Notes under the pieces: model-generated
Seen by the model: the letters and a program-made list of their open reading frames with translations, nothing else
Databases searched by the model: none
What the model was told of the DNA's origin: nothing
Program-made: the position numbers and the translations under genes
Shown here: positions 1-64,000 of the stretch, piece by piece
Numbering within the stretch: the stretch's first letter is position 1
Layout of the letters: each line of letters starts with the position of its first letter
Sequence record: NZ_LR134454.1
DNA length: 64,000 nt
Source: a plasmid
Reading direction: 5' to 3' (one strand)

Positions 1-3000
1 CCTCACCTGGTTCGCCGCGCGCGGCGGTACGCCGGACGGCTTCCACCAGTCGGTGCTGGTCCGCACCCCGTCGTCGGTCGACATCGCGACGGTGCACGCG
101 CTGACCCAGGCCGTCCTCGACCGGCACGACGCCCTGCGCGCGGAGATCGGCGAGGCGCCCGGCGGGGGCCTCTCGCTCACCGCGCGGCCCGTCGGCGCGG
201 TCGCCGCCGCCGACGTGGTGGACCGCGTCGACGCCACCGGTCTCTCCTTCGACGAGGTCGGCGCGATGATCGCCGCCCAGCACCGCCGGGTGACGGCCCT
301 GTTGCGCCCGGGCGCACCGTCGCTCCTACGGGTCGTGTGGTTCGACCTGGGCCCCGAGCGGGAGGGCGCGCTGCTGGTCGCGGCGCACCACTTCGTCGTC
401 GACGGCGTCTCCTGGCGCATCCTGCTCACCGACCTCGCAACCGGCTGGCACGCCGCCTCGACGGGCCGGCCCGTGGTGACGGCCCCGGTGGGCAGCTCCT
501 TCCGCCGCTGGGCGACGGTGCTCGCCGACCGCGCCGGGCAGGTGGGCCCGGACGAGCTCGCGTACTGGCGGTCCGTGCTCGACGGTGCGCCGTCCCTGGT
601 CGACGGTGCGCTGGACCCGACCCGCGACACCCACGGTTCCGCCGGCCATGCCGAACTGACCCTGTCCGCCGACGTCGCCGCGCCGTTGCTCGGCGCGGTG
701 CCCGAGGCGTTCCACGCGGGCGTGCAGGACGTGCTCCTCGCGGCCTTCGCGACCGCGGTGACCGCTTGGGCGGGCGAGCGCGGACGCGACGCCGAATCGG
801 CGCTCGTCGAGGTGGAGACGCACGGCCGCGACGAGACCCTGGCCCCCGGCCTGGATCTCACGCGCACCGTCGGCTGGTTCACCAACGTCCACCCGCTGCG
901 GCTGCGGCCGGGCGCGGGTGCCGACGCCGCCGCGGCGGTCAAGAACATCAAGGAGCAGCTGCGGACCGTCCCGGACGGCGGTATCGGCTACGGCCTCGCG
1001 CGGTTCGGCGGCGCCGCGGCGGCGCAGGAGTTCGCGGGACTGCCGCAGCCGGAGATCGGCTTCAACTACCTGGGCCGCACGACCGGCGCGAGCGACCGCG
1101 ACTGGGCGCCCGACCGCCGCTTCCCCGACCTCTCCCCGGCGCCCGACGGGCTCGCGCTGCTGCACGCCGTGGAGGTGAACGCGGTCGCCCGCGACGGCGC
1201 CGACGGGCCGGAGCTCGTCGCGTCGTGGACGTGGGCGCCCGCGCTCGTCGACGAGGACGCGGTGCGCCGCCTCGGCGCGCTGTGGTTCGACGCCCTGCGC
1301 GGCGTCGTGGCCGCGGCCGACGACGCCGGCGGGCACACGCCCTCCGACTTCCCGCTGGTCGCCCTCACCGCGGCGCAGGTCGAGCGGCTCGACGAGCGCT
1401 ACCCGGGCCTGCAGGACGTGCTGCCGCTGACCGCGCTGCAGCAGGGCTTCCGGTATCACGCGGAGCTCGGCGACGCCGACGACGAACGGCCCGACCCGTA
1501 CGTGGTGCAGACGGTGATCGACTTCGCGGGCGCCCTCGACGAGGGCCGCTTCGCGGCGTCGGTCGCGGCGCTCCTGGCCCGCCGCGAGGCGCTGCGCGCC
1601 CGGTTCGTCGCCGACGGCCTCGACGCGCCCGTCCAGGTCATCGCCGCCCCCGGGCCCGCGCCCTACCGGTACGAGGATGTGCGCGCGGACGACGACCCGG
1701 AGGGCCGGTTCGCCGAACTCGCCGCGGCCGAGCGGCGCCGCGGCTTCCGCCTCGACCGCGACCTCGGCATGCGGTTCCTTCTGGTCCGGGTGGGGGAGCG
1801 GGACTTCCGGCTGGTGGTGACCAACCACCACATCCTGTGGGACGGCTGGTCGGCTCCGGTGATCTTCCGCGACCTGCTGGCCGGCTACGCGGGCCTCGAC
1901 CCCGACGCCGCCGGCGTCCCGCGGGCGACGCTGCGCGACTACTTCACCTGGCTGCGGGGCCGCGACGGCGACGCCGCGCGCACCGCGTGGGCCGCCGAGC
2001 TCGACGGCCTCGACGAGCCGACGCTCGTCGCCCGCGACCTCCCGCGCGCGCACCCGAGCGGCGCCGCGCGCGGGCCCGGAGCCGACGGCGGACCGTCGGG
2101 CCCGGAGCAGGACGAGGTCCGCGCGACCATCCCCGCCAACCTGACCGCGGCCGTCACGCGCCTCGCGGGCCGCCTCGGCGCCACGCCGGGGGCGGTGCTG
2201 CAGGCCACCTGGGCGATCGCGCTCGGCGGCGCGACGGGCCGCGGCGACGTGGTCTTCGGCTCCGTGCAGTCGGGCCGCCCCGCGCAGCTCGACGGCGTCG
2301 AGGACCTGGTCGGCCTCCTCATCACCACCTCCCCGGTGCGGGTGGACCTGGACCCGCGGCGCACCGTCCGCGAGGTCGCGCTCGGCGTGCAGGAGCAGTA
2401 CGTGCGCCTGCTCGACCACCAGCACCTCGGGCTGACGGGCATCGCCCGCGCGGCCGGGCGGGACGAGCTCTTCGACTCGCTGTTCGTGGTGGAGAACTAC
2501 CCGTCGACCGCGGGCGCGACGATCCCCGGCACCGATGTCGAGGTCGTCGACGTGCGCGGCGACGACGCCACCCACTACCCGCTGTCCGTCGCCGTGGTCC
2601 CGGGCGAGACCCTGCACGTCCGCGCGGGCTTCCGCACCGACGCGGTGGACCGCGCGGCCGTCGAGGACCTCCTCGACCGGTGGCGCCGGATCCTGACCGC
2701 CGCGGTCGCGCGCCCCGACGCCCGGCTCGCCGACATCGACGGCGCAGGGGAGACCGAGCGGCTGCTGGTGCGGCGCTGGGGCGGCGCGATCGGCGGCGTG
2801 CCCGCCCGCACCCTGCCCGAGCTGTTCGCGCGCCGCGCCGCGGCCCGGCCGAAGTCCCGGGCCGTCGCGGGCGAGGGCACGCCCCTCACCTACGCCGAGC
2901 TCGACGCGCTCTCGAACCGGTGGGCGCGCCGCTTCCTCGCCGAGGGCGTCGGCCCGGGCGACGTGGTCGCCGTGACCGCGCCCCGCTCGATCGGCTTCGT

Positions 3001-5638
3001 CGCCGTCGTGCTCGGCGTCGCGAAGGCCGGCGGCGCGTTCCTGCCCATCGACGCCGCGACGCCGCGGGAGCGGATCGAGGCCATGTTCGCCGACGCGCAC
3101 CCCGTCCTCGAGGTCGACGGTGCGCTGCTCGACGCGGGGCCCGGCGGGGACGCGGGCGAGGAGCCCGTCACCGACGCCGACCGGCGTGCTCCCCTGACCC
3201 CGCAGGACGCGGCCTACGTCATCTTCACCTCGGGCTCGACGGGCACGCCCAAGGGCGTCACCGTCACCCACGCCGGCCTCGCCGACCTGGTGCGGACCTT
3301 CGACGAGCTGGATCTCGGGCCGGGGACCCGGATGCTGCACAACGCGTCCGTCGGCTTCGACGCCGCGGTCTGGGAGCTGCTGTGCGCGCTCGGCACGGGC
3401 GGCACGCTGGTCGTCTCGGCGACGGTGCGCGCGGGCCGCGAGCTCGCCGCCTTCGTCGAGAAGTACCGGGTCACCAACGCGGTGCTCACGCCCTCCGTGC
3501 TGGCGTCGGTGCCGGAGAGGCGGATGCGGGGCCTGACGTCGCTGGTGGTCGCCGCCGAGGCGGTGCCGCGTGCGCTCGTCGACCGCTGGGGCCCCGGCCG
3601 CCGGCTGGTCAACGCCTACGGCCCCACGGAGGCCACGATCGCGGTCTCGTTCGCGCGGATCCGCCCCGGCGAGTCCGGCCCGGTGCCCATCGGCCGCCCC
3701 GTCCGCGGCATGGCGGTCCGGGTGCTCGACGGCGCCCTCCGCCGCGTCGCGCCCGGCGTCGTGGGCGAGTTGTACGTCGCGGGCGCCGCGGTGGCCCGCG
3801 GCTACGTCGGCCGGCCGGGCCTCACGGCGTCCCGGTTCGTCGCCGACCCGTACGGTGGCGCCGGGACCCGCATGTACCGCACGGGTGACCTGGTCCGGTG
3901 GCTGCCCGACGGGACGCTGGAGTACGTGGGGCGCGCCGACGACCAGGTGAAGATCCGCGGCGTCCGCGTCGAGCTCGGCGAGGTGGAGGCGGCGCTGGCC
4001 GCCTGCCCGGGCGTGAGCGCCGCGGTCGCCGCGGTGCGCGACGGCGCCACCGGTGCGCGGCTCGTCGGGTACGTCGTCGCGCCCGGCCTCGCGCCCGACG
4101 AGGTGACGGCCGCCGTCGCCCGCCGGCTGCCCGCCGCGATGGTCCCGTTCGTCGTGGTGCTCGACGCGCTGCCGCTGACCCCGAGCGGCAAGCTCGACCG
4201 GGCTGCGCTGCCGGAGCCGGTGTTCGCCGCCGCGGCCGGGTACCGGGCCCCCGAGACCGAGGAGGAGCGGGCCATGGTCGCGCTGTTCGAGTCGGTCCTC
4301 GAGGCCGAGGGCGTGGGCCTGGACGACTCCTTCTTCGAGCTGGGCGGCGACTCGTTGTCGCTGATGCGGCTCGTGGACCGCGTGGACGTCGACTTCGGGG
4401 TCCGCGTCCCGATCGTGGGGCTGTTCGAGAGCGCCACCCCGGCGTCGGTGCTCGCGTCGCTGTCGGCGGCGGGAGGGGCGCGCGCCGGCGTCGAGGTCCC
4501 CGTCGACGACGTGCGGTTCGCGCCGGCCACGCCCGACGTGGTGCCGAGCGGGCACGAGGTCCTCGTCACCGGCGCCACCGGCCTGCTGGGCGGGCACCTG
4601 ATCCGGGCCGTGCTCGAGGCGGACCCCGCGGCGCGCGTGCGGGCCCTGGTCCGCGCCCGCGACGAGGCGTCGGGGCTGGAGCGGATCCGCGCGACGATGC
4701 GGGGCTACGGCTCCTGGTCGGACGGCTACGAGGACCGCATCACCGCGCTCCCCGGCGACCTCGCCGAGCCGGGCCTGGGCGTGGACGCGGCCGTGTGGGA
4801 TCGCGTCATCGAGCAGGTCGACGCGATCATCCACTGCGGCGCGCGGGTCAACCACGTCGAGCCCTACCCGCGGCTGCGGGCCGCCAACGTCGACTCCACG
4901 CGGTTCCTGCTGGAGCTGGCCTCGCGGCGGCCGGGGACGGTCTTCCAGTTCGTCTCCACCATCTCCGCCGCGGGCGCCTTCGAGGAGATCCCCGACGCCG
5001 GGTACACGCACTCGAAGTGGGTGGCCGAGCGGGTCGTGGAGCTCGCGGCGGCGAGCGGCGTCCCGTCGACGATCCTGCGTCCCGGCCTCCTGACGGGCGC
5101 CCTGGACTCGGGCGCGACGAACACGGACGACGCCTTCTGGAACCTGGTGCGGTCGATCGCGACGGTCGGCGCGGCACCGTCGGAGCTGCTGGACCAGACG
5201 ATCGAGATGACCCCCGTCGACCGCGCCGCGGAGGCGATGGTCGAGGTCCTCCGCACGGGCGACGAGCCGCTGCGGACGCTCGAGGTGGGCAGCGGCTCGC
5301 GGGTGAGCTGGCGGGAGATCGTCGGGGCGCTGCGCCGCGGCGGCTATCCCGTCGAGGCGGTGCCGGGGCACGTCTTCCTGGAGCGGCAGACCGCCGCGTT
5401 CCGCGACCGGCCGGAGGTGGCGGGGGCGCTCGCGCGCGCCATTCTGCTCATCCGTGCAGGTCTGGAGCGTGAGACCGTCGGCGAGGGTGGCGGCTGGACC
5501 CCGACGAGCGCCGCCGACGGGCGGATCGGGCTCGACGGTGACCGGGGTCCCGTCGGGGACGCCGGGCTCGACGTCTACGTCGACTACTTGGTGCGCATCG
5601 GCTTCCTCCCGCGCGTGGGGAAAGGGGCCGAGGTGTGA
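1..5638 (+). CDS. Non-ribosomal peptide synthetase, 5'-partial, final module with domain order E(or C)-C-A-PCP-thioester reductase (reductive release)
   Basis: The frame is open from nt 2 to the window edge. Motifs seen: [10 protein letters not shown] (E/C His motif); LPLTALQQG plus HHILWDGWS (condensation domain); [17 protein letters not shown] and [13 protein letters not shown] (adenylation core); [11 protein letters not shown] (PCP Ser); [12 protein letters not shown] Rossmann and YTHSKW (terminal SDR-type reductase). Confidence 0.85.
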
Positions 5639-5716
5639 TGTGAGATGTTGCACGTCACCCTCGGTTCTGTGACCTTGCCCGATGTGTGACACTGGTTCAA
5701 AGGTTCGTATGCGACT

Positions 5717-7576
5717 TTGGAGATGACACCTATGACGTCAGCCACGATTCCCGGCCTCGAGGGGGATTCGGTCCCCACGAAGCACGCCCAGCTCGTCGAG
5801 TGGGTGCGCGAGGTCGCCGAGCTCACGCAGCCCGACCGCGTGGTGTGGGCCGACGGTTCGGACGCCGAATGGGATCGCCTGACCGCCGAGATGGTCGCCG
5901 CGGGCACGTTCACCAAGCTGAACGACGCGAAGAAGCCCAACTCCTTCCTCGCACTGTCGGACCCGGCGGACGTGGCGCGCGTGGAGTCGCGCACCTACAT
6001 CTGTTCGGAGACCAAGGAGGGCGCGGGCCCGACGAACAACTGGGTCCGTCCCGCCGAGATGCGCGCGACGATGACCGACCTCTACCGCGGCTCGATGCAG
6101 GGCCGCACCATGTACGTGGTGCCCTTCTGCATGGGCCCGCTGGGCGCCGACGACCCGAAGCTGGGCGTCGAGCTGACCGACAGCCCCTACGTGGTGGTCT
6201 CGATGAAGATCATGACCCGCATGGGCACCGCGGTGCTGGAGAAGCTGGGCGACGAGGGCTTCTTCGTCAAGGCCATCCACTCCGTGGGCAAGCCGCTCGC
6301 GCCGGGCGAGGCCGACGTGGCGTGGCCCTGCAGCGAGACCAAGTACATCACCCACTTCCCCGAGACCCGCGAGATCTGGTCGTACGGCTCGGGGTACGGC
6401 GGCAACGCGCTGCTGGGCAAGAAGTGCTACGCGCTGCGCATCGCCTCGGCCATGGCGCACGACGAGGGCTGGCTCGCCGAGCACATGCTGATCCTCAAGC
6501 TGATCTCGCCGGAGGACAAGGTCTACTACATCGCCGCGGCGTTCCCGTCGGCCTGCGGTAAGACCAACCTCGCGATGATCCAGCCGACCCTGCCGGGCTG
6601 GCGCGCCGAGACCGTCGGCGACGACATCGCCTGGATGCGCTTCGGCAAGGACGGCCGCCTGTACGCGGTGAACCCGGAGTTCGGCTTCTTCGGCGTCGCC
6701 CCGGGCACGTCGATGGACTCGAACCCGAACGCGATGAAGACCATCGACGCCGGAAACACCATCTTCACCAACGTCGCCAAGACCGACGACGGCGACGTCT
6801 GGTGGGAGGGCATGTCGGCCGCGCCGCAGCACCTGACCGACTGGCGCGGCGACGACTGGGAGAGCTCCTCCGCCGAGAACGAGGACGGCGTCGTCACCGT
6901 CGCCGCGCACCCGAACTCGCGGTACACCACCCCGATGTCGCAGTGCCCGTCGATCGCCCCCGAGTGGGACGACCCGCAGGGCGTGCCGATCTCGGCCATC
7001 CTGTTCGGCGGCCGCCGCAAGACGACGGTGCCGCTGGTCACGCAGGCGCGCGACTGGAAGCACGGCGTCTTCATGGGCGCGACCGTCGGCTCGGAGCAGA
7101 CCGCCGCCGCCGAGGGCAAGGTGGGCACCGTCCGCCGCGACCCGATGGCGATGCTGCCCTTCCTGGGCTACAACGTGGGCGACTACTTCGACCACTGGCT
7201 CACCATCGGCAAGCAGGCCGACGAGTCGAAGCTGCCGGCCGTGTTCTACGTGAACTGGTTCCGCCGCGGCGAGGACAAGCGCTTCCTGTGGCCCGGATTC
7301 GGCGAGAACAGCCGCGTGCTGAAGTGGATCGTCGACCGCATCGAGGGCAACGCCGCCGGCAAGGAGACGCCGATCGGCATCGTCGCCACCCCGGAGGAGC
7401 TGGACCTCACCGGCCTGGACACCCCGGTCGCCGACGTCGCCGAGGCGCTGGCCGTGAACGTCGACGAGTGGAAGGGCGAGCTGCCGTCGATCGACGAGTG
7501 GTTCGAGTTCGTCGGCGACAAGCTGCCCACCGGCCTCAAGGACGAGCTGGACGCGCTCAAGCAGCGCCTGGGCTGA
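5717..7576 (+). CDS. pckG: GTP-dependent phosphoenolpyruvate carboxykinase
   Basis: The 619-aa product is collinear with actinobacterial PckG. It has the [10 protein letters not shown]-terminus, the kinase-1a region ([17 protein letters not shown]) and the GDD..AWM and FGGRR motifs. Confidence 0.95.
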
Positions 7577-7587
7577 TCCCCTGACAC

Positions 7588-7625
7588 GCACTGCGCCCCC
7601 GCCGAGACCGGCGGGGGCGCAGTGC
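7588..7625. terminator. Perfect 16-bp stem / 6-nt loop hairpin between convergent pckG and the acyl-CoA synthetase gene; likely bidirectional terminator
   Basis: gcactgcgcccccgcc-gagacc-ggcgggggcgcagtgc, read directly in the sequence. It lies 12 nt after the pckG stop. Confidence 0.6.
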
Positions 7626-7655
7626 TGTCCGGGCTACCGCAGACGGCGCTCCGCG

Positions 7656-9188
7656 TCAGGAGCGCGACCAGTCCCGCTGCCGCAGGTCGCGCTTGAGGAT
7701 CTTCCCCGCGCCGGAGACGGGCAGTGCCTCGACGAAGGCGACGGACCGCGGCAGTTTGTAGTTCGCGATGTGCACGCGCGCGAAGTCCCGGAGCTCGTCG
7801 CCGGTGACGGACGCGCCGGGGGCTAGCACGACGACGGCGTGCACCCGCTCGCCCCACTCCTCGTCGGGCACGCCGATCACGGCGACCTGCGCGACCGCGG
7901 GGTGCTTGGCGAGCGCGTTCTCGACCTCCACCGAGTAGACGTTCTCGCCGCCGGTGATCACCATGTCCTTGATGCGGTCGGCCACGAAGACGTATCCGTC
8001 CTCGTTCATGTAGCCAGCGTCGCCGGTGTGCATCCACCCGCCGCGCAGCGCCTCGGCGGTCTCGGTCTCCTTGTTCCAGTAGCCCGCCATGAGGTGGTCG
8101 CCGCGGGCGACGATCTCGCCCACCTCGCCACGCGGCAGTTCGACGTCGTCGGGGCCCACGATCCGCACCTCGGAGTGTGCTGCCGGGCGGCCGCAGCTGC
8201 GCCGTAGAGCGGGGTCGTCGTGGTCCTCGGCGGTGAGGAGGGTGGCGACGGGGGCCAGTTCCGTCATTCCGTAGGCCTGCGTGAGCCGCGCCTCCGGAAG
8301 CAGCGCGTGTGTCCGCTCGAGCACGGCCTCGGAGATCGGCGAGGCGCCGTACATGATCCGGGTCAGGCTCGACAGATCCGCGGACCGTCCCTCGGGGGAG
8401 TCGATGAGCATCTGGATCATCGTGGGCACGAGCAGGGCGTCCGTCACGCGGTGTTCCTCGATCGCGGCGGCCACCCCCGCCGGTGTGAACGACGGGACCA
8501 TGACGTGCGTGGCCCTCGTGAGGCACGCGATGGTCCACGCCGCGAGGTCGGCGAGGTGGAACATGGGCGCCGCGTGCAGGAGGACACCGCCGCGGTTGAG
8601 CATGCCGGTGGTGACCAGCGAGCCCATCGCCGACGTGAGGCACGCGCGGTGGGAGAGCATCACGCCCTTCGGGGTGCCGGTGGTGCCGCCGGTGTAGAAG
8701 ATCCCGTACAGGTCGTCGCCGTGACGCCGGGCGTCCTCGATCGGTGCGGTGGAGGCGATCAGTGCCTCGTAGCCGAGCATCCCGGCGGGGACCGCGCCCT
8801 CGCCCGCGTGGATCACCGACGTCACGTTCGGTGCGAGGGCACGCAGCTCCGGGACGAGGGGGGCGAACGCGTCGTCGACCACCAGGAGGTCCGTCCCGCA
8901 GTCGGCGAGGGAGTAGGCGATCTCGGCGGCGCTCCAGCGCACGTTGACCGGATTGACCACGCATCCCGCCCAGGGCGTCGCGAGCAGGACCTCGTGGTAA
9001 CGGTCGCTGTTGAGCGACAGGATGCCGATCCGGTCACCGTCCTGTGCGCCCAGGCCGCGGAACGCGCCCGCGAGCCGCGCGACCCGGTCGGCCGTCTCGG
9101 CGGCCGTGCGGCGGCGGTCGCGGTACACCGTCACCACGTGCTGGGGCACGGCCTGTGCGGTCTGGGACAGCGATTGTGTGATCTGCAC
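7656..9188 (-). CDS. Acyl-CoA synthetase / fatty-acid--CoA ligase (FadD family)
   Basis: AMP-binding motifs YTGGTTGTPKGV, YGMTE, TGDAGYMNEDGY and GKILKRDLR; 510 aa. Confidence 0.85.
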   Translation of the reverse strand: MQITQSLSQTAQAVPQHVVTVYRDRRRTAAETADRVARLAGAFRGLGAQDGDRIGILSLNSDRYHEVLLATPWAGCVVNPVNVRWSAAEIAYSLADCGTDLLVVDDAFAPLVPELRALAPNVTSVIHAGEGAVPAGMLGYEALIASTAPIEDARRHGDDLYGIFYTGGTTGTPKGVMLSHRACLTSAMGSLVTTGMLNRGGVLLHAAPMFHLADLAAWTIACLTRATHVMVPSFTPAGVAAAIEEHRVTDALLVPTMIQMLIDSPEGRSADLSSLTRIMYGASPISEAVLERTHALLPEARLTQAYGMTELAPVATLLTAEDHDDPALRRSCGRPAAHSEVRIVGPDDVELPRGEVGEIVARGDHLMAGYWNKETETAEALRGGWMHTGDAGYMNEDGYVFVADRIKDMVITGGENVYSVEVENALAKHPAVAQVAVIGVPDEEWGERVHAVVVLAPGASVTGDELRDFARVHIANYKLPRSVAFVEALPVSGAGKILKRDLRQRDWSRS

Positions 9189-9247
9189 GGCAATCCTCCG
9201 AGGAGTGAACGGCTACCAGTGTGATGCTGGCTACAACGAGATCGACT

Positions 9248-9275
9248 ATTGCATGTCAGGATGGATCCGTGCAAT
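9248..9275. promoter_or_regulatory. Inverted repeat ATTGCA-N16-TGCAAT in the AT-richer 119-bp divergent promoter region between the fadD-like gene and the ltp-like operon; candidate TetR-type operator
   Basis: The palindrome arms are visible and the centre contains GGATCC. The region sits between divergent start codons at 9188 and 9308. Confidence 0.25.
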
Positions 9276-9307
9276 AAATGTGAATATCCAATCGTACGGA
9301 GGTAGAA

Positions 9308-10489
9308 ATGAGTCGCACATTCGTCGCCGGCGTCGGGATGGTGCCGTTCGCCACCCCGCGCACGGCCGAGCCCTACGACGTGATGGCTCCGGCCGCGATC
9401 CGGGCCGCCCTCACTGATGCGGGCGTCGAGCTCGCGGACGTACAACAGGCCTACGCCGGGTACGTCTACGGCGATTCGACGAGCGGCCAGCGCGCGCTGT
9501 ACCGGGTCGGAACGACGGGGATCCCCGTCGTCAACGTGAACAACAACTGCTCGACCGGCTCGTCCGCGCTCTTCCTCGCGCGCCAGGCCGTCGCGTCCGG
9601 CGCCGCGGACTGCGTGCTCGCCTTCGGTTTCGAGCAGATGGAGCGCGGCGCGCTCGCCATCAAGTGGCCCGACCGGCCGAGCCCGTTCGTCGACTTCATG
9701 GCGATCGCGGAGGAGCGGAACGGTGCCAGTGAAGCGCCGTTCGCCGCTCAGCTCTTCGGCGGCGCGGGCGCCGAGTACGCCGAGCGCTACGGCGTCGCAC
9801 CGGAGACCTTCGCCAAAGTGGCGGTCAAGGCCCGCACCCACGCCGCGAACAACCCGTTCGCGGTGTTCCGGGACCCGGTCACCGTCGAGCAGGTGCTGGC
9901 CTCTCCCCAGATCTTCGGCCCGCTCACGCGCCTGCAGTGCTGCCCGCCCACCTGCGGGGCCGCCGCCGCGATCATCGTCAGCGAGGAGTTCGCCCGCGCC
10001 CGCGGCCTGCGCACGACGGTCGCGATCGCCGCGCAGGCGATGACCACCGACGGTGCCGCGACGTTCGACGGATCGCTGATGAACCTCGTCGGTGCGGACA
10101 TGAGCCGTCGGGCCGCGGACCAGGTGTACGAGGCCGCGGGCGTCGACCCGGGCGACGTGCGGGTCGTGGAGTTGCACGACTGCTTCACGGCGAACGAAAT
10201 CCTCTCGTACGAGTCCCTGCGGCTCACTCCGGACGGGACCGCGGAGAAGTTCATCGAGGACGGCGACAACACCTACGGCGGCGCGGTGGTCACCAATCCA
10301 TCGGGCGGTCTGCTGTCCAAGGGGCATCCCCTCGGCGCGACGGGCCTGGCCCAGTGCGCGGAACTGTCCTGGCAGCTGCGCGGTGAGGCCGGGGCCCGCC
10401 AGGTCGACGGCGCCACCCTCGCCCTGCAGCACAACATCGGGCTCGGCGGTGCGGCCGTCGTGACCCTCTACGAGCGGGGAGACCGATGA
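9308..10489 (+). CDS. Thiolase-like lipid-transfer protein (Ltp/SCP-x thiolase-domain family), non-acetylating
   Basis: MSRTFVAGVGMVPF N-terminus, thiolase fold with the Cys region NNNCSTGSSALF and a C-terminal GHPLGATG motif. RBS ggagg upstream. ATGA overlap with the next gene. Confidence 0.8.
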   Translation: MSRTFVAGVGMVPFATPRTAEPYDVMAPAAIRAALTDAGVELADVQQAYAGYVYGDSTSGQRALYRVGTTGIPVVNVNNNCSTGSSALFLARQAVASGAADCVLAFGFEQMERGALAIKWPDRPSPFVDFMAIAEERNGASEAPFAAQLFGGAGAEYAERYGVAPETFAKVAVKARTHAANNPFAVFRDPVTVEQVLASPQIFGPLTRLQCCPPTCGAAAAIIVSEEFARARGLRTTVAIAAQAMTTDGAATFDGSLMNLVGADMSRRAADQVYEAAGVDPGDVRVVELHDCFTANEILSYESLRLTPDGTAEKFIEDGDNTYGGAVVTNPSGGLLSKGHPLGATGLAQCAELSWQLRGEAGARQVDGATLALQHNIGLGGAAVVTLYERGDR

Positions 10490-10947
10490 GCATCGACCGC
10501 GACGCCGCGCTGGCGCTCGCCCTGCCCGAGTTCCCCGTCGACGTCGAGCGCGGCCGGTTGCGGTTCTTCGCGCAGGCGATCGGCGAGACCGATCCCGTGT
10601 TCACCGATCTCGGCGCCGCCCGCGCCGCGGGCCACCGCGACCTGCCCGCCCCGCCGACCTTCGTCTTCAGCCTCGCGCTGGAGGCGCCGGACCCCTTCGG
10701 CTACCTCGGCGACCTCGGAATCGACCTGCGGCACATCTTGCACGGCGAGCAGCGCTTCGACCACCATGCCGTCGTGTACGCCGGTGACCGGATCACCGTG
10801 CGGGAAAGCATCGTCGACGTCTACGCCAAGAGCGGCGGCGCCCTCGATTTCCTGGTCAAGCGGTCCGAGTTCCTCCGCGACGGCGAGCCGGTCGCCACGG
10901 CCACCTCGACGATCGTCGTCCGTCGCCCGCAGGAGGCCGCCGCATGA
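10486..10947 (+). CDS. MaoC-like hotdog protein, N-terminal-type subunit of a heteromeric enoyl-CoA hydratase
   Basis: 153 aa hotdog-fold sequence (FFAQAIGETDPVF...). Translationally coupled (ATGA) to both neighbours. Architecture resembles the ChsH2(N)/ChsH1 pairing. Confidence 0.65.
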   Translation: MSIDRDAALALALPEFPVDVERGRLRFFAQAIGETDPVFTDLGAARAAGHRDLPAPPTFVFSLALEAPDPFGYLGDLGIDLRHILHGEQRFDHHAVVYAGDRITVRESIVDVYAKSGGALDFLVKRSEFLRDGEPVATATSTIVVRRPQEAAA

Positions 10948-11342
10948 GCGCATCCATCGACGTGGGCACCCAACTGCCCCCGCTCGCCGTCGGTGAGATC
11001 ACGCGCACCACCCTCGCACTGTTCGCGGGCGCGAGCGGCGACCACAACCCCATGCACATCGACCTGGACGTCGCCCGGTCCGCCGGACTCGACGACGTCT
11101 TCGCCCACGGCATGCTCGGCATGGCGCACCTGGGCCGAATGGTGACGGATTGGGCCGGCGTGCAGCGCATCCGCAGCTTCGCGGTGCGGTTCGTCGCCAT
11201 CACGCCCGTGCATGCGGAGCCGGTCTGCCGGGGCACGGTCGTCGCGGTCGACGATGCCGCCGGCACCGCCATCCTGGACCTCACGGTCACCCTCGCCGAC
11301 GGCACCACGACCCTCACGGGCACCGCCGTCGTCGATCTCTGA
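10944..11342 (+). CDS. MaoC-family (R)-specific enoyl-CoA hydratase subunit
   Basis: FAGASGDHNPMHID...AHGM hydratase motif; 132 aa. Confidence 0.75.
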   Translation: MSASIDVGTQLPPLAVGEITRTTLALFAGASGDHNPMHIDLDVARSAGLDDVFAHGMLGMAHLGRMVTDWAGVQRIRSFAVRFVAITPVHAEPVCRGTVVAVDDAAGTAILDLTVTLADGTTTLTGTAVVDL

Positions 11343-11366
11343 CCCCCACCCCGAAGGAGCACAACC

Positions 11367-12197
11367 ATGTCCGCACTGAACGGCAAGATCGCCGTCGTCA
11401 CCGGCTCCGGCCGCGGTATCGGCCGCGAGATCGCCCTCAAGCTCGCCGCCGACGGCGCCGCGATCGTGGTCAACGACCTCGACGAGGAGCCCGCCGCGCA
11501 GACCGTCGCCGACATCGAGGCGGCGGGCGGCCGTGCCGTCGCCTGCCCCGGCAGCGTCACCGAGGAGGGCTTCGCCGAGCGCTTCGTCGGCACGGCCGTC
11601 GATGAGCTCGGCGGGCTCGACATCATCGTCAACAATGCCGGGTACACGTGGGACTCGGTCGTGCAGAAAATGACCGACGAGCAGTGGGACGCGATTCTCG
11701 ACGTGCACCTCAAGGCCCCGTTCCGGATCTTGCGCGCCGCCCAGCCGGTGATCTCGGGTCTCGTGAAGGCCGCCCGTGCGGAGGGCCGCGAGGTGCCGTG
11801 TCGCAAGGTGGTCAACATCTCCTCGATCGCCGGGCTCGGCGGCAACGCGGGCCAGGCCAATTACGCCGCGGCCAAGGCGGGCGTCACGGGCCTGACGAAG
11901 ACGATCGCCAAGGAGTGGGGCCGGTACAACGTCACCGTCAACACCATCGCCTTCGGCCTCATCACGACCCGCCTGACCGAGGCCCCGGCCGGCGGCGACG
12001 GCAGCATCGACGTCGCGGGACGGGAGATCAAGGTGGGCGTCAATCCACAGCTGCTCGACGCGATGGCGGCCCAGATCCCGCTGGGCCGCGCGGGCACTCC
12101 CCAGGAGGCCGCCGGCGCCGTGTACCTGTTGTGCCGGCCGGAGTCCGACTACGTCAGCGCGCAGACTCTGGTGTGCGGCGGCGGCTACATGATCTAG
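11367..12197 (+). CDS. SDR-family oxidoreductase (3-hydroxyacyl-CoA / 3-oxoacyl reductase type)
   Basis: VTGSGRGIGREIA (TGxxxGxG), NNAG and a YAAAKAG catalytic Tyr-x3-Lys. RBS aaggag. Confidence 0.85.
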   Translation: MSALNGKIAVVTGSGRGIGREIALKLAADGAAIVVNDLDEEPAAQTVADIEAAGGRAVACPGSVTEEGFAERFVGTAVDELGGLDIIVNNAGYTWDSVVQKMTDEQWDAILDVHLKAPFRILRAAQPVISGLVKAARAEGREVPCRKVVNISSIAGLGGNAGQANYAAAKAGVTGLTKTIAKEWGRYNVTVNTIAFGLITTRLTEAPAGGDGSIDVAGREIKVGVNPQLLDAMAAQIPLGRAGTPQEAAGAVYLLCRPESDYVSAQTLVCGGGYMI

Positions 12198-12217
12198 GCG
12201 CCCTAGGCTTGGACCCC

Positions 12218-13378
12218 ATGGAGGCGACATCGGTGGTGCGCTCGCGGCCGGCCAATCGGCGCGAGCTGATCATCGAGGCCGCGGCCACGGCGTTCGCGGC
12301 TCGCGGCTATGAGAACGTCGCGATGAGCGCCGTCGCCGAGGCCGTGGGAGTGCGCCCCTCCGCTCTGTACCGGCACTTCGCGAACAAGGAGGCGATGCTC
12401 GCGGCGGCGTTCGAGGGGTACGTCCTGGACCTGCGGGAGGCCCTCGCGGCGGGGTCGGAAGGGGACCGGTTCGGGCCGCTGATCGACCGGACGCTGGCGC
12501 ATCGTGCCGCGGGCCGGCTCTGGATCCGGGAGGCCCGCTACCTCCCGGCGGACTCGGTCGCCGTGGTTCGCGAGGGACTCCTGGCGGACCTCGATGCGGT
12601 GGTCGCGGCGCCGGGCGACGGTGCCGGAGCGCGGGTGCGGTCCATCGCCGTGCTCGGCGTCCTGCTCAGTACGGCGATGCACGCCACGGAATCGGCGGTG
12701 CCACCGATGCGGGCGCTCCTCTCCGCGTTGGTGTCCCGTGCGGCGGCGGGGCCACTGGCGGCGGACGGGGCCCCCGTCGTCGCGCCGCGCGGCCTGCCCC
12801 GGATCGCCAAGCGCGAGCAGATCCTCGCTGCCGCGGTCGAGTTGTTCGCGGCCCGGACCTACGACGGAGTCGCGTTGGACGACATCGCCGCCGCGGTCGA
12901 CCTCGCACCGTCGAGCATCTACAACCACTTCGCCAGCAAGGAGGAGATCCTCGCCTCGGCGCTGCACCGCGCCAACGGTTTCGTCCAGGTGGATCTGGAC
13001 GAGGTGCTCGCCGCCACCGACGACCCCGGTCTCGCGCTCCACGCGATCGTGGAGCGGTACGCGGGCTTCGCGGTGCGCCACCCCGGAATGACCCAGGCCA
13101 TCGTCTCCGAGATCGGCGAGCTCACCGAGCGGGAGAGCGCCGTCCTGATCGACGCTCAGCGGGCCTACGTGGGCGAATGGGTCCACCTGTACGGCAGCGT
13201 CGACCACGCCGATTCCTCGGCGCGTCGGGTCGCGGTGATGGCGGCGATCACCGCGGTCAATCAGCTCGCGTGCACGCCGGGGGCCCCGCGCGGAGCGGAA
13301 AGAGCTGCGCTGGTGACGGCGTACGGGCGCAGGATCCTCGGTGTCGACGGGGCGCGGGCCCCGCTTCCACGGGCCTGA
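12218..13378 (+). CDS. Tandem (duplicated) TetR-family transcriptional regulator
   Basis: Two TetR HTH units: IIEAAATAFAARGYENVAMSAVAEAVGVRPSALYRHF and ILAAAVELFAARTYDGVALDDIAAAVDLAPSSIYNHF. Start taken at ATG 12218 inside a longer spurious ORF. Confidence 0.8.
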   Translation: MEATSVVRSRPANRRELIIEAAATAFAARGYENVAMSAVAEAVGVRPSALYRHFANKEAMLAAAFEGYVLDLREALAAGSEGDRFGPLIDRTLAHRAAGRLWIREARYLPADSVAVVREGLLADLDAVVAAPGDGAGARVRSIAVLGVLLSTAMHATESAVPPMRALLSALVSRAAAGPLAADGAPVVAPRGLPRIAKREQILAAAVELFAARTYDGVALDDIAAAVDLAPSSIYNHFASKEEILASALHRANGFVQVDLDEVLAATDDPGLALHAIVERYAGFAVRHPGMTQAIVSEIGELTERESAVLIDAQRAYVGEWVHLYGSVDHADSSARRVAVMAAITAVNQLACTPGAPRGAERAALVTAYGRRILGVDGARAPLPRA

Positions 13379-13393
13379 CGGCGCGGCGCCGGT

Positions 13394-14392
13394 TCAGAGC
13401 CGGGTGCCGCGGCCGTACCGGCCGAACTCGAGCAGGATCAGCGCGGCCGCGACCCGCACGAGCTGGTGCGGGCGCAGCATGACCGCGCGCTCCTGGTCGA
13501 AGGAGCGGTACTTGCGCAGGTAGCGGTACAGCCGCTCGACGTGCAGCAGCGGGTCGAAGGCGTGAACGGCCCGCCGGGCCGCAGCGCGGGCCCACGGATG
13601 CCGCAGGGCCGTCGCGTCGTCGGCGAACAGGTCGGGGAAGGGTGCGAAGGCGAGGGAGACGCGCTTGTAGCCGTGGTCGCGCGCCCACGCGATGGTCTCC
13701 AGCGTGAGCCGCTCGTCCACGCCGTTGGGCGCCCGGCGCGCGCGGAGCGGCAGGTCGAGCGAGAGGTCCTCGGGTCCGGCGGGCAGGTACCGGTGCGCGG
13801 CGCAGACGGTGCCGTCGGCCGTCCTGGCGAGGGCGAAGACCCCGTCGGGCGTGGCGCCGTCGAGCATGCGTCCCAGGATCATCGAGAAGCCGCGGGTGGG
13901 ATCGTGCCCCGCGAGGGTCTCCATCCGGCGGACGGCCTGCCGGTCCAGGTCGGTGACGTCGGCCTCCCTCACGATCTCGACGGTGACGCCCGCGTTGCGG
14001 GTGCGGGAGACGGCCTGGCGGAGGTTGCGGAACCGTCGTCCGACGAGGTCGAAGGAGCAGGTGTCGACGACGACGTCGCGGCCGATGGGCACCGCCCGCA
14101 GGCCGTGCGCCTCCCACAGCGGGCGGGCGGCCTCCCCGGCCCCCAGCACCGCGATCGGGCGGCGCCCGGCGCGCCGCACGAATTCCGCGACCGCGGCAGC
14201 GCGGGCCTCGGGGGTGAGGCCGACGGGGTCGCCGCTCGCGACGACCACGCCGAGCCGGATCGCGTAGCCCAGCACTGCGTTCCCGTCGGGGGAGGCGATG
14301 TGGGCCTTCTCGGGCCGGAGGGCGAACGGTGCGAGGGGATCGCCGACCGACCGGCCGACCAGGTCCGAGACGCTTCGGTTGCCGAAGGACAT
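13394..14392 (-). CDS. DUF2156-type protein (C-terminal aminoacyl-phosphatidylglycerol synthase domain of MprF/LysX) as a stand-alone gene
   Basis: Resemblance over about 300 aa to the MprF C-terminal domain. Start placed at internal ATG 14392; the ORF extends to 14557. Confidence 0.5.
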   Translation of the reverse strand: MSFGNRSVSDLVGRSVGDPLAPFALRPEKAHIASPDGNAVLGYAIRLGVVVASGDPVGLTPEARAAAVAEFVRRAGRRPIAVLGAGEAARPLWEAHGLRAVPIGRDVVVDTCSFDLVGRRFRNLRQAVSRTRNAGVTVEIVREADVTDLDRQAVRRMETLAGHDPTRGFSMILGRMLDGATPDGVFALARTADGTVCAAHRYLPAGPEDLSLDLPLRARRAPNGVDERLTLETIAWARDHGYKRVSLAFAPFPDLFADDATALRHPWARAAARRAVHAFDPLLHVERLYRYLRKYRSFDQERAVMLRPHQLVRVAAALILLEFGRYGRGTRL

Positions 14393-14971
14393 GGTTCGAT
14401 TATGCGCTCGCGCGCGATTCCGGTCCCGGTGGGGCGGCCGCCCCGGCGATTTCGACGGGGCCGCAGCGCCGTTCGCGCGACGAGACCGCTGAGGCGGAAC
14501 GTCGAGACAGTGGGCGACGCGATGTCGCACGCCGGACGGCTCGGGACGCGATGGCAAATCGTACGGTGTACTGATTGTGTCGGAAGTGGCGGCGGCAATC
14601 GCCGTCGGCGAGGGTTCGGTGCCGTGACGGGTGCGATTGTGGGGTGTGATCGAAAAAATTACCGCCGCGAAACACTCTGCCCTTCACGGTGGGCAAGACA
14701 GTTTCCGAAGACGCTTTCCGCGCATGTGGTCGCGTTCACATCGTGTTGGTTTTGTTACCTGTGTCCCCTGGATTCCGATTCGTTACTCGTGTTGGCTCGG
14801 AGATGGGTCGAATCGGTAGCCATAGCAACCACCTCCGAGTTCTCTTTCACATCAATGCTTCTCATCCGCGCGTCGCGAGCACATCGCCGGTGTCGCGGTG
14901 ATCGGTGCTGCGCTGTGGACGCCGGGTCGGCCGCCGAGGGAATGGTCGTGCGCGAGGGAGAAGGAGAATTC

Positions 14972-16021
14972 ATGTCCAGGTATCAGGGACGGCATCGTAA
15001 GGACGTCCGGACGGCCGTGTCGGTGACGCGGATGACGGCATCGGCGGCCGCGGCCGTCGCGGCGGGGTCGATCTGGCTCGGCGCGGGCGCCGCGCAGGCC
15101 GGCGGCGACCCGTCGCAGCCTCCCGCTCCCGTCCAGCCTGCGGGCCCGGGCAAGCCCGGTGCCCCCGCGAAGCCCGCCGGTCCGGCGAAGCCGGGCGGTC
15201 CGGCGTCGACCGCCGGGACGGCGGGGACGGCGAAACCCGGTGCGCCGGTGGGCTCCGCAGGTGCGCCTGCGGCCGCGGGCGGGCAAGGCTCCAGCGGAGC
15301 GGGCGCGGGCGGGAACGGTACGGGCGCCGCAGCTCCCGGCGCCTCGGGCCGTACGAGTGGCGCGGGCGGCGCGGGCGGTGGCGGCGGTGCGCAGGCCGCC
15401 ACGGCACAGGGCGGCGGTGCCCAGGGTGGCGCCGGGCAGCAGGGCGCAGCAGCACAGCCGGTCGGAACGGCGCAGCAGGGCGGCGGCGCCGGTGGGACCG
15501 GCGCCCGCGGTACCGGCACGGGCGCGGGTGGCGGAACCGCGGGCCGCACCGCCCCGCAGGGCACGACGCCGCAGGGCGTGGCACCTCAGGGTGCGTCCCC
15601 GCAGGCCGCAGGCCCGCAGGCGCCCTCGGCCGCGGGTGGCGGCGGCGCGACGGGTGCGGGCGCACCCGACTCCGACTCGACCGTCCAGGCAGCGGGCACG
15701 GGTGCGGCCGCGAGCGCCTCGGCGCCCGGCGCGGACCGCGACACCGCCGCCTCGCTCGCGGGGACCGGATCCACCGGCGCGCGGGCCGAGGGCACCACCG
15801 GTACCGCGGGTGGCGTGACCTCAAACGGTTCGGGCGGCTCCGCGTCCACCGGCGCGGGCGGCGCGAGCGGTTCCACCACCGGCGGGTCGGGCGCGGGCGG
15901 CGCCGCGTCGTCCACGGACGCCGGCGTCGCGGCCTCCGTCCCGGGCGCGTCCACCTCGTCGGGTTCCGACGCGGGAGGCGGCCTGCTCAGCGACGTCCTC
16001 GACGCGATCCCGCTCCTCTAG
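14972..16021 (+). CDS. Secreted low-complexity Gly/Ala/Pro/Thr-rich protein (predicted signal peptide, intrinsically disordered)
   Basis: Strong RBS aaggagaa 6 nt before ATG 14972. N-terminus MSRYQGRHRKDVRTAVSVTRMTASAAAAVAAGSIWLGAGAAQA is signal-like, followed by about 300 aa of G/A/P/T/Q repeats. The upstream part of the table ORF (13466-14971) is rejected as spurious. Confidence 0.5.
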   Translation: MSRYQGRHRKDVRTAVSVTRMTASAAAAVAAGSIWLGAGAAQAGGDPSQPPAPVQPAGPGKPGAPAKPAGPAKPGGPASTAGTAGTAKPGAPVGSAGAPAAAGGQGSSGAGAGGNGTGAAAPGASGRTSGAGGAGGGGGAQAATAQGGGAQGGAGQQGAAAQPVGTAQQGGGAGGTGARGTGTGAGGGTAGRTAPQGTTPQGVAPQGASPQAAGPQAPSAAGGGGATGAGAPDSDSTVQAAGTGAAASASAPGADRDTAASLAGTGSTGARAEGTTGTAGGVTSNGSGGSASTGAGGASGSTTGGSGAGGAASSTDAGVAASVPGASTSSGSDAGGGLLSDVLDAIPLL

Positions 16022-16031
16022 CGACGACCGT

Positions 16032-16053
16032 CGTGCCCCCGCGGCGGGGCACG
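16032..16053. terminator. GC-rich hairpin between the convergent Gly-rich protein gene and the monooxygenase gene
   Basis: cgtgcccccg-cggc-ggggcacg, an imperfect stem. Confidence 0.35.
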
Positions 16054-16072
16054 GCGGTGGGTCGGCGGGCCG

Positions 16073-17260
16073 TCAGTCCGGCGGCGACCAGCGCTGCGCG
16101 CTGCGGAAGACCCGGTCCATCATGGCGTTCGGGGCGGCGCGCATCGCCACGTCCCGCCCGCGGACGAAGAGCGGCGTCGGCCACTGCAACGCCGCGCCGA
16201 TCAGGTACGCCTGCCGCGCGATGGACTGCGTCCGGGGCCGGCGCGCCTTGTCGTAGGCGGCGAGCTTGGTCGGGATGTCCCGCGGGTCGTGGTCCCGCGC
16301 GATCGGCCGGAGCAGCGAGACCAGCACCGCGGCGTCCTCCAGCGCCAGGTTCGCGCCCTGCCCCAGCGTGGGCGGCATGGCGTGCGCGGCGTCGCCGACC
16401 AGCGTCGCCGGGCCCCGCGAGTACGTGCGCAGCGGGTGCGCCAGCCGCTCGATGGGCTGGTAGCCGATGCGTTCCGGGGCCGTCGCGGCCAGGAGTGCGG
16501 GGATCGGGTCGTGCCACTCGCCGTACCGCTCCTCGAGCTCCCCGGGTTCGGGCAGATCGTCGTCGGCGGCGGGGCGCACCGCGAACCAGTACACGCGGCC
16601 GTCGCGCAGCGGCACGTACCCGAACCGCTCGCCCCGGCCGAAGGTCTCGCCGCTGTCGGGCAGCGCGACGGGGGTGTCGGTGATGCCCCGCCACGCCCCG
16701 TAGCCGCAGTACGCGGCCCCGGGGTCGCCGGCGTGACTGCCCCGGACGCGGCTGCGGATCCCGTCGGCGCCGACCAGCACGTGCCAGTCCTCGAGCAGCC
16801 CGCTCGGTCCGAGGTCCAGCGTCTCGCGGCTGAGCCCCTCCACCCGGATGCCCGGCCGGACGGTGTCCGGGGCCAGGTCCCGCAACAGGGCCCGGTGCAG
16901 GTCGGTGCGGTCCACCACCCGCAGATCGGCGAGGGTGGCCGGCGAGAACTCGGTGAGCCGGGTGCCGTCCGCGCGGCGGGTGCCGTACGGGATGGACGGC
17001 GGACCGTCGGCCACGACCTCCCGCACCCGCTCCTCGAGGCCGAGCGAGCGGAGGGCCGCGAAACCGTTGGAGAGCAGCGAAAGTCCGGAGCCCCGGGGGA
17101 GGAAACGGGCGGCCTGCTCGAGGACGATCACCTCGGCACCGGCGCGCTGCAGGCCGGAGGCCACCGCCAGCCCGCCGATGCCGGCGCCGACGACGGCGAC
17201 GCGCAGTGAGTTGGTCCTCCACATGCCTTCGACGCTAGTGCGGAACGGCCGCCGTGTCAC
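16073..17260 (-). CDS. FAD-dependent aromatic-ring monooxygenase (salicylate/3-hydroxybenzoate hydroxylase class)
   Basis: VAVVGAGIGGLAVASGLQRAGAEVIVLEQ dinucleotide-binding fold and GDAAHAMPPTLGQGANLALEDA FAD motif. The true start may be the internal Met at 17224. Confidence 0.8.
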   Translation of the reverse strand: MTRRPFRTSVEGMWRTNSLRVAVVGAGIGGLAVASGLQRAGAEVIVLEQAARFLPRGSGLSLLSNGFAALRSLGLEERVREVVADGPPSIPYGTRRADGTRLTEFSPATLADLRVVDRTDLHRALLRDLAPDTVRPGIRVEGLSRETLDLGPSGLLEDWHVLVGADGIRSRVRGSHAGDPGAAYCGYGAWRGITDTPVALPDSGETFGRGERFGYVPLRDGRVYWFAVRPAADDDLPEPGELEERYGEWHDPIPALLAATAPERIGYQPIERLAHPLRTYSRGPATLVGDAAHAMPPTLGQGANLALEDAAVLVSLLRPIARDHDPRDIPTKLAAYDKARRPRTQSIARQAYLIGAALQWPTPLFVRGRDVAMRAAPNAMMDRVFRSAQRWSPPD

Positions 17261-17339
17261 CGAGGTGTGCGCCGAGTGACACGCCGTGTTGTCATAGGGC
17301 TGTCCTGCGTTTGGGATCCCACCCGACCTGTGGTTATTC

Positions 17340-17921
17340 TTGTGCGTCCCTCCAACGCTGAAACGAGGGCAGAGCCCTCGAGGAGTGACCGTGGCCGTCG
17401 CCGACGAATGGGAACTGTGGTTCCCCGACGCTTACGAGATCGGCGCGGAGACGGTGCGGTCGTTCGCCCGCGCGACCCGCAGCTGGGACGTCCCCTACGC
17501 CGTCAGCCGCCGGCTTCCGGACGACGTGGTCGTGCCGGCGACGATGCTCGGCGCACCCATGCTGCAGGCGGCGTCCGCGGTGGTCGGCCGGGCCATCCCC
17601 GGATGCAACCTCGCGGCGATCATGCACGCGGGCCAGTCCTTCACCTACTTGCGGCCGCTGCACGTGGGCGACGTCCTCAGCCTGGGGGTGCGGCTGACGT
17701 CGCACATCGTCAAGGCGGAGACCGACCTCATCGTGGTCGAGTGCATGGTCTACTCGGACGGCGAGCCGTCGCTCGACGCGGAGATCTTCCTGGTGCACAG
17801 CCAGCGCGAGACCGGCATCGACCTCGAGGCGGCCGACCGGCTCGCCGACGAGGTGATGATGACCGGCACCGGGCCGTCGAACAGCGACGCCTACGCCGCC
17901 AACGTCGCCGGGTCCCGCTAG
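17340..17921 (+). CDS. Hotdog-fold protein of the UPF0336 / HadA-like (MaoC N-terminal type) family
   Basis: The 'WELWFPDAYEIGAETVRSFARA' segment resembles the HadA N-terminal pattern. About 175-190 aa; the start could be GTG near 17388. Confidence 0.5.
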   Translation: MCVPPTLKRGQSPRGVTVAVADEWELWFPDAYEIGAETVRSFARATRSWDVPYAVSRRLPDDVVVPATMLGAPMLQAASAVVGRAIPGCNLAAIMHAGQSFTYLRPLHVGDVLSLGVRLTSHIVKAETDLIVVECMVYSDGEPSLDAEIFLVHSQRETGIDLEAADRLADEVMMTGTGPSNSDAYAANVAGSR

Positions 17922-17922
17922 A

Positions 17923-19593
17923 TCAGACCGCGGCGCCGAGGATCCCGTCGAGCGCCCGCGCCATGTCGGCGGCCTCGATCCGCATGAGCACCGCCTCGTC
18001 GACCCCGGCCAGGTCCAGGCCCGAGTCGGCGAGCCGCAGCTCCCGCTCCTCCTCGGCCGCCTCGATGACGTTCCGCACGAACCGGCCGTTGCCCAGGCGG
18101 TCGAGCCGGTCGGCGACGCCGGCGCAGCAGGTCTCCAACACCTCCGCCGCGTCGCCGGTGAGCACCGCGTCGCGCGAGCGGGCCATCGCCGCGCCGATCT
18201 CGGCGAGCTCGCCCGGGCTGTAGCCGGGGAACCGGATGCGGCGCGCGAACCGCGAGGCCAGGCCCTCGTTGGAGCCGAGGAAGCGGTCGATCTCGGCGTC
18301 GTAGCCCGCCACGATCACGACGAGGCGGTCGCGGTCGTTCTCCATCCGCGCGAGCAGCGTGTCGATCGCCTCCTGCCCGAACGCGTCGCCGCCGCTGAGG
18401 CCCTCCTGCACCAGCGTGTAGGCCTCGTCGATGAACAGCACCCCGTCGAGCGCGGAGTCGATGACCGCGGAGGTCTTCTGCGCCGTGGCGCCGAGGTACT
18501 GCCCGACGAGGTCGCGGCGCGAGCACTCGACCACGGTGTCGGTCGCCAGTAGCCCCAGCCCGCGGTACATCCGCGCGACGATGCGCGCCACCGTCGTCTT
18601 CCCCGTGCCGGGCGGACCGGTGAAGGCGAGGTGCAGCGACCGGCTCCCGCTCGACAGCCCGCGGTCGGCGCGCACCCGGGCCAGCTGCATCGTCGTCCGC
18701 AGCCGGGTGACCTGCTCCTTCACCTCGCGCAGCCCGACCTGCCGCTCCAGCTCGTCGGAGGCCGCGGCCAGTAGCTCGTCGCCGGCTTCGGCGGGTGCGT
18801 CGTCGGGGGCGGGCGCGTCCGGGGCGTCGAGCACCAGGCGGTGGCCCGGGTCGCGCAGCGCGGCCTCCGCGGGCGGGTACGACGGTGCCGCCCGCTCCAG
18901 CAGTTCGCGCGCGCGCTCCTCCTCGCCCTGCTCCCGCAGGACGAGGCCGTGGCAGTACCGGGCCGCGGCGGCGGCGCCGGGCACCGGGCCCTCGGCCGCG
19001 ACGGTCAGCAGCCGGGTGGCCTCGGCGAACCGGCCGAGTTGCGCCGCGGCGGATCCCGCGATCGTGGCCGCCGCGGCGGCGAGCACCGGGTCGTCCCAGT
19101 CGGCGTGCCCGGCGAGCGCGGTCAGGGCGTCCGGCCACCGTCGGGTCCGGGCGGCGACGACCGCGCGCTGGTAGTGGGCGATCGGGCACGGCGGGGCGCC
19201 GTCGAGGGCGCGCTCGGCCTCGTCGGGCGCACCGTCGGCGAGCAGGCGCGCGGCGTAGGCGACGTGCGCGGTCGCGGCGTCGCGGAGCGGGTAGTCCACG
19301 TAGAGGCCGGTGGCGAAGGTGGAGCTCAGCGCGCCGGGCGCAAGACCCACGCGGCGGGCGGCGGCGCCGATCCCCTCGACGTGGCGGTGCAGTGCGGCGA
19401 GCACCTCGGCGGTGTTCTCGCCGGCCGCGGCGCGGCCCAGCCAGGCGTCGGCCATCCCCGGATCTGCGGTGGTGGCGGCCTCGAAGGCGCGGCGCGCGAG
19501 CGCGGGGTCGGGCGGCCCCGCCTCGAACTCGCCGATCCCGATCCCGAGCGCGGCGACGCCCGCCTGGAACGCGCGGAGCGCAGATGTAGCCAT
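17923..19593 (-). CDS. EccA-like AAA+ ATPase: N-terminal TPR-like helical domain plus C-terminal CbxX/CfxQ ATPase
   Basis: Walker A GPPGTGKTT, Walker B VLFIDEAY and the CbxX-type context (LREVKEQV...). The Ala-rich helical N-terminal half is about 290 aa. No other ESX (ecc/esx) genes are nearby. Confidence 0.7.
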   Translation of the reverse strand: MATSALRAFQAGVAALGIGIGEFEAGPPDPALARRAFEAATTADPGMADAWLGRAAAGENTAEVLAALHRHVEGIGAAARRVGLAPGALSSTFATGLYVDYPLRDAATAHVAYAARLLADGAPDEAERALDGAPPCPIAHYQRAVVAARTRRWPDALTALAGHADWDDPVLAAAAATIAGSAAAQLGRFAEATRLLTVAAEGPVPGAAAAARYCHGLVLREQGEEERARELLERAAPSYPPAEAALRDPGHRLVLDAPDAPAPDDAPAEAGDELLAAASDELERQVGLREVKEQVTRLRTTMQLARVRADRGLSSGSRSLHLAFTGPPGTGKTTVARIVARMYRGLGLLATDTVVECSRRDLVGQYLGATAQKTSAVIDSALDGVLFIDEAYTLVQEGLSGGDAFGQEAIDTLLARMENDRDRLVVIVAGYDAEIDRFLGSNEGLASRFARRIRFPGYSPGELAEIGAAMARSRDAVLTGDAAEVLETCCAGVADRLDRLGNGRFVRNVIEAAEEERELRLADSGLDLAGVDEAVLMRIEAADMARALDGILGAAV

Positions 19594-19674
19594 GTGGTCC
19601 CCCCAGACCCCGATGTTGCGATCACACTAGCGGGGTGGCGCGCGGCGCGGGCGGATTCGGGGGAGGCGGCGCGG

Positions 19675-20157
19675 TCAGCGGGCCAGTGCGGCGATCTCGC
19701 GGATCTCGGCCAGATCGGGGCCGTACTCCGGCGACGACCAGAATCGCAGTCGCCAGTGGTCGTCGCCCTCGCCGGCGTGCCGCGCGGCGGCCTCGACCTC
19801 GTAGTAGCCGCGGGCCATGGGGAACTCCAGCACCTCGCCGGGCCCGTCCGCGGTGGGGGAGAACCACTCGACGGAGCCGGAGGTGTCGACGCACAGCTGG
19901 GTGCGCAGCACGGTGTCCCACTCGCCGTCCTCCGGCGGGACGGCGTCCCAGTGCTCGAGCTCGACGGGCATCGCCGCCTGCGCCCGGGACGGGGACGCGA
20001 AGCCGGCGGTGGCCCGGTTGGTCGCGGCGCCGTGCACCGTCACGGCGGCCAGCAGGTCGTCGGGTACCCGGTGCCCGAAGCAGCTGCCGAAGAACTTCCC
20101 GTCGCGCAGGTCGAGCACGCCGGAGAGCTGCGTGAGGATCCGAGGTTCGAGGCGCAT
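19675..20157 (-). CDS. Hypothetical protein (about 160 aa), first gene of the two-gene unit with the EccA-like ATPase
   Basis: The ORF lies upstream of and is co-oriented with the ATPase, 81-bp spacer. No recognisable domain. Start chosen at internal ATG 20157; the ORF extends to 20265. Confidence 0.35.
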   Translation of the reverse strand: MRLEPRILTQLSGVLDLRDGKFFGSCFGHRVPDDLLAAVTVHGAATNRATAGFASPSRAQAAMPVELEHWDAVPPEDGEWDTVLRTQLCVDTSGSVEWFSPTADGPGEVLEFPMARGYYEVEAAARHAGEGDDHWRLRFWSSPEYGPDLAEIREIAALAR

Positions 20158-20263
20158 CGGTCCATCATGACGGATGCGGGCGGAGCCGCACCCGATGTGT
20201 CCGATTCGGTGTGGGGGATCGCCCCGATGCCGCAGGTGACGAGATTCTGGCATTCTCGGTGAC

Positions 20264-21043
20264 ATGTCACAGACTCCCTACGCGCCGGCGACGCTGCCCA
20301 CGCCCGAGACGGTGGCCGCGCGCGCCGTCGGCGTCACCAAGGTCTACGGCGAGGGCGACAACGTCGTGCACGCGCTCGCGGGCGTCACCGTCGACTTCCG
20401 GGCGGGGGAGTTCACCGCCATCATGGGGCCGTCGGGCTCGGGCAAGTCGACGCTCATGCACTGCCTCGCCGGGCTCGACGCCGCCTCGGGCGGCTCGGTG
20501 CAGGTGGGCGGCACGGAGCTGACCTCGCTGAACGACAAGCAGATCACCCAGCTTCGACGCGACCGGATCGGCTTCGTCTTCCAGAGCTTCAACCTGGTGC
20601 CCACGCTCACGGCGATCGAGAACATCACGCTCCCGCTCGACATCGCGGGCCGCAAGCCCGACGAGCAGTGGCTGAACGCGGTGATCGACCGGCTGGGTCT
20701 GCGGGACCGGCTCGATCACCGGCCCACCGAGCTGTCGGGCGGCCAGCAGCAGCGCGTCGCCTGCGCCCGCGCGCTCGTCGGGCGGCCGGAGATCATCTTC
20801 GGCGACGAGCCCACCGGCAACCTGGATTCGCGCTCGGGCGCCGAGGTGCTGTCCATCCTGCGCGCCGCGGTCGACGACTTCCGGCAGACCGTCGTCATCG
20901 TGACCCACGATCCGCGCGCCGCCTCCTACGCCGACCGCGTCGTCTTCCTCGCCGACGGCCGCATCGTCGACGAGATGCGCAGCCCCACCGCGGAACGGGT
21001 GCTGGAGAAGATGATCCACCTCGACGAGCTCGTCGCCCGCTGA
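20264..21043 (+). CDS. ABC transporter ATP-binding protein (MacB/LolD type)
   Basis: Walker A GPSGSGKST, Q-loop, signature LSGGQQQRVA and Walker B IIFGDEPTGNLD. Confidence 0.9.
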   Translation: MSQTPYAPATLPTPETVAARAVGVTKVYGEGDNVVHALAGVTVDFRAGEFTAIMGPSGSGKSTLMHCLAGLDAASGGSVQVGGTELTSLNDKQITQLRRDRIGFVFQSFNLVPTLTAIENITLPLDIAGRKPDEQWLNAVIDRLGLRDRLDHRPTELSGGQQQRVACARALVGRPEIIFGDEPTGNLDSRSGAEVLSILRAAVDDFRQTVVIVTHDPRAASYADRVVFLADGRIVDEMRSPTAERVLEKMIHLDELVAR

Positions 21044-23616
21044 TGGCGAATCCGATGCGCCGGGTGGCGCTGCGGAACCTCTTGGCGCACAAGGGGCGCC
21101 TCGTCCTGACGGTGCTCTCGGTGCTGCTGGGCACGTCGTTCATCGCCGGCTCGATGGTCTTCACCGGCACCCTGTCGAAGGCCTTCGACGGGATCTCCGA
21201 CAAGATCGCCGTCGGCGTCGACGCGCGCATCTCGCCCGAGAACGCCCAGGGCCAGGGCGGATTCGGCCCGGCCGGCCCGGGCGTGCCGCTCTCCGTCGTG
21301 GACCAGGTGAAGGCGGTGCCGGGCGTGCGCGTCGTCGTTCCGGCCGTCACCGGCACCATCGCCCTGCGCGACGGGAACGGCGACGTCGTCTCGCCCACCG
21401 GCGCCCCGCAGGTCGGCGGCGCGTACCTGCCGCCCGGCGAGAACCTCGACCCCGACGGCCTGAAGATCACCTCGGGGCGGGCGCCGTCCGCCCCGAACGA
21501 GATGGTGCTCAACGAATCCGCCTCCGAACGACTGAAGCTGCCCGTGGGCGCGAAGACCACCATCGTCGCGCCGCACTCGCCCGGCCCGACCGACGTGACG
21601 ATCGTGGGGCTGTACACGATCTCCACCGACTCCGGCGGCTACCTGGGCGCGCTGTTCGCGAAGGACGAGGCGCAGAAGCTCTTCGGCGACGGCGCGACCG
21701 CCCCCTACATCGAGGTCGGTGCCGCACAGGGCACCTCGCCAGAGCAGCTGCGCGACGCCCTCGCCGAGCGCCTGCCCGACCTGAACGTGCAGACGGGCGC
21801 GGAGGTGCGGCAGGAGTTCGAGGACACGATCAACCAGGGCCTGAGCTTCCTCAACTACTTCCTCGTCGCCTTCGGCCTCATCGGGCTCCTCGTGGGCGTC
21901 TTCATCATCTACAACACCTTCTCGATGCTCGTGGCGCAGCGGCTCTCCGAGCTCGCGCTGCTCCGCGCCATCGGCGCCGGACGCGAGCAGGTGCGCAACT
22001 CGGTGGTGCTGGAGGCGCTCGTCGTGGGCGTGGTCGGCAGCGCGCTGGGGCTCGCCGTCGGCATCGGCCTCGCGGTGCTGCTGCGCGCCGGCGTCACCGC
22101 CGCGGGCGCGGGCTTCCCCGACGGCGGCCTCGCCGTGAGCCCGTCCGTGGTGATCACGGTGATGGTGGTCGGCACCGTCGTCACGGTGATCTCCGCCCTC
22201 ATCCCCGCCGTGCGCGCCTCCCGGGTGCCGCCCGTCGCCGCGATGCGCGCCCAGGACGGTGGCTCCGCGCAGTCGCTGCTCGTCCGCGGCGCGGTCGGCG
22301 CGGCCCTGCTGCTGTGCTCGCTGGCGCTGCTCTTCGTGGCGACCACCGAGGTCGGCTCCACCGCCGCGATCGAGGTGGGCATCGCCGGCTTCGGGTTGAT
22401 CCTCGCTATCGTGATCGGCGGCCCCGCGCTGGTGGCGCCGCTGCTCGGCGGCATCGGCAAGGTCATCGCCGCCCCCTTCGGGCCCGCGGGCCGGCTGGGC
22501 CGCACCAACGTGATGCGGAACCCGCAGCGCACCACCGCCACCGCCTTCGCGCTGGTGATCGGCGTGGCGCTGGTCGGCGTCATCGGCACACTCGGCGCGT
22601 CGATGCAGAAGTCGGTCGACGCGCAGGTCGATCAGGGCATCCGCTCCGACCTCATGTTGCAGGCGCCGTCGCTCGGCATGCCGCCGGCCGCCCTCACGGC
22701 GATCAAGGACGTCCCCGGCGTCGGCACCAAGACCATCCTCTACGGGGTGCCGGTGCGGATCGGCGGCGACCGGCTCAGCGCCCTCGGGGTCGACGGTGAC
22801 ATCACCACCGCGTTCAACCTCACCCGGACGGCGGGCGAGCTGACGCTGAAACAGGGCGGGCTGCTCGTCGACGACCGCACGGCCCGCGAACGCGGCTGGG
22901 ACGTGGGCACCGAGGTCGAGCCGGCGTCCGCCGTCGGCGCCGCGAAGGCGAAGCTCGCGGTGACCGGGATCTACTCCGCCACCGGCGGTTCGCTGTCCGG
23001 CCCCGTGATCACCGCCGCCGACATGAACACCCTGTATCCGCCCGCGAGCGGCGCCACCGCCCCGCTCGTCTCGCCGCAGTCGGTGTTCGTCGACGCCGCC
23101 GACGGCACGTCGGTGAGCGATCTCAAGGAGCGCCTGCGTGAGGCCGTGAAGCCGTTGCTCGTGGTCAACGTCGACGACCAGGACGACCTCAAGGATCAGG
23201 CGGGGCAGGCGATCACGGCGCTCATGGGCGTGCTGTACGGGTTGCTCGGCCTCGCGGTGGTGATCGCGATCCTCGGCATCGTCAACACGCTGGCGCTGTC
23301 GGTCGTCGAGCGCCGCCGCGAGATCGGGATGCTCCGCGCGATCGGCCTCATCCGCTCGCAGGTGCGCCGCTCGATCTACCTGGAGTCCATGCTCATCGCG
23401 GTCTTCGGCGCCGCGCTGGGGCTGGTGCTCGGGGTGCTGCTGGGCGTCTCGCTCGTGCACGCGCTGCGTGACGAGGGCCTCGGTTCCGTGGTGGTGCCGT
23501 GGTCCACGGTGATCGTCATGCTGGTCGCGTCCGCATTCGTCGGCGTCGGGGCGGCGATCCTGCCCGCCATCCGCGCCGCCCGCACGCCCCCGCTCGCCGC
23601 GATCGCGGAGGGTTGA
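21043..23616 (+). CDS. ABC transporter permease with duplicated FtsX domains (MacB-type, 857 aa)
   Basis: Start ATG overlaps the upstream stop (TGATG). Contains two FtsX-like 4-TM modules, each preceded by a large extracytoplasmic domain. Confidence 0.85.
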   Translation: MANPMRRVALRNLLAHKGRLVLTVLSVLLGTSFIAGSMVFTGTLSKAFDGISDKIAVGVDARISPENAQGQGGFGPAGPGVPLSVVDQVKAVPGVRVVVPAVTGTIALRDGNGDVVSPTGAPQVGGAYLPPGENLDPDGLKITSGRAPSAPNEMVLNESASERLKLPVGAKTTIVAPHSPGPTDVTIVGLYTISTDSGGYLGALFAKDEAQKLFGDGATAPYIEVGAAQGTSPEQLRDALAERLPDLNVQTGAEVRQEFEDTINQGLSFLNYFLVAFGLIGLLVGVFIIYNTFSMLVAQRLSELALLRAIGAGREQVRNSVVLEALVVGVVGSALGLAVGIGLAVLLRAGVTAAGAGFPDGGLAVSPSVVITVMVVGTVVTVISALIPAVRASRVPPVAAMRAQDGGSAQSLLVRGAVGAALLLCSLALLFVATTEVGSTAAIEVGIAGFGLILAIVIGGPALVAPLLGGIGKVIAAPFGPAGRLGRTNVMRNPQRTTATAFALVIGVALVGVIGTLGASMQKSVDAQVDQGIRSDLMLQAPSLGMPPAALTAIKDVPGVGTKTILYGVPVRIGGDRLSALGVDGDITTAFNLTRTAGELTLKQGGLLVDDRTARERGWDVGTEVEPASAVGAAKAKLAVTGIYSATGGSLSGPVITAADMNTLYPPASGATAPLVSPQSVFVDAADGTSVSDLKERLREAVKPLLVVNVDDQDDLKDQAGQAITALMGVLYGLLGLAVVIAILGIVNTLALSVVERRREIGMLRAIGLIRSQVRRSIYLESMLIAVFGAALGLVLGVLLGVSLVHALRDEGLGSVVVPWSTVIVMLVASAFVGVGAAILPAIRAARTPPLAAIAEG

Positions 23617-23627
23617 GTCCCCGCGCG

Positions 23628-23700
23628 TTCCGAAAGTCGAATTCTCCGGGGCGGCGCGCCGAATGCTGTCGCCGTGCGCCGCAGGACTCGACTTTCGGAA
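23628..23700. promoter_or_regulatory. 12-bp inverted repeat ttccgaaagtcg ... cgactttcggaa (49-bp spacer) plus direct repeats of TCGAATTC, located between the ABC permease stop and the ndh-like/sigma operon
   Basis: Read directly in the sequence. The function (terminator with a long loop, or operator) is not resolved. Confidence 0.2.
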
Positions 23701-23770
23701 GGCGTGTCACAGATCGCGCGCGGCCGGTGTCCCATGTGCGGAAGACTCGAATTCGCATGAGGAGGCAATC

Positions 23771-24811
23771 ATGAAGGTCGTCGTGATCGGCGCGGGCTAC
23801 GCGGGCACCATCGCCGCGAATCGGCTGGTGAAGAAGGCGGACGCGGAGGTGACCGTGGTCAACCCGCGGCCCGGGTTCGTCGAGCGGGTGCGACTGCACG
23901 AGCACATCGCGGGCAGCGGCACGGTCGTCACGCCGCTCACCGAGATGCTGGACCCGCGGATCCGCCTGGTCGTCGGCTCCGTCGACAAGATCGGCGACGG
24001 CACGCTGCTCCTCGCCGACGGCACCTCCCTCCCCTTCGACCGCGCGATCTACGCCGCGGGCGGGGCGCCGACGGCACCGTCGGGCGCCTTCGCGGTGGGC
24101 GCGCTCGAGACGGCGGAGGAGGCGCACCGGGCGCTGTCCGCCCTGCCCGACGGGGCCGGCGTCACCGTCGTCGGCGGGGGCCTGACCGGCATCGAGACCG
24201 CGGCCGAGGTCGCCGAATCCCGCCCCGGCCTGCGGGTACGACTGCTCAGCGAGGGCGAGGTCGGGGCGTCGCTCGGGCCCGGCGCGCGGGCGCGGGTCCG
24301 GCGCGAGCTCGACCGCCTCGGCGTCGTGGTGGAGCGCGGCCGGTTCGACGGCGCCGACGGTGCCGACCTCGTGCTGTGGGCCATCGCGACCCAGGTCAGC
24401 GACCTCGCGGCGCGCAGCGGCCTCGCCGTCGACGACGCCGGGCGCGTGATCGTCGACGAGTTCCTGCGCAGCGTCTCCGACCCGCGGATCGTCGCGGTGG
24501 GCGACGGTGCCGCCGTCCCCGGCGCACGGTTGAGCTGCCAGACCGCGCTGCCCCAGGGCGCGCACGGTGCGGACAACCTGGCCCGGGAGGTCGCGGGGAA
24601 GCGGGCGAAGCCGTACTCGATGGGCTACACCGGGCAGAACGTCTCGATCGGCCGGAGGAGCGCGGTGATCCAGGCCGCCCGGCGCGACGACACCCCCACC
24701 CGCCTCCAGTTCGGCGGGCGCTCCGCGGCGCTGGTCAAGGAGCAGGTCTGCAGGGTGGCCAAGGGAGCCGCCAGGACCGCGCGCTACGCCTGGTTGCCCG
24801 CGCCGCGATGA
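23771..24811 (+). CDS. NAD(P)/FAD-dependent oxidoreductase, NDH-2 / pyridine nucleotide-disulfide oxidoreductase-like
   Basis: MKVVVIGAGYAGTIAANRL dinucleotide fold and a second GG motif (VTVVGGGLTGIE). RBS ggagg. Stop overlaps the next start (ATGA). Confidence 0.7.
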   Translation: MKVVVIGAGYAGTIAANRLVKKADAEVTVVNPRPGFVERVRLHEHIAGSGTVVTPLTEMLDPRIRLVVGSVDKIGDGTLLLADGTSLPFDRAIYAAGGAPTAPSGAFAVGALETAEEAHRALSALPDGAGVTVVGGGLTGIETAAEVAESRPGLRVRLLSEGEVGASLGPGARARVRRELDRLGVVVERGRFDGADGADLVLWAIATQVSDLAARSGLAVDDAGRVIVDEFLRSVSDPRIVAVGDGAAVPGARLSCQTALPQGAHGADNLAREVAGKRAKPYSMGYTGQNVSIGRRSAVIQAARRDDTPTRLQFGGRSAALVKEQVCRVAKGAARTARYAWLPAPR

Positions 24812-25677
24812 GTGCCGAGGAGCTCTTCGCCGGGCATCGCGCGCTGCTGTTCTCCGTGGCGTACGAGATCCTGGGCAGCGTCGCGGACGCGGAGGACGTG
24901 CTGCAGGAGAGTTACCTGCGGTGGCGCGAGGTGGACCTCGACACCGTCGAGAACCCGCGGGCGTACCTGGCGCGCATCGTGACCCGGCAGGCGCTCAACG
25001 CCCTGCGGGCCGCATCGCGGCGGCGGGAGGAGTACGTGGGGCCGTGGCTGCCGGAGCCGCTGGAGGCACCGACGGGCGACGCGCCGGCCGAGCACGTGCT
25101 CACGGGCGAGGCGGTGACCACGGCGATGCTGCTGGTCCTGGAATCGCTGACGCCCACCGAGCGCGCGGTCTTCGTGCTGCGGGAGGTCTTCGATTTCGGC
25201 TACCCCGAGATCGCCGAGGCCGTCGGCAAGAGCGAGGCGACGGTGCGCCAGACGGCGCACCGCGCCCGCGGGCACGTGCGGGCCCGGCGACCGCGGGAGG
25301 TCGTGGATCCGGCGCAGGCGCAGGGCGTCGCCGAGCGGTTCGTGCTGGCGGCGGCGACGGGGGACGTGCAGGCGCTCATGGACCTCCTGGCGCCCGACGT
25401 CGTGTACCTGGGCGACGGCGGCGGGGTGGTCTCGGCCGCGCGGCGGCCGGTGCAGGGCGCGGACCGGGTGGCCCGGTTCGTCGCTGGGCTGTTCCGGAAG
25501 AGCGCCACGATGGGGGAGCTCGGGCTGCGGTTCGCGGTCTACAACGGCATGCCGGCGATGGTCGTGACGTTCGACGGGGTGGTCGACCAGGTCACCTGCA
25601 TCGAGGTCGACGGTGGCGCGGTGACCGGCGTGTACACGGTGCGCAATCCGGACAAGTTGCGGCGAGTCATCGGATGA
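24808..25677 (+). CDS. ECF sigma factor of the SigJ-like class (sigma-2 / sigma-4 regions plus C-terminal SnoaL-like extension)
   Basis: LFSVAYEILGSVADAEDVLQESYLRW (region 2), TPTERAVFVLREVFDFGYPEIAEAVGKSEATVRQTAHRAR (region 4 HTH), followed by about 110 aa of extra C-terminal domain. 289 aa. Confidence 0.8.
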   Translation: MSAEELFAGHRALLFSVAYEILGSVADAEDVLQESYLRWREVDLDTVENPRAYLARIVTRQALNALRAASRRREEYVGPWLPEPLEAPTGDAPAEHVLTGEAVTTAMLLVLESLTPTERAVFVLREVFDFGYPEIAEAVGKSEATVRQTAHRARGHVRARRPREVVDPAQAQGVAERFVLAAATGDVQALMDLLAPDVVYLGDGGGVVSAARRPVQGADRVARFVAGLFRKSATMGELGLRFAVYNGMPAMVVTFDGVVDQVTCIEVDGGAVTGVYTVRNPDKLRRVIG

Positions 25678-26064
25678 CTACGGTAGGTCGGTGAACAGCG
25701 GTTCCCGCCACCGAGGTACGGAATCGTTCACTAACTTTGTCGCCTTTGCGGCATTCCGTACGCGCGAAGTCTGAGTCGAACGGCGCGCTAATGAATGTGC
25801 GACCGCAAACCTGTGACTGACGTGCTACTCCACTAAAGGCTCTCGACCTGCATGTTTGCTGGCGATTGTGATGCCAGTCACGAAACGATAACGGTTGCAT
25901 TTCGAAACGGATTTGCTACTGCCAGGTAGTGAATCCTGTGATTAATCTTCGCGGTGATCGAGGGTGACCACCGTTCCTTATCAGCGAGTGAACTCCCTCA
26001 GTCATCCGATCGCCGCCGACCCCCAGGCGCGTGGATCGTCACGTGAAGAACCCAGGAGAGACCT

Positions 26065-28167
26065 ATGCGTGCTGCCACCCTGCCCACGAACACCGCGCCC
26101 GTCGGAGGCACCCCGTTCAGCTGGAGCCGGACGGGGGTGATCACCCAGGCGCTGGCCGCGACCGTCCTCGCCGGCTCGCTGACGCTCACCGCCATGCCCT
26201 CGTCGAGCTTCCAGCTGCCGTCCCCCGCGCAGGTGCTCGCCGTGCCCGCGGCGGCGGCCCCACTGCGCATGGACGTGCAGATGACGAGCATCATCGACCT
26301 GCTGCCTCCAGGGGCGATCGCGGCGATGCTGGAGGACACCAGCTCGCAGAAGCTCGCCGACGCGATGGCACTGACGAATCCGGCGAAGGTCGCCGACATC
26401 ATGTCGCGCATGGACCCGGCCAAGACCGCCAAGATCCTCGAGGCGATGCCCGCCGACAAGGTCGTCGCGATCATGAACCTGATGGACGAGAAGAAGCTGA
26501 CGGCCATCGTCAACGGCCTGCCGCAGAACAAGCTCAACACCATCGTCGCGGGCCTGTCCCAGGACAAGCTCAACGCGGTGGTCAAGGCGATCCCCGAGGC
26601 CAAGCTCATCGAGGTGGTCAAGAGCCTCGACGACGCCACCCTCGGCAAGATCGTCGGCGCGCTGCCGACGGATCGCCTCGTCACCATCGTCTCCGGCCTC
26701 GATCAGCAGAAGCTCAAGGACCTCGTCGGGGGCATTCCCGCCGACGTCCTCGGCCCCGTGGTCGGAAGCCTCCCGGACGACAAGCTGGCGGCACTCGTCG
26801 GGCAGATCCCCGTCGACAAGCTGGGCGCGGTCGTCGCGACCCTCCCGCCCGCGACCATCGCCAAGCTGGTCGAGGGCCTGCCGACGTCCGTGCTGACCGA
26901 GGTGATCGGCACCGTCGACCCCGCGAAGATCGGTCCCGCCGTCGCCGGTCTGTCGAACGACAAGCTCGCCGCCCTGGTCGGCTACATTCCGACCGACAAG
27001 CTGGCCGCCGTGGTCTCGGGCTTCGACGAGAAGAAGCTGGGCGAGATCGTCGGCCTCATCCCGGTCGAGAAGCTCGGCCCCGTGGTCGCCGGCCTGCCCG
27101 CCGACAAGCTGACCGCACTGGTCAAGCAGATCCCCGTCGAGAAGCTCATCACCGTGGTCTCGGGCCTCGACGACAAGACCCTCAGCGAGCTGGTCAACGG
27201 CATCCCGGTCGAGAAGCTCGGCCCGATCGTCGCGGGCCTGCCGACCGAGAAGCTCATCCAGCTGGTCGGATCCATCGACTCCGAGAAGCTCAAGGCGATC
27301 GTCGGCGGCCTGCCCGACGACAAGCTGCTCGACATCATGGACGGCCAGCTCATCGGCCGCGTGGTCTCGCTGGTCGTCGCGAGCCTCGGCACCCCGGGCG
27401 GCATCGCCAAGCTGCCCGACCTGCTCACCGGCGTCGTCAGCGGCGCCGTCTCGGGCGGCGCGCAGCTCGTGCCGAACCTCGTCGCGAACATCCCGCTGGT
27501 CGGCCCGGTCATCGCCGGACCGATCCAGCTGGTCACGAACGCCGTGGTGGTGCCCGCGGTGAACCTCGGCCTGAGCCTGCTGCAGCCGGTGTTCTCGCTG
27601 ATCGCCACCGTCGTCTCGCTGCCGGTCTCTCTGGCGACGTCGGTCATCGGAGGCGGCGGCCTGACGGACCTGTTCGGTGAGGTGACGAAGGGGCTCGCGG
27701 GTCTCGCCGGAACCGACGCCGCGAAGTCCCTCGACGTCGCCGCGAAGTCGCTCACCGCCGACGCGAAGCCGGAGGCGGCATCGCTGCTCGCGACCGCGGC
27801 CGCGCCCGCTGCGGAGGACGAGGCCGCCGCAGCCGGCGCCGCCGAGAAGGCGAAGGACGCCGAGACCGCCTACGTCGGCAAGCACCGCGCCGACGACAGC
27901 GAGGCGGCCGATCCGGTGACCGTCGCGCCGACGACGGCCGAGCCGACCGACGCCGCCCCGGCGACGGAATCCGCTCCGGAGACCGTCACGGAGGCCGCTC
28001 CCGCGACCGAGGACGCCCCTGAGGACGCCCCCGAGGAGGAGGCGGCCCCCGCTGAGACGCCGGCCGCCGCGGAGACCGCCGCTCCGGCACCCGCCGAGGA
28101 GACGGCGGACGCTGCGGACGCTGCCGCCGCCGACGAGGACGCGTCCACCACTGCCGACGCCGCCTGA
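26065..28167 (+). CDS. 700-aa protein with 29 contiguous 12-residue repeats (helical solenoid-like, MgtE-N/FliG-type repeat flavour), a Gly/Val-rich hydrophobic segment and an acidic Ala/Glu/Pro/Thr-rich tail
   Basis: Residues 81-428 split into 29 units of exactly 12 aa with no indels (for example LPTDKLAAVVSG, IPVEKLGPVVAG, LPADKLTALVKQ). RBS aggagag. N-terminal signal/TM-like stretch AATVLAGSLTLTAMP. Confidence 0.6.
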   Translation: MRAATLPTNTAPVGGTPFSWSRTGVITQALAATVLAGSLTLTAMPSSSFQLPSPAQVLAVPAAAAPLRMDVQMTSIIDLLPPGAIAAMLEDTSSQKLADAMALTNPAKVADIMSRMDPAKTAKILEAMPADKVVAIMNLMDEKKLTAIVNGLPQNKLNTIVAGLSQDKLNAVVKAIPEAKLIEVVKSLDDATLGKIVGALPTDRLVTIVSGLDQQKLKDLVGGIPADVLGPVVGSLPDDKLAALVGQIPVDKLGAVVATLPPATIAKLVEGLPTSVLTEVIGTVDPAKIGPAVAGLSNDKLAALVGYIPTDKLAAVVSGFDEKKLGEIVGLIPVEKLGPVVAGLPADKLTALVKQIPVEKLITVVSGLDDKTLSELVNGIPVEKLGPIVAGLPTEKLIQLVGSIDSEKLKAIVGGLPDDKLLDIMDGQLIGRVVSLVVASLGTPGGIAKLPDLLTGVVSGAVSGGAQLVPNLVANIPLVGPVIAGPIQLVTNAVVVPAVNLGLSLLQPVFSLIATVVSLPVSLATSVIGGGGLTDLFGEVTKGLAGLAGTDAAKSLDVAAKSLTADAKPEAASLLATAAAPAAEDEAAAAGAAEKAKDAETAYVGKHRADDSEAADPVTVAPTTAEPTDAAPATESAPETVTEAAPATEDAPEDAPEEEAAPAETPAAAETAAPAPAEETADAADAAAADEDASTTADAA
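26305..27348 (+). repeat. In-frame 36-bp tandem repeat array (29 copies) encoding the dodecapeptide repeats
   Basis: The recurring ...gacaagctg...gtcgtcg..ggcctgcc... period is visible across the array and sits inside the CDS. It is not a CRISPR array: there are no unique spacers and it is coding. Confidence 0.8.
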
Positions 28168-28176
28168 CACCCCACT

Positions 28177-28214
28177 CTCCGGCCCCCTCCGCGCACCCGC
28201 GGCGGGGGCCGGAG
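28177..28214. terminator. GC-rich hairpin between the convergent repeat-protein gene and the methyltransferase gene
   Basis: ctccggccccc-N16-gggggccggag. Confidence 0.5.
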
Positions 28215-28238
28215 CCGTGTGCGACACCGTCGGGCCGG

Positions 28239-29003
28239 TCAGCGCTTGCGGAAGACCAGGACCAGGTTCGACACGAGCAGCTCCCGCAGGCCCGGGACGC
28301 GGACCATCCACCACGCCCACGACGGGTGGTAGCGCGGGAACGCCGCGACGAGCTCCGCGCCGTCGACGGTGGCGGCCCAGCCCAGCCCGTCCGCCGCGCC
28401 CACCTTGAACAGCGACGTGCCGTAGAGGTTCTTCGGCGGGTGCCCGTGTTTACGCGTGTACATCCGGGCGGCGCGCTCGCCGCCGAGGTAGTGGGTCAGT
28501 CCCATCTCGTGCCCGCCGAACGGGCCGTACCAGAGGGTGTAGCTCAGGATCACCATGCCGCCCGGGCGGGTGACGCGCAGCATCTCCTCGCCCATGGCCC
28601 GCCAGTCGCGCACGTGCTCGGCGACGTTGGACGAGAGGCAGACGTCGACGGCACCGTCGGCGATGGGGAGCGCCAGGCCCGAGCCCCGCAGGCCCCGCGA
28701 CGACGTGATGCCGGCGGCGTGCGCCTCCGACGCGTCGGGCTCGACGGGCACGTAGACGGCGCCGTGCTCGGCGAAGGCGTCCTCGAAGTAGCCGGGCCCG
28801 CCGCCGACGTCGAGGACGAGGGCGCCGTCGAGGTCCCCGAACAGGTCGCCGGTCAGCTCGACGGTGTCGCGGGCCAGCGAGCCGTAGAAGCGCGCGGGCT
28901 CGGACTGCTCGAACCGGAAGTCGGACAGCAGCCCGACCGAGCGGCGCAGGGTGGCGCGCCGCCGCAGCCGTGCCGTCGCGTTCTTCCAGGTAGAGGGGTA
29001 CAC
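28239..29003 (-). CDS. Class I SAM-dependent methyltransferase (Rv0224c-like)
   Basis: LDVGGGPGYF SAM motif. Start placed at GTG 29003, giving 254 aa; the table ORF extends to 29063 and would overlap the divergent GT gene. Confidence 0.8.
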   Translation of the reverse strand: MYPSTWKNATARLRRRATLRRSVGLLSDFRFEQSEPARFYGSLARDTVELTGDLFGDLDGALVLDVGGGPGYFEDAFAEHGAVYVPVEPDASEAHAAGITSSRGLRGSGLALPIADGAVDVCLSSNVAEHVRDWRAMGEEMLRVTRPGGMVILSYTLWYGPFGGHEMGLTHYLGGERAARMYTRKHGHPPKNLYGTSLFKVGAADGLGWAATVDGAELVAAFPRYHPSWAWWMVRVPGLRELLVSNLVLVFRKR

Positions 29004-29028
29004 GTGACCGGACGGTACCCTAGAACGC

Positions 29029-30171
29029 GTGCGTGAAGTCCTCCTGCTGTGTTGGCGTGACACCCGCCACCCTCAGGGCGGCGGCAGCGAGCTGTACCTC
29101 GAGCGCGTCGGCGAGGAGCTGGCCGCCCGCGGGGTGCGCGTCACGCTGCGGACCGCGATGTACCCCGGCGCGGCCCGGTCCGAGACCGTGCGCGGCGTGC
29201 ACCTCTCCCGCGGTGGCGGCCGCTTCACCGTCTACCCCCTGGCGCTGATCGCCATCCTCCTCGCACGGTTCGGGCGCGGTCCGCTGCGCGGGATCCGCCC
29301 CGACGCGGTGATCGACACCCAGAACGGCATCCCGTTCTTCGCGCGGCTCGTCGCGGGCGTGCCCGTGACGGTGCTCGTGCACCACTGCCATCGCGAGCAG
29401 TGGCCCGTCGCGGGACGCCTCGTGGCGCGGATCGGCTGGTTCATCGAGTCGCGGCTCTCGCCGTGGCTGCACCGGCGCTCCCAGTACCTCACCGTCTCGC
29501 TGCCCTCGGCGGAGGAGCTGGCGCTGCTCGGCGTCGGCGCGGAGCGGGTGGCCGTGGTGCGCAACGGGATCGATGCGGTGGCCCCGGGCGTCGCGGACGT
29601 GCGGTCCGCGTCGCCGCGCATCGTCGTGCTCTCGCGGCTCGTGCCGCACAAGCAGATCGAGGACGCCCTCGACGTGCTCGCCCGCCTGGGCCGTCGCGTC
29701 CCCGACCTGCACCTCGACGTCATCGGCAGCGGCTGGTGGGACTCCGAGCTGTACGCGCACGCCGCGAAGCTCGGCGTCCTCGACCGCGTGACCTTCCACG
29801 GCCACGTCACCGAGCAGCGCAAGCACCGGCTGCTCTCCCGCGCGTGGGTGCACGTCATGCCGTCGCGCAAGGAGGGCTGGGGCATCACGGTGATCGAGGC
29901 GGCCCAGCACGCGGTGCCGACCGTCGGGTACGTCTCGTCGCGCGGGCTCACCGACTCCGTGGTCGACGGTGCCACCGGGCTGCTGGTCCGCGACCTCGCA
30001 GGCCTCACCGAATCGGTGTACACGCTGCTGAGTGACGCTCTGCTGCGGGAGGAGCTCGGCGCGAAGGCGCAGGAGCGGGCGGGGGAGTTCTCCTGGCCCG
30101 CCACCGCCGACGGCGTCTCCCGCGTCCTGGCCGCGTCCGTCGCCGGGGAGCGCGTCGGCGGGCTCGTCTGA
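29029..30171 (+). CDS. GT4-family glycosyltransferase (Rv0225-like)
   Basis: GT-B fold with the EGWGITVIEAAQHAVPTVGY (E-x7-E region) motif; 380 aa. Confidence 0.85.
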   Translation: MREVLLLCWRDTRHPQGGGSELYLERVGEELAARGVRVTLRTAMYPGAARSETVRGVHLSRGGGRFTVYPLALIAILLARFGRGPLRGIRPDAVIDTQNGIPFFARLVAGVPVTVLVHHCHREQWPVAGRLVARIGWFIESRLSPWLHRRSQYLTVSLPSAEELALLGVGAERVAVVRNGIDAVAPGVADVRSASPRIVVLSRLVPHKQIEDALDVLARLGRRVPDLHLDVIGSGWWDSELYAHAAKLGVLDRVTFHGHVTEQRKHRLLSRAWVHVMPSRKEGWGITVIEAAQHAVPTVGYVSSRGLTDSVVDGATGLLVRDLAGLTESVYTLLSDALLREELGAKAQERAGEFSWPATADGVSRVLAASVAGERVGGLV

Positions 30172-30230
30172 CCGCTGGGGCCGGCCGGGCTGCTCGGTCT
30201 TCGGCGACGCCGAGCCCGGCGGGACGGCGT

Positions 30231-30269
30231 GCGGTGGATTCTTGCCGCTGGGCGGGCACTATCCACCGC
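30231..30269. promoter_or_regulatory. Inverted repeat gcggtggat-N21-atccaccgc downstream of the GT gene and upstream of the signalling operon
   Basis: Read in the sequence. Followed by direct and inverted copies of gagcttcgg (30316, 30339, 30369). Confidence 0.25.
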
Positions 30270-30416
30270 ACGTCGTCGACCGCGGCGGGCGTGCCCCGGC
30301 ATCGAGCCTCGCCGCGAGCTTCGGTGGGAATCTGCGGCGGAGCTTCGGCGTGTCGTCGACGAATCGCACCGAAGCTCGACGGCGCCCCGACCGGTATCCG
30401 TTACCGTGAATACGTG

Positions 30417-30608
30417 ATGAGGCAACGTGAGGTGCCGCGGATAGCGTGGATGATGATGCTGTTCAGCGGACTGCTGGGGGCTGCGACGATGCTCCTCGTG
30501 GACTGGGCGCTGTGGCCGAGCTTTCGGACCGTCCTTGCCGTCTGCATGATCGCGGGCTACGTGATCGTCGCGGCGGTGGGTGCGGTGGGCCTCGTGAGGT
30601 CCCGGTGA
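30417..30608 (+). CDS. Small membrane protein (63 aa, 2 TM)
   Basis: MRQREVPRIAWMMMLFSGLLGAATMLLVDWALWPSFRTVLAVCMIAGYVIVAAVGAVGLVRSR. Stop overlaps the next start (ATGA). Confidence 0.4.
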   Translation: MRQREVPRIAWMMMLFSGLLGAATMLLVDWALWPSFRTVLAVCMIAGYVIVAAVGAVGLVRSR

Positions 30609-31243
30609 TGAGCCGCTCCCCTGTGGTGCGGACGGTGCCGGTCGCGGTGCTCAAGGCGTTCGCCGGGGTGCTGTTTCTGCTGTGGCTCGCGCTGTTCGCG
30701 GCGTTCGTTCTGCTCGATTGGCCGTTCGACGGCCCGCCGAGTCAGCGGATCGCGCACGGCTTGTTGCTCGCAATCGGCCTGACCCTGGCGACGGTGGCGG
30801 GCCAGCTGTGGCGGACCGCGATCGGGATGGAGCCCGTGACGAGTGTCGGCGACGCCCGCTACATGCTGGGCGGCATCGCGCTCCTCATCCCGGCGATGGC
30901 GCTTCTGTGGATGGACTACGGCGCGTGGGCGTCGTGGCGCATCGCAGCAGTCGTCGTGCTCTTTGCGGCGATGTTCGTGCTGGTCGTCCTCAACTTCCGC
31001 GACCGGCGGCGGCACAAGGGCGAGATCGCGGCGCCGGTCGCGGCGATGACGGTGCGAACCGCCCGCGGCGACCGGGAGGTGCGCATCGCGCAGCCGGAGG
31101 GCTTGCCCGACCGGTGGATCACGCACTGGTCGATCGACGGCGCCCCACAGGGCACGATCCACCGCGTCTCGTACGGACCCGACCCGATGCGTTCGCTCAC
31201 AGCTGCACTCGCCGACGCGGAGGCCGCGGTCGCCGTAATCTGA
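30608..31243 (+). CDS. Membrane protein (211 aa, about 4 TM plus a C-terminal soluble tail)
   Basis: Hydrophobic segments VAVLKAFAGVLFLLWLALFAAFVLL, LLLAIGLTLATVAG, MLGGIALLIPAMALLW and IAAVVVLFAAMFVLVVL. The next gene starts 5 nt later. Confidence 0.5.
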   Translation: MSRSPVVRTVPVAVLKAFAGVLFLLWLALFAAFVLLDWPFDGPPSQRIAHGLLLAIGLTLATVAGQLWRTAIGMEPVTSVGDARYMLGGIALLIPAMALLWMDYGAWASWRIAAVVVLFAAMFVLVVLNFRDRRRHKGEIAAPVAAMTVRTARGDREVRIAQPEGLPDRWITHWSIDGAPQGTIHRVSYGPDPMRSLTAALADAEAAVAVI

Positions 31244-31247
31244 AACG

Positions 31248-32923
31248 GTGGCTGAAACTTCAGGGCGGCGCCCTGCGATTCTGACCGTCGACGACGATCC
31301 GAGCGTGTCCCGCGCGGTGGCGCGGGATCTGCGGCGCAAGTACGGCGACGAGTACCGCATCGTCCGCGCGGAGAGCGGCGAACAGGCGCTGGAGGCGCTC
31401 AAGGAGCTCAAGCTCCGCGGCGACCTGGTGGCCGCGATCCTCGCCGATTACCGCATGCCGCAGATGACGGGCCTCGAATTCCTCGAGGCCGCGATGGACG
31501 TCTACCCGGGCGCCCGGCGGCTGCTGCTCACCGCGTACGCGGACACGGGCGCCGCGATCGAGGCGATCAACGTGGTCGACCTCGACCACTACCTCCTCAA
31601 GCCCTGGGACCCGCCGGAGGAGAAGCTCTACCCCGTCATCGACGCGCAGCTGGAGGCCTGGCTCTGCAGCGACCACCGGCCCGTGCCGGAGACGAAGGTC
31701 GTCGGGCACCGCTGGTCGGCCCGCTCGTCGGAGGTTCGGGAGTTCCTGGCCCGCAACCAGATCCCGTACCGCTGGTACACCGCCGAGTCGCCCGAGGGGC
31801 AGCGCCTCCTCGCCGCCGCGGGCAGCGACGGCCAGCAGCTCCCGCTCGTCGCCGCGGCCGACGGGACCGCGCTGTGCGCACCGTCGGACAGCGAACTGGC
31901 GGCCCACGTGGGCCTGAACACCACCCCGTCGGAGGAGTTCTACGACCTGGTCGTCGTCGGCGCGGGCCCGGCCGGGCTCGGCGCCGCCGTGTACGGCGCG
32001 TCCGAGGGGCTGCGGACGGTGCTCGTCGAGCGGTCCGCGACCGGCGGGCAGGCGGGGCAGAGCTCGCGCATCGAGAACTACCTGGGCTTCCCCGACGGGG
32101 TCTCGGGCACCCAGCTCACCGACCGGGCGCGGCGGCAGGCGACCAAGTTCGGCGCCGAGATGATCACCGCCGCCGACGTCGTCGAGCTCGAGGTGACGGG
32201 CTCCGGCCGGCGGGTGCGGTTCTCCGACGGCACCGTCGTGGGGGCGCACACCGTCATCCTCGCGACGGGCGTCGCGTACCGGCAGCTGGACGCGCCGGGC
32301 ATGGCGCGGCTCACGGGCGCCGGGATCTTCTACGGCTCGGCGATGACCGAGGCGCCGGCCTGCGCCGGCCAGGACGTCTACATCGTCGGCGGCGCCAACT
32401 CCGCGGGCCAGGCCGCGGCGTACCTGTCGAAGGGCGCGCGCTCGGTGACCCTGCTGGTGCGGGGGCCGTCGCTCGAGGCGTCGATGTCGTATTACCTCAT
32501 CCAGCAGCTGAACGCGATCGAGAACGTGCACGTGCGGCCGCACACCCAGGTGGTCGAGGCGCACGGCGACGACCACCTCACACAGCTCACCCTGCGGGAC
32601 ACCGAGTCGGGCGCGACGGAGCAGGTCCCGGCGGACTTCCTGTTCGTCTTCATCGGCGCCGAACCGCGCACGGACTGGCTCGACGGCGTCGTCGCGCGGG
32701 ACGGGCGGGGCTTCCTGCTGACGGGCCCGGATCTCGCGCTCGACGGTGCCGCGCCCCGGGGATGGGAATTGGACCGGCCGCCGTTCCACCTGGAGTCGAG
32801 CGTCCCCGGCATCTTCGTCGCCGGCGACGTCCGGTCCGAATCGGCGAAGCGCGTCGCCTCCGCGGTGGGCGAGGGCGCGATGGCCGTCATGTTCGTCCAC
32901 CGCTATCTGGAAGGAGTCGACTC

Positions 32924-32927
<4 letters not shown>
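31248..32927 (+). CDS. Fusion protein: N-terminal response-regulator receiver (REC) domain plus thioredoxin-reductase-like FAD/NAD(P) oxidoreductase domain
   Basis: REC: ILTVDDDPSVSRAV...ILADYRMPQMTGLEF...LLTAYAD, with phospho-acceptor Asp in ADYRMP. TrxR fold: DLVVVGAGPAGLGAAVYG, ATGGQAGQ, VYIVGGANSAGQAA and GIFVAGDV. The expected CxxC redox motif is absent (GSAMTEAPACAG in its place). GTG start. Confidence 0.8.
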
Positions 32928-34404
<1,477 letters not shown>

Positions 34405-34408
<4 letters not shown>

Positions 34409-34755
34409 GCGAACCGACCGACCCGATCGATCCGACGGTGCCGCCCAGCGGCGCCGGGTGCGTGGAGTGCGACGCCGCCGGCGGCTGGTGGGTGCACCTG
34501 CGCCGCTGCGCGAAGTGCGGCCACATCGGCTGCTGCGACTCCTCGCCGTCGCAGCACGCGAGCGCCCACGCCCGCGCGAGCGGCCATCCCATCGTGCAGA
34601 GCTTCGAGCCCGGCGAGGCCTGGTTCTGGGACTACGTCTCCGAGGACTACTACGACGGTCCGCTGCTCGCCGACCCGCAGAACCGGCCCGTCGACCAGGC
34701 CGTGCCCGGCCCCGCGGGACGCGTGCCCGCCGACTGGCGGAACCACGTGCACTGA
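34405..34755 (+). CDS. UBP-type zinc-finger (zf-UBP) domain protein, 116 aa
   Basis: [44 protein letters not shown] matches the zf-UBP Cys/His pattern. ATGA overlap with the kinase stop. Confidence 0.7.
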
Positions 34756-34823
34756 GCCCGAGTCCTCGTCGGCCCGATCAATGCGAGGATGGCAATAGTC
34801 GTATCCGGACCAGGAGGAGAACC

Positions 34824-35909
34824 GTGCCGCAGACCGTCAGAGGAATCGTCGCCCGCGCGAAGGGCGAGCCCGTCGAAGTGGTCCCGATCGTGATCCCCGA
34901 TCCCGGCCCCGGTGAGGTGGTGGTCGCGGTGCAGGCGTGCGGCGTCTGCCACACCGACCTGCACTACCGCGAGGGCGGCATCAACGACGAGTTCCCCTTC
35001 CTGCTCGGCCACGAGGCCGCCGGCGTGGTCGAAACCGTCGGTGAGGGAGTCGATCACGTCGTGCCCGGCGACTTCGTCGTGCTCAACTGGCGCGCCGTGT
35101 GCGGCCAGTGCCGCGCCTGCAAGCGCGGCAAGCCGCAGTACTGCTTCGACACCTTCAACGCCACGCAGAAGATGACCCTCGAGGACGGCACCGAGCTCTC
35201 GCCCGCTCTCGGCATCGGCGCCTTCGCGGAGAAGACCCTGGTCCACCAGGGGCAGTGCACCAAGGTCGATCCCGAGGCCGACCCCGCCGTCGTGGGCCTC
35301 CTCGGCTGCGGCGTCATGGCCGGCCTCGGCGCCGCCGTGAACACCGGCGGCGTCTCGCGCGGTGACACGGTGGCCGTGATCGGTTGCGGCGGTGTGGGAG
35401 ACGCGGCCATCGCGGGCGCCCGCCTCGTCGGCGCGCGCACCATCATCGCCGTCGACCGCGACCCGAAGAAGCTGGAGTGGGCGCGCGAGCTCGGCGCCAC
35501 GCACACCGTCAACGCGGCGGAAAGCGATGCGGTGGATGCGATCCAGGAGCTCACCGACGGTTTCGGCGCCGACGTCGTGATCGACGCCGTCGGCCGCCCC
35601 GAGACGTGGAAGCAGGCCTTCTACGCCCGCGACCTGGCAGGCACCGTCGTGCTGGTGGGCGTGCCGACCCCCGACCTGACCCTCGACATGCCGCTCATCG
35701 ACTTCTTCTCGCGCGGTGGGGCTCTCAAGTCGTCGTGGTACGGCGACTGCCTGCCCGAGCGGGACTTCCCGCAGCTCGTCGACCTGTACCGCCAGGGCCG
35801 CCTGCCGCTGGAGAAGTTCGTCACCGAGCGGATCGGCCTCGACGAGGTGGAGCAGGCCTTCGCGACCATGCACCGCGGCGAGGTGCTGCGCTCGGTGGTG
35901 GTCCTGTGA
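34824..35909 (+). CDS. mscR: Mycothiol-dependent formaldehyde dehydrogenase / S-nitrosomycothiol reductase (class III Zn-ADH)
   Basis: [23 protein letters not shown] (structural Zn) and [13 protein letters not shown] (NAD fold). Collinear with the M. tuberculosis Rv2259 product as I recall it. RBS aggagga. Confidence 0.85.
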
Positions 35910-36532
35910 CGCTGCGCGTCGAACGCGTCATCACGTCGGGCACCTTCAGCCTCGACGGCGGCACCTGGGACGTCGACAACAACGTCTGGCTGGTCGGCGA
36001 CGACAGCGAGGTGGTGGTGATCGACGCCGCCCACTCCGCCGACCCGATCGTCGACGCCGTCGGCGGGCGGACCGTGCGCGGAATCGTCTGCACCCATGGG
36101 CACAACGATCACGTGACCGTCGCGCCGGAGCTGTCCGAGCGGCTCGACGCGCCGATCCTGCTGCACCCCGGCGACGACGTCCTGTGGGACATGACCCATC
36201 CGGGCGTCGGGCACGAGGATCTCGCCGCCGACAGCCGGATCGCCGTCGGCGGCACCGAGATCCGCGTGATCCACGCGCCCGGCCACTCGCCGGGGTCGGT
36301 GTGCCTGTACCTGCCCGAGGCCGGGCAGCTGTTCAGCGGCGACACCCTGTTCGCCGGCGGGCCCGGTGCGACCGGCCGCTCGTACAGCGACTTCTCCGTG
36401 ATCATCGAGTCCATCCGGGACCGGCTGTTCGCGCTGCCGCCGGAGACGGTCGTGAACACCGGGCACGGCGACGGCACCACGCTGGGCGCGGAATCCCCGC
36501 ACCTGGAGGAATGGATCCGTCGGGGCCACTGA
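35906..36532 (+). CDS. MBL-fold metallo-hydrolase (Rv2260-like partner of mscR)
   Basis: THGHNDH metal-binding motif and [12 protein letters not shown] start overlaps the mscR stop. Confidence 0.8.
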
Positions 36533-36556
36533 TCCCCGCCCGAATCGGAACCCGGG

Positions 36557-37261
36557 TTGTATCTTCTTTGCATGACCAGGGTGCAGATGGGGCCGCGGGC
36601 GAGCAGGTGGTGGATCGCCTACCTGCTCGTCTTCGGCGCCGCGCTCCTCGGGGCCGTGATGGACCGGCGCTGGGGCAGCGCCGCACTCGTCGCGGCGATC
36701 CTCGTGGCCGGCCTCGTCACGACGGCCGGGTCGTTGCTGCTCCAGCTCGCGGTGCACGTGGTGGCCTGCGCGTTCGCCGCGCTCTCCGCCGAGATCGCCT
36801 TCGCCGGCGGTGACCTGTTCTGGGGCGCCTTCGGCGTGCTGGCCGCCCTCGTGCTGGGCGCGCTCGTCCCGCTCGCGCTCCGCGAGGGCTCGGGTGGCCG
36901 GATCCGCACCGAGGAGCTCGTCGGCCGCACCGTGCCGGAGGCCGAGCGGCTGCTCGGCTACCCGCGCGACCGCCAGCCCGGCGGTCTCGGCGCCCCGGTC
37001 CTCGTCGCCGTCCCCTACGGTCCGCTGCCCGACGGTGCCGACCGTCGCGCCCGTCTCGTGGTGACCGCGGTGGCCGTCGACCCGGCCGGCCCGTGGATCG
37101 CCTTCGGGGTCACCCCCGCCGCCTATGCGCCCGCCTTCGACCGGCGCCGACGACGGGCGCTGCAGGCAGAGCTGCACGCCCGCGTCGGCGGCTTCCCCGC
37201 CGACCTCCGGCAGGACCGCACCGTCGCGCCGGTGCCGGCGGCGGCCGCTACGCCGAGATGA
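36557..37261 (+). CDS. Hypothetical membrane protein
   Basis: Several Ala/Leu-rich TM segments (WIAYLLVFGAALLGAV, LVAAILVAGLVTTAGSLLLQLAV). No conserved motif recognised. Confidence 0.35.
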   Translation: MYLLCMTRVQMGPRASRWWIAYLLVFGAALLGAVMDRRWGSAALVAAILVAGLVTTAGSLLLQLAVHVVACAFAALSAEIAFAGGDLFWGAFGVLAALVLGALVPLALREGSGGRIRTEELVGRTVPEAERLLGYPRDRQPGGLGAPVLVAVPYGPLPDGADRRARLVVTAVAVDPAGPWIAFGVTPAAYAPAFDRRRRRALQAELHARVGGFPADLRQDRTVAPVPAAAATPR

Positions 37262-38687
37262 GGGCGGGGGAGCGGTCGGCGACCTCGATGATGCGGTCGC
37301 GGAGCAGCCGGAAGACGGTGTCCACCGAGCGGGTCGCCTGCGTGGTGTCGGGGTGCATCGCGTTGAAGTCCAGGCCCGACTCGTCGCGGTTGATCCACGT
37401 GAACACCTCGCGCGAGGGCGTGGCGTTCGCGAACACCGAGAAGTCGTGCTGCCGAGCCAGTTCCGCGCCCGGCACCCGCGTCACGTCGATGTAGGAGAGC
37501 ATCGGCGCGGTGAAACCGTGCTCCACGGGGAACTCCGGATCGTCGGCCAGCAGGTCGATGACCGGGAACACCGGCGTGCGGTCGAGCTGCTTCGCCGTCG
37601 CGACCGCCTCGTGCGCGTTGCGGGCGACCTCGTCGAAGCTCCCGGAGGCCGAGAACTGGACGGGCACCAGCGTCACGTACCAACCGACCGCCATCGCGTC
37701 GCCGGTGGCGGACCGGTCGGCGCGGGGGATGAGCATGGTGAACAGCTCGTCGCCGGTGAGGTTGTGGTGGACCTGCCCGAGCACCGCGAGGAGCGCGCTG
37801 TTCATGTTCGCGCCGGCCCGCTTGGCCGCCGCGCCGAACCGGGCGGTGCGGTCGGCGTCGATGAACGAGGCGTGCACCGCGATGCGGCCCGGGGCGGCCT
37901 CGCCGTCGGCCAGGCCGAGGGGCAGGGGGTAGCGCGGCATGCCGCCCGACCGGCGCAGCGTCTCGCGCCACTGCACGACGTCCGGGTGGGTCGGCGTCAG
38001 CGTGGCGGCCAGCGTGCGCTGCTCCCGGGTGAACTCGCGGTGCGGGCGGACCGGCACCGGCGTGTACGGGGCGCCGCTGCGGGCCGCGGTGTACCGGGAC
38101 ACGAGCTCGAAGAAGCTCACGGCCTGAGACACGCCGTCGGTGTACAGGTGGTCCGAGCAGACCACCACCTGGAAGTGCGGCTCGACGGCCCCGGGGCGCG
38201 CGTTCTCGACGCCGGTCACGGCGAAGGCGAACGCCGCCCAGTCGTGCAGTTCCGGCACGTTCGCCATCAGGTAGCCCTTGACGGTGTCACCGGGGTGCGT
38301 TTCCGAGGTGGCCTCGACGGCGAGATCGATCTGTTCCGGAGAAAGGGTGCGGCCGCGCGGATCCGGGGCCGCCGATACCGGGAAAGCGGTATGGAAAACG
38401 CCGTGCGCGCGGACGAATTCGGTGAAGACCGATTCGACGATTGTTCGATCGAAAACATCGTGGATCGTGAATGTGGTGAAAACGAGCCGGCGGGTGCAGG
38501 CCTCGCCGTCGATGCCGCTGCGCAGGTGGTCGGCCTGCACGTAGGACGTGCAGACGTCCTGGTCAGGGGCGGTGCGCATCGCCTCCTTGGTGGTCGCGTC
38601 CGGAGCCCAGACGGCCCACTCTCCCGCCGGGCACTGCCACTGCTCTGAGAAACCCGAGATCATGTAGAACATGATGACGAACTCCAT
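37248..38687 (-). CDS. Stand-alone condensation-domain acyltransferase (PapA-like) with an atypical active-site motif
   Basis: About 480 aa, C-domain-like. The motif SDHLYTDG sits where HHxxxDG is expected (first His replaced by Asp). The start may be an internal Met. Confidence 0.45.
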   Translation of the reverse strand: MEFVIMFYMISGFSEQWQCPAGEWAVWAPDATTKEAMRTAPDQDVCTSYVQADHLRSGIDGEACTRRLVFTTFTIHDVFDRTIVESVFTEFVRAHGVFHTAFPVSAAPDPRGRTLSPEQIDLAVEATSETHPGDTVKGYLMANVPELHDWAAFAFAVTGVENARPGAVEPHFQVVVCSDHLYTDGVSQAVSFFELVSRYTAARSGAPYTPVPVRPHREFTREQRTLAATLTPTHPDVVQWRETLRRSGGMPRYPLPLGLADGEAAPGRIAVHASFIDADRTARFGAAAKRAGANMNSALLAVLGQVHHNLTGDELFTMLIPRADRSATGDAMAVGWYVTLVPVQFSASGSFDEVARNAHEAVATAKQLDRTPVFPVIDLLADDPEFPVEHGFTAPMLSYIDVTRVPGAELARQHDFSVFANATPSREVFTWINRDESGLDFNAMHPDTTQATRSVDTVFRLLRDRIIEVADRSPALISA

Positions 38688-38863
38688 AGCGCAGCAAAAG
38701 ACGCGCGAACAGTGAGAAACCCGACAATTCCCGGGGGTTCACATTTTGTCGTGCATGACGCATCATGCGCAGTGCTAATTACGGCATGAGGTAATACAGG
38801 TTGACGGGACGTTCGACCTGCAAAATGAACAGTGGGTTTCCCGCACGTCGTACGGGAACGGGA

Positions 38864-40576
38864 TCACGCCGACGGGGCCGGGGCGGCGGCACCGTCGGGC
38901 CTTGCGGACCCGCGCGCCCCGCCGGTCGCGGCCACGGCCCCGCCGCCCAGCAGCAGTGCCGCCCACAGCAGATGCGCGGCCCATGCGCCGCCCCGCTCCG
39001 CGGACGATGCCGAGTCGGTCGCGACCTCGCCCGGCACCCGGTAGAGCCGCAGTTCAGGAGTGTCGACGGCGAGCTCCAGGCCGGGGAGCGGCACCGTCGG
39101 GAAGACGGTCGCGCCGTCGACGGAGACGGCCTCCACGAGCACCCACCCGACGCCCAGCTCCGCCAGCCGACCGGCCAGGGCGTCGCCGCCGGCGGCCAGC
39201 GCGTCCTCCGCGTCGGACGCCGCGCCCGGCACGCGGTCGACGGAGCGCCCGCCGACGCGGAGTTCACCCGTCTGCAGGACGGGCGCCCGCAGCATCCGCG
39301 GCGCGGGGTCGAGGACCGGCGCGTCCGGGCCGTACGCGTACGTCCGGAACATGCCCGGCGGCAGCACCGCGACCGATCCGCGGTCCGCGGGCACGGCCTC
39401 GGCGACGGTGCGCCACGCCGCCGGGTAGGTCACCGGCGAGAGCGCGCCGCCCACGCCCCACGCGAGGCCCGGCAGCACCGCGATCGGCAGCGCCACCGCC
39501 ATCACGGAGCCCCCGGCCCGCGCGGCCGCTGGCAGCGCGGCCACCAGCGCCGCGGCGCACGCCGCGTACAGCGGCAAGGCCAGCGCCACCCACTTCTGCC
39601 CGTCGCGCAGCAGCCCGCTGCCCGGGATCGCCTGCACCACGGCCTCGAGCAGCGCCGTCCCGGGGCCCGTCGCCGCCACTGCGGGCAGCACCACGGCGCA
39701 CAGCGCCAGCAGCGCGAACCGGCCCAGCGGCGGGGCGAGCAGCCGCGCGCGGAGCACCAGCACCCCGCCCGCCAGCAGCGCGAGGGCGAGCGCGGTCCAG
39801 AGCCAGGGGGCACCGTCGGGCACGGCCTGCCGGTTCCAGATGCCCCCGAGCCCGAGGAGCGAGCCGAGCGTGCCGAGCCCCGGCTCGGCGCGGACCGCGA
39901 AGGCGGCGACGCTCGCCGGATCGGCGCGCACGCCGCTGCCCGAGACCAGCGACGGGTACAGCCACGGCGCGGCCGCGCACACGAACAGTCCGAGCAGCCA
40001 GGCCCACCGGCGGGGCGCCGCGACCAGGCCCGCGATCAGCGCGAAGACGGCGCCCGTCGGCGTCAGCCCGCCCGCGGCCAGGCACGCCGCGAAGCCGCCG
40101 AGCTGCCGCCGGCCCTCCGACCGCAGCCCGACGACGACGGCCCAGCCGATCGCGGCGTACCCGGCAAGCAGGCTCCAGTGCCCCTGCAGCAGCCGCTCGG
40201 CGACGAACGGGTTCCACAGGCCCACCGTCGCGGCGGCCAGGCCCGCGCCGAGGCCCGCGTCGCGGCCCACGGCGGCGAGGATCGCCAGCGCGCAGCGACC
40301 GAATCCCCACCCCGCCGCCACCAGCGCGACGAACAGCAGGGCCGTGACCAGGAGGCCACCGTCGACCACCTGCGAACCGACGGCCAGCAGCCAATCCTGC
40401 GGCGTGGCGCGGGCGGCGTTGTCGCCGAGGCCGAGCGCGGTGTCGGTGAGGTACGAGCGGGGCGTCGAGACGGCGTCGCGGAGCAACAGATAGCGGCCGC
40501 CGACGGCCAGCGGGCCCAGGATCACGGCGGCGAGCACGGCGGACCAGGCGGCGAGGGCCAGGTCGCGCGATCTCAT
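38864..40576 (-). CDS. Polytopic membrane protein (Rv0226c-like, 570 aa; possibly a cell-wall glycosyl/arabinosyl-processing protein)
   Basis: More than 10 Ala/Leu/Gly-rich TM helices. Position and size match the Rv0226c homologue that follows Rv0225 in mycobacteria. Confidence 0.55.
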   Translation of the reverse strand: MRSRDLALAAWSAVLAAVILGPLAVGGRYLLLRDAVSTPRSYLTDTALGLGDNAARATPQDWLLAVGSQVVDGGLLVTALLFVALVAAGWGFGRCALAILAAVGRDAGLGAGLAAATVGLWNPFVAERLLQGHWSLLAGYAAIGWAVVVGLRSEGRRQLGGFAACLAAGGLTPTGAVFALIAGLVAAPRRWAWLLGLFVCAAAPWLYPSLVSGSGVRADPASVAAFAVRAEPGLGTLGSLLGLGGIWNRQAVPDGAPWLWTALALALLAGGVLVLRARLLAPPLGRFALLALCAVVLPAVAATGPGTALLEAVVQAIPGSGLLRDGQKWVALALPLYAACAAALVAALPAAARAGGSVMAVALPIAVLPGLAWGVGGALSPVTYPAAWRTVAEAVPADRGSVAVLPPGMFRTYAYGPDAPVLDPAPRMLRAPVLQTGELRVGGRSVDRVPGAASDAEDALAAGGDALAGRLAELGVGWVLVEAVSVDGATVFPTVPLPGLELAVDTPELRLYRVPGEVATDSASSAERGGAWAAHLLWAALLLGGGAVAATGGARGSARPDGAAAPAPSA

Positions 40577-40605
40577 CGACCCGAGCCTACTGACACAATG
40601 GCCGG

Positions 40606-41805
40606 GTGCGAGGTTTGGCGTGGGTCACGATCGGCTCGATGGCGGCGAACCTGTGCTCCTACCTGGTGCACCTGCCCGCGAGCCGCTGGCTCGGGCCCGC
40701 CGGGTACGGCGAGTTCGCCGCCCTCCTGCAGCTGTCGTTGATCCTCGCGGTGCCCGCGCTCGCGCTGCAGACCGTCGTCGCGCGGCAGGTCGTCCGCGGC
40801 GCCGGGGCCGCGCAGATGCGGGCGCTGGGCTACCGGATCGCCCTCGGCGCGGGTGTGCTGGCGCTGGTCGCGGTGCCGCTGGCCGCTGCGGGCCTGCACA
40901 CCCGGGCGATCACGGCCGCCGCCGCGCTGGCCGCCGCGCCCGCGCTCGTGCTGCTCGCCGTCGAGCAGGGGCTGCTGCAGGGCGAGCGGCGCTTCGGGCG
41001 GCTCGCGGCGCTCCTCGCACTGGCGGGGGTCGGCAAGCTCGCCTTCACCGTGCCGGGGCTGCTGCTGGGCCCCGGGCCGGCGCTCCTCGGCACGACGGTG
41101 GGCGCCCTGGTCGCGGCCGTCGTCGGCCGGGCGCTGGCCGGGGCCCCGTCGGGACACGCGGCCGGGCCGGACGCGGGGGTGCGCGCGGTGCTCGGCGCCA
41201 GCTCCGTGCAGCTGGTGCTCGTCGTCTTCGCCTCGCTCGACCTGCTGCTCTCCCGGCCCGTGCTCGGAGCGGCCGCGGCCGGCACCTACGCCCTCGGCGC
41301 GGTGGCCGCGAAGGTCGCGTTCTGGCTGCCGCAGGCCGTCGGCGTCGTCTTCTACCCGCAGCTCGCCACCCCCGGCCGTGCCCGCGGCGCCCTGCGCACC
41401 GTCGTCGGGCTGCTGACCGCGCTCGGCCTGGCCTGCATCGCCGGCGCGGCGGTGTGCGCCCCGCTCGCGACGCTGCTGGCCGGCGAGGACTACCGGCCCG
41501 TCCAGGGACTGCTGTGGCTGTTCGCCGCGCAGGGCGCGCTGCTCGCCCTGCTGCAGGGGCTGCTGCTCTACGCCATCGCCATCGAACGGACCCGGATGGC
41601 GCTGTTCGCCTGGGTGGTGGTCGCGGCCGAGGCGGCGATCCTGCTCACCCTGCCGCACACCCCCGCCGAAATGATCACCGCCGCGGCGCTGTGTGCGCTC
41701 GCGGCGGTGATGGTGATCGGTGCGGTCGTGACCGTCAGCGCTCGTCGCGCTTCCGGAAGTCGATCGCCTCGGTCTGCGACTCGTCCGGCCGCGGCTGAGC
41801 GCTGA
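40606..41805 (+). CDS. Polysaccharide-biosynthesis (PST/Wzx-like) flippase-family membrane protein
   Basis: 399 aa, about 12 TM segments, start MRGLAWVTIGSMAANLCSYLVHL typical of the oligosaccharide flippase family. Its 3' end overlaps the converging gene by about 70 bp. Confidence 0.5.
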   Translation: MRGLAWVTIGSMAANLCSYLVHLPASRWLGPAGYGEFAALLQLSLILAVPALALQTVVARQVVRGAGAAQMRALGYRIALGAGVLALVAVPLAAAGLHTRAITAAAALAAAPALVLLAVEQGLLQGERRFGRLAALLALAGVGKLAFTVPGLLLGPGPALLGTTVGALVAAVVGRALAGAPSGHAAGPDAGVRAVLGASSVQLVLVVFASLDLLLSRPVLGAAAAGTYALGAVAAKVAFWLPQAVGVVFYPQLATPGRARGALRTVVGLLTALGLACIAGAAVCAPLATLLAGEDYRPVQGLLWLFAAQGALLALLQGLLLYAIAIERTRMALFAWVVVAAEAAILLTLPHTPAEMITAAALCALAAVMVIGAVVTVSARRASGSRSPRSATRPAAAER

Positions 41806-43084
41806 ACGCTTCCGTCGCCGGATCGCCGCCCACGTCCGGGGTGGTGATCGGCTCGTCGTCGAGCGGGGCCGTGGGCGCGGCATCGCCGGAACCGGCGTTC
41901 GCCCGTCCGCGGCCGCCCGTGCCGGGCCCGCCCGCGGTGGCGGGGTTGCGGCCCAGGAACAGCGCGAAGACGCCGAGACCCAGCGCGATCAGGCCGAGGA
42001 CGCCGCCCGCGACCGGCGCCACGTACTTGGCGACGGCGATCTTGTTCTGCGCCGACTTCGCGACCTCCGCCTGCGAGCGGACCGTCGCATCGACCCAGCG
42101 CTGCTTGGCGTCGAAGACGTCGAGCTTGAAGTCGCGGACCGGCTTCGGCGTGTTCGGGGCGACCTGGCCCGGAAGGCGGAACTGCTGCGTGTAGTGCAGC
42201 GACTGGTCGACGATGACGCCCGAGGTCGGGTCGACCCACAGGTCCACGTCGGTCTTCGCCCAGCGGTTCAGCGTGATGTCGTCCTTGGGGTCGACGCCGC
42301 CGATGCCCCACCAGCCCGCGGGCATGGTGAGCACGGTGCCGAGCGTCGGGTCGTTGCTGTCGCGGATGGTGGAGAGGTCCACCCAGTTCTGCTGGCCCTG
42401 GAAGTGCAGCGTCTTGGTGCCGCTGACCTCCTTCTCCTCGACGAACTTCAGGCCCACGTTGCTGCGCGTGACGAGGTCGAAGAACTCGTACTTCCCGTCC
42501 TGCGTGGTGCCGGCGGGGAAGCGGTACTGCAGGCCCTTGCGGTCGGCGATCTTCACCGCGGGGGTGCTCTCGCCGGGCTGGTAGGTGGCCTCGGAGGTCT
42601 TGCCGGTCGGCTTACCGGTCTCGCGGTCCAGGGAGACGCGGTCGAGCCACGCCTGCACCAGGCCGTCGTCGCAGGGACGCTTGTCCTGCACGGCGCCGGT
42701 CAGCTCCGGGTGCCGCGGCTCGCCCTTGGTCTTGATCGACGGGACCACCATCGAGCTGCCGGACTGCACCGTCATCGTCGACTTGTCCGACGGGGTGGTG
42801 ACCAGCGTGCGGGTCTGCGTGGTCACCGAGACCTCGTTGACCACGGCCTTGCCCTTGTCGATCGAGCACATGTCCAGCGACTTCGCGGGGAACTCCGCGT
42901 CGGCCTGGGAATCCGCGACCTTCTCGGACTTCGCCACCGTCGTGGTGTCGATGTCCAGCGGGATCGTCGTCAGCTTGCCCGCGACGTACGCCGGTCCGGC
43001 GATCGCGGCGGTGATCAGCAGCGCGCCCAAGAAGATCAGGATCGGACCGATAACGCGCGCCAGCCGGCTACGGCCTACCGCCAT
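41735..43084 (-). CDS. Corynebacteriales membrane-anchored protein (Rv0227c-like; DUF3068-type architecture: N-terminal TM, large extracytoplasmic domain, C-terminal TM and a disordered tail)
   Basis: N-terminal TM VIGPILIFLGALLITAAIAG, C-terminal TM VLGLIALGLGVFALFLG, and a Gly/Pro/Asp-rich tail. Confidence 0.55.
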   Translation of the reverse strand: MAVGRSRLARVIGPILIFLGALLITAAIAGPAYVAGKLTTIPLDIDTTTVAKSEKVADSQADAEFPAKSLDMCSIDKGKAVVNEVSVTTQTRTLVTTPSDKSTMTVQSGSSMVVPSIKTKGEPRHPELTGAVQDKRPCDDGLVQAWLDRVSLDRETGKPTGKTSEATYQPGESTPAVKIADRKGLQYRFPAGTTQDGKYEFFDLVTRSNVGLKFVEEKEVSGTKTLHFQGQQNWVDLSTIRDSNDPTLGTVLTMPAGWWGIGGVDPKDDITLNRWAKTDVDLWVDPTSGVIVDQSLHYTQQFRLPGQVAPNTPKPVRDFKLDVFDAKQRWVDATVRSQAEVAKSAQNKIAVAKYVAPVAGGVLGLIALGLGVFALFLGRNPATAGGPGTGGRGRANAGSGDAAPTAPLDDEPITTPDVGGDPATEAFSAQPRPDESQTEAIDFRKRDER

Positions 43085-43248
43085 CGAAGTGTCTCCTCAC
43101 ATCTCTGTGGGGCGCGTGCGCGGTTCGCACACGCCGTCGGGGCACGCGGTCGCGCTCCCTTCCAAGTACCCGAGCCTACAGGTGGTGTCGGGGTGGCACG
43201 GGCCACGCGCGCGGGCGAAGACCGATTCGCGGGTAGATTCGGTGGACG

Positions 43249-44475
43249 ATGAGCGCCGCCGGTACCAGCGATTTCGCAGCTGCAAAGCCCGCGGGTGCGG
43301 CCGGATTCGTGCCCGCACTCGAGGGCATGCGCGCGTGCGCGGCCATCGCCGTGATGCTGACCCACACCGCCTTCCAGACCGGTCAGGTGGGCTATTCGGT
43401 GGTGGGACGGGTCTGGGGCCGCTTCGACATGGCGGTCGCCCTGTTCTTCGGATTGTCGGGTTTCCTGCTGTGGCGCGCGCACGCCCGCGCCGCGTGGACC
43501 TCGTCCGACGGTCCGTCGACGGGGCGGTACTACCGGTCCCGGATCGTGCGGATCATGCCCGCGTACCTCGTGGTCGCCCTCGTCGCGCTGGCCCTGCTGC
43601 CGCGGTCGACGGCCCCGTCGGGCTCCACCTGGCTCGCCAACCTCTCGCTGACCCAGGTCTTCGTGCCGTACTCGCTCACCGACGGTCTCACCCAGATGTG
43701 GTCGCTGTCGGTGGAGATGCTCTTCTACCTGCTGCTGCCGCTGGCCGCGCTGGCGTTGGTGCGGCTGCGCGGGGACGCGGCGCGGTGGCGGGTGCCGCTG
43801 CTGCTCGCCGCGGCGGCGGTGTCGCTGAGCTGGGCGTGGGTCGGCGCGGCGCTGCCCCTGCCGCCGGGGGTGAACCACCACAATTGGCTGCCCTCGTATG
43901 TCCCCTGGTTCGTCGCGGGCATCGTCCTCGCCGAGATCGTGAGCGCGCCGGTCTCCCGGTTCGGTCCGGTGCGGCGGCTGGCGCGGCGTCGCGTGTGTTG
44001 GCCGGCGGCGCTCGTGGTGTTCGCCGTGATCTGCACGCCGCTGGGCGGCCCCGTGACCCTCGACAGTCCCGAGTCCTGGCAGTTCGCCGTGCGCATGGGC
44101 CTCGGCGGGGTGCTCGGCTTCCTGCTGCTGGCGCCGCTCGTGTTGGCGCCCGCGGGGGAGTCGGCGCGGTGGTTGGGGTCCGGCTTCATGCTGGCGCTGG
44201 GGCGCTGGTCGTACGGCATCTTCATCTGGCACCTGGTGGTGCTCACCGCGATCTTCCCGCTGTTCGCGATCGTGCCGTTCAACGGCGCCTTCGGGAAGGT
44301 GACCCTGTTGACGCTGGTCTTCTCCGTGGCCGTCGCGGCGCTGAGTTACGCCTGGGTGGAGGAGCCGGCCCGCCGCCGGCTCGCGCGTCGCGAGGCCCGA
44401 CGGCCCGCCGCCGCGCCTCCCCGCGAGGCGCCGAACAGCCAACCGGGATTGGTGTTTTCTGTCACAAGACACTGA
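43249..44475 (+). CDS. Acyltransferase family 3 membrane protein (Rv0228-like)
   Basis: VPALEGMRACAAIAVMLTHTAF N-terminal AT3 motif with the catalytic His; 408 aa, polytopic. Confidence 0.8.
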   Translation: MSAAGTSDFAAAKPAGAAGFVPALEGMRACAAIAVMLTHTAFQTGQVGYSVVGRVWGRFDMAVALFFGLSGFLLWRAHARAAWTSSDGPSTGRYYRSRIVRIMPAYLVVALVALALLPRSTAPSGSTWLANLSLTQVFVPYSLTDGLTQMWSLSVEMLFYLLLPLAALALVRLRGDAARWRVPLLLAAAAVSLSWAWVGAALPLPPGVNHHNWLPSYVPWFVAGIVLAEIVSAPVSRFGPVRRLARRRVCWPAALVVFAVICTPLGGPVTLDSPESWQFAVRMGLGGVLGFLLLAPLVLAPAGESARWLGSGFMLALGRWSYGIFIWHLVVLTAIFPLFAIVPFNGAFGKVTLLTLVFSVAVAALSYAWVEEPARRRLARREARRPAAAPPREAPNSQPGLVFSVTRH

Positions 44476-44529
44476 TGATTTGCCTGCCTGATCGCTACCT
44501 TCGTGAACGTCGAATGAGGGGGCAATCGG

Positions 44530-45207
44530 ATGGTGCAAACGGTGGAGGCGGTCGAGCAGCGGATCGCCGATGTGGTGTTCGACCAGGTCGAGGCCGGTCG
44601 ACGCGGCTGGTCGGATGTGGAGCTCGTGTACATGGCATCCGTCACGGGTGGAGTCGGGTCGCTCGTGCTACGAGTCGACGGTGGAGCTGATCACGGGCAC
44701 ACCGTCGCCGAAGTCGCGCCACTGTTCGAACAGCTCAGGACCGCGATGGCGTCTCCCGGGAGACCCGTCTGGTTCTCAGCGAGGATGCTCATGGACGAGG
44801 ACGGCGAGTACGCGTTCACCTTCGCCGCTCCGCCAGTGTGGTCGAGGCCTTCGTCGGTGACCGCGGCCGCTGTCATTCTGTTGGTCTTGTCCGGTCTCGT
44901 CCTGCTCGGCTTCCTCGCGTCGAACTCGAACCCGAATCGACCTCCGGCCACCTCGTCGGCCGAAGTGGCCGCGGCGCTCACGGTCGCGGCGATCGTGTGG
45001 AGCGCGGTGATCCTCGGTGTCGTCGCCGGAATCCGCTTGCTGCGCGGTCGCGGCGGCCGGGTGGTGGCGACCGTCGCGGCGTGCATCTTCGGCCTCACCT
45101 GCGTGGGGTTGGTCGCAACGATCGCCGTTCCTCTCCTGCTGTGGCGGAACGACGAATCCCGCGGCTGGTTCGACCGGGCCCCGCGCTATCTCCCACCATC
45201 CCGGTAA
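44530..45207 (+). CDS. Hypothetical protein, N-terminal soluble domain plus two C-terminal TM helices
   Basis: ORF with reasonable codon usage. No recognised domain. Confidence 0.35.
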   Translation: MVQTVEAVEQRIADVVFDQVEAGRRGWSDVELVYMASVTGGVGSLVLRVDGGADHGHTVAEVAPLFEQLRTAMASPGRPVWFSARMLMDEDGEYAFTFAAPPVWSRPSSVTAAAVILLVLSGLVLLGFLASNSNPNRPPATSSAEVAAALTVAAIVWSAVILGVVAGIRLLRGRGGRVVATVAACIFGLTCVGLVATIAVPLLLWRNDESRGWFDRAPRYLPPSR

Positions 45208-45282
45208 CCGCCGCTCGAGCAGGCGCGGGGGCGTCGTCGGGGCGGATCACAGCAGCAGGATCCGGTGCCGGGCTGATCCGGT

Positions 45283-45365
45283 GGGTATGCGCCCCACGCA
45301 TCGCCCGATCGGCAAAACACGGCTCTGAACTGGGATTTCAGGGGGTATGCGTGGCGCGCATAGCT
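45283..45365 (+). repeat. Copy A of an ~85-bp intergenic repeat element carrying two palindromes GGGTATGCG-N5-CGCAT(A/C)(C/G)C(C) exactly 60 bp apart
   Basis: GGGTATGCGccccaCGCATCGCC at 45283-45305 and GGGTATGCGtggcgCGCATAGC at 45343-45364. Located between the convergent 3' ends of the hypothetical gene and aftD. Confidence 0.5.
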
Positions 45366-45396
45366 ATTCAGTGCGACCACACTCCTCCTTCGCGGC

Positions 45397-48300
45397 TCAG
45401 TCCGTGGCCTCGCCGGTCCCATCGTCACCATCGGCCGTCGGCGCGCCACCGCCGCGGCGGTGCAGGAGCCGCACGGGCGGCACCGTCGACCAGGCCATCA
45501 GCAACACGCCGACCAGCGCCAGGCCCTGCGGCCACGGGCCGTGGCCCACGTAGCCGGCCTCGGCGTGCCACGGGCCCGTCGCCAGCAGCAGCATCCCGGC
45601 CAGCACGAAGCCGGACGAGCCGAACACGCGCAACGCCGCCCGACGGTCCGCCGACACGTGCAGTCCGGAGACCACCCAGGTCGCGAGTCCGGAGGCCGCC
45701 CACAGCGCGAGCCCCGGCCACCCGCTGAGCACGAACGCGACCGCGCCGATCCCGAGGCCCGCTGCGATACCCGGCTGCCAGGCCCGCACCGGTCCTCCGG
45801 AACCCCGCGGCCGCGATCCCGGGACCAGTGCCAGCGCGGCGAGGATCGCCAGCAGCGCGAGGCCGCCGAACAGCCCGATCCGGTAGGGCGCGTTGAGGGC
45901 GTACCGCAGGGTGACGGCGCCGTCGGTGCCCTGCGGCACCACCCAGCCCTGCTGCCACCCGTTGACGGTCACGGCCTTCAGCGGCGCGCCGTCCGGGCCC
46001 GTCGCCGCCCAGCCGGAGTTGCGGCTCTCGGGCACCACGAGCACCTGGTCGGCGTCGGCGCGGCTCACCGTCACGACGCGGCGATCCGGGGTCCAGCTCT
46101 GCACCTTCACGCTCTCGTCCCGCGGCGACGCCTCGGCGGCCGCGGGCGTGTCCAGCGCCAGCGAGTCCACGCTGAACGCGAGCCCCGGCGTCGCGACCAC
46201 CTGCGCCTTCCCGGCCGGCAGCGGCACCGGCGCGGGATCGCACGCCACCGCGCGGACGGGCGCGCCGTCGCGCATCTCCCGCGCTCCCGCCTCGATCCGG
46301 AAGCGCAGCACGCGGTCGCCGATCCGCACCGTCGGACCGGTCTCACACGGCACCACGACCGGACGGTCCGCGGGCGCGGGCTCCGAGCCGGGGACGGGCG
46401 CACCGTCGGGGCCGACGGCCCGCACTTCTGCCAGCCCGGGCGCCATCTTCTCCGGGAAGCCGAAGTCGTTGATGTTGATCCGCTCGTCCCAGTCGAGCAG
46501 CGAGATCGAGATCGAGTCGGTCACGGCCGGGTCGACCTTCACGGTGACGGAATCGCCCGCGGGCAGCTCGCGCACCTGCCTGCCGGTCCCCAGGTCGACG
46601 CCGATCCGCGTGGGCCGCGCGGGCGCCTCGCCGCGCGGCAGCCGCAGCGTCAGGCCGCCCACGACCTGCGGCGACGGCAGCCGCAGCCGCAGCACCGGCT
46701 TCGGCGACGTCGGCTCCGTGACCGACTGCGGCGCCGACCAGACCGTGTTGGGGTCCCCGTCGACGGCCGCGGCCGAGCTCGCCCGGCCGTCGCCCACCGC
46801 CGACTCCGCGAACGCCGACGGCGCGCCCGGCGCCCCGAGCAGCGCCGACAGCGCCTGCCCCGGGCGCGCGCGGACCGTCAGCGACGGTGTCACCGCAGGG
46901 GCACCGGGCCCGTCGACGGTCCGCCGCAGCGGCCCGGGCTCCTCCGGCCCGATCGCGATGTCGGCGCACTGCACCGGCCCGGGCGCGCCGTTCTCGCCGG
47001 GCGTGACGACGCAGCCGGACCGGCCCATCGTGTCCTGCCCGAACACCCAGCGCTGCGCGGGACCGGACGCGGGCAGCGCCACGTCGTGCCGCGCCGGAAT
47101 CGTCGCGCCGGACCGCGTGTCCGCGAGCTCGGCCTCCGTGATCGCGAACTGGTTGCCCCACGTGCGGTCGGCGGTCTCGGCGGCGGTGATCCGCACCCAC
47201 CGCGTCGGCTCCGACGGCGCGACCAGCGTGATCGGCGTCCCCGCCGTGACGGGATCGGAGTACACCGTGCCCGCCTCCGTCGTGATGAGGAGGCGCGTCA
47301 CCGCGGGACCCAGCGCCCGCCCGACGGTCACCGTCACCGACAGGTCCGCGCGGGGCTCGGGCAGCGTGAACTGCATCCACTGGTTGATGGCGTGGTCGAG
47401 GCCGGAGGACACCCACGCGGTGTTCTTGTCGCCGTCCACCGCGGCGGCCGTGCCCGCGCCGGGGAGCACGGTGCCGAGCTGCGTGGCGTCGGCGGCGGAG
47501 CTGGAGGCGGACACCGTCGCGCCCTGCCACGTCCCGTCGACCAGCCCCGCCGCCGGGTAGTCGGGCAGCCGGTTCAGCGTTCGACGGGGATCGGAGGCTG
47601 TGCGGATCGCGGAGCTGTGGTCGTCGACGCGGCCGTAGTCGGTCTCGCGGCGCTTGGGGGTATCGGTGACGGTCAGCGGGCCGTCGGGCAGCCCCGCGTC
47701 CTTCGCGTCGGAGGCGAGCAGCGCCGCGCCCAGCTCACGCCGGCCCGACGCGGCGGCGTCGGCCTGCAGCCCCAGCAGCGCCTCCGGCCCGCCCGCGACG
47801 CGCGGCATCGACGCCAGGTCGGCGACGTACGGCCCGGTGGGGGCGGCACCGTCGACCCGGTAGATCGTGATGGCGGGGAGCGGCGGCCGCAGCCCCGAGT
47901 CGACGACCACCTTCTCGACGGTCGGCGGGGCGATGTCCGCGCCGAACCGGGCGACCTCGCTGATCCCGGGCGAGCCGATGATCGCGGCGCGGGCCAGCGC
48001 AGGCCGCGCCGAGCGCGACGTTCCGGGATCGAGATCAGCGCGCAGCACGAGGTAGGAGATGCCCTGGCGGCGCAGCGTCGCGGCCAGGCCCGCCGACGGG
48101 GTACCGGCGCTGAACAGCCGCTGCACCGAGTCGAGGGCGCGGATCGCGCCGGGCGGGTTGAGCGGGATCGCGTCGCGCACCGCCCACGGCGTCTCGGCCA
48201 GGGGCTGGATCGGCTCGTCGCGCGTGAGGCCCCACAGCTGCGCACCGAACGGCGCGCCGGGCACGACGAGCGCGCGCTCGGCCCGGGCCTGGCCGGGGGC

Positions 48301-49686
48301 GGTCCCGGCGGCGTGCGCCGACAGCCAGTCCGCGGCCTGCGACCAGTAGTCGGGGATCTTGTCGTACGGCCCGCGGGGCGCGAGCTTGCCCGTCCACGCC
48401 ATGCCGCCCGCGAGCGCGAGCACCACGACCACGGCCAGGGCACCCGCCGCGAGCCGGTCCTGCTCGGGGTGCGCCAGGGCCCGCCGGACCTTCGCGAGGC
48501 CGACGGTGCCGGGCAGCGGCGCCCGGGCCAGCAGGTGTGCCATGCCCAGGACCAGCGGCAACCGCAGGAAGGGCTCGAGCTTGTAGACGTTGCGCAGGGG
48601 CGCGCCGACGCTGTCGAGGAAGACCCGCACCGGCTCGGCGAACGGCGAACCGAGGCCGCTGGCGTAGCCCGCGCCGATCCCCGCCAGGCCGACGAGCAGC
48701 ACCGTCGCCCAGACCCCGCGCTTGGGCATGCGGCGCATGGTGAGCCCGGCGATGCCGGCGCACGCGACCAGGCCGGTGACGACGACGGCGGCGGGGGAGG
48801 TGGTGAGCATGGCGCCGGCGCCGCGCTCGTCGGAGATGAACGGGCTCCACGACGTGGTGCCGCGCAGCACCTCCGGCACCGACGCCCACTGCGTGGTCGC
48901 GCGGGAGGACTCGATGAACTCGAGGAACGGCGGGCTGACGCGGCCCATGATGAGCAGCGGCACGATCCACCACGTGGTCGCCAGCGCGACGCACACCGCC
49001 CACCAGGCGCTGAACGTCCAGAAGCGGCGGGTCCCGGCGCCGAAGCGCACGTGCAGCAGCCACCACAGCGCGGCGACCGCGCACGCGAAGCCCGTGGCCA
49101 CGGCGTTGACCGCGCCCATGAGCGCGACCGCGACCGCCGAGCGGGCGGCCAGGTTCCGCAGCGGCACGTCCGCGCCCTGCAGGAGCTGCACCAGCGGCAG
49201 CAGCACCCACGGCGCGAGCATCACCGGCGCGGTCTCGGAGCTGATCGCGCCCAGCGTCGTGAGCACCTGCGGGGCCAGCACGAACGCCGCGGCCGCGACG
49301 ACCCGGCTGCCGCGCGAGCCGGTGCGCAGTGCCTCGGCGAGCCGGATGATCCCCCAGAAGCCGGCGAACAGGAGCAGCGCCCACCACAGGCGCTGCGTGA
49401 CCCACGGCGGGACGTGCAGGAACTGGCCCAGCGCGAAGAACGCGCCGTGCGGGAAGAAGTAGCCGTAGGCCTGGTTCTGCACCTGGCCGAGCGGGGACTG
49501 GCTGGACCAGACGTTGGCCGCGCGGGCGAGGAAGCCGATGGGGTTCGCCGTGAGATCGAGCTTGGTGTCGGCGACGACCTTCCCGGGCGCGCTGAGGAAG
49601 CTCAGCGCGAGCAGGGCGACGAACGCCCACGCGCCTGCGCGGCGGGTCAGGGGTTCGTCGGAGAAGTGGGGGCTACTTGTTGGCAC
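45397..49686 (-). CDS. aftD: Arabinofuranosyltransferase AftD (1429 aa)
   Basis: N-terminal LDLTANPIGFLARAANVWSSQSPLGQVQNQAYGYFFPHG signature of AftD. Size and polytopic N-terminal GT-C domain plus a large periplasmic domain. Small secreted protein gene upstream as in Rv0236c/Rv0236A. Confidence 0.9.
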   Translation of the reverse strand: MPTSSPHFSDEPLTRRAGAWAFVALLALSFLSAPGKVVADTKLDLTANPIGFLARAANVWSSQSPLGQVQNQAYGYFFPHGAFFALGQFLHVPPWVTQRLWWALLLFAGFWGIIRLAEALRTGSRGSRVVAAAAFVLAPQVLTTLGAISSETAPVMLAPWVLLPLVQLLQGADVPLRNLAARSAVAVALMGAVNAVATGFACAVAALWWLLHVRFGAGTRRFWTFSAWWAVCVALATTWWIVPLLIMGRVSPPFLEFIESSRATTQWASVPEVLRGTTSWSPFISDERGAGAMLTTSPAAVVVTGLVACAGIAGLTMRRMPKRGVWATVLLVGLAGIGAGYASGLGSPFAEPVRVFLDSVGAPLRNVYKLEPFLRLPLVLGMAHLLARAPLPGTVGLAKVRRALAHPEQDRLAAGALAVVVVLALAGGMAWTGKLAPRGPYDKIPDYWSQAADWLSAHAAGTAPGQARAERALVVPGAPFGAQLWGLTRDEPIQPLAETPWAVRDAIPLNPPGAIRALDSVQRLFSAGTPSAGLAATLRRQGISYLVLRADLDPGTSRSARPALARAAIIGSPGISEVARFGADIAPPTVEKVVVDSGLRPPLPAITIYRVDGAAPTGPYVADLASMPRVAGGPEALLGLQADAAASGRRELGAALLASDAKDAGLPDGPLTVTDTPKRRETDYGRVDDHSSAIRTASDPRRTLNRLPDYPAAGLVDGTWQGATVSASSSAADATQLGTVLPGAGTAAAVDGDKNTAWVSSGLDHAINQWMQFTLPEPRADLSVTVTVGRALGPAVTRLLITTEAGTVYSDPVTAGTPITLVAPSEPTRWVRITAAETADRTWGNQFAITEAELADTRSGATIPARHDVALPASGPAQRWVFGQDTMGRSGCVVTPGENGAPGPVQCADIAIGPEEPGPLRRTVDGPGAPAVTPSLTVRARPGQALSALLGAPGAPSAFAESAVGDGRASSAAAVDGDPNTVWSAPQSVTEPTSPKPVLRLRLPSPQVVGGLTLRLPRGEAPARPTRIGVDLGTGRQVRELPAGDSVTVKVDPAVTDSISISLLDWDERININDFGFPEKMAPGLAEVRAVGPDGAPVPGSEPAPADRPVVVPCETGPTVRIGDRVLRFRIEAGAREMRDGAPVRAVACDPAPVPLPAGKAQVVATPGLAFSVDSLALDTPAAAEASPRDESVKVQSWTPDRRVVTVSRADADQVLVVPESRNSGWAATGPDGAPLKAVTVNGWQQGWVVPQGTDGAVTLRYALNAPYRIGLFGGLALLAILAALALVPGSRPRGSGGPVRAWQPGIAAGLGIGAVAFVLSGWPGLALWAASGLATWVVSGLHVSADRRAALRVFGSSGFVLAGMLLLATGPWHAEAGYVGHGPWPQGLALVGVLLMAWSTVPPVRLLHRRGGGAPTADGDDGTGEATD

Positions 49687-49873
49687 CCGAGTCGTCGCGC
49701 TCGCCGTAGTTCGACGAGCCCTGCAGGAAGCCCTTGTCCTTCGACACGGTGTTGACGTCGGTGGTCGGCGACGTCTGCGCGACGGCCGCGCCGCTCACCA
49801 GTGCGAGGGCCACGGCGACGACGATGCCGGCGAGCGCGGCGGTGGCGCTGGCGATGATCGAGGTGCGGTCCAT
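49673..49873 (-). CDS. Small secreted/membrane-anchored protein (Rv0236A-like, 66 aa)
   Basis: MDRTSIIASATAALAGIVVAVALALVSGAAVAQTS signal/TM. Located immediately upstream of aftD. Confidence 0.5.
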   Translation of the reverse strand: MDRTSIIASATAALAGIVVAVALALVSGAAVAQTSPTTDVNTVSKDKGFLQGSSNYGERDDSGANK

Positions 49874-49883
49874 GCGGGAAAGT

Positions 49884-50384
49884 CTACAGGTCCAGCTCGG
49901 CGCAGCCCGACGGCACGATCATCACCGGCCGCTTGCATCCGCGCAGCACGTGCTCGGAAACGGACGAATGCCACAGCGACCGGATGCCCGAGACGCCGCG
50001 GCTCCCGGACACGATGACGTCCACGTCGAACGTGTCGGACGCGGCGATGAGCGCGGTCCACACGGTGGTGGACACCTCGATGAGCTCGCCGTGCGCGGTG
50101 AAGCCGGCGGCGGCCGCCAGGTCGACGCCCTGCTGGTTCGTCTTCTTGGCCTCGGCGTGCACGACGTCGCTCTCGCGGGTGAGTGCGGTCTCGGCGGCAC
50201 CGGCCCCCGCGACGCCGGACATGGCGGACAGGCGGGCGGCCTGATGGATCGTGGACTCCCACGCGGTGACGACGATCGCCTCGGCGTCGCGGCCCTGCGC
50301 GAGGACCTTGCTGGCGTACTTGACGGCGCGCTGGGAGGACTCGGAGCCGTCGTACGCGATCAGAACCTTGACGGGGACACTCAT
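49884..50384 (-). CDS. Universal stress protein (UspA family)
   Basis: VLIAYDGSESSQRAV...IVSGSRGVSGIRSLWHSSVSEHVL (USP ATP-binding motif G-x2-G-x9-G(S/T)). Start at internal ATG 50384. Confidence 0.75.
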   Translation of the reverse strand: MSVPVKVLIAYDGSESSQRAVKYASKVLAQGRDAEAIVVTAWESTIHQAARLSAMSGVAGAGAAETALTRESDVVHAEAKKTNQQGVDLAAAAGFTAHGELIEVSTTVWTALIAASDTFDVDVIVSGSRGVSGIRSLWHSSVSEHVLRGCKRPVMIVPSGCAELDL

Positions 50385-50527
50385 GCGGATCACCTCGATC
50401 TTCACGGTTACCTGATGCCTCCAGGCTACGCCGAAACGCCTCGGTTGCAAGATGCAAGTCCGGGCGAGTCCGGCGCGCCGCGAACGCGCCCCCGGGCTGG
50501 TTTTCCCGCGCCTGCCAGACTGCGCGC

Positions 50528-51451
50528 ATGCGAAGAAACCGCACCCCGCTCCGTCCCGTCGCCCTCGCCGCGGCCGTGCTCGCCGCCCTCGCCGTGACGC
50601 CCGCGACCGCGGGAGCGGCACCGTCGAACCAGGCCTGCGGGGGCTGGCGCACGACGGTCCTGCGGTCCGGCATGGGCGCCCTCGAGAACCTCGCCTTCGA
50701 CGGCACCGGCACCGTCTACCTGTCCCGGCAGAACGTGCTCACCGGGAAGGGGAGCCTGCTCGCGGGCGCCGCGCCCGGCGCGCTGCGCACCGTCGTCGAC
50801 CTGCCGAACCCCGGCGGGATCGTGGTCCGCGGCGGCGCGGTGCACGTCGCGACGGCGAACAGCGCGCCGTCGGGGCTGCTGGGGAAGCCGGACGGCACGG
50901 TGACCGTCGTGGACCCGGCCACCGGCGCGACCCGCATCGTCGCGTCCGGGCTGACCATGCCCAACGGCCTCGCGCTGCTGCCCGACGGCCGCGCCGTGAC
51001 CAGCACCGTCCTCGGCCCGCGGCAGGGGATCGTCGCGACCGCGCCCGGCGGCGTGCCCGTGCCCTTCGCGCTGCGCGGCGAGCCCGTCAACGGCCTCTGG
51101 TTCGACGGTGCCTCCGGCCGCCTCTGGGCCTCGACGGCCACCACCGCGACCACGCGGCTCTACGCCATCGATCCCGCGCATCCCGACCGGCCGCGCCGCT
51201 ACGAGGTGCCCGGGTTCGGGCCGGGGCACTTCGCCGACGACCTCACCGTGGGGCCCGACGGTGCCGTCTACGCCGCGCTCGACCTGCCGGGGACCGTCGT
51301 GCGGCTCGACCCGGCGACCGGCGCGCAGTGCACGATCGCGACCGGTCACCGCGGCGTGACGTCGGTGCGGTTCGGCCGCGGCCCGGGCTGGGACGGCGCC
51401 GCGCTGTACGCGACGACCCTCACCGGCAAGCTGCTTCGGCTGGCCCGGTAG
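50528..51451 (+). CDS. Secreted SMP-30/gluconolactonase/LRE-like beta-propeller protein
   Basis: Signal peptide MRRNRTPLRPVALAAAVLAALAVTPATAGA. Repeated Gly/Asp-rich propeller blades. Confidence 0.55.
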   Translation: MRRNRTPLRPVALAAAVLAALAVTPATAGAAPSNQACGGWRTTVLRSGMGALENLAFDGTGTVYLSRQNVLTGKGSLLAGAAPGALRTVVDLPNPGGIVVRGGAVHVATANSAPSGLLGKPDGTVTVVDPATGATRIVASGLTMPNGLALLPDGRAVTSTVLGPRQGIVATAPGGVPVPFALRGEPVNGLWFDGASGRLWASTATTATTRLYAIDPAHPDRPRRYEVPGFGPGHFADDLTVGPDGAVYAALDLPGTVVRLDPATGAQCTIATGHRGVTSVRFGRGPGWDGAALYATTLTGKLLRLAR

Positions 51452-51478
51452 CGGCGGCGATCTGACAGACTGGCCCCG

Positions 51479-52642
51479 ATGCAGAAGTTTCGGAACCTCA
51501 CGATCCTGGTGATCGCCGCGGCCGGCGTCGCGGCGTGCGGCCCGTCGAACCCCGACGCCGCGCTGTCCACGACGACCGTGGCGCAGGCCCCGTCGGCGAC
51601 GAGGTCCGCGGCACCGTCGTCGGGCCCGGGACGCCCGGTGACCTGCGCTTCGGACTTCCTCGCGAAGCTCTCGGTGCGGGAGAAGGCCGGGCAGTTGCTC
51701 ATGGTCGGCGTGAAGGACGCGGCCGACGCCCGGCGCGCCGTGCAGCAGGGCGTGGGCGGCGTGTTCATCGGTAGCTGGACCGACAAATCCGTGTTCTCGG
51801 GCGGGACGCTGCAGGGCGTCGCGAAGGCCGGGAAGGTGCCGGCGATGGTCTCCGTCGACGAGGAGGGCGGCCGCGTCTCCCGCGTGCCCGGCGCGAACCT
51901 CGTCTCGGCGCGCGAGCTGGCGCGCACGAAGACCGTCGCGCAGGCGCGAGCCGAGGGCGCGCGCGTCGGCAAGCTGTTGAAGTCGATGGGGATCACCGTG
52001 GACTTCGCCCCCGACGCCGACGTCTCCGCCCAGTCCGACGACTCCGTGATCGGCGACCGCTCGTACTCGAACGACCCGGCCGTGGTCGTGAAGTACTCGC
52101 AGGCCTTCGCCGCGGGCCTGCGCGACGGTGGCGTGTACCCGGTGTTCAAGCACTTCCCGGGGCACGGCAGCTCGTCGGGCGACTCGCACCAGGGCGGGGT
52201 GAGCGTGCCGCCGCTGAACGCCTTGAAGGCCAAGGACCTCGTGCCCTTCCGCGCCGCGGTCGACACCGGCGACGCGGGCGTCATGGTCGGCCACCTGACG
52301 GTGCCCGGCCTCACGGAGCCGGGCCTGCCGACCAGCCTCAGCCCGGCGACGATGCGCCTCCTGCGCGACGGTGCCGGGTACGGCGCGAAGCCCTTCGACG
52401 GGCCGATCTTCACCGATGATCTCTCCGGGATGAAGGCGATCACCGACCGGTTCAGCGTGCCGCAGGCCGTCGCGAAGTCGCTGGAGGCGGGCGCCGACGT
52501 CGCGCTGTGGATCTCCACCGATCAGCTGGGCGCGGCGCTCGACGCCGTGGAGGCCTCGGTGAAGGCGAAGCGCATCACGATGCGGCGCCTCGACGATTCC
52601 GTGCTCCGCGTGGCGCGGGTGAAGCACGCCGTACGCTGCTGA
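51479..52642 (+). CDS. lpqI: Lipoprotein beta-N-acetylhexosaminidase (GH3 family, LpqI/NagZ-like)
   Basis: Lipobox LVIAAAGVAAC. GH3 motifs KHFPGHG and catalytic-region context. Position matches Rv0237. Confidence 0.85.
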   Translation: MQKFRNLTILVIAAAGVAACGPSNPDAALSTTTVAQAPSATRSAAPSSGPGRPVTCASDFLAKLSVREKAGQLLMVGVKDAADARRAVQQGVGGVFIGSWTDKSVFSGGTLQGVAKAGKVPAMVSVDEEGGRVSRVPGANLVSARELARTKTVAQARAEGARVGKLLKSMGITVDFAPDADVSAQSDDSVIGDRSYSNDPAVVVKYSQAFAAGLRDGGVYPVFKHFPGHGSSSGDSHQGGVSVPPLNALKAKDLVPFRAAVDTGDAGVMVGHLTVPGLTEPGLPTSLSPATMRLLRDGAGYGAKPFDGPIFTDDLSGMKAITDRFSVPQAVAKSLEAGADVALWISTDQLGAALDAVEASVKAKRITMRRLDDSVLRVARVKHAVRC

Positions 52643-52721
52643 TTCCGAACGGATTTCACCGGAACTTACTTGCGAGTAACCTCGTGGGCTAGGATCTGAC
52701 TCGAGAGTAAGGAGGACGCCG

Positions 52722-53318
52722 ATGGCCGGTGGGACGAAGCGTTTGCCGCGCGCGGTACGCGAGCAGCAGATGCTGGACGCCGCCATCAAGGTGTTCTCGC
52801 GCAACGGCTTCTACGAGACGTCGATGGACGCGGTGGCCCGTGAGGCGCAGATCAGCAAGCCGATGCTGTACCTGTACTACGGGTCCAAGGACGAACTCTT
52901 CGCCGCGTGCGTCACGCGCGAGGCGGGCAAGTTCATGCGCAGCATCGAGTTCGACGCCAGCCCCACGCTGCCGCCGTCGCAGCGCCTGCGCTCGGTGATC
53001 GCCGGCTTCCTCAAGTACGTCGACCAGAACCGCGACGCCTGGCGCGTGATGTACCGCGAGACCACCGGCCAGGCCGCCTTCGCCGCGCTCTCCGAGAACA
53101 GCCGCGAGCGGGTCGTCGAGATGACCGCGGTGCTGCTCCGCGAGGCCGCCAAGTACGCGCCGGAGGACACGGATTTCGAGCTCTACGCCGTCGCCCTCGT
53201 CGGCTCCGGCGAGGCGATCGCGGACCGTCTGGCCACCGGCAAGGTCGAGCTCGACCGCGCCGTCGAGATCATGACCTCGTTCCTCTGGGGCGGCATCCGC
53301 GGCGAACGCCCGGAGTGA
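52722..53318 (+). CDS. TetR-family transcriptional regulator (Rv0238-like)
   Basis: HTH LDAAIKVFSRNGFYETSMDAVAREAQISKPMLYLYY. Confidence 0.85.
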   Translation: MAGGTKRLPRAVREQQMLDAAIKVFSRNGFYETSMDAVAREAQISKPMLYLYYGSKDELFAACVTREAGKFMRSIEFDASPTLPPSQRLRSVIAGFLKYVDQNRDAWRVMYRETTGQAAFAALSENSRERVVEMTAVLLREAAKYAPEDTDFELYAVALVGSGEAIADRLATGKVELDRAVEIMTSFLWGGIRGERPE

Positions 53319-53319
53319 G

Positions 53320-53883
53320 TCAGTCGGACAGTTCTTGCCACCACCGGCCGGAGAGGTGCGTGACCCTGGTCCGAGCCGCGTCGGTCGGGGTCGCGCCGTC
53401 GGGGTGGTAGGCCAGGCGCGTGGTACTGATCGACGGGCCGGCGATGTGGAACCGCACGACACTGTCGGTCTTGTACGCCGAGTAGACCTGCTGAGTTCCG
53501 ATCTTCCGTGATTCGTAGTCGACGACGTCCGCCCGCGGGTCGGCGAGCATCTGCTCGGCGACGGCCCGCAACCGGGGTTCGTCGTAGTTCCACCGGGCCT
53601 CGGGCACCGCGTTCGTCACGCCCAGCCCGATCGCGATCGCCCCGATCAGCGGAATGATCAGCAACCGCCACGCGAACCGGCGGATCGTGCGCGCCCAGGC
53701 CACCAGGTACACCAGCCAGCCCAGGAACAGAACCACACCGCCGAGGAGCGACAGCACGCCCAGGCCGGGGTCGCCGGGGAAGGTGCCTGCCCAGAGGAGC
53801 GCCGCGGCGTCGAGGACGAGAAAGACCGCCAGTCCGTACCCGAAGTGGGTCCAATTGCGCTGCGCCTCACGATCTGCCGTCAT
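53320..53883 (-). CDS. Hypothetical membrane protein (187 aa, 3-4 TM)
   Basis: ORF with TM segments LAVFLVLDAAALLWAG, VLSLLGGVVLFLGWLVYLVAWA and LLIIPLIGAIAIGLGV. Confidence 0.4.
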   Translation of the reverse strand: MTADREAQRNWTHFGYGLAVFLVLDAAALLWAGTFPGDPGLGVLSLLGGVVLFLGWLVYLVAWARTIRRFAWRLLIIPLIGAIAIGLGVTNAVPEARWNYDEPRLRAVAEQMLADPRADVVDYESRKIGTQQVYSAYKTDSVVRFHIAGPSISTTRLAYHPDGATPTDAARTRVTHLSGRWWQELSD

Positions 53884-53895
53884 GCATCGACACTA

Positions 53896-53972
53896 CGAGA
53901 TGCTGCATGGCCCGAGCGCGGGAATGTCGACGCCGCTGCGTCCAGTGACGGGTATGCGTTCCGCGCATCGCT
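53896..53972 (+). repeat. Copy C (degenerate) of the ~85-bp palindrome-pair element
   Basis: The second palindrome is intact (GGGTATGCGttccgCGCATCGCT, 53950-53972). The first site is degraded (GAGATGCTGCATGGCCCG). Confidence 0.35.
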
Positions 53973-54025
53973 CTTCTGAACGACTACTGCACCCCCGCGG
54001 CCCGCGCGCCCGCACCCGGAGACGA

Positions 54026-54060
54026 CGGTGCCCGCCGCGGCCGAAGCCGGGCGGGCACCG
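54026..54060. terminator. Hairpin downstream of htdX (minus strand)
   Basis: cggtgcccgcc-N13-ggcgggcaccg, a perfect 11-bp stem. Confidence 0.5.
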
Positions 54061-54073
54061 TCGGAGAACAGGG

Positions 54074-54964
54074 CTACAACGGCGTGACGGTGGCCGTCAC
54101 GTGCGGGAAGCCCTTCTTGAGGTCCTTCGCGACGATCTCGGTACCGCCGGTCGCCTCGTCGCGCGAGACGTACAGGCCGATCTTCGCCGGCAGGATCACC
54201 GGGCGGCCGAAGCGCACGTGGTGCACGACCGCGTCGGGGATGTGGCCCTCGACGACGCGCAGCATCGCCGCGGCCGTCCACGCGCCGTGCGCGATCGAGG
54301 ACGGGAAGCCGAACGCCTTGCCGCCGATCGGCGACATGTGGATCGGGTTCCGGTCGCCGCTGACGCCGGCGTAGCGGCGGATCAGGCCGCCGTCGGCCGA
54401 GAGCAGCGCGTCGGGGGCGCCGGGGCGGCCCTCCTTCGGCGCGGGCCCCGACGGCTCGCCGGACAGGGACGTCCGCTGCTGGATCAGCATCGTCGACACC
54501 TCGGAGGCCACCGACGCGCCGGACGCGTCCGTGAACTCGGTGGTGAAGTCGATGAGCATGCCCTTGCGGTGCTCGCGGAGGTTGCCCACCGAGGTGCGCA
54601 GCGTGAGCTTCTCGCCCGGCTCGACCCGGCGGCGCCGCGTGATCGTGTTCTCCACGTGCACCGACCCCACCGCCGCGGCGGGGAAGTCGTCGGCGAGGAA
54701 CAGGTCCATGATCAGCGGGAAGGAGAGCACGTAGAGGTACATCACGGGTACCTCGCCGGTGTTCTTGAGCCCGACGACCTCGCAGTACTCGCCGACCCGC
54801 ACGGGATCCACGTCGACGGCGAGCTCGACGGTCCGGTCCGGCAGCGGGGTCTCCGGCTTGAGCGGGCCCTGCTTGCCGATCACGGGCAGGATGCCGCGCA
54901 GCCCGCGCGTGAGCACGGACAGGCTCGACGGCGGCGCCTGCAGGACGGTGGTCTTGGCGGCCAT
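54074..54964 (-). CDS. htdX: 3-hydroxyacyl-thioester dehydratase, MaoC/double-hotdog type (HtdX-like)
   Basis: 296 aa double-hotdog protein with the C-terminal MaoC motif GDRNPIHMSPIGGKAFGFPSSIAHG. Synteny with fabG4. Confidence 0.75.
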   Translation of the reverse strand: MAAKTTVLQAPPSSLSVLTRGLRGILPVIGKQGPLKPETPLPDRTVELAVDVDPVRVGEYCEVVGLKNTGEVPVMYLYVLSFPLIMDLFLADDFPAAAVGSVHVENTITRRRRVEPGEKLTLRTSVGNLREHRKGMLIDFTTEFTDASGASVASEVSTMLIQQRTSLSGEPSGPAPKEGRPGAPDALLSADGGLIRRYAGVSGDRNPIHMSPIGGKAFGFPSSIAHGAWTAAAMLRVVEGHIPDAVVHHVRFGRPVILPAKIGLYVSRDEATGGTEIVAKDLKKGFPHVTATVTPL

Positions 54965-54966
54965 GA

Positions 54967-56325
54967 TCAGGCCCCCAGCAGGCTCTGACCGCAGACGCGC
55001 ACGACGTTGCCGGTCACCGCGGCCGAGGACGGCGCGGCGAAGTAGGAGATGGTCTCCGCGACGTCGACGGTCTGGCCGCCCTGCTGCAGCGAGTTCATGA
55101 GGCGGCCGGCCTGGCGGGTGGCCAGCGGGATCGCGGCGGTCATGGCGGTCTCGATGAAGCCGGGCGCCACGGCGTTGATGGTGATGTTCTTCTTCGCCAG
55201 GACCGGGGTGTAGGCGTCGACGATGCCGATGACGCCGGCCTTGGTCGCGCCGTAGTTGGTCTGGCCGCGGTTGCCCGCGATGCCGGCGATCGACGAGACG
55301 TCGACGACGGCGCCGCCCTCGTTCAGGGCGTCCTCGGCGAGCAGGGCGTCGACCAGCTGCTTCGGCGCCTTGAGGTTGACGGCCATGACCGAGTTCCAGC
55401 GACCCTCGTCCATGTTGGCGAGCAGCTTGTCGCGGGTGATACCGGCGTTGTTGACGATGATGTCGAGGCCGCTGTGGCGCGACTTCACCAGTTCGGCGAT
55501 CTTCTTGCCCGCGTCCTCTGCGGTCACGTCGAGGGGCAGCGCGGTGCCGCCGACCTTGTTCGCGACGGCGGACAGGGCCTCGCCGGCGGCGGGGATGTCG
55601 GCGGCGATGACATGGGCGCCGTCGCGCGAGAGGACCTCGGCGATGGTGGCGCCGATGCCGCGGGCGGCGCCGGTGACCAGCGCGACCTTGCCGGCGAGCG
55701 GCTTGTCCCAATCGGCGGGCGCGGCGGCGTCCTTGTCGGTGATGCGGATGACCTGCGCGTCGACGTAGGCCGACTTGCCCGACAGGAGGAAGCGCAGCGT
55801 CGAGGCCAGGCCCGAGGCGCCGGTGGCGGCGTCCGGGTGCACGTAGACGAGCTGCGCGGTGGCGCCGTCGCGGAGCTCCTTGGCGACGGAGCGGGTGAAG
55901 CCCTCGAGGGCGCGCTGGACGATGTGCTCGTCGAGGTCCTCGATCAGCTCGGGCGTGGTGCCGAGCACCACGACGCGGGCGCTGTTGCCCAGCGTGCGCA
56001 TCTGCGGGCCGAAGAACTCGTAGAGGCCGACGAGCTCGTCGATCGACGTGATGCCGGTGGCGTCGAAGACCGCGCCGCCCAGCTTCTCGGCGCCGCGGGC
56101 GCCGCCGTTGTTGACGACGAGGTCGTAGTCCGCGAGCAGCTCGCGCACGGGCTCGACGAGGCGGCCCTTGCCGCCGAGGAGGACGGGGCCGGCGAGCGCG
56201 GGCTTGCCGGCCTGGTAGCGGCGCAGGACCGGCGGCTGCGGCAGGCCGAGTCGGCTGGCCAGGAAGGAGCCGGGGCCCGACTTCACGAAGGCCGCGTAGA
56301 AGTCCGTGCTGGGTGCATCAGGCAT
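54967..56325 (-). CDS. fabG4: 3-oxoacyl-ACP/CoA reductase, high-molecular-weight two-domain FabG (FabG4-like)
   Basis: 452 aa. C-terminal [23 protein letters not shown] and YGATKAG. The N-terminal pseudo-SDR flavodoxin-like half is typical of FabG4. Confidence 0.85.
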
Positions 56326-56430
56326 GTGAGGTACCTCATCCGTGTGGGGTTCCGATAGGCTATCGACAAGCAACTTACTCCAGAGTAAGAATACTCGGTA
56401 GTAGCAACCCTCGATCACTGGGAGAAACCC

Positions 56431-57714
56431 GTGGCAAACATCGAAACCCGTCCGGTCGCCATCCTCGGCGGCAACCGGATCCCCTTCGCGCGTTCGGACC
56501 GTGCGTACGCGAAGGCCAGCAACCAGGACATGTTCACCGCCGCCCTCAATGGTCTCGTGAGCCGCTTCAACCTGCAGGGCGAGCAGCTGGGCGCCGTGGT
56601 CGGTGGCGCCGTGCTCAAGCACAGCCGCGACTTCAACCTGATCCGCGAGTCGGTGCTCGGCAGCCCGCTCAGCCCCTACACCCCTGCTTTCGACGTGCAG
56701 CAGGCCTGCGCCACCGGCCTGCAGGCGATCAACGCCGCGGCCCAGGGCATCCAGCTCGGCCGCTACGAGGCGGCCATCGGCGGCGGCGTCGACACCACCT
56801 CCGACGCGCCGATCGGCGTCTCCGAGGGCATGCGCAAGGTGATGCTCGAGCTCAACCGCGCGTCGAGCACCGTCGACCGCCTCAAGCTGGTCGGCAAGCT
56901 CCCGGCCAACCTGGGCATCGACATCCCGCGCAACGGCGAGCCCCGCACCGGCATGTCGATGGGCGAGCACGCCGCCATCACCGCCAAGGAGATGGGCGTC
57001 TCCCGCGCCGAGCAGGACGAGCTGGCCTACCTCAGTCACACCAACATGGCGGCGGCCTACGACCGCGGCTTCTTCGAGGACCTGATCACCCCGTACCTGG
57101 GCCTGACCCGCGACGACAACCTGCGCCCGGGCAGCTCCGTCGAGAAGCTCGCCACGCTCAAGCCCGTCTTCGGCGTCTCGCTGGGCGACGCGACGATGAC
57201 GGCCGGCAACTCGACGCCGCTTACCGACGGCGCGTCGACGGTGCTGCTGTCCTCCGACGAGTGGGCGGCCGAGCGCGGCCTGCCCGTGCTCGCGTACCTC
57301 AAGGACGTGGAGTACTCGGCCGTGGACTACGTCGGCGGCAAGGACGGCCTGCTCATGGCGCCGACGTACGCCGTGCCGAAGCTGCTGGCCCGCAACGGCC
57401 TCACGCTGCAGGACTTCGACTTCTACGAGATCCACGAGGCCTTCGCCTCCGTCGTGCTCGCGACGCTGCAGGCCTGGGAGTCGCCCGAGTACTGCAAGGA
57501 CCGCCTGGGCCTGGACAAGCCGCTCGGCTCGATCGACCGCAGCAAGCTCAACGTCAACGGCTCGTCGCTGGCGGCGGGCCACCCGTTCGCCGCGACCGGC
57601 GGCCGCATCGTGGCCTCCGCCGCGAAGCAGATCAAGGAGAACGGCGGCGGTCGCGCGCTGATCTCGATCTGCGCCGCCGGTGGTCAGGGCATCACCGCCA
57701 TCATCGAGGGCTGA
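56431..57714 (+). CDS. fadA2: Acetyl-CoA C-acyltransferase (thiolase I)
   Basis: Thiolase active-site Cys region ([12 protein letters not shown]), C-terminal [17 protein letters not shown] and CAAGGQG. Synteny with fabG4. Confidence 0.85.
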
Positions 57715-57716
57715 TG

Positions 57717-57738
57717 CCCCGGGGCGCGCGCCCCGAGG
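57717..57738. terminator. GC palindrome directly after the fadA2 stop
   Basis: ccccggggcgcgcgccccgagg. Confidence 0.35.
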
Positions 57739-57775
57739 ACTGATGCTGCCGGCCCCGGCCGCCTAAGCTGGTGTC

Positions 57776-58198
57776 ATGACCGCGACGGACGATCTGATCG
57801 AGAGGATCCTGCGCGACTACGACACCATCACGGTGGTCGGGGCCAGCGTCGATCCGGCGAAGGCGGCCCACGACGTGCCCGCCTACATGCAGCACCGCGG
57901 ATGGCGCATCATCCCGGTGAACCCGCACGCCGACGAGATACTCGGCGAGCCGGTGTACCGCACCCTGGCCGACGTCCCGGAACAAGTCGGCCTGGTCGAC
58001 GTCTTCCGGCCCGCCGAGTTCACGCCCGACATCGCCCGGCAGGCCGTCGCCGCCGGGGCGACGGCGCTGTGGCTGCAGCTGGGCATCCGCTCGGCCGAGG
58101 CGCGCGAGATCGCCGAGTCCGCCGGGCTGCTCTACGTCGAGGACCGCTGCCTCATCATCGAACAGCGCCGCACGCAGATCTCCAGGAGGAGCGCATGA
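57776..58198 (+). CDS. CoA-binding domain protein (YccU/YneT-like)
   Basis: ITVVGASVDPAKAAHDVPAYMQHRGWRIIPVNP is characteristic of the CoA-binding Rossmann family; 140 aa. Confidence 0.75.
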   Translation: MTATDDLIERILRDYDTITVVGASVDPAKAAHDVPAYMQHRGWRIIPVNPHADEILGEPVYRTLADVPEQVGLVDVFRPAEFTPDIARQAVAAGATALWLQLGIRSAEAREIAESAGLLYVEDRCLIIEQRRTQISRRSA

Positions 58199-58695
58199 CC
58201 TTCGGCATCGTCGTCGTCGCCGTGGTCGCGGTCGTGGCCGTCCTCATGCTGATCGGCGTCGTGTGGTTCCTCCGCGACTCCAACAAGCGGATCAAGGACT
58301 TCGCCAACTCCGGCGATCTGATCCCCGGCCGTCCCGGCCGCGCGCCCGCCGAGTGGGCGAACGCCACCTCCACCGAGGCGCTCCTGCACCAGCGCACCCG
58401 CTACGCCATCGCCGACGTGCACCGCGGCGCCTTCGCCCCAGCCGTCCCGCCGCCCGCGGATTCCGCGATCAACGGCTCGGAGTCCGACCTCGCCGCCCTC
58501 GACGACGCCGTCTTCGCCCTCGACGACCGCATCATCGCCGCCGCGCAGCTCTCGGGCGAGGAGCGCACGAAAGCCCTGGGCGAGCTGGAACCCAAGGTCG
58601 CGGCTCTGGAAGGCCTCACCGGGAAGCTCTGGGATGCCCCGTCGGCCCAGCGCCGCCCCCTCATCGACGGCGTGACCGCTACGCTCCTCCGCTGA
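58195..58695 (+). CDS. Hypothetical N-terminally membrane-anchored protein (166 aa)
   Basis: MTFGIVVVAVVAVVAVLMLIGVVWFL TM anchor. RBS aggagga. ATGA overlap with the upstream gene. Confidence 0.45.
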   Translation: MTFGIVVVAVVAVVAVLMLIGVVWFLRDSNKRIKDFANSGDLIPGRPGRAPAEWANATSTEALLHQRTRYAIADVHRGAFAPAVPPPADSAINGSESDLAALDDAVFALDDRIIAAAQLSGEERTKALGELEPKVAALEGLTGKLWDAPSAQRRPLIDGVTATLLR

Positions 58696-58732
58696 GCTCG
58701 TCGCCCGCGCGGGGCGGGGTGTTGCTCGGAGC

Positions 58733-58815
58733 AGTTATGCGTCCCACGCATACCCCCGAACCCCGCAGCTAGACGCTGTCTTCTTCGGGCCGGGCCATGC
58801 GTCTGGCGCATACCC
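58733..58815 (-). repeat. Copy B of the ~85-bp palindrome-pair element, inverted relative to copy A
   Basis: TATGCGtcccaCGCATACCCCC at 58733-58755 and CATGCGtctggCGCATACCC at 58793-58815, again 60 bp apart. The reverse complement aligns with copy A along its length. Confidence 0.5.
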
Positions 58816-58871
58816 TCGTCCTCCAGCCTGACGGTCCGCCGCCCGCCACGGCGATCTGGCCCGCCCCCATA

Positions 58872-59894
58872 TCAGCGCCCGATGACCTCCGCCGCCCGCG
58901 GGCGACTCACGGCCGCGCGGAACCGCTCCACCCCGACGTGCAGCCCCCACGACAGCACGATGGTGATCGCGGTGGTCACCACGACGATGGGCCACGTGGA
59001 ACCGGTGAACAGCGACCAGCCGAACAGGTCCAACACCACGAACTCCATGACAATCACGTGGAGGAGGAAGAACTCGTAGCTGATGGAGCCGAGCCACACC
59101 ATCGGCCTCGAACCCAGCACGCGCGACGGCCCGGTCGCGAACGCGGCCACCAGCAGCCCGCCGATCAGCGCCTCCAGCAGGAACTTCGTCACCCCCTGCG
59201 CCGGGGTCGGCAGCCGGAGGTCGATCGGCCCGGCGACCGGGGTCAGCAGCACGCCGTAGGCGACCGCCGCGGCGAGCAGCAGAGGCCACCGCGGCAGCCG
59301 CACCCGGTCGACCAGCAGCGCCACCGCCATGCCCGCGGCGAACGCGGCGGCGAACCCGGGCGGCCACGACCGCGCCGTCTTCCCGAAGACCTCCGTCGCG
59401 GTCACCAGCACCAGCCAGCCCACGGACAGGGCGACCATCGCCGCCGGCACCGTCCACGCCCGGCGGGCGCGCAGCAGCCACAGCCCCAGGAGTGGAAGTG
59501 CCAGGTAGAAGGCGACTTCCACGCACATGCTCCACATCTGCGTCAGGCCCGTGTGCACGTGACCGACGCCGTAGATCTGCGTGAAACTCAGGTGCCGGAG
59601 GTAGTCGCCCCACCCGTGCCCGTGCGGCGAACCGTCGGGACGCCAGAGGTAGATGACGTACACGACGGTGACCACCGCCCAGTACGCGGGCAGGATCCGC
59701 CACGCCCGCGAGACGGCGTACCGCCGCACGTCCGGAGGCGTGCCCCCGGCCCGTGCGCGGATCCACGGCCGCACCAGCAGGAACCCCGACAGCGCGAAGA
59801 ACACGGGCACCGCGGTCTCGAGCCGCGCGTAGGCGGCGCCGAGCGCATCCGGGGTGAAGTCACCGCCCCAGAACGCGGCGTGCGTGACGCACAC
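58872..59894 (-). CDS. Acyltransferase family 3 membrane protein with an anomalous N-terminus (no start codon before the conserved motif)
   Basis: From the GTG at 59894 the product begins CVTHAAF... The conserved AT3 N-terminal motif (HVPALTGLRALAAFG) is encoded in frame immediately upstream and abuts the TGA stop of yhgE, with no ATG/GTG/TTG in between. Confidence 0.6.
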   Translation of the reverse strand: MCVTHAAFWGGDFTPDALGAAYARLETAVPVFFALSGFLLVRPWIRARAGGTPPDVRRYAVSRAWRILPAYWAVVTVVYVIYLWRPDGSPHGHGWGDYLRHLSFTQIYGVGHVHTGLTQMWSMCVEVAFYLALPLLGLWLLRARRAWTVPAAMVALSVGWLVLVTATEVFGKTARSWPPGFAAAFAAGMAVALLVDRVRLPRWPLLLAAAVAYGVLLTPVAGPIDLRLPTPAQGVTKFLLEALIGGLLVAAFATGPSRVLGSRPMVWLGSISYEFFLLHVIVMEFVVLDLFGWSLFTGSTWPIVVVTTAITIVLSWGLHVGVERFRAAVSRPRAAEVIGR

Positions 59895-59969
59895 CCCGAA
59901 CGCGGCCAGCGCCCGCAGGCCCGTGAGGGCGGGGACGTGGCCGGAGCGCGAAGCGGGTGCGATGGTGCC

Positions 59970-62006
59970 TCAGATCTTGATCGCGGGGATGAGCCGGTCG
60001 AGGTTCCAGAGCCGGTTCCGCCGGGCGGAGAGGCACGAGACCGTCACGGACGCGACCCACAGGAACACCAGCACCGCGATCGCCTGCCAGAGGCGGTTGT
60101 CGATGCCGCCCAGGATCAGCTGCCGCAAACCGTTGACGCCGTACGTCATCGGGTCGTACTTGTGCAGGATCTGGAAGGGTCTGGCGGTGGTCTCCACCGG
60201 ATACATGCCGCCGGAGCTCACCAGCTGCAGCATCAGCAGCGCCATGATGAGCACGCGGCCGACGGCGGGCCCGACGAAGGCGTTCACCGCCTGGGTGAAC
60301 GCGATGAAGGACAGCGATACCCCCATCATGAAGAACACCATCGCGACGGGATGGGCCACCTCGAGGCCCAGCCCGAAGCGCACCACGCAGTACAGGATCG
60401 CCGCCTGGAACAGGCCGATCGCGGCCGCGGGCAGGTAGCTCGCCATGACCACGCGGATCGCCAGCACCTCGGCGGCGATGGCGCGGTTCTGCAACGGCCG
60501 GAACACCATCCACAGCACCAGCGCGCCGAAGAACAGTGCCAGCGTGAGGAAGAAGGGCGCCATGCCGGTGCCGAAGTTCGGGGCGCGGTTCTCGTGCTGC
60601 GCGTCCAGCTGGACGGGGCCGCCGATGGTCTGCGCGACCTGCGAGGTCTGCTCCTGCGACCACTTGGGCACGGCGCCCGCGCCCTCGCGCAGCTTGGTCG
60701 ACAGCTCCTGGCTGCCGTCGCGCAACTGCACCGTACCGGCCGAGAGCCGGGTGGCGCCGTCGGACAGCTGCGTGATGCCGTCGTCGAGCGTGGCGTTGCC
60801 CGCGGCGAGTTGCTGCGCGCCCGACCGCAGTTCGGTGAGCTTGGCGGTGAGGTCCCCGCCGGTGGCGCCGACCTGGGCGAGCACCGTCTGCAGGGGGCTG
60901 CCGGGCGTGCGGAGCTGCTCGGTCATCGTCGCGGCGGCACCGGCCGCTGCGGTGATCTGCTGCTTGGCCGCGGGCGTCACCGACGCCTGCGCGAGCTGCG
61001 CGCGAACCGCGCGCAGGCCCTCGGCGGACTGCCGTGCCACCGGGTCGGGGCTGGCGGCGAGCTGCCTGATCGCGGCGTCGATCCCCGCCAGCGCGGTGTC
61101 CTGCGTCTTGACGAAGACGCCGGCCTTGTCGGCGGCCTCGACGAGTGCGGCTGCGCTCTGCTGCAGCTGCGCAGTGTTCCCGCCCAGCCCGGACAGCGCC
61201 TTCGTCACGGCGAGAAGGGGATCCGTGGCCTGGGTGATCCCGTCGGAGAGCTGCTGCGAGCCCGCGCGCAGCTGGGCCGAGCCGGTCTTCGCGGTCCCGA
61301 GGCCCGAGGCGAGCTGGGCGGCACCGTCGTTCGCGGTCACGAGACCGTCGTGGAGTTTCCCGGCCCCGTCGGCGGCCTGCTCGATCCCGGACCCGGCGGT
61401 GATCATCATCGACAGCACCTGGTTCACCGCCTGCCCGGAGACCCGGGTGGAGACGGCGTTGAGGACCTGCGACATCGCGGTCTGGCCGATGGTGGAGCTG
61501 ATGTAGTTGTTGGCGTCGTTGTACACCGCTTGCAGCTGCGCCTTCTCGGGCTTGCCGCTCATCGGGGAGGCGATGGCGGCGGAGAAGTTCTCCGGCAGCT
61601 CCAGCATGAAGTAGTAGGTGCCGTCCTTGACGCCCTGCTGCGCCTCGGCGGGGGAGACGATGTTCCAGTCCAGGCTCTTGTCGTCGGCGAGCGACTTCTC
61701 GACCTCGGCGCCCGCGTTGATCTTCTGGCCCTTGACCTCGGTCCCCTTGTCGGCGTTGACGAGCGCGACCGGCATCTTGTTGACGTGGCCGAACGGATCC
61801 CAGAACGCCCACAGGTACAGGGCGCCGTAGACCAGCGGCAGCAGCATCATCACGACGATCGCGGCGCGCGTGAGCCGGCTGCGGCCGAAGCGCTTGATCT
61901 CGGATCCGAAGGCGAGGCCGGCGGCGATGGGGACCAGGCTGCCCTTCGAGGAGGCCTTCTTCGCGGGCGTCTTCGCGGGCGTGTCGTCGGAGTTCTTGTC
62001 GGACAT
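59970..62006 (-). CDS. YhgE/Pip-domain membrane protein (phage-infection-protein / ABC-2 permease-like)
   Basis: N-terminal TM, long coiled-coil Ala/Gln-rich extracellular region with repeated ...G.QQL..G. heptad-like units, and a C-terminal 5-TM ABC-2 bundle; 678 aa. Confidence 0.85.
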   Translation of the reverse strand: MSDKNSDDTPAKTPAKKASSKGSLVPIAAGLAFGSEIKRFGRSRLTRAAIVVMMLLPLVYGALYLWAFWDPFGHVNKMPVALVNADKGTEVKGQKINAGAEVEKSLADDKSLDWNIVSPAEAQQGVKDGTYYFMLELPENFSAAIASPMSGKPEKAQLQAVYNDANNYISSTIGQTAMSQVLNAVSTRVSGQAVNQVLSMMITAGSGIEQAADGAGKLHDGLVTANDGAAQLASGLGTAKTGSAQLRAGSQQLSDGITQATDPLLAVTKALSGLGGNTAQLQQSAAALVEAADKAGVFVKTQDTALAGIDAAIRQLAASPDPVARQSAEGLRAVRAQLAQASVTPAAKQQITAAAGAAATMTEQLRTPGSPLQTVLAQVGATGGDLTAKLTELRSGAQQLAAGNATLDDGITQLSDGATRLSAGTVQLRDGSQELSTKLREGAGAVPKWSQEQTSQVAQTIGGPVQLDAQHENRAPNFGTGMAPFFLTLALFFGALVLWMVFRPLQNRAIAAEVLAIRVVMASYLPAAAIGLFQAAILYCVVRFGLGLEVAHPVAMVFFMMGVSLSFIAFTQAVNAFVGPAVGRVLIMALLMLQLVSSGGMYPVETTARPFQILHKYDPMTYGVNGLRQLILGGIDNRLWQAIAVLVFLWVASVTVSCLSARRNRLWNLDRLIPAIKI

Positions 62007-62011
62007 CGGGA

Positions 62012-62680
62012 TCAGTCCTTCCGGGTCAGGGCGCGGCGGTCGTGCAGGGTGTGCTGCGGGGCGGTGCCGCCGAGGGGGTTGGTGACCCCGACGATCACGG
62101 TGTAGCGGGTGGAGACCGCGCCGAGCCGCTGTACGGCCTCGGCGCGTCCTGGGTTGTCGCGGACCTGCTCCAGGTCGCCGACGATGAGGATCGGCCGGTT
62201 CCCCAACAGCGCCAGCGTGATCCGCAGCAGGAACAGCTGCAGGTCGCTGAGCTCGACGATGCGGGTCTTCGGCCCGGGTCGGTCGACGTCACCGAAGACC
62301 TGGTCCATCTCGAGGCTGCCGGCGCTGAGCGGCACCATGGAGTACCAGGGCGCGAGCCAGCGCCGCTGCTCGGCGAGCACGGTCTCGACGGTGACCGAGT
62401 CGTCCAGGTCGTCGATGTCCTCGAAGGCCGCGATGGCGCACTTCTTCCGGATCGCGCCCGGGGTGGTCGCCCCGAGGGCGTTGACGGTGCCGTGGTTCGG
62501 CTTGAGCCGCCCGGCGAGGGTGAGGAGCAGCGCGTCCTGGTCGCGGCCCGCGGGCATCTGCACGGCGTGCAGGCCGGGCCCGAACTCCAGGTCGATGCCC
62601 TGGAACAGGGGGCCGTGCTCCCCGTCGACGCCGATGTTCACCGCCGCGAGCTGTACGTCGTTCGGCTGGTCGTCATCCAT
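62012..62680 (-). CDS. Degenerate ABC-type ATPase-like protein paired with YhgE/Pip
   Basis: ABC-like layout with signature-like LSDLQLFLL and Walker-B-like ILIVGD, but no canonical Walker A P-loop. Start at internal ATG 62680. Confidence 0.5.
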   Translation of the reverse strand: MDDDQPNDVQLAAVNIGVDGEHGPLFQGIDLEFGPGLHAVQMPAGRDQDALLLTLAGRLKPNHGTVNALGATTPGAIRKKCAIAAFEDIDDLDDSVTVETVLAEQRRWLAPWYSMVPLSAGSLEMDQVFGDVDRPGPKTRIVELSDLQLFLLRITLALLGNRPILIVGDLEQVRDNPGRAEAVQRLGAVSTRYTVIVGVTNPLGGTAPQHTLHDRRALTRKD

Positions 62681-62808
62681 GCGGGCTCTCCGGAGGTCGT
62701 CGGCGCAGGTCGGTAGCAATCCTACGGTGGCGGCGCGAGGGTGCGGCGCGCACCGTCGGGCGCGCGGCGGCCGCACGGTCGGGCGCACCGTCGGCCCCGG
62801 GAACGGGC

Positions 62809-62841
62809 GAGGGCGCCCCGACCGGTGGTCGGAGCGCCCTC
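62809..62841. terminator. Nested GC hairpin downstream of the acyl-CoA dehydrogenase gene (minus strand)
   Basis: gagggcgc-cccgaccggtggtcgga-gcgccctc. Confidence 0.4.
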
Positions 62842-62868
62842 GGGGTGCTCGTGGTTACGAGGCGACGA

Positions 62869-64000
62869 TCAGAACGCGGCCTCGTCGAGGTCCATCGCCT
62901 GGTTGTCGATCGCGGCGATGATGTCCTTGGTGCCGGTGAGCAGCGGCAGCATGTTCGCGGCGAAGAACTTCGCGACGCCGACCTTGCCCTCGTAGAAGGA
63001 CTTGTCGGCACCGGTGGCGCCACCGTCGATCTTGGCCTGCGCGACGACGGCCTGGTGCAGCAGGCGCCAGCCGACCATCAGGTCACCGAAGGCCATGAGG
63101 AAGCGCACCGAGCCGAGGCCCACCTTGTACAGCTCCTTGGGCTCCTGCTGCGAGGCGAGCGCGAAACCGGTGAGCGTGGCGGCCATGGCCTGCACGTCCT
63201 CGGCGGCGGTCTTGAGCAGCGCGACGTCGGCGGCGAAGGCGCCACCGGCGTTGGCCTCGATGAACGCGGTGATCTGCCCGGCCACATGGCCCAGCGCGGC
63301 GCCGCGGTCGCGGAGGATCTTGCGGAAGAAGAAGTCCTGCGCCTGGATGGCGGTGGTGCCCTCGTACAGCGAGTCGATCTTCGAGTCGCGGACGTACTGC
63401 TCGATCGGGTAGTCCTGCAGGAAGCCGGAGCCGCCGAAGGTCTGCAGCGACTCGGTGCCGAGCAGCGTGAACGCGCGCTCGGAGCCGACGCCCTTGACGA
63501 TCGGGAGCAGCAGGTCGTTGACCTTGAACGCCATCTCCTCGTCGGCGCCCGAGACGGGGGTCGCGGTGCGGACGTCCTGGTGCGCGGCGGTGTACAGGTA
63601 CACGGCGCGCAGGCCCTCGGCGTACGCCTTCTGCGTGAGCAGCGAGCGGCGCACGTCCGGGTGGTGCGTGATGGTCACGCGCGGCGCGGTCTTGTCGGCC
63701 ATCTGGGTCAGGTCGGCGCCCTGGACGCGCTGCTTGGCGTAGTCGAGCGCGTTGAGGTAGCCGGTCGAGAGGGTGCCGATGGCCTTGGTGCCGACCATCA
63801 TGCGGGCGTGCTCGATGACCTTGAACATCTGCGCGATGCCCTTGATCTCCTCGCCCACGAGCCAGCCCTTGGCGGGCTTGCCGTGGCCGCCGAAGGTGAC
63901 CTCACAGGTGGTGGACGTCTTGATGCCCATCTTGTGCTCGACGCCGGTGACGTAGACGCCGTTCTCCTCGCCGAGGTTGCCCTGCTCGTCGAAGTGGCTT
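62869..64000 (-). CDS. fadE5: Acyl-CoA dehydrogenase (FadE5-like), 3' portion; the gene continues past the window end
   Basis: ACAD C-terminal helical domain with [30 protein letters not shown] (catalytic Glu region) and the C-terminal extension typical of FadE5. Frame open to nt 64000. Confidence 0.8.

Follow-up and report, generated by a model that had tools for sequence, protein, structure and literature searches.

What can a thioredoxin reductase (TrxR)-like flavoprotein do when it is fused to a response regulator receiver and its redox-active CxxC is missing? The question is raised by a plasmid-borne gene in a 64,000-nucleotide stretch of sequence record NZ_LR134454.1 (the window). The open reading frame starts with GTG and encodes a 559-amino acid protein that is 96% identical to a Tsukamurella 'FAD-dependent oxidoreductase'. 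Many members of the family are named 'thioredoxin reductase (NADPH)' in the databases, and older NCBI records use 'fused response regulator/thioredoxin-disulfide reductase'. A full-text literature search found no functional study of any family member. The 'REC-thioredoxin reductase' architecture listed in Galperin's censuses is similar in that a receiver precedes an enzyme-like domain and is paired with a kinase, although the searchable text of the census gives the domain combination only and does not mention the missing dithiols, the glutaredoxin-like domain, the CAP-domain kinase or the zf-UBP partner described below.

Domain order and the two missing cysteine pairs

Three parts follow one another in the protein, first an intact receiver, then a domain like glutaredoxin or mycoredoxin, and last a FAD/NAD(P)H domain like that of low-Mr TrxR (Table 1); the Pfam domains found in it are Response_reg and Pyr_redox_2. 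All of the landmarks quoted in an initial annotation of the gene are present: GGQ at residues 266-268, VYIVGGANSAGQAA at residues 377-390, GDV at residues 526-528, and the segment GSAMTEAPACAG at residues 363-374, which had been placed by eye opposite the CATC of TrxB.

Table 1. Positions, in the window, of the flavoprotein gene, its domains and key residues, and the two downstream genes.
Feature	Position	Strand	Basis or remark
Gene for response regulator/glutaredoxin-like/TrxR-like flavoprotein	31248..32927	+	ORF list and translation; stop codon included
Receiver (REC), aa 9-125	31272..31622	+	Pfam PF00072, E=2.9e-14
Acidic pocket D15-D17	31290-31298	+	receiver residues
Phospho-acceptor D67	31446-31448	+	receiver residue
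T95	31530-31532	+	receiver residue
K118	31599-31601	+	receiver residue
Glutaredoxin/mycoredoxin-like thioredoxin-fold domain, aa 148-222	31689..31913	+	AF2, family profile, Pfam
S157-A-R-S160, where CxxC would stand	31716-31727	+	profile alignment
P199, cis-Pro equivalent	31842-31844	+	thioredoxin-fold position
Low-Mr TrxR-like FAD/NAD(P)H two-domain module, aa 231-556	31938..32915	+	TIGR01292, PDB TrxRs, Foldseek
FAD-binding GxGxxG, G238-A-G-P-A-G243	31959..31976	+	conservation
GGQ	32043-32051	+	FAD-binding motif
S364-A-M-T367, aligned with the redox-active CxxC of TrxB and AhpF	32337..32348	+	alignments
Conserved E368	32349-32351	+	aligns with the Asp after the second Cys of TrxB
Cys372, the only conserved Cys	32361..32363	+	i+4 from E368, same helix; aligns with TrxB Tyr144 (numbering with Met1)
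NAD(P)H-binding Rossmann motif VYIVGGANSAGQAA	32376..32417	+	conservation
V404-R-G-P-S-L-E-A-S-M-S414, in place of TrxB HRRxxxR	32457-32489	+	conservation
GD(V)	32823-32831	+	FAD-binding motif
Cytoplasmic histidine kinase (cognate): CAP/cNMP-binding-like sensor, H-box (THELNNP), HATPase_c	32924..34408	+	domain search; neighbour conservation
zf-UBP mini-protein, 116 aa	34405..34755	+	Pfam PF02148, E=1.3e-14

When the protein is aligned with bona fide E. coli TrxB and AhpF (sequences from NC_000913.3; MAFFT L-INS-i), S364-A-M-T367 stands opposite C136-A-T-C139 of TrxB and CPHC of AhpF, and the cysteine pairs of the solved TrxRs 7jyp, 5uth and 2a87 fall opposite the same four residues in independent phmmer pairwise alignments. 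No CxxC or CxxxxC emerged at this site, and the initial claim that the TrxR-like domain lacks its redox-active pair is borne out. The whole protein has three cysteines (C140, C210 and C372) and no CxxC or CxxxxC anywhere, which rules out, under any alignment, a pair hidden by misalignment.

The loss is not peculiar to this copy. The dithiol site reads [S/A]-A-[L/M]-T in all 121 sequences with at least 75% identity, and a cysteine pair stands there in none of the representatives of about 150 clusters formed at 50% identity (0/150) and at none of 83 genome loci that span at least eight phyla. In 76 of these loci neither CxxC nor CxxxxC occurs anywhere in the stop-to-stop ORF, and the sporadic cases in the other seven sit elsewhere than the dithiol site; the flavin-proximal cysteine position itself is T/S, or M/I/L/A, in the family. 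Because the absence is uniform among close homologues, cluster representatives and genome loci, it reflects neither chance nor sequencing error: dithiol loss is a family trait and not the mark of a decayed copy. Homologues that keep the dithiol, beside which the present copy would be a stray pseudo-enzyme variant, were not found, and lineage-specific decay is ruled out by a whole family without the pair.

The pair lost from the TrxR-like domain has a counterpart that the initial annotation missed, a second lost CxxC in the glutaredoxin-like domain that separates the receiver from the TrxR-like part. The AF2 model gives residues 149-220 the secondary structure b-a-b-a-b-b-a with pLDDT >90, Pfam Glutaredoxin matches 12 of 35 family members, and the family profile matches the M. 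tuberculosis mycoredoxin-1/glutaredoxin Rv3198.1 (2LQO) at E=2.5e-7, with W-C-G-Y-C opposite the family's W-S-x-R-[ST]. The likeness to this protein lies in the fold, in the conserved tryptophan before the active site and in a segment [LT]-P-x-V ... D-G ... N-P-S, and P199 is kept in 74 of 80 sequences. Where mycoredoxin-1 has C-G-Y-C, however, the present protein has S-A-R-S and the family S-x-x-[ST], or more broadly S-x-x-[S/T/A/G], so that thiol chemistry is impossible in this domain; cysteines at both active-site positions occur at none of the 83 loci.

Since both redox-active pairs are gone family-wide, the family, judged by its sequences, is no ordinary disulfide reductase, as the initial annotation had proposed, and could not use the TrxR mechanism. 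The profile scores agree, with all curated TrxB and AhpF cut-offs missed: 216.1 bits against a cut-off of 343.45 for TIGR01292 (TrxB), 109 against 644 for PRK10262, 159.7 against 502.9 for TIGR03140 (AhpF) and 179.5 against 687.65 for the AhpF-homolog model. It is scarcely conceivable that the protein is a normal thioredoxin reductase in which misalignment hid the CxxC, or a decayed, lineage-specific pseudo-enzyme copy, although the many database names would have it a thioredoxin reductase: the first version is already refuted by the alignments and by a protein without any CxxC or CxxxxC, and the second by a loss that is uniform in hundreds of homologues from many phyla under strong purifying selection.

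Cofactor sites and relation to known flavoproteins

Among sequences that share 35-56% identity with the query, the FAD motifs GxGxxG, GGQ, ENY and GD are fixed or conserved to 90% or more, and in 71 sequences in this range G238, G240, G243, G266, G267, Q268, G526 and D527 do not vary. In the NAD(P)H region G381, N384 and S414 are invariant, and S385-A390, R405 and M413 are at least 90% conserved. The GxGxxA site reads G-G-A-N-S-A here and G-G-G in 60 of 80 relatives, the third glycine being alanine in this clade, and the 2'-phosphate motif HRRxxxR is cut down to V-R-G-P-S-L-E, in which R405 is the only one of three arginines to remain. Nucleotide binding is putative, as is any preference for NADH or NADPH.

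Low-Mr TrxB is the best match in both sequence and structure. The likeness runs end to end through the two-domain FAD/NAD(P)H fold and includes GxGxxG, GGQ, GD and the second Rossmann motif; the TIGR01292 profile is aligned over positions 1-300 of its 300, and TrxRs in the PDB are matched at E=1e-43. The AF2 model (pLDDT 93.7, pTM 0.89), a structure prediction having been suggested by the initial annotation, matches TrxRs in the FR state: Foldseek superposes it on L. lactis TrxR in the FR conformation (5mh4) with a TM score of 0.95 and an rmsd of 1.5 Å, and it also superposes on the FR-state structures 3cty, 3r9u and 5usx (TM 0.90-0.95 to FR-state TrxRs), whereas FO-state TrxRs fit poorly (rmsd 7.7 Å for 5mjk and 6.9-7.0 Å for 5w4c). 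The nicotinamide site is predicted by this model to be placed against the flavin in an FR-like geometry. Unlike TrxB, the protein has S-A-M-T for CxxC, V-R-G for HRRxxxR, about 14 extra residues before GD, and a receiver and a glutaredoxin-like domain fused at its N-terminus. With the AhpF/NTRC-type fusions it shares the covalent joining of a thioredoxin-fold domain to a TrxR module, and AhpF is the top full-length Foldseek match (E=4e-31); however, AhpF has a CxxC in both its N-terminal domain and its TrxR part, both of which are gone here, and its domains are arranged differently (rmsd 19-29 Å over the full length).

Flavoproteins of the TrxR fold that have no CxxC and reduce non-Trx acceptors are known, namely the TrxR-like FNRs and Bdr (PMC10294844). 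They provide the best functional analogy for a path on which electrons run from NAD(P)H through FAD to a different acceptor, but actual membership in either class is very improbable. The absence of CxxC with retention of the FAD and NAD(P)H sites is shared with both (PMC10294844), and there are weak matches to the TrxR-like FNR structures 5xhu (E=2.7e-17), 3ab1, 2zbw, 3lzw and the YpdA profile TIGR04018 (E=8.5e-19, 67.5 bits against a cut-off of 339.9). Similarity is nevertheless far greater to TrxR and AhpF (E=1e-43 and 7e-36; 216 and 160-180 bits) than to FNRs, which score 47-66 bits and whose structures reach only E=1e-17 to 1e-11, or to YpdA, and this implies that CxxC was lost independently. 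The hallmark of the TrxR-like FNRs is a C-terminal helix that extends across the partner subunit's FAD and supplies a His, Val or aromatic residue for stacking (PMC10294844), whereas the 559-residue protein stops, unextended, at the helix that corresponds to the last one of TrxB (H536-558); on the scores and this missing stacking helix an FNR or Bdr identity is rejected. TrxR-like FNRs and Bdr also differ in having neither signalling domains nor a fused glutaredoxin-like domain. Bdr/YpdA proteins have a conserved N-terminal cysteine, and the FAD-binding N-terminal part of the present TrxR-like module contains no cysteine.

Receiver, kinase and zf-UBP mini-protein

The receiver scores 53.6 bits against the PF00072 cut-off of 30.2, and D15/D16/D17, D67, T95 and K118 are invariant in close homologues. 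A full-length homologue of the neighbouring kinase, whose GTG start overlaps the TGA stop of the regulator (GTGA), adjoins the flavoprotein in 44 of the 83 loci, across phyla, and the D-D/E-D-T-K set of receiver residues is present in all 44, the acidic pair being unaligned in one. These features make plausible the earlier suggestion that the protein is switched by receiver phosphorylation. Receiver-like members without the kinase mostly have degenerate sets of these residues. In sister proteins, not noticed in the initial annotation, a CAP/cNMP-like domain takes the receiver's place ahead of the flavoprotein, and this family layout, with a receiver or CAP-like domain first and the flavoprotein after it, is that of regulators with enzymatic outputs. 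Across actinobacterial orders the regulator retains 64-78% identity and the kinase of the same loci 47-61%; such conservation of the regulator would be expected of a cofactor-bound enzyme.

The kinase is followed by a zf-UBP mini-protein gene whose ATG start overlaps the kinase TGA stop (ATGA), the three genes overlapping start to stop in the window. Residues C19, C22, C35, C38, C43, C44, H51, H55 and H61 of the mini-protein are invariant, and a homologue, 2IDA (E=1.6e-37), has been solved and deposited as 'hypothetical protein'. Its metal, as in the ZnF-UBP domains of eukaryotes, is presumably Zn in a structural role. The gene adjoins the flavoprotein in 21 of the 83 family loci, of the receiver and CAP-like types alike, and in the reverse direction no fewer than 20 of 80 zf-UBP loci from metagenomes have the flavoprotein or its kinase. 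Roughly three in four family loci lack zf-UBP, and most zf-UBP genes are located elsewhere. The kinase and zf-UBP genes, also overlooked at first, are conserved partners of the flavoprotein, and clustering of the locus ORFs gave no further conserved neighbours. An apparent cluster of 20 loci with an FNR-like neighbour of zf-UBP was produced by the single-linkage method with which the stop-to-stop ORFs had been grouped and is spurious; a direct tblastn search places an Oxidored_molyb and FNR-like pair at only 6 of the 80 zf-UBP loci. An anti-phage defence system was considered and rejected, PADLOC giving no match for the flavoprotein, the kinase or the zf-UBP protein. No Rfam family was found in 28000-37000, and the promoter and terminator scans gave nothing above chance.

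Possible outputs and their meaning

We tentatively favour, at somewhat less than an even chance, an NAD(P)H flavoenzyme, gated by phosphorylation, whose electrons go to an acceptor other than a disulfide, as the output of a conserved two-component system. The starting points are observed features: both CxxC motifs are lost, the cofactor motifs and the fold are kept, the receiver is intact and the kinase is a conserved partner. The ancestor of the protein would be a redox relay in which glutaredoxin/mycoredoxin and TrxR were fused; both dithiols have since been lost, so that electrons can no longer be transferred by thiol-disulfide exchange. FAD would be reduced by NAD(P)H, and we infer that turnover continues, the reduced flavin passing its electrons directly to a small molecule or O2, or to a partner metalloprotein, for which the Cys6His3 zf-UBP mini-protein would be the leading but weak candidate. 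The CAP-like domain of the adjacent cytoplasmic kinase would sense some ligand, the kinase would phosphorylate D67, and activity may be gated through the receiver and the glutaredoxin-like domain; how and in which direction this gating works is conjectural, as is what the acceptor would be. Several observations weigh against such a flavoenzyme. Conserved cofactor sites suit a sensor equally well, HRRxxxR is down to one arginine and the third glycine of GxGxxA is alanine, the zf-UBP protein is missing from most loci and its metal is presumably structural, and a widely conserved Cys372 is left unexplained.

Could Cys372 itself be the answer? The initial annotation raised the possibility of a single-thiol enzyme. 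Cys372 would then be activated by E368, which is one turn away on the helix, and would form a mixed disulfide, sulfenate or persulfide with a substrate or partner, possibly with a cysteine of the zf-UBP protein or as a mycothiol adduct, in an echo of the TrxR-Trx mixed-disulfide intermediate. Cys372 is invariant in the close clade, E368 is nearly universal, and the position is cysteine in 60 of the 83 loci, most CAP-like-type members among them; a set rich in orphan pseudo-receiver members makes Cys372 look rare outside the close clade, from which the 83-locus count differs. Cysteine is also commoner in zf-UBP-linked loci than in others (20/21 against 40/62; Fisher p=0.005, uncorrected for phylogeny), and in the E. 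coli TrxR-Trx complex the two residues before this position are the Phe-Phe pair that docks thioredoxin, which we count in favour of a thiol. The position is, however, aromatic in the references (Tyr in TrxB, Phe in AhpF) and variable among orthologues, with 36 Cys, 7 Tyr and 1 Val in the 44 kinase-linked loci and, in 15 of the 39 that have no such kinase, one of T/M/V/A/Q/Y/L, which suggests a packing rather than a catalytic residue. It lies five residues down the helix from the flavin-proximal cysteine position, which itself carries no cysteine in the family, and about 7-8 Å along the helix past the flavin-contact position of TrxB, so that direct flavin-thiol chemistry is unlikely. The case for a single-thiol enzyme or thiol switch is weak, and we give it a slim chance.

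The initial annotation also proposed flavin or NAD(P)H sensing, which is the main rival to the gated flavoenzyme, and a live one, but not the best-supported reading. The protein would be a redox-sensing pseudo-enzyme in which the NADPH domain rotates, as in TrxRs, under the control of the flavin's redox state or of NAD(P)H/NAD(P)+ occupancy; this would reposition the glutaredoxin-like and receiver domains and modulate phosphotransfer, phosphatase action or partner binding, so that information runs from the flavin into the two-component system and not out of it. The loss of both catalytic dithiols with retention of the cofactor sites is consistent with this, as is the large FO/FR rotation of low-Mr TrxRs, which could be the switch and of which both states are among the solved structures matched. 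The subfamily with degenerate receivers and no kinase resembles pseudo-receiver proteins that act through protein contacts, and no obvious substrate gene is universally linked. On the other side, such a system would have two sensors, the CAP-like domain of the kinase and the flavin, and no recognizable output; the N-terminal receiver or CAP-like module occupies the usual input position, and catalysis would account at least as well for how strongly the whole flavoprotein is conserved. On balance we regard a pseudo-enzyme sensor as unlikely.

Thousands of database entries in this family are named 'thioredoxin reductase (NADPH)' although the TrxR mechanism would not be usable, and the misnaming touches annotation as well as metabolic and redox models that count the family as part of the thioredoxin system. 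The family is widespread in soil bacteria, among them Streptomyces, Nocardia, Mycolicibacterium and Tsukamurella, and unusually conserved. Because it comes with a dedicated kinase, it offers a tractable, uncharacterized signalling pathway whose output would be a flavoenzyme and not a transcription factor. It is also a clean natural case of a dithiol relay that retains its flavin and nucleotide sites but has non-cysteine residues in place of both CxxC motifs, and it gives a genomic lead to the role of the bacterial zf-UBP mini-proteins, for which 2IDA already supplies a structure. A bolder proposition, which we consider distinctly unlikely, is that in many phyla a glutaredoxin-TrxR relay has become a flavin module gated by a ligand or by phosphorylation, with the bacterial zf-UBP metalloprotein as its partner. 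It would be either a new electron-transfer chain from the flavoprotein to a Cys/His mini-protein, or a 'frozen' mimic of the TrxR-Trx complex in which domain rotation transmits the NAD(P)H or flavin redox state. If true, either version would add a novel type of output to those of two-component systems and assign prokaryotic zf-UBP proteins a function for the first time.

The CxxC site of the thioredoxin reductase-like domain

Can the regulator, a fusion of a receiver, a glutaredoxin (Grx)-like domain and a thioredoxin reductase (TrxR)-like FAD/NAD(P)H module, work as a disulfide reductase? Its gene lies in a window of high GC content (about 70-77%), and its best protein matches come from Tsukamurella (96% identity). 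Among NCBIfam models the best hit, TIGR01292 (thioredoxin-disulfide reductase), is covered at positions 1-300 of 300 with 216 bits, below the curated cut-off of 343, and the protein falls far under the curated cut-offs of the AhpF models. Among solved structures, low-Mr thioredoxin reductases are nearest in sequence (7jyp, E=1e-43), followed by AhpF (1fl2, E=7e-36), with TrxR-like ferredoxin-NADP reductases (FNRs) ranking behind both (E=1e-17 to 1e-11). At NCBI most members, formerly named 'fused response regulator/thioredoxin-disulfide reductase', now carry the neutral name 'FAD-dependent oxidoreductase'; the JGI name is still 'thioredoxin reductase (NADPH)'. The upstream ORF is not kept 5' of the regulator in Streptomyces, Acidimicrobiales or Catellatospora loci, and the mycothiol dehydrogenase and MBL-fold pair does not adjoin the system in the other genera examined.

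Genes and domains of the regulator locus
Feature	Position	Strand	Remarks
Upstream ORF	30446-31243	+	4 nt gap to regulator start codon; hydrophobic stretches; weak DUF6968 match (E=4e-5, under cut-off)
Regulator gene	31248-32927	+	GTG start, 559 codons; coordinates of the initial annotation are exactly one ORF
Receiver domain	aa 11-123		Pfam
Pyr_redox_2	aa 232-543		Pfam
Kinase gene	32924-34408	+	start overlaps regulator stop (GTGA); soluble histidine kinase
zf-UBP mini-protein gene	34405-34755	+	116 aa; ATGA overlap with kinase
S-(hydroxymethyl)mycothiol dehydrogenase	34812-35909	+	TIGR03451, 701 bits, above cut-off; directly 3' of the three-gene system
MBL-fold hydrolase	35906-36532	+	glyoxalase II-like; ends overlap with mycothiol dehydrogenase gene

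The initial annotation had claimed that the TrxR-like domain lacks the redox-active CxxC, and the four landmarks it quoted are all in the sequence: GGQ (266-268), GSAMTEAPACAG (363-374), VYIVGGANSAGQAA (377-390) and GDV (526-528). The regulator has three cysteines (140, 210 and 372), and neither CxxC nor CxxxxC was found across its whole sequence. When the query and 120 homologues were aligned with the products of E. coli trxB and ahpF (from NC_000913.3), S364-A-M-T367 took the position of TrxB C136-A-T-C139 and AhpF CPHC, and HMMER pairwise alignments with three solved TrxRs gave the same register, confirming a CxxC site without a dithiol. The missing dithiol is real and family-wide. The site reads [S/A]-A-[L/M]-T in 121 of 121 sequences at 75% identity or above. 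When 1.84 billion cluster representatives were searched exhaustively with HMMER, 3,808 proteins reached E <=1e-30, and the best 150 of these (identity down to 36%) include none with a Cys pair at the site; the family motif there is G-V-[FY]-Y-G-[AS]-x-x-x-E-A. A scan of one genome per species gave 80 loci, spread over Actinomycetota (Streptomyces, Nocardia, Mycolicibacterium, Amycolatopsis, Actinoplanes and others), Chloroflexia, Acidobacteriota, Bacteroidota, Gemmatimonadota, Cyanobacteria, Burkholderiales, Verrucomicrobia and Myxococcota, and Cys is absent from both CxxC positions in all 80. A decayed lineage-specific copy is ruled out, since the dithiol is missing across the whole family. 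A hidden CxxC and dithiol-bearing homologues were both looked for, and neither was seen. The view that the domain is not a conventional disulfide reductase is thus borne out for query and family alike, and the regulator is very probably no dithiol disulfide reductase; the positive half of that earlier inference, a flavin/NAD(P)H-sensing or single-thiol enzyme switched by receiver phosphorylation, was right only in part.

A thiol mechanism based on Cys372, the single Cys of GSAMTEAPACAG, is the weaker of two rival explanations. This residue is invariant in the close clade, and position 372 is Cys in 60 of 83 loci: the 44 kinase-linked orthologues have Cys (36), Tyr (7) or Val (1), and the 39 loci without the kinase have Cys (24) or T/M/V/A/Q/Y/L (15). 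It lies opposite Tyr144 of TrxB and a Phe of AhpF, on the same helix as the flavin-proximal Cys position but five residues further along, and one turn away from the nearly universal E368, which aligns with the Asp after the second Cys of TrxB. At the flavin-proximal position, kinase-linked members have T/S, and M/I/L/A is seen in the CAP-like type, sister flavoproteins with a CAP/cNMP-like domain in the receiver's place. Such a pattern is more suggestive of a residue involved in packing than of a catalytic thiol, though a thiol role is conceivable in the subfamilies that keep Cys372. Cys372 co-occurs with adjacency of the zf-UBP gene (20/21 linked loci vs 40/62 others; Fisher p=0.005, not corrected for phylogeny).

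Lost dithiols and retained cofactor sites

The approximately 80 residues between the receiver and the flavoprotein part have no Pfam annotation in the query. In an AlphaFold2 model from a 71-sequence alignment (mean pLDDT 93.7, pTM 0.89), aa 149-220 form a b-a-b-a-b-b-a thioredoxin fold. A profile of the segment from 35 family members matches the M. tuberculosis glutaredoxin Rv3198.1 (2LQO, E=2.5e-7), and Pfam Glutaredoxin matches 12 of the 35. The W-C-G-Y-C of 2LQO stands opposite W-S-x-R-[S/T] of the family (S157-A-R-S160 in the query), and its TVPTV..DG..NPS opposite LPxV..DG..NPS. Given the Grx-like fold and non-Cys residues at both CxxC sites, the architecture is therefore that of a fused glutaredoxin-TrxR relay without dithiols.

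The cofactor sites have been kept under strong selection. In 71 sequences sharing 35-56% identity with the query, the FAD motifs G238, G240 and G243, G266-G267-Q268, N277 and G526-D527 are invariant, as are G381 and N384 in the core of the second Rossmann motif and S414; conservation reaches at least 90% at S385-A390, R405 and M413. Only the first Arg of TrxB HRRxxxR is kept in the query, as V-R-G-P-S-L-E, and its clade has Ala for the third Gly of GxGxxA, where 60/80 relatives have Gly. Nucleotide binding by the module is therefore likely, and the nucleotide may be NADH or NADPH. Across actinobacterial orders the regulator is 64-78% identical, the kinase 47-61% and zf-UBP 59-69% at the same loci (L005-L024, L033 and L077 compared with the window), and the regulator is approximately 70% identical even to the Acidimicrobiia versions. 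In the model, the TrxR-like part fits well onto TrxR crystal structures of the flavin-reducing (FR) conformation (L. lactis 5mh4, rmsd 1.5 A, TM 0.95; also 3cty, 3r9u and 5usx with NADP), whereas flavin-oxidising (FO) structures of the same or similar enzymes fit poorly (5mjk, rmsd 7.7 A; 5w4c, 6.9-7.0 A). With FR fitting well and FO poorly, the model sets the nicotinamide site against the flavin, and it is this site, not the former CxxC helix, that is predicted to face it.

The regulator is a TrxR-fold flavoprotein from which the dithiols have gone in both halves of a Grx-TrxR relay. In the most economical mechanism, NAD(P)H would reduce its FAD, and the reduced flavin would hand electrons directly to a non-disulfide acceptor, for which zf-UBP is no more than a candidate, with phosphorylation of D67 gating the activity. 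The main rival is a pseudo-enzyme in which TrxR-type domain rotation would sense the flavin or NAD(P)H state; we lean slightly towards a regulator that still turns over as a redox enzyme. TrxR-like FNRs and Bdr are CxxC-less TrxR folds able to work by flavin-to-acceptor transfer (PMC10294844). The regulator shares the absence of CxxC with them, but their FAD-stacking helix at the C-terminus is missing, and genuine TrxB and AhpF are much nearer relatives. Membership in that group is rejected on these grounds, which imply a CxxC loss independent of theirs.

Receiver, kinase and sister architectures

Within a two-component system dedicated to it, the regulator takes the place of the output. Its receiver phosphorylation residues are complete (D15-D17, D67, T95 and K118), and the kinase has a CAP/cNMP-binding-like N-terminal domain, an H-box and HATPase_c. 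The pair recurs on Streptomyces, Acidimicrobiales and Catellatospora contigs, a full-length kinase homologue adjoins the regulator in 44 of 83 genome loci, and each of these 44 carries the D-D/E-D-T-K receiver set, the acidic pair being unaligned in one. Receiver-like members without the kinase have mostly degenerate sets, such as DEDVK, ADDIR, AEAVR and PHEAM. Control by phosphorylation from the adjacent kinase is quite probable. One subfamily (L048, L049, L051, L063, L065, L068, L069, L071 and L080, with representatives within P0128-P0270) combines a degenerate receiver, for instance ADDIR, AEAVR or PHEAM at the five key positions, with M/L/V for Cys372 and no adjacent kinase; its members look like orphan forms of this flavoprotein with a pseudo-receiver. 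The combination 'REC + thioredoxin reductase' is recorded in response-regulator censuses (PMC5847659). Full-text searches, which reached only a minority of subscription journals, turned up no study, whether experimental or computational, that deals with the missing dithiols of the family, its Grx-like domain, kinase or zf-UBP partner.

In the sister proteins, a CAP-like domain replaces the receiver and is fused directly to the same Grx-like and TrxR-like module. The metagenomic protein P0125 (714 aa) has a receiver, the module and a C-terminal cNMP domain with the canonical G-E...R-T-A motif, and so shows the module joined to a CAP-type domain in yet a third manner. The best solved-structure match of the kinase sensor domain (aa 1-150) is the 2-oxoglutarate sensor NtcA (E=3e-4). 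The canonical R-[ST]-A of cyclic-nucleotide binders has no counterpart in this domain in the NtcA alignment, and a pattern search of the CAP-like domains fused at the N-terminus likewise found the canonical phosphate-binding motif in none, so the ligand may be something other than a cyclic nucleotide. The input domain is always upstream of the Grx-like/TrxR-like module, which is an effector layout.

The zf-UBP mini-protein

The zf-UBP gene is translationally coupled to that of the kinase. In 21 of 83 loci a zf-UBP homologue is no more than 5 kb away, usually as the immediate neighbour and in the same orientation; its neighbours include receiver-type as well as CAP-like-type members and span several phyla. 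Conversely, at least 20 of the 80 metagenome loci best matching zf-UBP carry the flavoprotein or kinase alongside, many contigs being too short to judge; the link is therefore strong and not obligatory. Six Cys and three His are invariant in zf-UBP. The Arg of the eukaryotic ZnF-UBP G-C-G-R motif, which holds the ubiquitin C-terminal carboxylate, aligns within a bacterial C-C-D-S-S stretch without Arg, so that ubiquitin-tail-like binding seems unlikely. The closest structure is the solved bacterial homologue 2IDA (E=1.6e-37), deposited as 'hypothetical protein', and bacterial zf-UBP mini-proteins are listed only as conserved hypotheticals (PMC2602986). In 6 of the 80 zf-UBP loci (L092, L097, L108, L110, L119 and L125), an Oxidored_molyb protein of the sulfite-oxidase family and an FNR-like FAD_binding_6/NAD_binding_1 reductase directly follow the zf-UBP gene, 4 of the 6 also having the regulator or kinase upstream. 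These neighbours hint at a redox context for zf-UBP; that it is the flavoprotein's direct electron-transfer partner is improbable.

The family presents a CxxC-less TrxR-fold flavoprotein that doubles as a response regulator with a putative enzymatic output.

Follow-up and report, generated by a model that had tools for sequence, protein, structure and literature searches.

A Tsukamurella-specific family of oriented, paired-palindrome repeats located mainly at convergent gene junctions

The region analyzed here (the window) is a 64-kb stretch of Tsukamurella tyrosinosolvens DNA, in which a family profile search found three copies, and only three, of a short repeated element (arms A, B, and C). 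The exact core ATGCG-N5-CGCAT occurs five times in the window against 0.09 expected, and none of 100 shuffled sequences reached five. These five palindromes form two pairs, in arms A and B, plus one site from a degenerate copy, arm C. Arm A is intact and occupies positions 45281-45382 on the plus strand (nhmmer E=8e-28), running from its head at 45281 to a tail that stops at 45382, 14 nt short of the aftD stop codon (45397-45399). On the plus strand it comprises palindrome 1 (GGGTATGCG-CCCCA-CGCATCGCC, 45283-45305), two middle motifs recognized in an alignment of 27 copies (an AAAA run and TCTGAACTGG, 45314-45333), palindrome 2 (GGGTATGCG-TGGCG-CGCATAGCT, 45343-45365), and a tail (ATTCAGTGCGACCACAC, 45366-45382) that reads GUGUGGUCGCACUGAAU on the aftD sense strand. 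Orthologues of arm A are present in M9C, T. conjunctivitidis, T. pseudospumae, and NPDC003166. A 225-aa orphan membrane-like ORF (44530-45207, plus strand), with homologues found only in T. tyrosinosolvens and T. sputi, fills the place where four related species carry the partner of arm A.

Arm B is also intact and lies inverted relative to arm A on the minus strand (58718-58817, nhmmer E=2.6e-24), with 92% identity to its M9C orthologue. Its palindromes, read on the minus strand, are GGGTATGCG-CCAGA-CGCATGGCC (palindrome 1, 58793-58815) and GGGTATGCG-TGGGA-CGCATAACT (palindrome 2, 58733-58755), and its tail points at the 3' end of a 166-aa gene (58195-58695). A GC hairpin, hp0 (CGCCCGCGCGGGGCG, 58702-58716, plus strand), is located between the stop codon of this gene and the arm B tail, and comparison with a metagenome strain revealed a deletion scar beside the arm (58869-58872). 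Arm C (53897-53987, plus strand, nhmmer E=1.7e-8) is decaying, with 12 of its 39 block positions changed. Palindrome 1 is a remnant (53897-53912) in which GAGATGC and TGCATGG border a 6-bp deletion, the intact palindrome 2 lies at 53950-53972, and the tail (CTCTTCTGAACGACTAC) points at the 3' end of a MaoC gene (54074); both palindromes are intact in the orthologues from M9C and T. ocularis. On its head side lies a 187-aa ORF (53320-53883, minus strand), between arm C and a TetR gene (52770-53318), which is absent at this site in T. paurometabola, T. serpentis, TY48, and NPDC003166. Arms A and B are situated between convergent 3' ends, whereas arm C has the MaoC 3' end on one side and the beginning of the 187-aa ORF on the other. 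A first-pass annotation of this DNA had already placed all five palindromes in these positions, within intergenic gaps and with two of the copies between convergent 3' ends, and had noted the single intact palindrome of a degenerate arm C, the alignment of the reverse complement of B with A along the whole element, and a palindrome spacing of exactly 60 bp in both A and B, which we measured from start to start; on each of these points our analysis agrees with it.

The dimensions given in that annotation, a ~85-bp element with 9-bp palindrome arms, had to be revised. Conservation continues further, and the unit is an oriented arm of ~100-112 bp whose architecture was derived from the alignment of 27 copies, before the catalogue grew to 41. 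From head to tail, an arm consists of gGGGTATGCG-N5-CGCAT, an A-run, TCTGACCTGC, GGGGTATGCGTGG..CGCAT, and a U-rich tail, after which there is often a GC hairpin. The two palindromes of one arm are direct copies on the same strand, 58-61 bp apart. Only ATGCG/CGCAT (5-6 bp) is truly palindromic, and no site has nine complementary bases per arm. Since GGGT is kept on the 5' side only of each palindrome, each site, and hence the whole element, is oriented. The N5 centres are variable and the segment between the palindromes carries conserved motifs (family consensus GAAAA ... TCTGACCTGC), and a conserved stretch, GCTTCCGTGAAC(G/A)AC(T)AC, extends ~20 nt beyond palindrome 2 and finishes in one of two kinds of tail end, ..AACAC or ..GACTAC. 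No conserved bases were found upstream of the arm head in the 27 copies. It is hardly conceivable that the arms represent a miniature CRISPR-like array or a chance similarity. Type I-E CRISPR arrays do have a period of 58-61 bp, equal to that of the arms, but here the "spacer" is conserved and the centre of the "repeat" variable, which is the reverse of CRISPR, and no array exceeds two units; chance is excluded by the core count relative to shuffled sequences and by the profile matches. We also considered a small ORF inside the arm and rejected it, as the reading frames are broken by indels in the variable segments.

The conserved blocks are under purifying selection. When blocks defined on M9C paralogues were scored on orthologues of other species, 25 of 195 block positions differed compared with 150 of 325 positions elsewhere, i.e., ~3.5 times less change (P=6e-16). 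A palindrome site measures 19-23 bp (for example, GGGGTATGCGTGGGACGCAT) and is a putative protein site. It is the invariance of the half-sites that suggests binding by a protein. In 403 kb of Tsukamurella DNA, 92 palindrome sites with at most one mismatch were detected, 78 of them within arms, and no stand-alone palindrome was observed upstream of any gene or at a promoter. Non-orthologous arms are only 55-80% identical, and so nothing points to recent bursts. We dropped the idea that M9C arms undergo gene conversion, because an apparent difference in the multiple alignment (83% vs 58%) became 79% vs 79% in pairwise comparison.

We also examined how widely the family is distributed. A total of 41 arms were catalogued in the 403 kb of Tsukamurella DNA, where they occupy at least 11 independent sites; the sources are one metagenome and no fewer than eight named species or strains of Tsukamurella, and none was found outside the genus. 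Among 185,579 species genomes, a strict two-palindrome pattern matched 13 loci, all of them in Tsukamurella. A looser pattern matched 74 loci in metagenomes, four of which also matched the profile, all on Tsukamurella-like contigs of one sample; most looser-pattern matches in metagenomes and viral contigs proved to be an unrelated 20-bp tandem satellite and were discarded. The phage collection contained no match to the family, and the sole match in the plasmid collection was a 67-kb T. tyrosinosolvens record designated "plasmid 3", which bears housekeeping genes. The strict pattern gave at most 6 matches per species genome, it caught only ~2 of 8 independently found arms, and 3 of the 4 pattern-positive arms in the metagenome strain were already known. 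From this low yield and partial recovery we estimate ~5-25 arms per genome, a figure that is an extrapolation given that the sole whole-genome scan used the strict pattern. The arms are thus a low-copy repeat family specific to Tsukamurella, and the copies first noticed in the window belong to a wider set, which removes one of the ways in which the first-pass annotation saw its proposal failing. Rfam yielded nothing for the whole window at the gathering score and only noise for arm A and one doublet at E<=10, and full-text literature searches with motif strings and for Tsukamurella repeats returned nothing relevant. As far as Rfam, the phage and plasmid collections, and full-text search can tell, the repeat is undescribed; the first-pass annotation had likewise not recognized it as a described mycobacterial repeat.

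The usual layout is two arms placed head-to-head as an inverted doublet of 300-430 bp, with the tails toward gene 3' ends, and such a minus-then-plus pair was present at nine sites. Two M9C doublets at unrelated loci share 82% identity over ~270 bp, including the non-conserved centre, and doublets fold as long hairpins (z=-8.2 and -7.6). The arms prefer convergent gene junctions, which account for 8 of the 11 independent sites (P ~0.001 against a 25% expectation), and the tail is directed toward a gene 3' end in 25 of 27 copies, the exceptions being at two sites (L007a and L010). The flanking genes are unrelated in function and include aftD and genes for acyltransferases, MaoC, aldehyde dehydrogenase, histidine ammonia-lyase, racemase, and phytoene synthase. 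These positions bear directly on whether the palindrome pairs could be operators of a transcription factor controlling neighbouring genes, a reading we regard as very improbable. Two sites per arm with the size and symmetry expected for an HTH dimer, the low copy number of the family, and the TetR gene near arm C would all suit an operator. However, the convergent position and functionally unrelated neighbours do not, and neither do the lack of stand-alone upstream sites in the 403 kb, a consensus scan that found no sigma-70-type promoter in or next to the arms, and the retention of the same neighbouring genes in species without the element. The operator reading, which the first-pass annotation had raised as a way in which its own proposal might fail, is therefore already largely refuted by position.

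Structure at the RNA level was evaluated separately. A hairpin of the hp0 type accompanies most tails and folds better than random sequence only on the gene-sense strand (p=7e-6), where it is followed by the T-enriched, unstructured tail (e.g., GUGUUGUUC or GUAGUCGUUC). A hairpin within the tail itself was rejected, since tails fold worse than random sequence, and no canonical terminator (hairpin plus T-run) was found in the arms by scan. Compared with shuffles, whole single arms form somewhat more stable folds (z from -1.1 to -3.1). Because the palindrome stems are invariant, covariation cannot be scored, and RNAalifold was equivocal between local hairpins and long-range pairing. A single long hairpin formed by both palindromes of an arm was rejected given that their N5 centres are not complementary, and, with invariant stems and non-complementary "loops", no evidence emerged for the stem-loop RNA structures suggested by the first-pass annotation. 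It is unlikely that the arms serve as 3'-UTR RNA elements whose hairpins would shield the upstream gene's mRNA against 3' exonucleases or guide how it is processed, a role reported for REP and ERIC sequences of enterobacteria. Such a role would fit arms that always lie on the sense strand downstream of the stop codon, a flanking hairpin that is stable strand-specifically, and palindromes that can each form a 5-6 bp stem, together with the slight folding excess of whole arms. Nevertheless, these stems are short and weak and, being invariant, show no covariation; the one-sided conservation of GGGT is not accounted for by pairing; the palindromes would fall beyond the transcript end if the hairpin and tail terminate transcription; and an Rfam match is absent even at E<=10. 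Two other candidates were also rejected: GGGTAT as a SigF/SigB-type -10, ECF-type (TGAAC), or TANNNT -10 element has, on inspection by eye, no conserved partner hexamer at a suitable spacing on either strand, in agreement with the negative consensus scan, and a hammerhead or other ribozyme (GAAA...CUGA) would require a different motif order and spacing and has no Rfam match.

Copies of the element are gained and lost between strains and species, and presence/absence polymorphism was observed at orthologous sites. T. paurometabola and T. serpentis lack the element at sites A and B, and in both species the convergent genes there overlap directly. Two species have an empty racemase site, whereas M9C has ~430 extra bp at that position. 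This is the only well-resolved insertion, and ~95 bp beyond the arms are included in it, so it may reflect recombination rather than transposition; no clear duplication is visible between the filled and empty sites of these species, which have diverged by 7-13%. At site B, a T. tyrosinosolvens-like metagenome strain (98% identical) carries 266 bp at 58869-58872 that contain the arm B partner and most of the doublet centre. An imperfect direct repeat, GGGGG(T/C)GG, flanks this within-species indel, and only part of the doublet has been removed, which points to deletion. Besides such gains and losses, unrelated genes are found between or beside arm heads at five places; the five different cargoes occupy four sites, and site C holds three of these cargoes in different lineages. 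ORFs lying between arms are orphans of membrane-like character, or else a MerR gene paired with a hydrolase gene, with no transposase among them, and cargo genes adjoin the heads in either orientation. A possible likeness of two arm-associated ORFs, the 225-aa ORF of the window and a 336-aa ORF at L012, was checked and discarded, as no similarity was found. Comparison of orthologous sites among relatives thus bears out the initial impression that the elements stand where gene content changes. As for a source of mobility, no transposase, recombinase, or RAYT was identified by Pfam among the neighbours of the window arms and of L002, L003, L004, L007, L011, and L012; no RAYT occurs in the annotated T. 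tyrosinosolvens record, no autonomous relative with a transposase appeared among the 41 arms, and neither target-site duplications nor clean terminal inverted repeat tips were seen.

These data also bear on a host-encoded and immobile cis element, in which the palindromes would bind a chromosomal protein and act as an orientation-dependent roadblock or insulator after weak terminators, preventing read-through from one convergent gene into the other, much like the stoperators of mycobacteriophage L5. We consider this rather unlikely. It would be consistent with purifying selection acting in situ on the blocks, the low copy number and fixed orientation relative to the adjacent gene, the position right after a gene-sense hairpin and T-enriched tract, the near confinement of the palindrome to arms, and the failure to find a transposase or target-site duplication. 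On the other hand, copies at unrelated loci share a non-conserved centre and filled/empty polymorphism exists, so that some copying mechanism would still be needed; moreover, L007a and L010 are not at 3' ends, cargo of either orientation lies beside the heads, and there is no known binder.

Compared with known systems, the family adds one modest case to an established kind of element, the bacterial intergenic repeat. The ERIC/IRU sequences of enterobacteria, reportedly imperfect palindromes of ~127 bp, are intergenic, close to gene ends, of low to moderate copy number, and conserved at orthologous sites, and have no known transposase. Tsukamurella arms resemble them in being non-coding, ~100-130 bp long, capable of a long imperfect hairpin, present in few copies near gene ends, and kept at orthologous sites in different species. 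They differ in phylum and have no sequence similarity to them, and each arm has two direct short palindromes, with inversion arising from two arms around a variable, gene-holding centre. With REP, BIME, and REPIN sequences the arms share a short imperfect palindrome (20-40 bp in REP elements), a conserved 5' flank, inverted pairing, and a position after gene 3' ends that is often between convergent genes. However, the flank is GGGT rather than the GTAG of REP (in the family, GTAG is confined to one subfamily, at the distal end of its tail), the palindromes within an arm are direct rather than inverted with conserved motifs between them, and no RAYT was seen beside the arms. REP and REPIN families are recognized by hundreds of copies per genome, whereas the arms number tens at most. 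Like MITEs and MICs, the family has long inverted arms, no coding capacity of its own, and presence/absence polymorphism, and, like MICs, it has passenger genes between arms (TY48, L012, and window sites A and C). In contrast to those elements, no target-site duplication, defined terminal nucleotides, or autonomous parent was found for the arms, and, unlike in MICs, cargo may have entered doublets that were already in place instead of travelling with them. PATE sequences derived from IS200/IS605 similarly have like subterminal hairpins at both ends on the same strand, but no conserved 4-5 nt target is present 5' of the left end of the arm. The earlier proposal of a REP/MITE-like mobile element is therefore partly upheld: the inverted-repeat architecture, dispersal, and presence/absence polymorphism stand, whereas REP-like copy number, target-site duplication, transposase, and RAYT were not found.

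Two further systems are similar in position. TRIT is a Mycobacterium-restricted single hairpin that overlaps the stop codon and numbers 147 copies in M. tuberculosis; it is centred ~8 nt before the stop codon, and a binding factor was proposed by its authors (PMC3152330). According to a Term-seq preprint, the overlap of TRIT with mapped 3' ends is minimal (10.1101/2022.06.01.494293). By description, the likeness is conceptual: both are genus-restricted conserved palindromes at gene termini in high-GC genomes of the same order, but the Tsukamurella arm is multi-part, ~110 bp long, and low-copy. The stoperators of cluster A mycobacteriophages, reportedly described in mycobacteriophage L5, are 13-bp asymmetric sites with a known repressor. 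They share with the arms oriented (here putative) protein sites, short intergenic gaps at gene ends, and copy numbers in the low tens; they are located in phage genomes, whereas the Tsukamurella sites are palindromic, paired, and without a phage match. By analogy, the arms could be candidate arrays for a dedicated protein that marks convergent junctions, a reading that seems to us distinctly doubtful. In one version, the arms may form a stoperator-like chromosomal roadblock and so bring transcription to an end in DNA that has few canonical terminators; in the other, they may be recombination sites that capture genes between two heads, like attC or pdif gene cassettes.

The explanation that we favour, with a probability of about one half, is that the arms are a non-autonomous element of mobile origin, similar to MITE, REPIN, or ERIC sequences, with putative protein-binding palindromes, and that they have been kept as a module at gene 3' ends. 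Both the mode of movement and the 3'-end function are what we infer from the arrangement of the copies. The natural unit would be the head-to-head doublet, which forms a long inverted repeat. Such a doublet would be copied to new places, nearly always convergent junctions, where each tail and its hairpin would abut a gene 3' end. Once resident, a doublet can lose one arm by deletion, as at window site B, or take up unrelated genes between its heads, as seems to be the case at window sites A and C. The palindromes would most likely bind a sequence-specific protein, either the transposase or recombinase of the unit itself or a host protein. Resident copies might then be retained because, where two genes converge, the hairpin, tail, and bound palindromes could act together as a module for transcript ends or for insulation.

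Canonical terminators are rare in high-GC Mycobacteriales, a group in which transcript termination and the remodelling of gene neighbourhoods are both poorly understood and to which Tsukamurella, an opportunistic pathogen that also causes foaming of sludge, belongs. With tens of sites per genome, the family is small enough to be tractable; its sites have a sharply defined palindrome under selection and lie where genes converge and gene content changes, and the arms are usable as species- or strain-variable markers for Tsukamurella. If they are only decaying mobile DNA, the list of intergenic repeats in bacteria would simply gain one more routine entry; the roadblock or gene-capture version, if true, would represent a mechanism not described in Actinobacteria.

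The window has a G+C content of 72.6% and comes from Tsukamurella tyrosinosolvens, an entry of which its AftD protein matches at 100% identity. At up to three mismatches it holds five matches to the 23-mer GGGTATGCG-N5-CGCATACCC (0.08 expected), and there are likewise five of the exact core ATGCG-N5-CGCAT (0.09 expected). The five palindromes lie where the first-pass annotation had placed them, and the two sites of copy A (45283-45365, + strand) and of copy B (58733-58815, inverted relative to A) are spaced by exactly 60 bp. A and B align end to end, and copy C (53897-53987), whose first palindrome carries a 6-bp deletion and which is decaying, with changes at 12 of the 39 block positions conserved within the repeat, can be aligned with both. 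The 9-bp palindrome arms of that annotation, however, shrink to 5-6 bp of true complementarity per half-site. GGGT is kept on one flank of the site only, and therefore both the site and the element are directional. According to third-position G+C, a codon-usage gene caller and Pfam, A is flanked by a 225-aa orphan ORF (44530-45207, + strand) and the 3' end of aftD (45397-49686, - strand), and B by the 3' ends of a 166-aa gene (58195-58695, + strand) and an Acyl_transf_3 gene (58872-59894, - strand). C separates the start of a 187-aa ORF (53320-53883, - strand) from the 3' end of a MaoC dehydratase gene (54074-54964, - strand). The MaoC gene abuts a 452-aa short-chain dehydrogenase gene (54967-56325) in a separate frame; the pair (54074-56325) resembles a split multifunctional hydratase-dehydrogenase, and the split is present in every Tsukamurella locus fetched.

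The wider family suspected from these copies does exist. A genome collection was scanned with the strict pattern GGGTATGCG-N5-CGCAT-N35-50-GGGTATGCG, and all 13 loci obtained belong to Tsukamurella (T. ocularis, sp. M9C, sp. PLM1, T. conjunctivitidis and T. pseudospumae). T. tyrosinosolvens is missing from this list although A and B match the pattern exactly, so this species was probably absent from or masked in the collection, and the per-species counts (at most six matches per genome) exclude it. A profile built from aligned copies yielded 27 arms (oriented repeat units) in the window and the 13 loci, the window containing only the three known ones, and further loci extended the catalogue to 41 arms in 403 kb. 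The consensus begins with gGGGTATGCG-N5-CGCATcGCy, about 10 variable nt and GAAAA, and continues with about 5 nt, TCTGACCTGCA, about 8 nt, GGGGTATGCGTGGnaCGCATnGCT and the tail TCCgTGAAC(G/A)AC(T)AC; palindrome spacing is 58-61 bp. With up to one mismatch, 78 of the 92 palindrome sites in the 403 kb fall within arms, and those outside are mostly intragenic one-mismatch matches. Two co-directional genes of T. tyrosinosolvens are separated by a solitary, perfectly symmetric site, GAAGCCATGCG-TCGCG-CGCATGGCTTC (NZ_LR134445.1 63319-63345; 23319-23345 of fetched locus L015); it matches the profile only over palindrome 2 and the tail and could be the element in minimal or eroded form.

Eight arms were found via aftD synteny, independently of the strict pattern, and two of them match it; in a metagenome strain, three of four pattern-positive arms were already known. 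From these figures and the strict-pattern counts we infer roughly 5-25 arms per genome, the density in the 13.5-kb stretch of the window being unusually high. A looser pattern gave 74 metagenome loci, four of which match the arm profile; their contigs come from one sample, are high in GC and are 97-99% identical to T. tyrosinosolvens. About 70 others (among L025-L098; e.g., L032 1642-1924) consist of a 20-bp palindromic unit, TATGCGG-N3-CCGCATA-N3, repeated in long tandem arrays (periods 20, 40 and 80) on unrelated contigs of 0.30-0.57 G+C, many of them from marine samples, and do not match the Tsukamurella profile. One viral match to the looser pattern failed the profile, phage genomes gave no match, and the sole match in plasmid collections is a 67-kb T. 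tyrosinosolvens record, 'plasmid 3', with housekeeping genes. Neither Rfam nor a full-text literature search returned the family, in agreement with the first-pass annotation, which did not recognise it as a described mycobacterial repeat.

The tail points towards the 3' end of the adjoining gene in 25 of 27 copies, usually 0-120 bp away. At nine sites, where genes converge, two arms face each other head to head (- then +), forming doublets with gaps of 46-311 bp (1.5 kb at one of them). With orthologous sites merged, 8 of 11 independent sites are convergent, two co-directional and one divergent (25% convergent expected; binomial P ~0.001). The invariant half-sites argue for a putative sequence-specific protein partner of the palindromes, as an operator would also have; the arms nevertheless sit mostly at 3' ends, and their neighbours share no function (aftD, acyltransferases, MaoC, an aldehyde dehydrogenase beside a PIN toxin gene, histidine ammonia-lyase, arginase family, racemase, phytoene synthase and hydrolases), and an operator is much less likely than the other readings. 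Blocks were defined on nine paralogous arms of M9C, and differences were counted between orthologous arms of other species: 25 of 195 in blocks versus 150 of 325 in other columns (odds ratio 0.17, P=6e-16). Selection therefore keeps the palindromes and a few other bases unchanged at their sites, and elsewhere the arm diverges almost to saturation.

Empty sites, partner-arm losses and cargo genes at A, B and C bear out the proposed association with rearranged positions. The 24 kb around aftD are free of arms in T. paurometabola and T. serpentis, where the convergent genes of sites A and B directly overlap. A doublet is present at site B in M9C, in T. ocularis and in a metagenome strain with 98% identity to the window; 266 bp (one arm and most of the centre) are missing from the window and a 99% identical MAG, and the imperfect direct repeat bounding this gap identifies it as a within-species deletion. 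Site A holds a doublet in four species; in the window the 225-aa ORF replaces the partner arm, and in T. sputi a homologue is found without an arm. Among 5.8 billion proteins, homologues of this ORF occur only in T. tyrosinosolvens and T. sputi (77% identity), at one common site, and its Pfam matches are weak (Yip1/DUF6989-like). At site C, two arms bracket MerR and hydrolase genes in T. sp. TY48, NPDC003166 has one arm without cargo, and the T. tyrosinosolvens group has one arm and the 187-aa ORF; L012, a T. ocularis locus, has two arms with a 336-aa membrane-like ORF between them. None of these ORFs is transposase-like.

The doublet seems to be copied as a unit, as indicated by three observations. 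Two M9C doublets at unrelated loci (L009, site B; L011, racemase site) share 82% identity not just in the arms but through the centre, which is otherwise not conserved; doublets form long hairpins when folded (z=-8.2 and -7.6); and the racemase site of M9C holds about 430 bp more than the empty sites of T. sp. NPDC003166 and T. serpentis, namely the doublet flanked by ~68 nt and 27 nt. The insertion point directly follows a conserved hairpin, 9 nt before the convergent gene's stop codon. Comparison of filled and empty sites revealed no convincing target duplication, and the extra flank of this one resolved insertion makes recombination possible. Downstream of the Asp/Glu racemase gene, a non-coding stretch of ~130 bp is conserved in three Tsukamurella species (loci L011 5930-6080, L021 4800-4950 and L022 4800-4920), with a terminator-like hairpin CTGACCGCAGC/GCTGCGGTCAG followed by UAGUCAUUU; it has no Rfam match at E<=1 and may be a small RNA. 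If the repeat were instead a roadblock or insulator site belonging to the host alone, the convergent placement and block conservation would also be expected; given the empty sites and doublet copying, this is considered the less likely reading.

Scans for sigma-70-type promoters and canonical terminators in or beside the arms found none. On the gene-sense strand, the 38 nt beyond the tail are more stably folded than random segments (-15.7 vs -12.1 kcal/mol, p=7e-6; opposite strand, p=0.07), and the 24-nt tail is less structured than random. In gene direction, the GC hairpin comes after the stop codon, and an unstructured, T-enriched tract (GUGUUGUUC or GUAGUCGUUC) separates it from the two palindromes, a layout resembling a weak terminator in front of sites of protein size. 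Both this position and the strand specificity of the hairpin speak for a putative role at transcript ends. The same hairpin would suit a 3'-UTR RNA element, which we regard as somewhat less probable than the host site. The stem-loop RNA structure proposed earlier is unsupported: the stems are invariant across copies and so offer no changes in which covariation could show, RNAalifold does not discriminate between local and long-range pairing, and the centres of an arm's two palindromes are not complementary.

The evidence fits an inverted-repeat element of low copy number, non-autonomous and of the MITE/REPIN/ERIC kind, which would settle at convergent gene junctions and afterwards be retained. 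Family, architecture and dynamics speak for the REP/MITE-like character first suggested; high copy number and target duplications are not supported, and neither a transposase nor defined tips were found for the arms. By description only, its nearest conceptual relative is TRIT, the Tuberculosis Rho-independent terminator motif of Mycobacterium (same order), likewise genus-restricted, palindromic, gene-terminal and of unproven function. The general kind of element is known, and what is new is a previously undescribed repeat of Tsukamurella.
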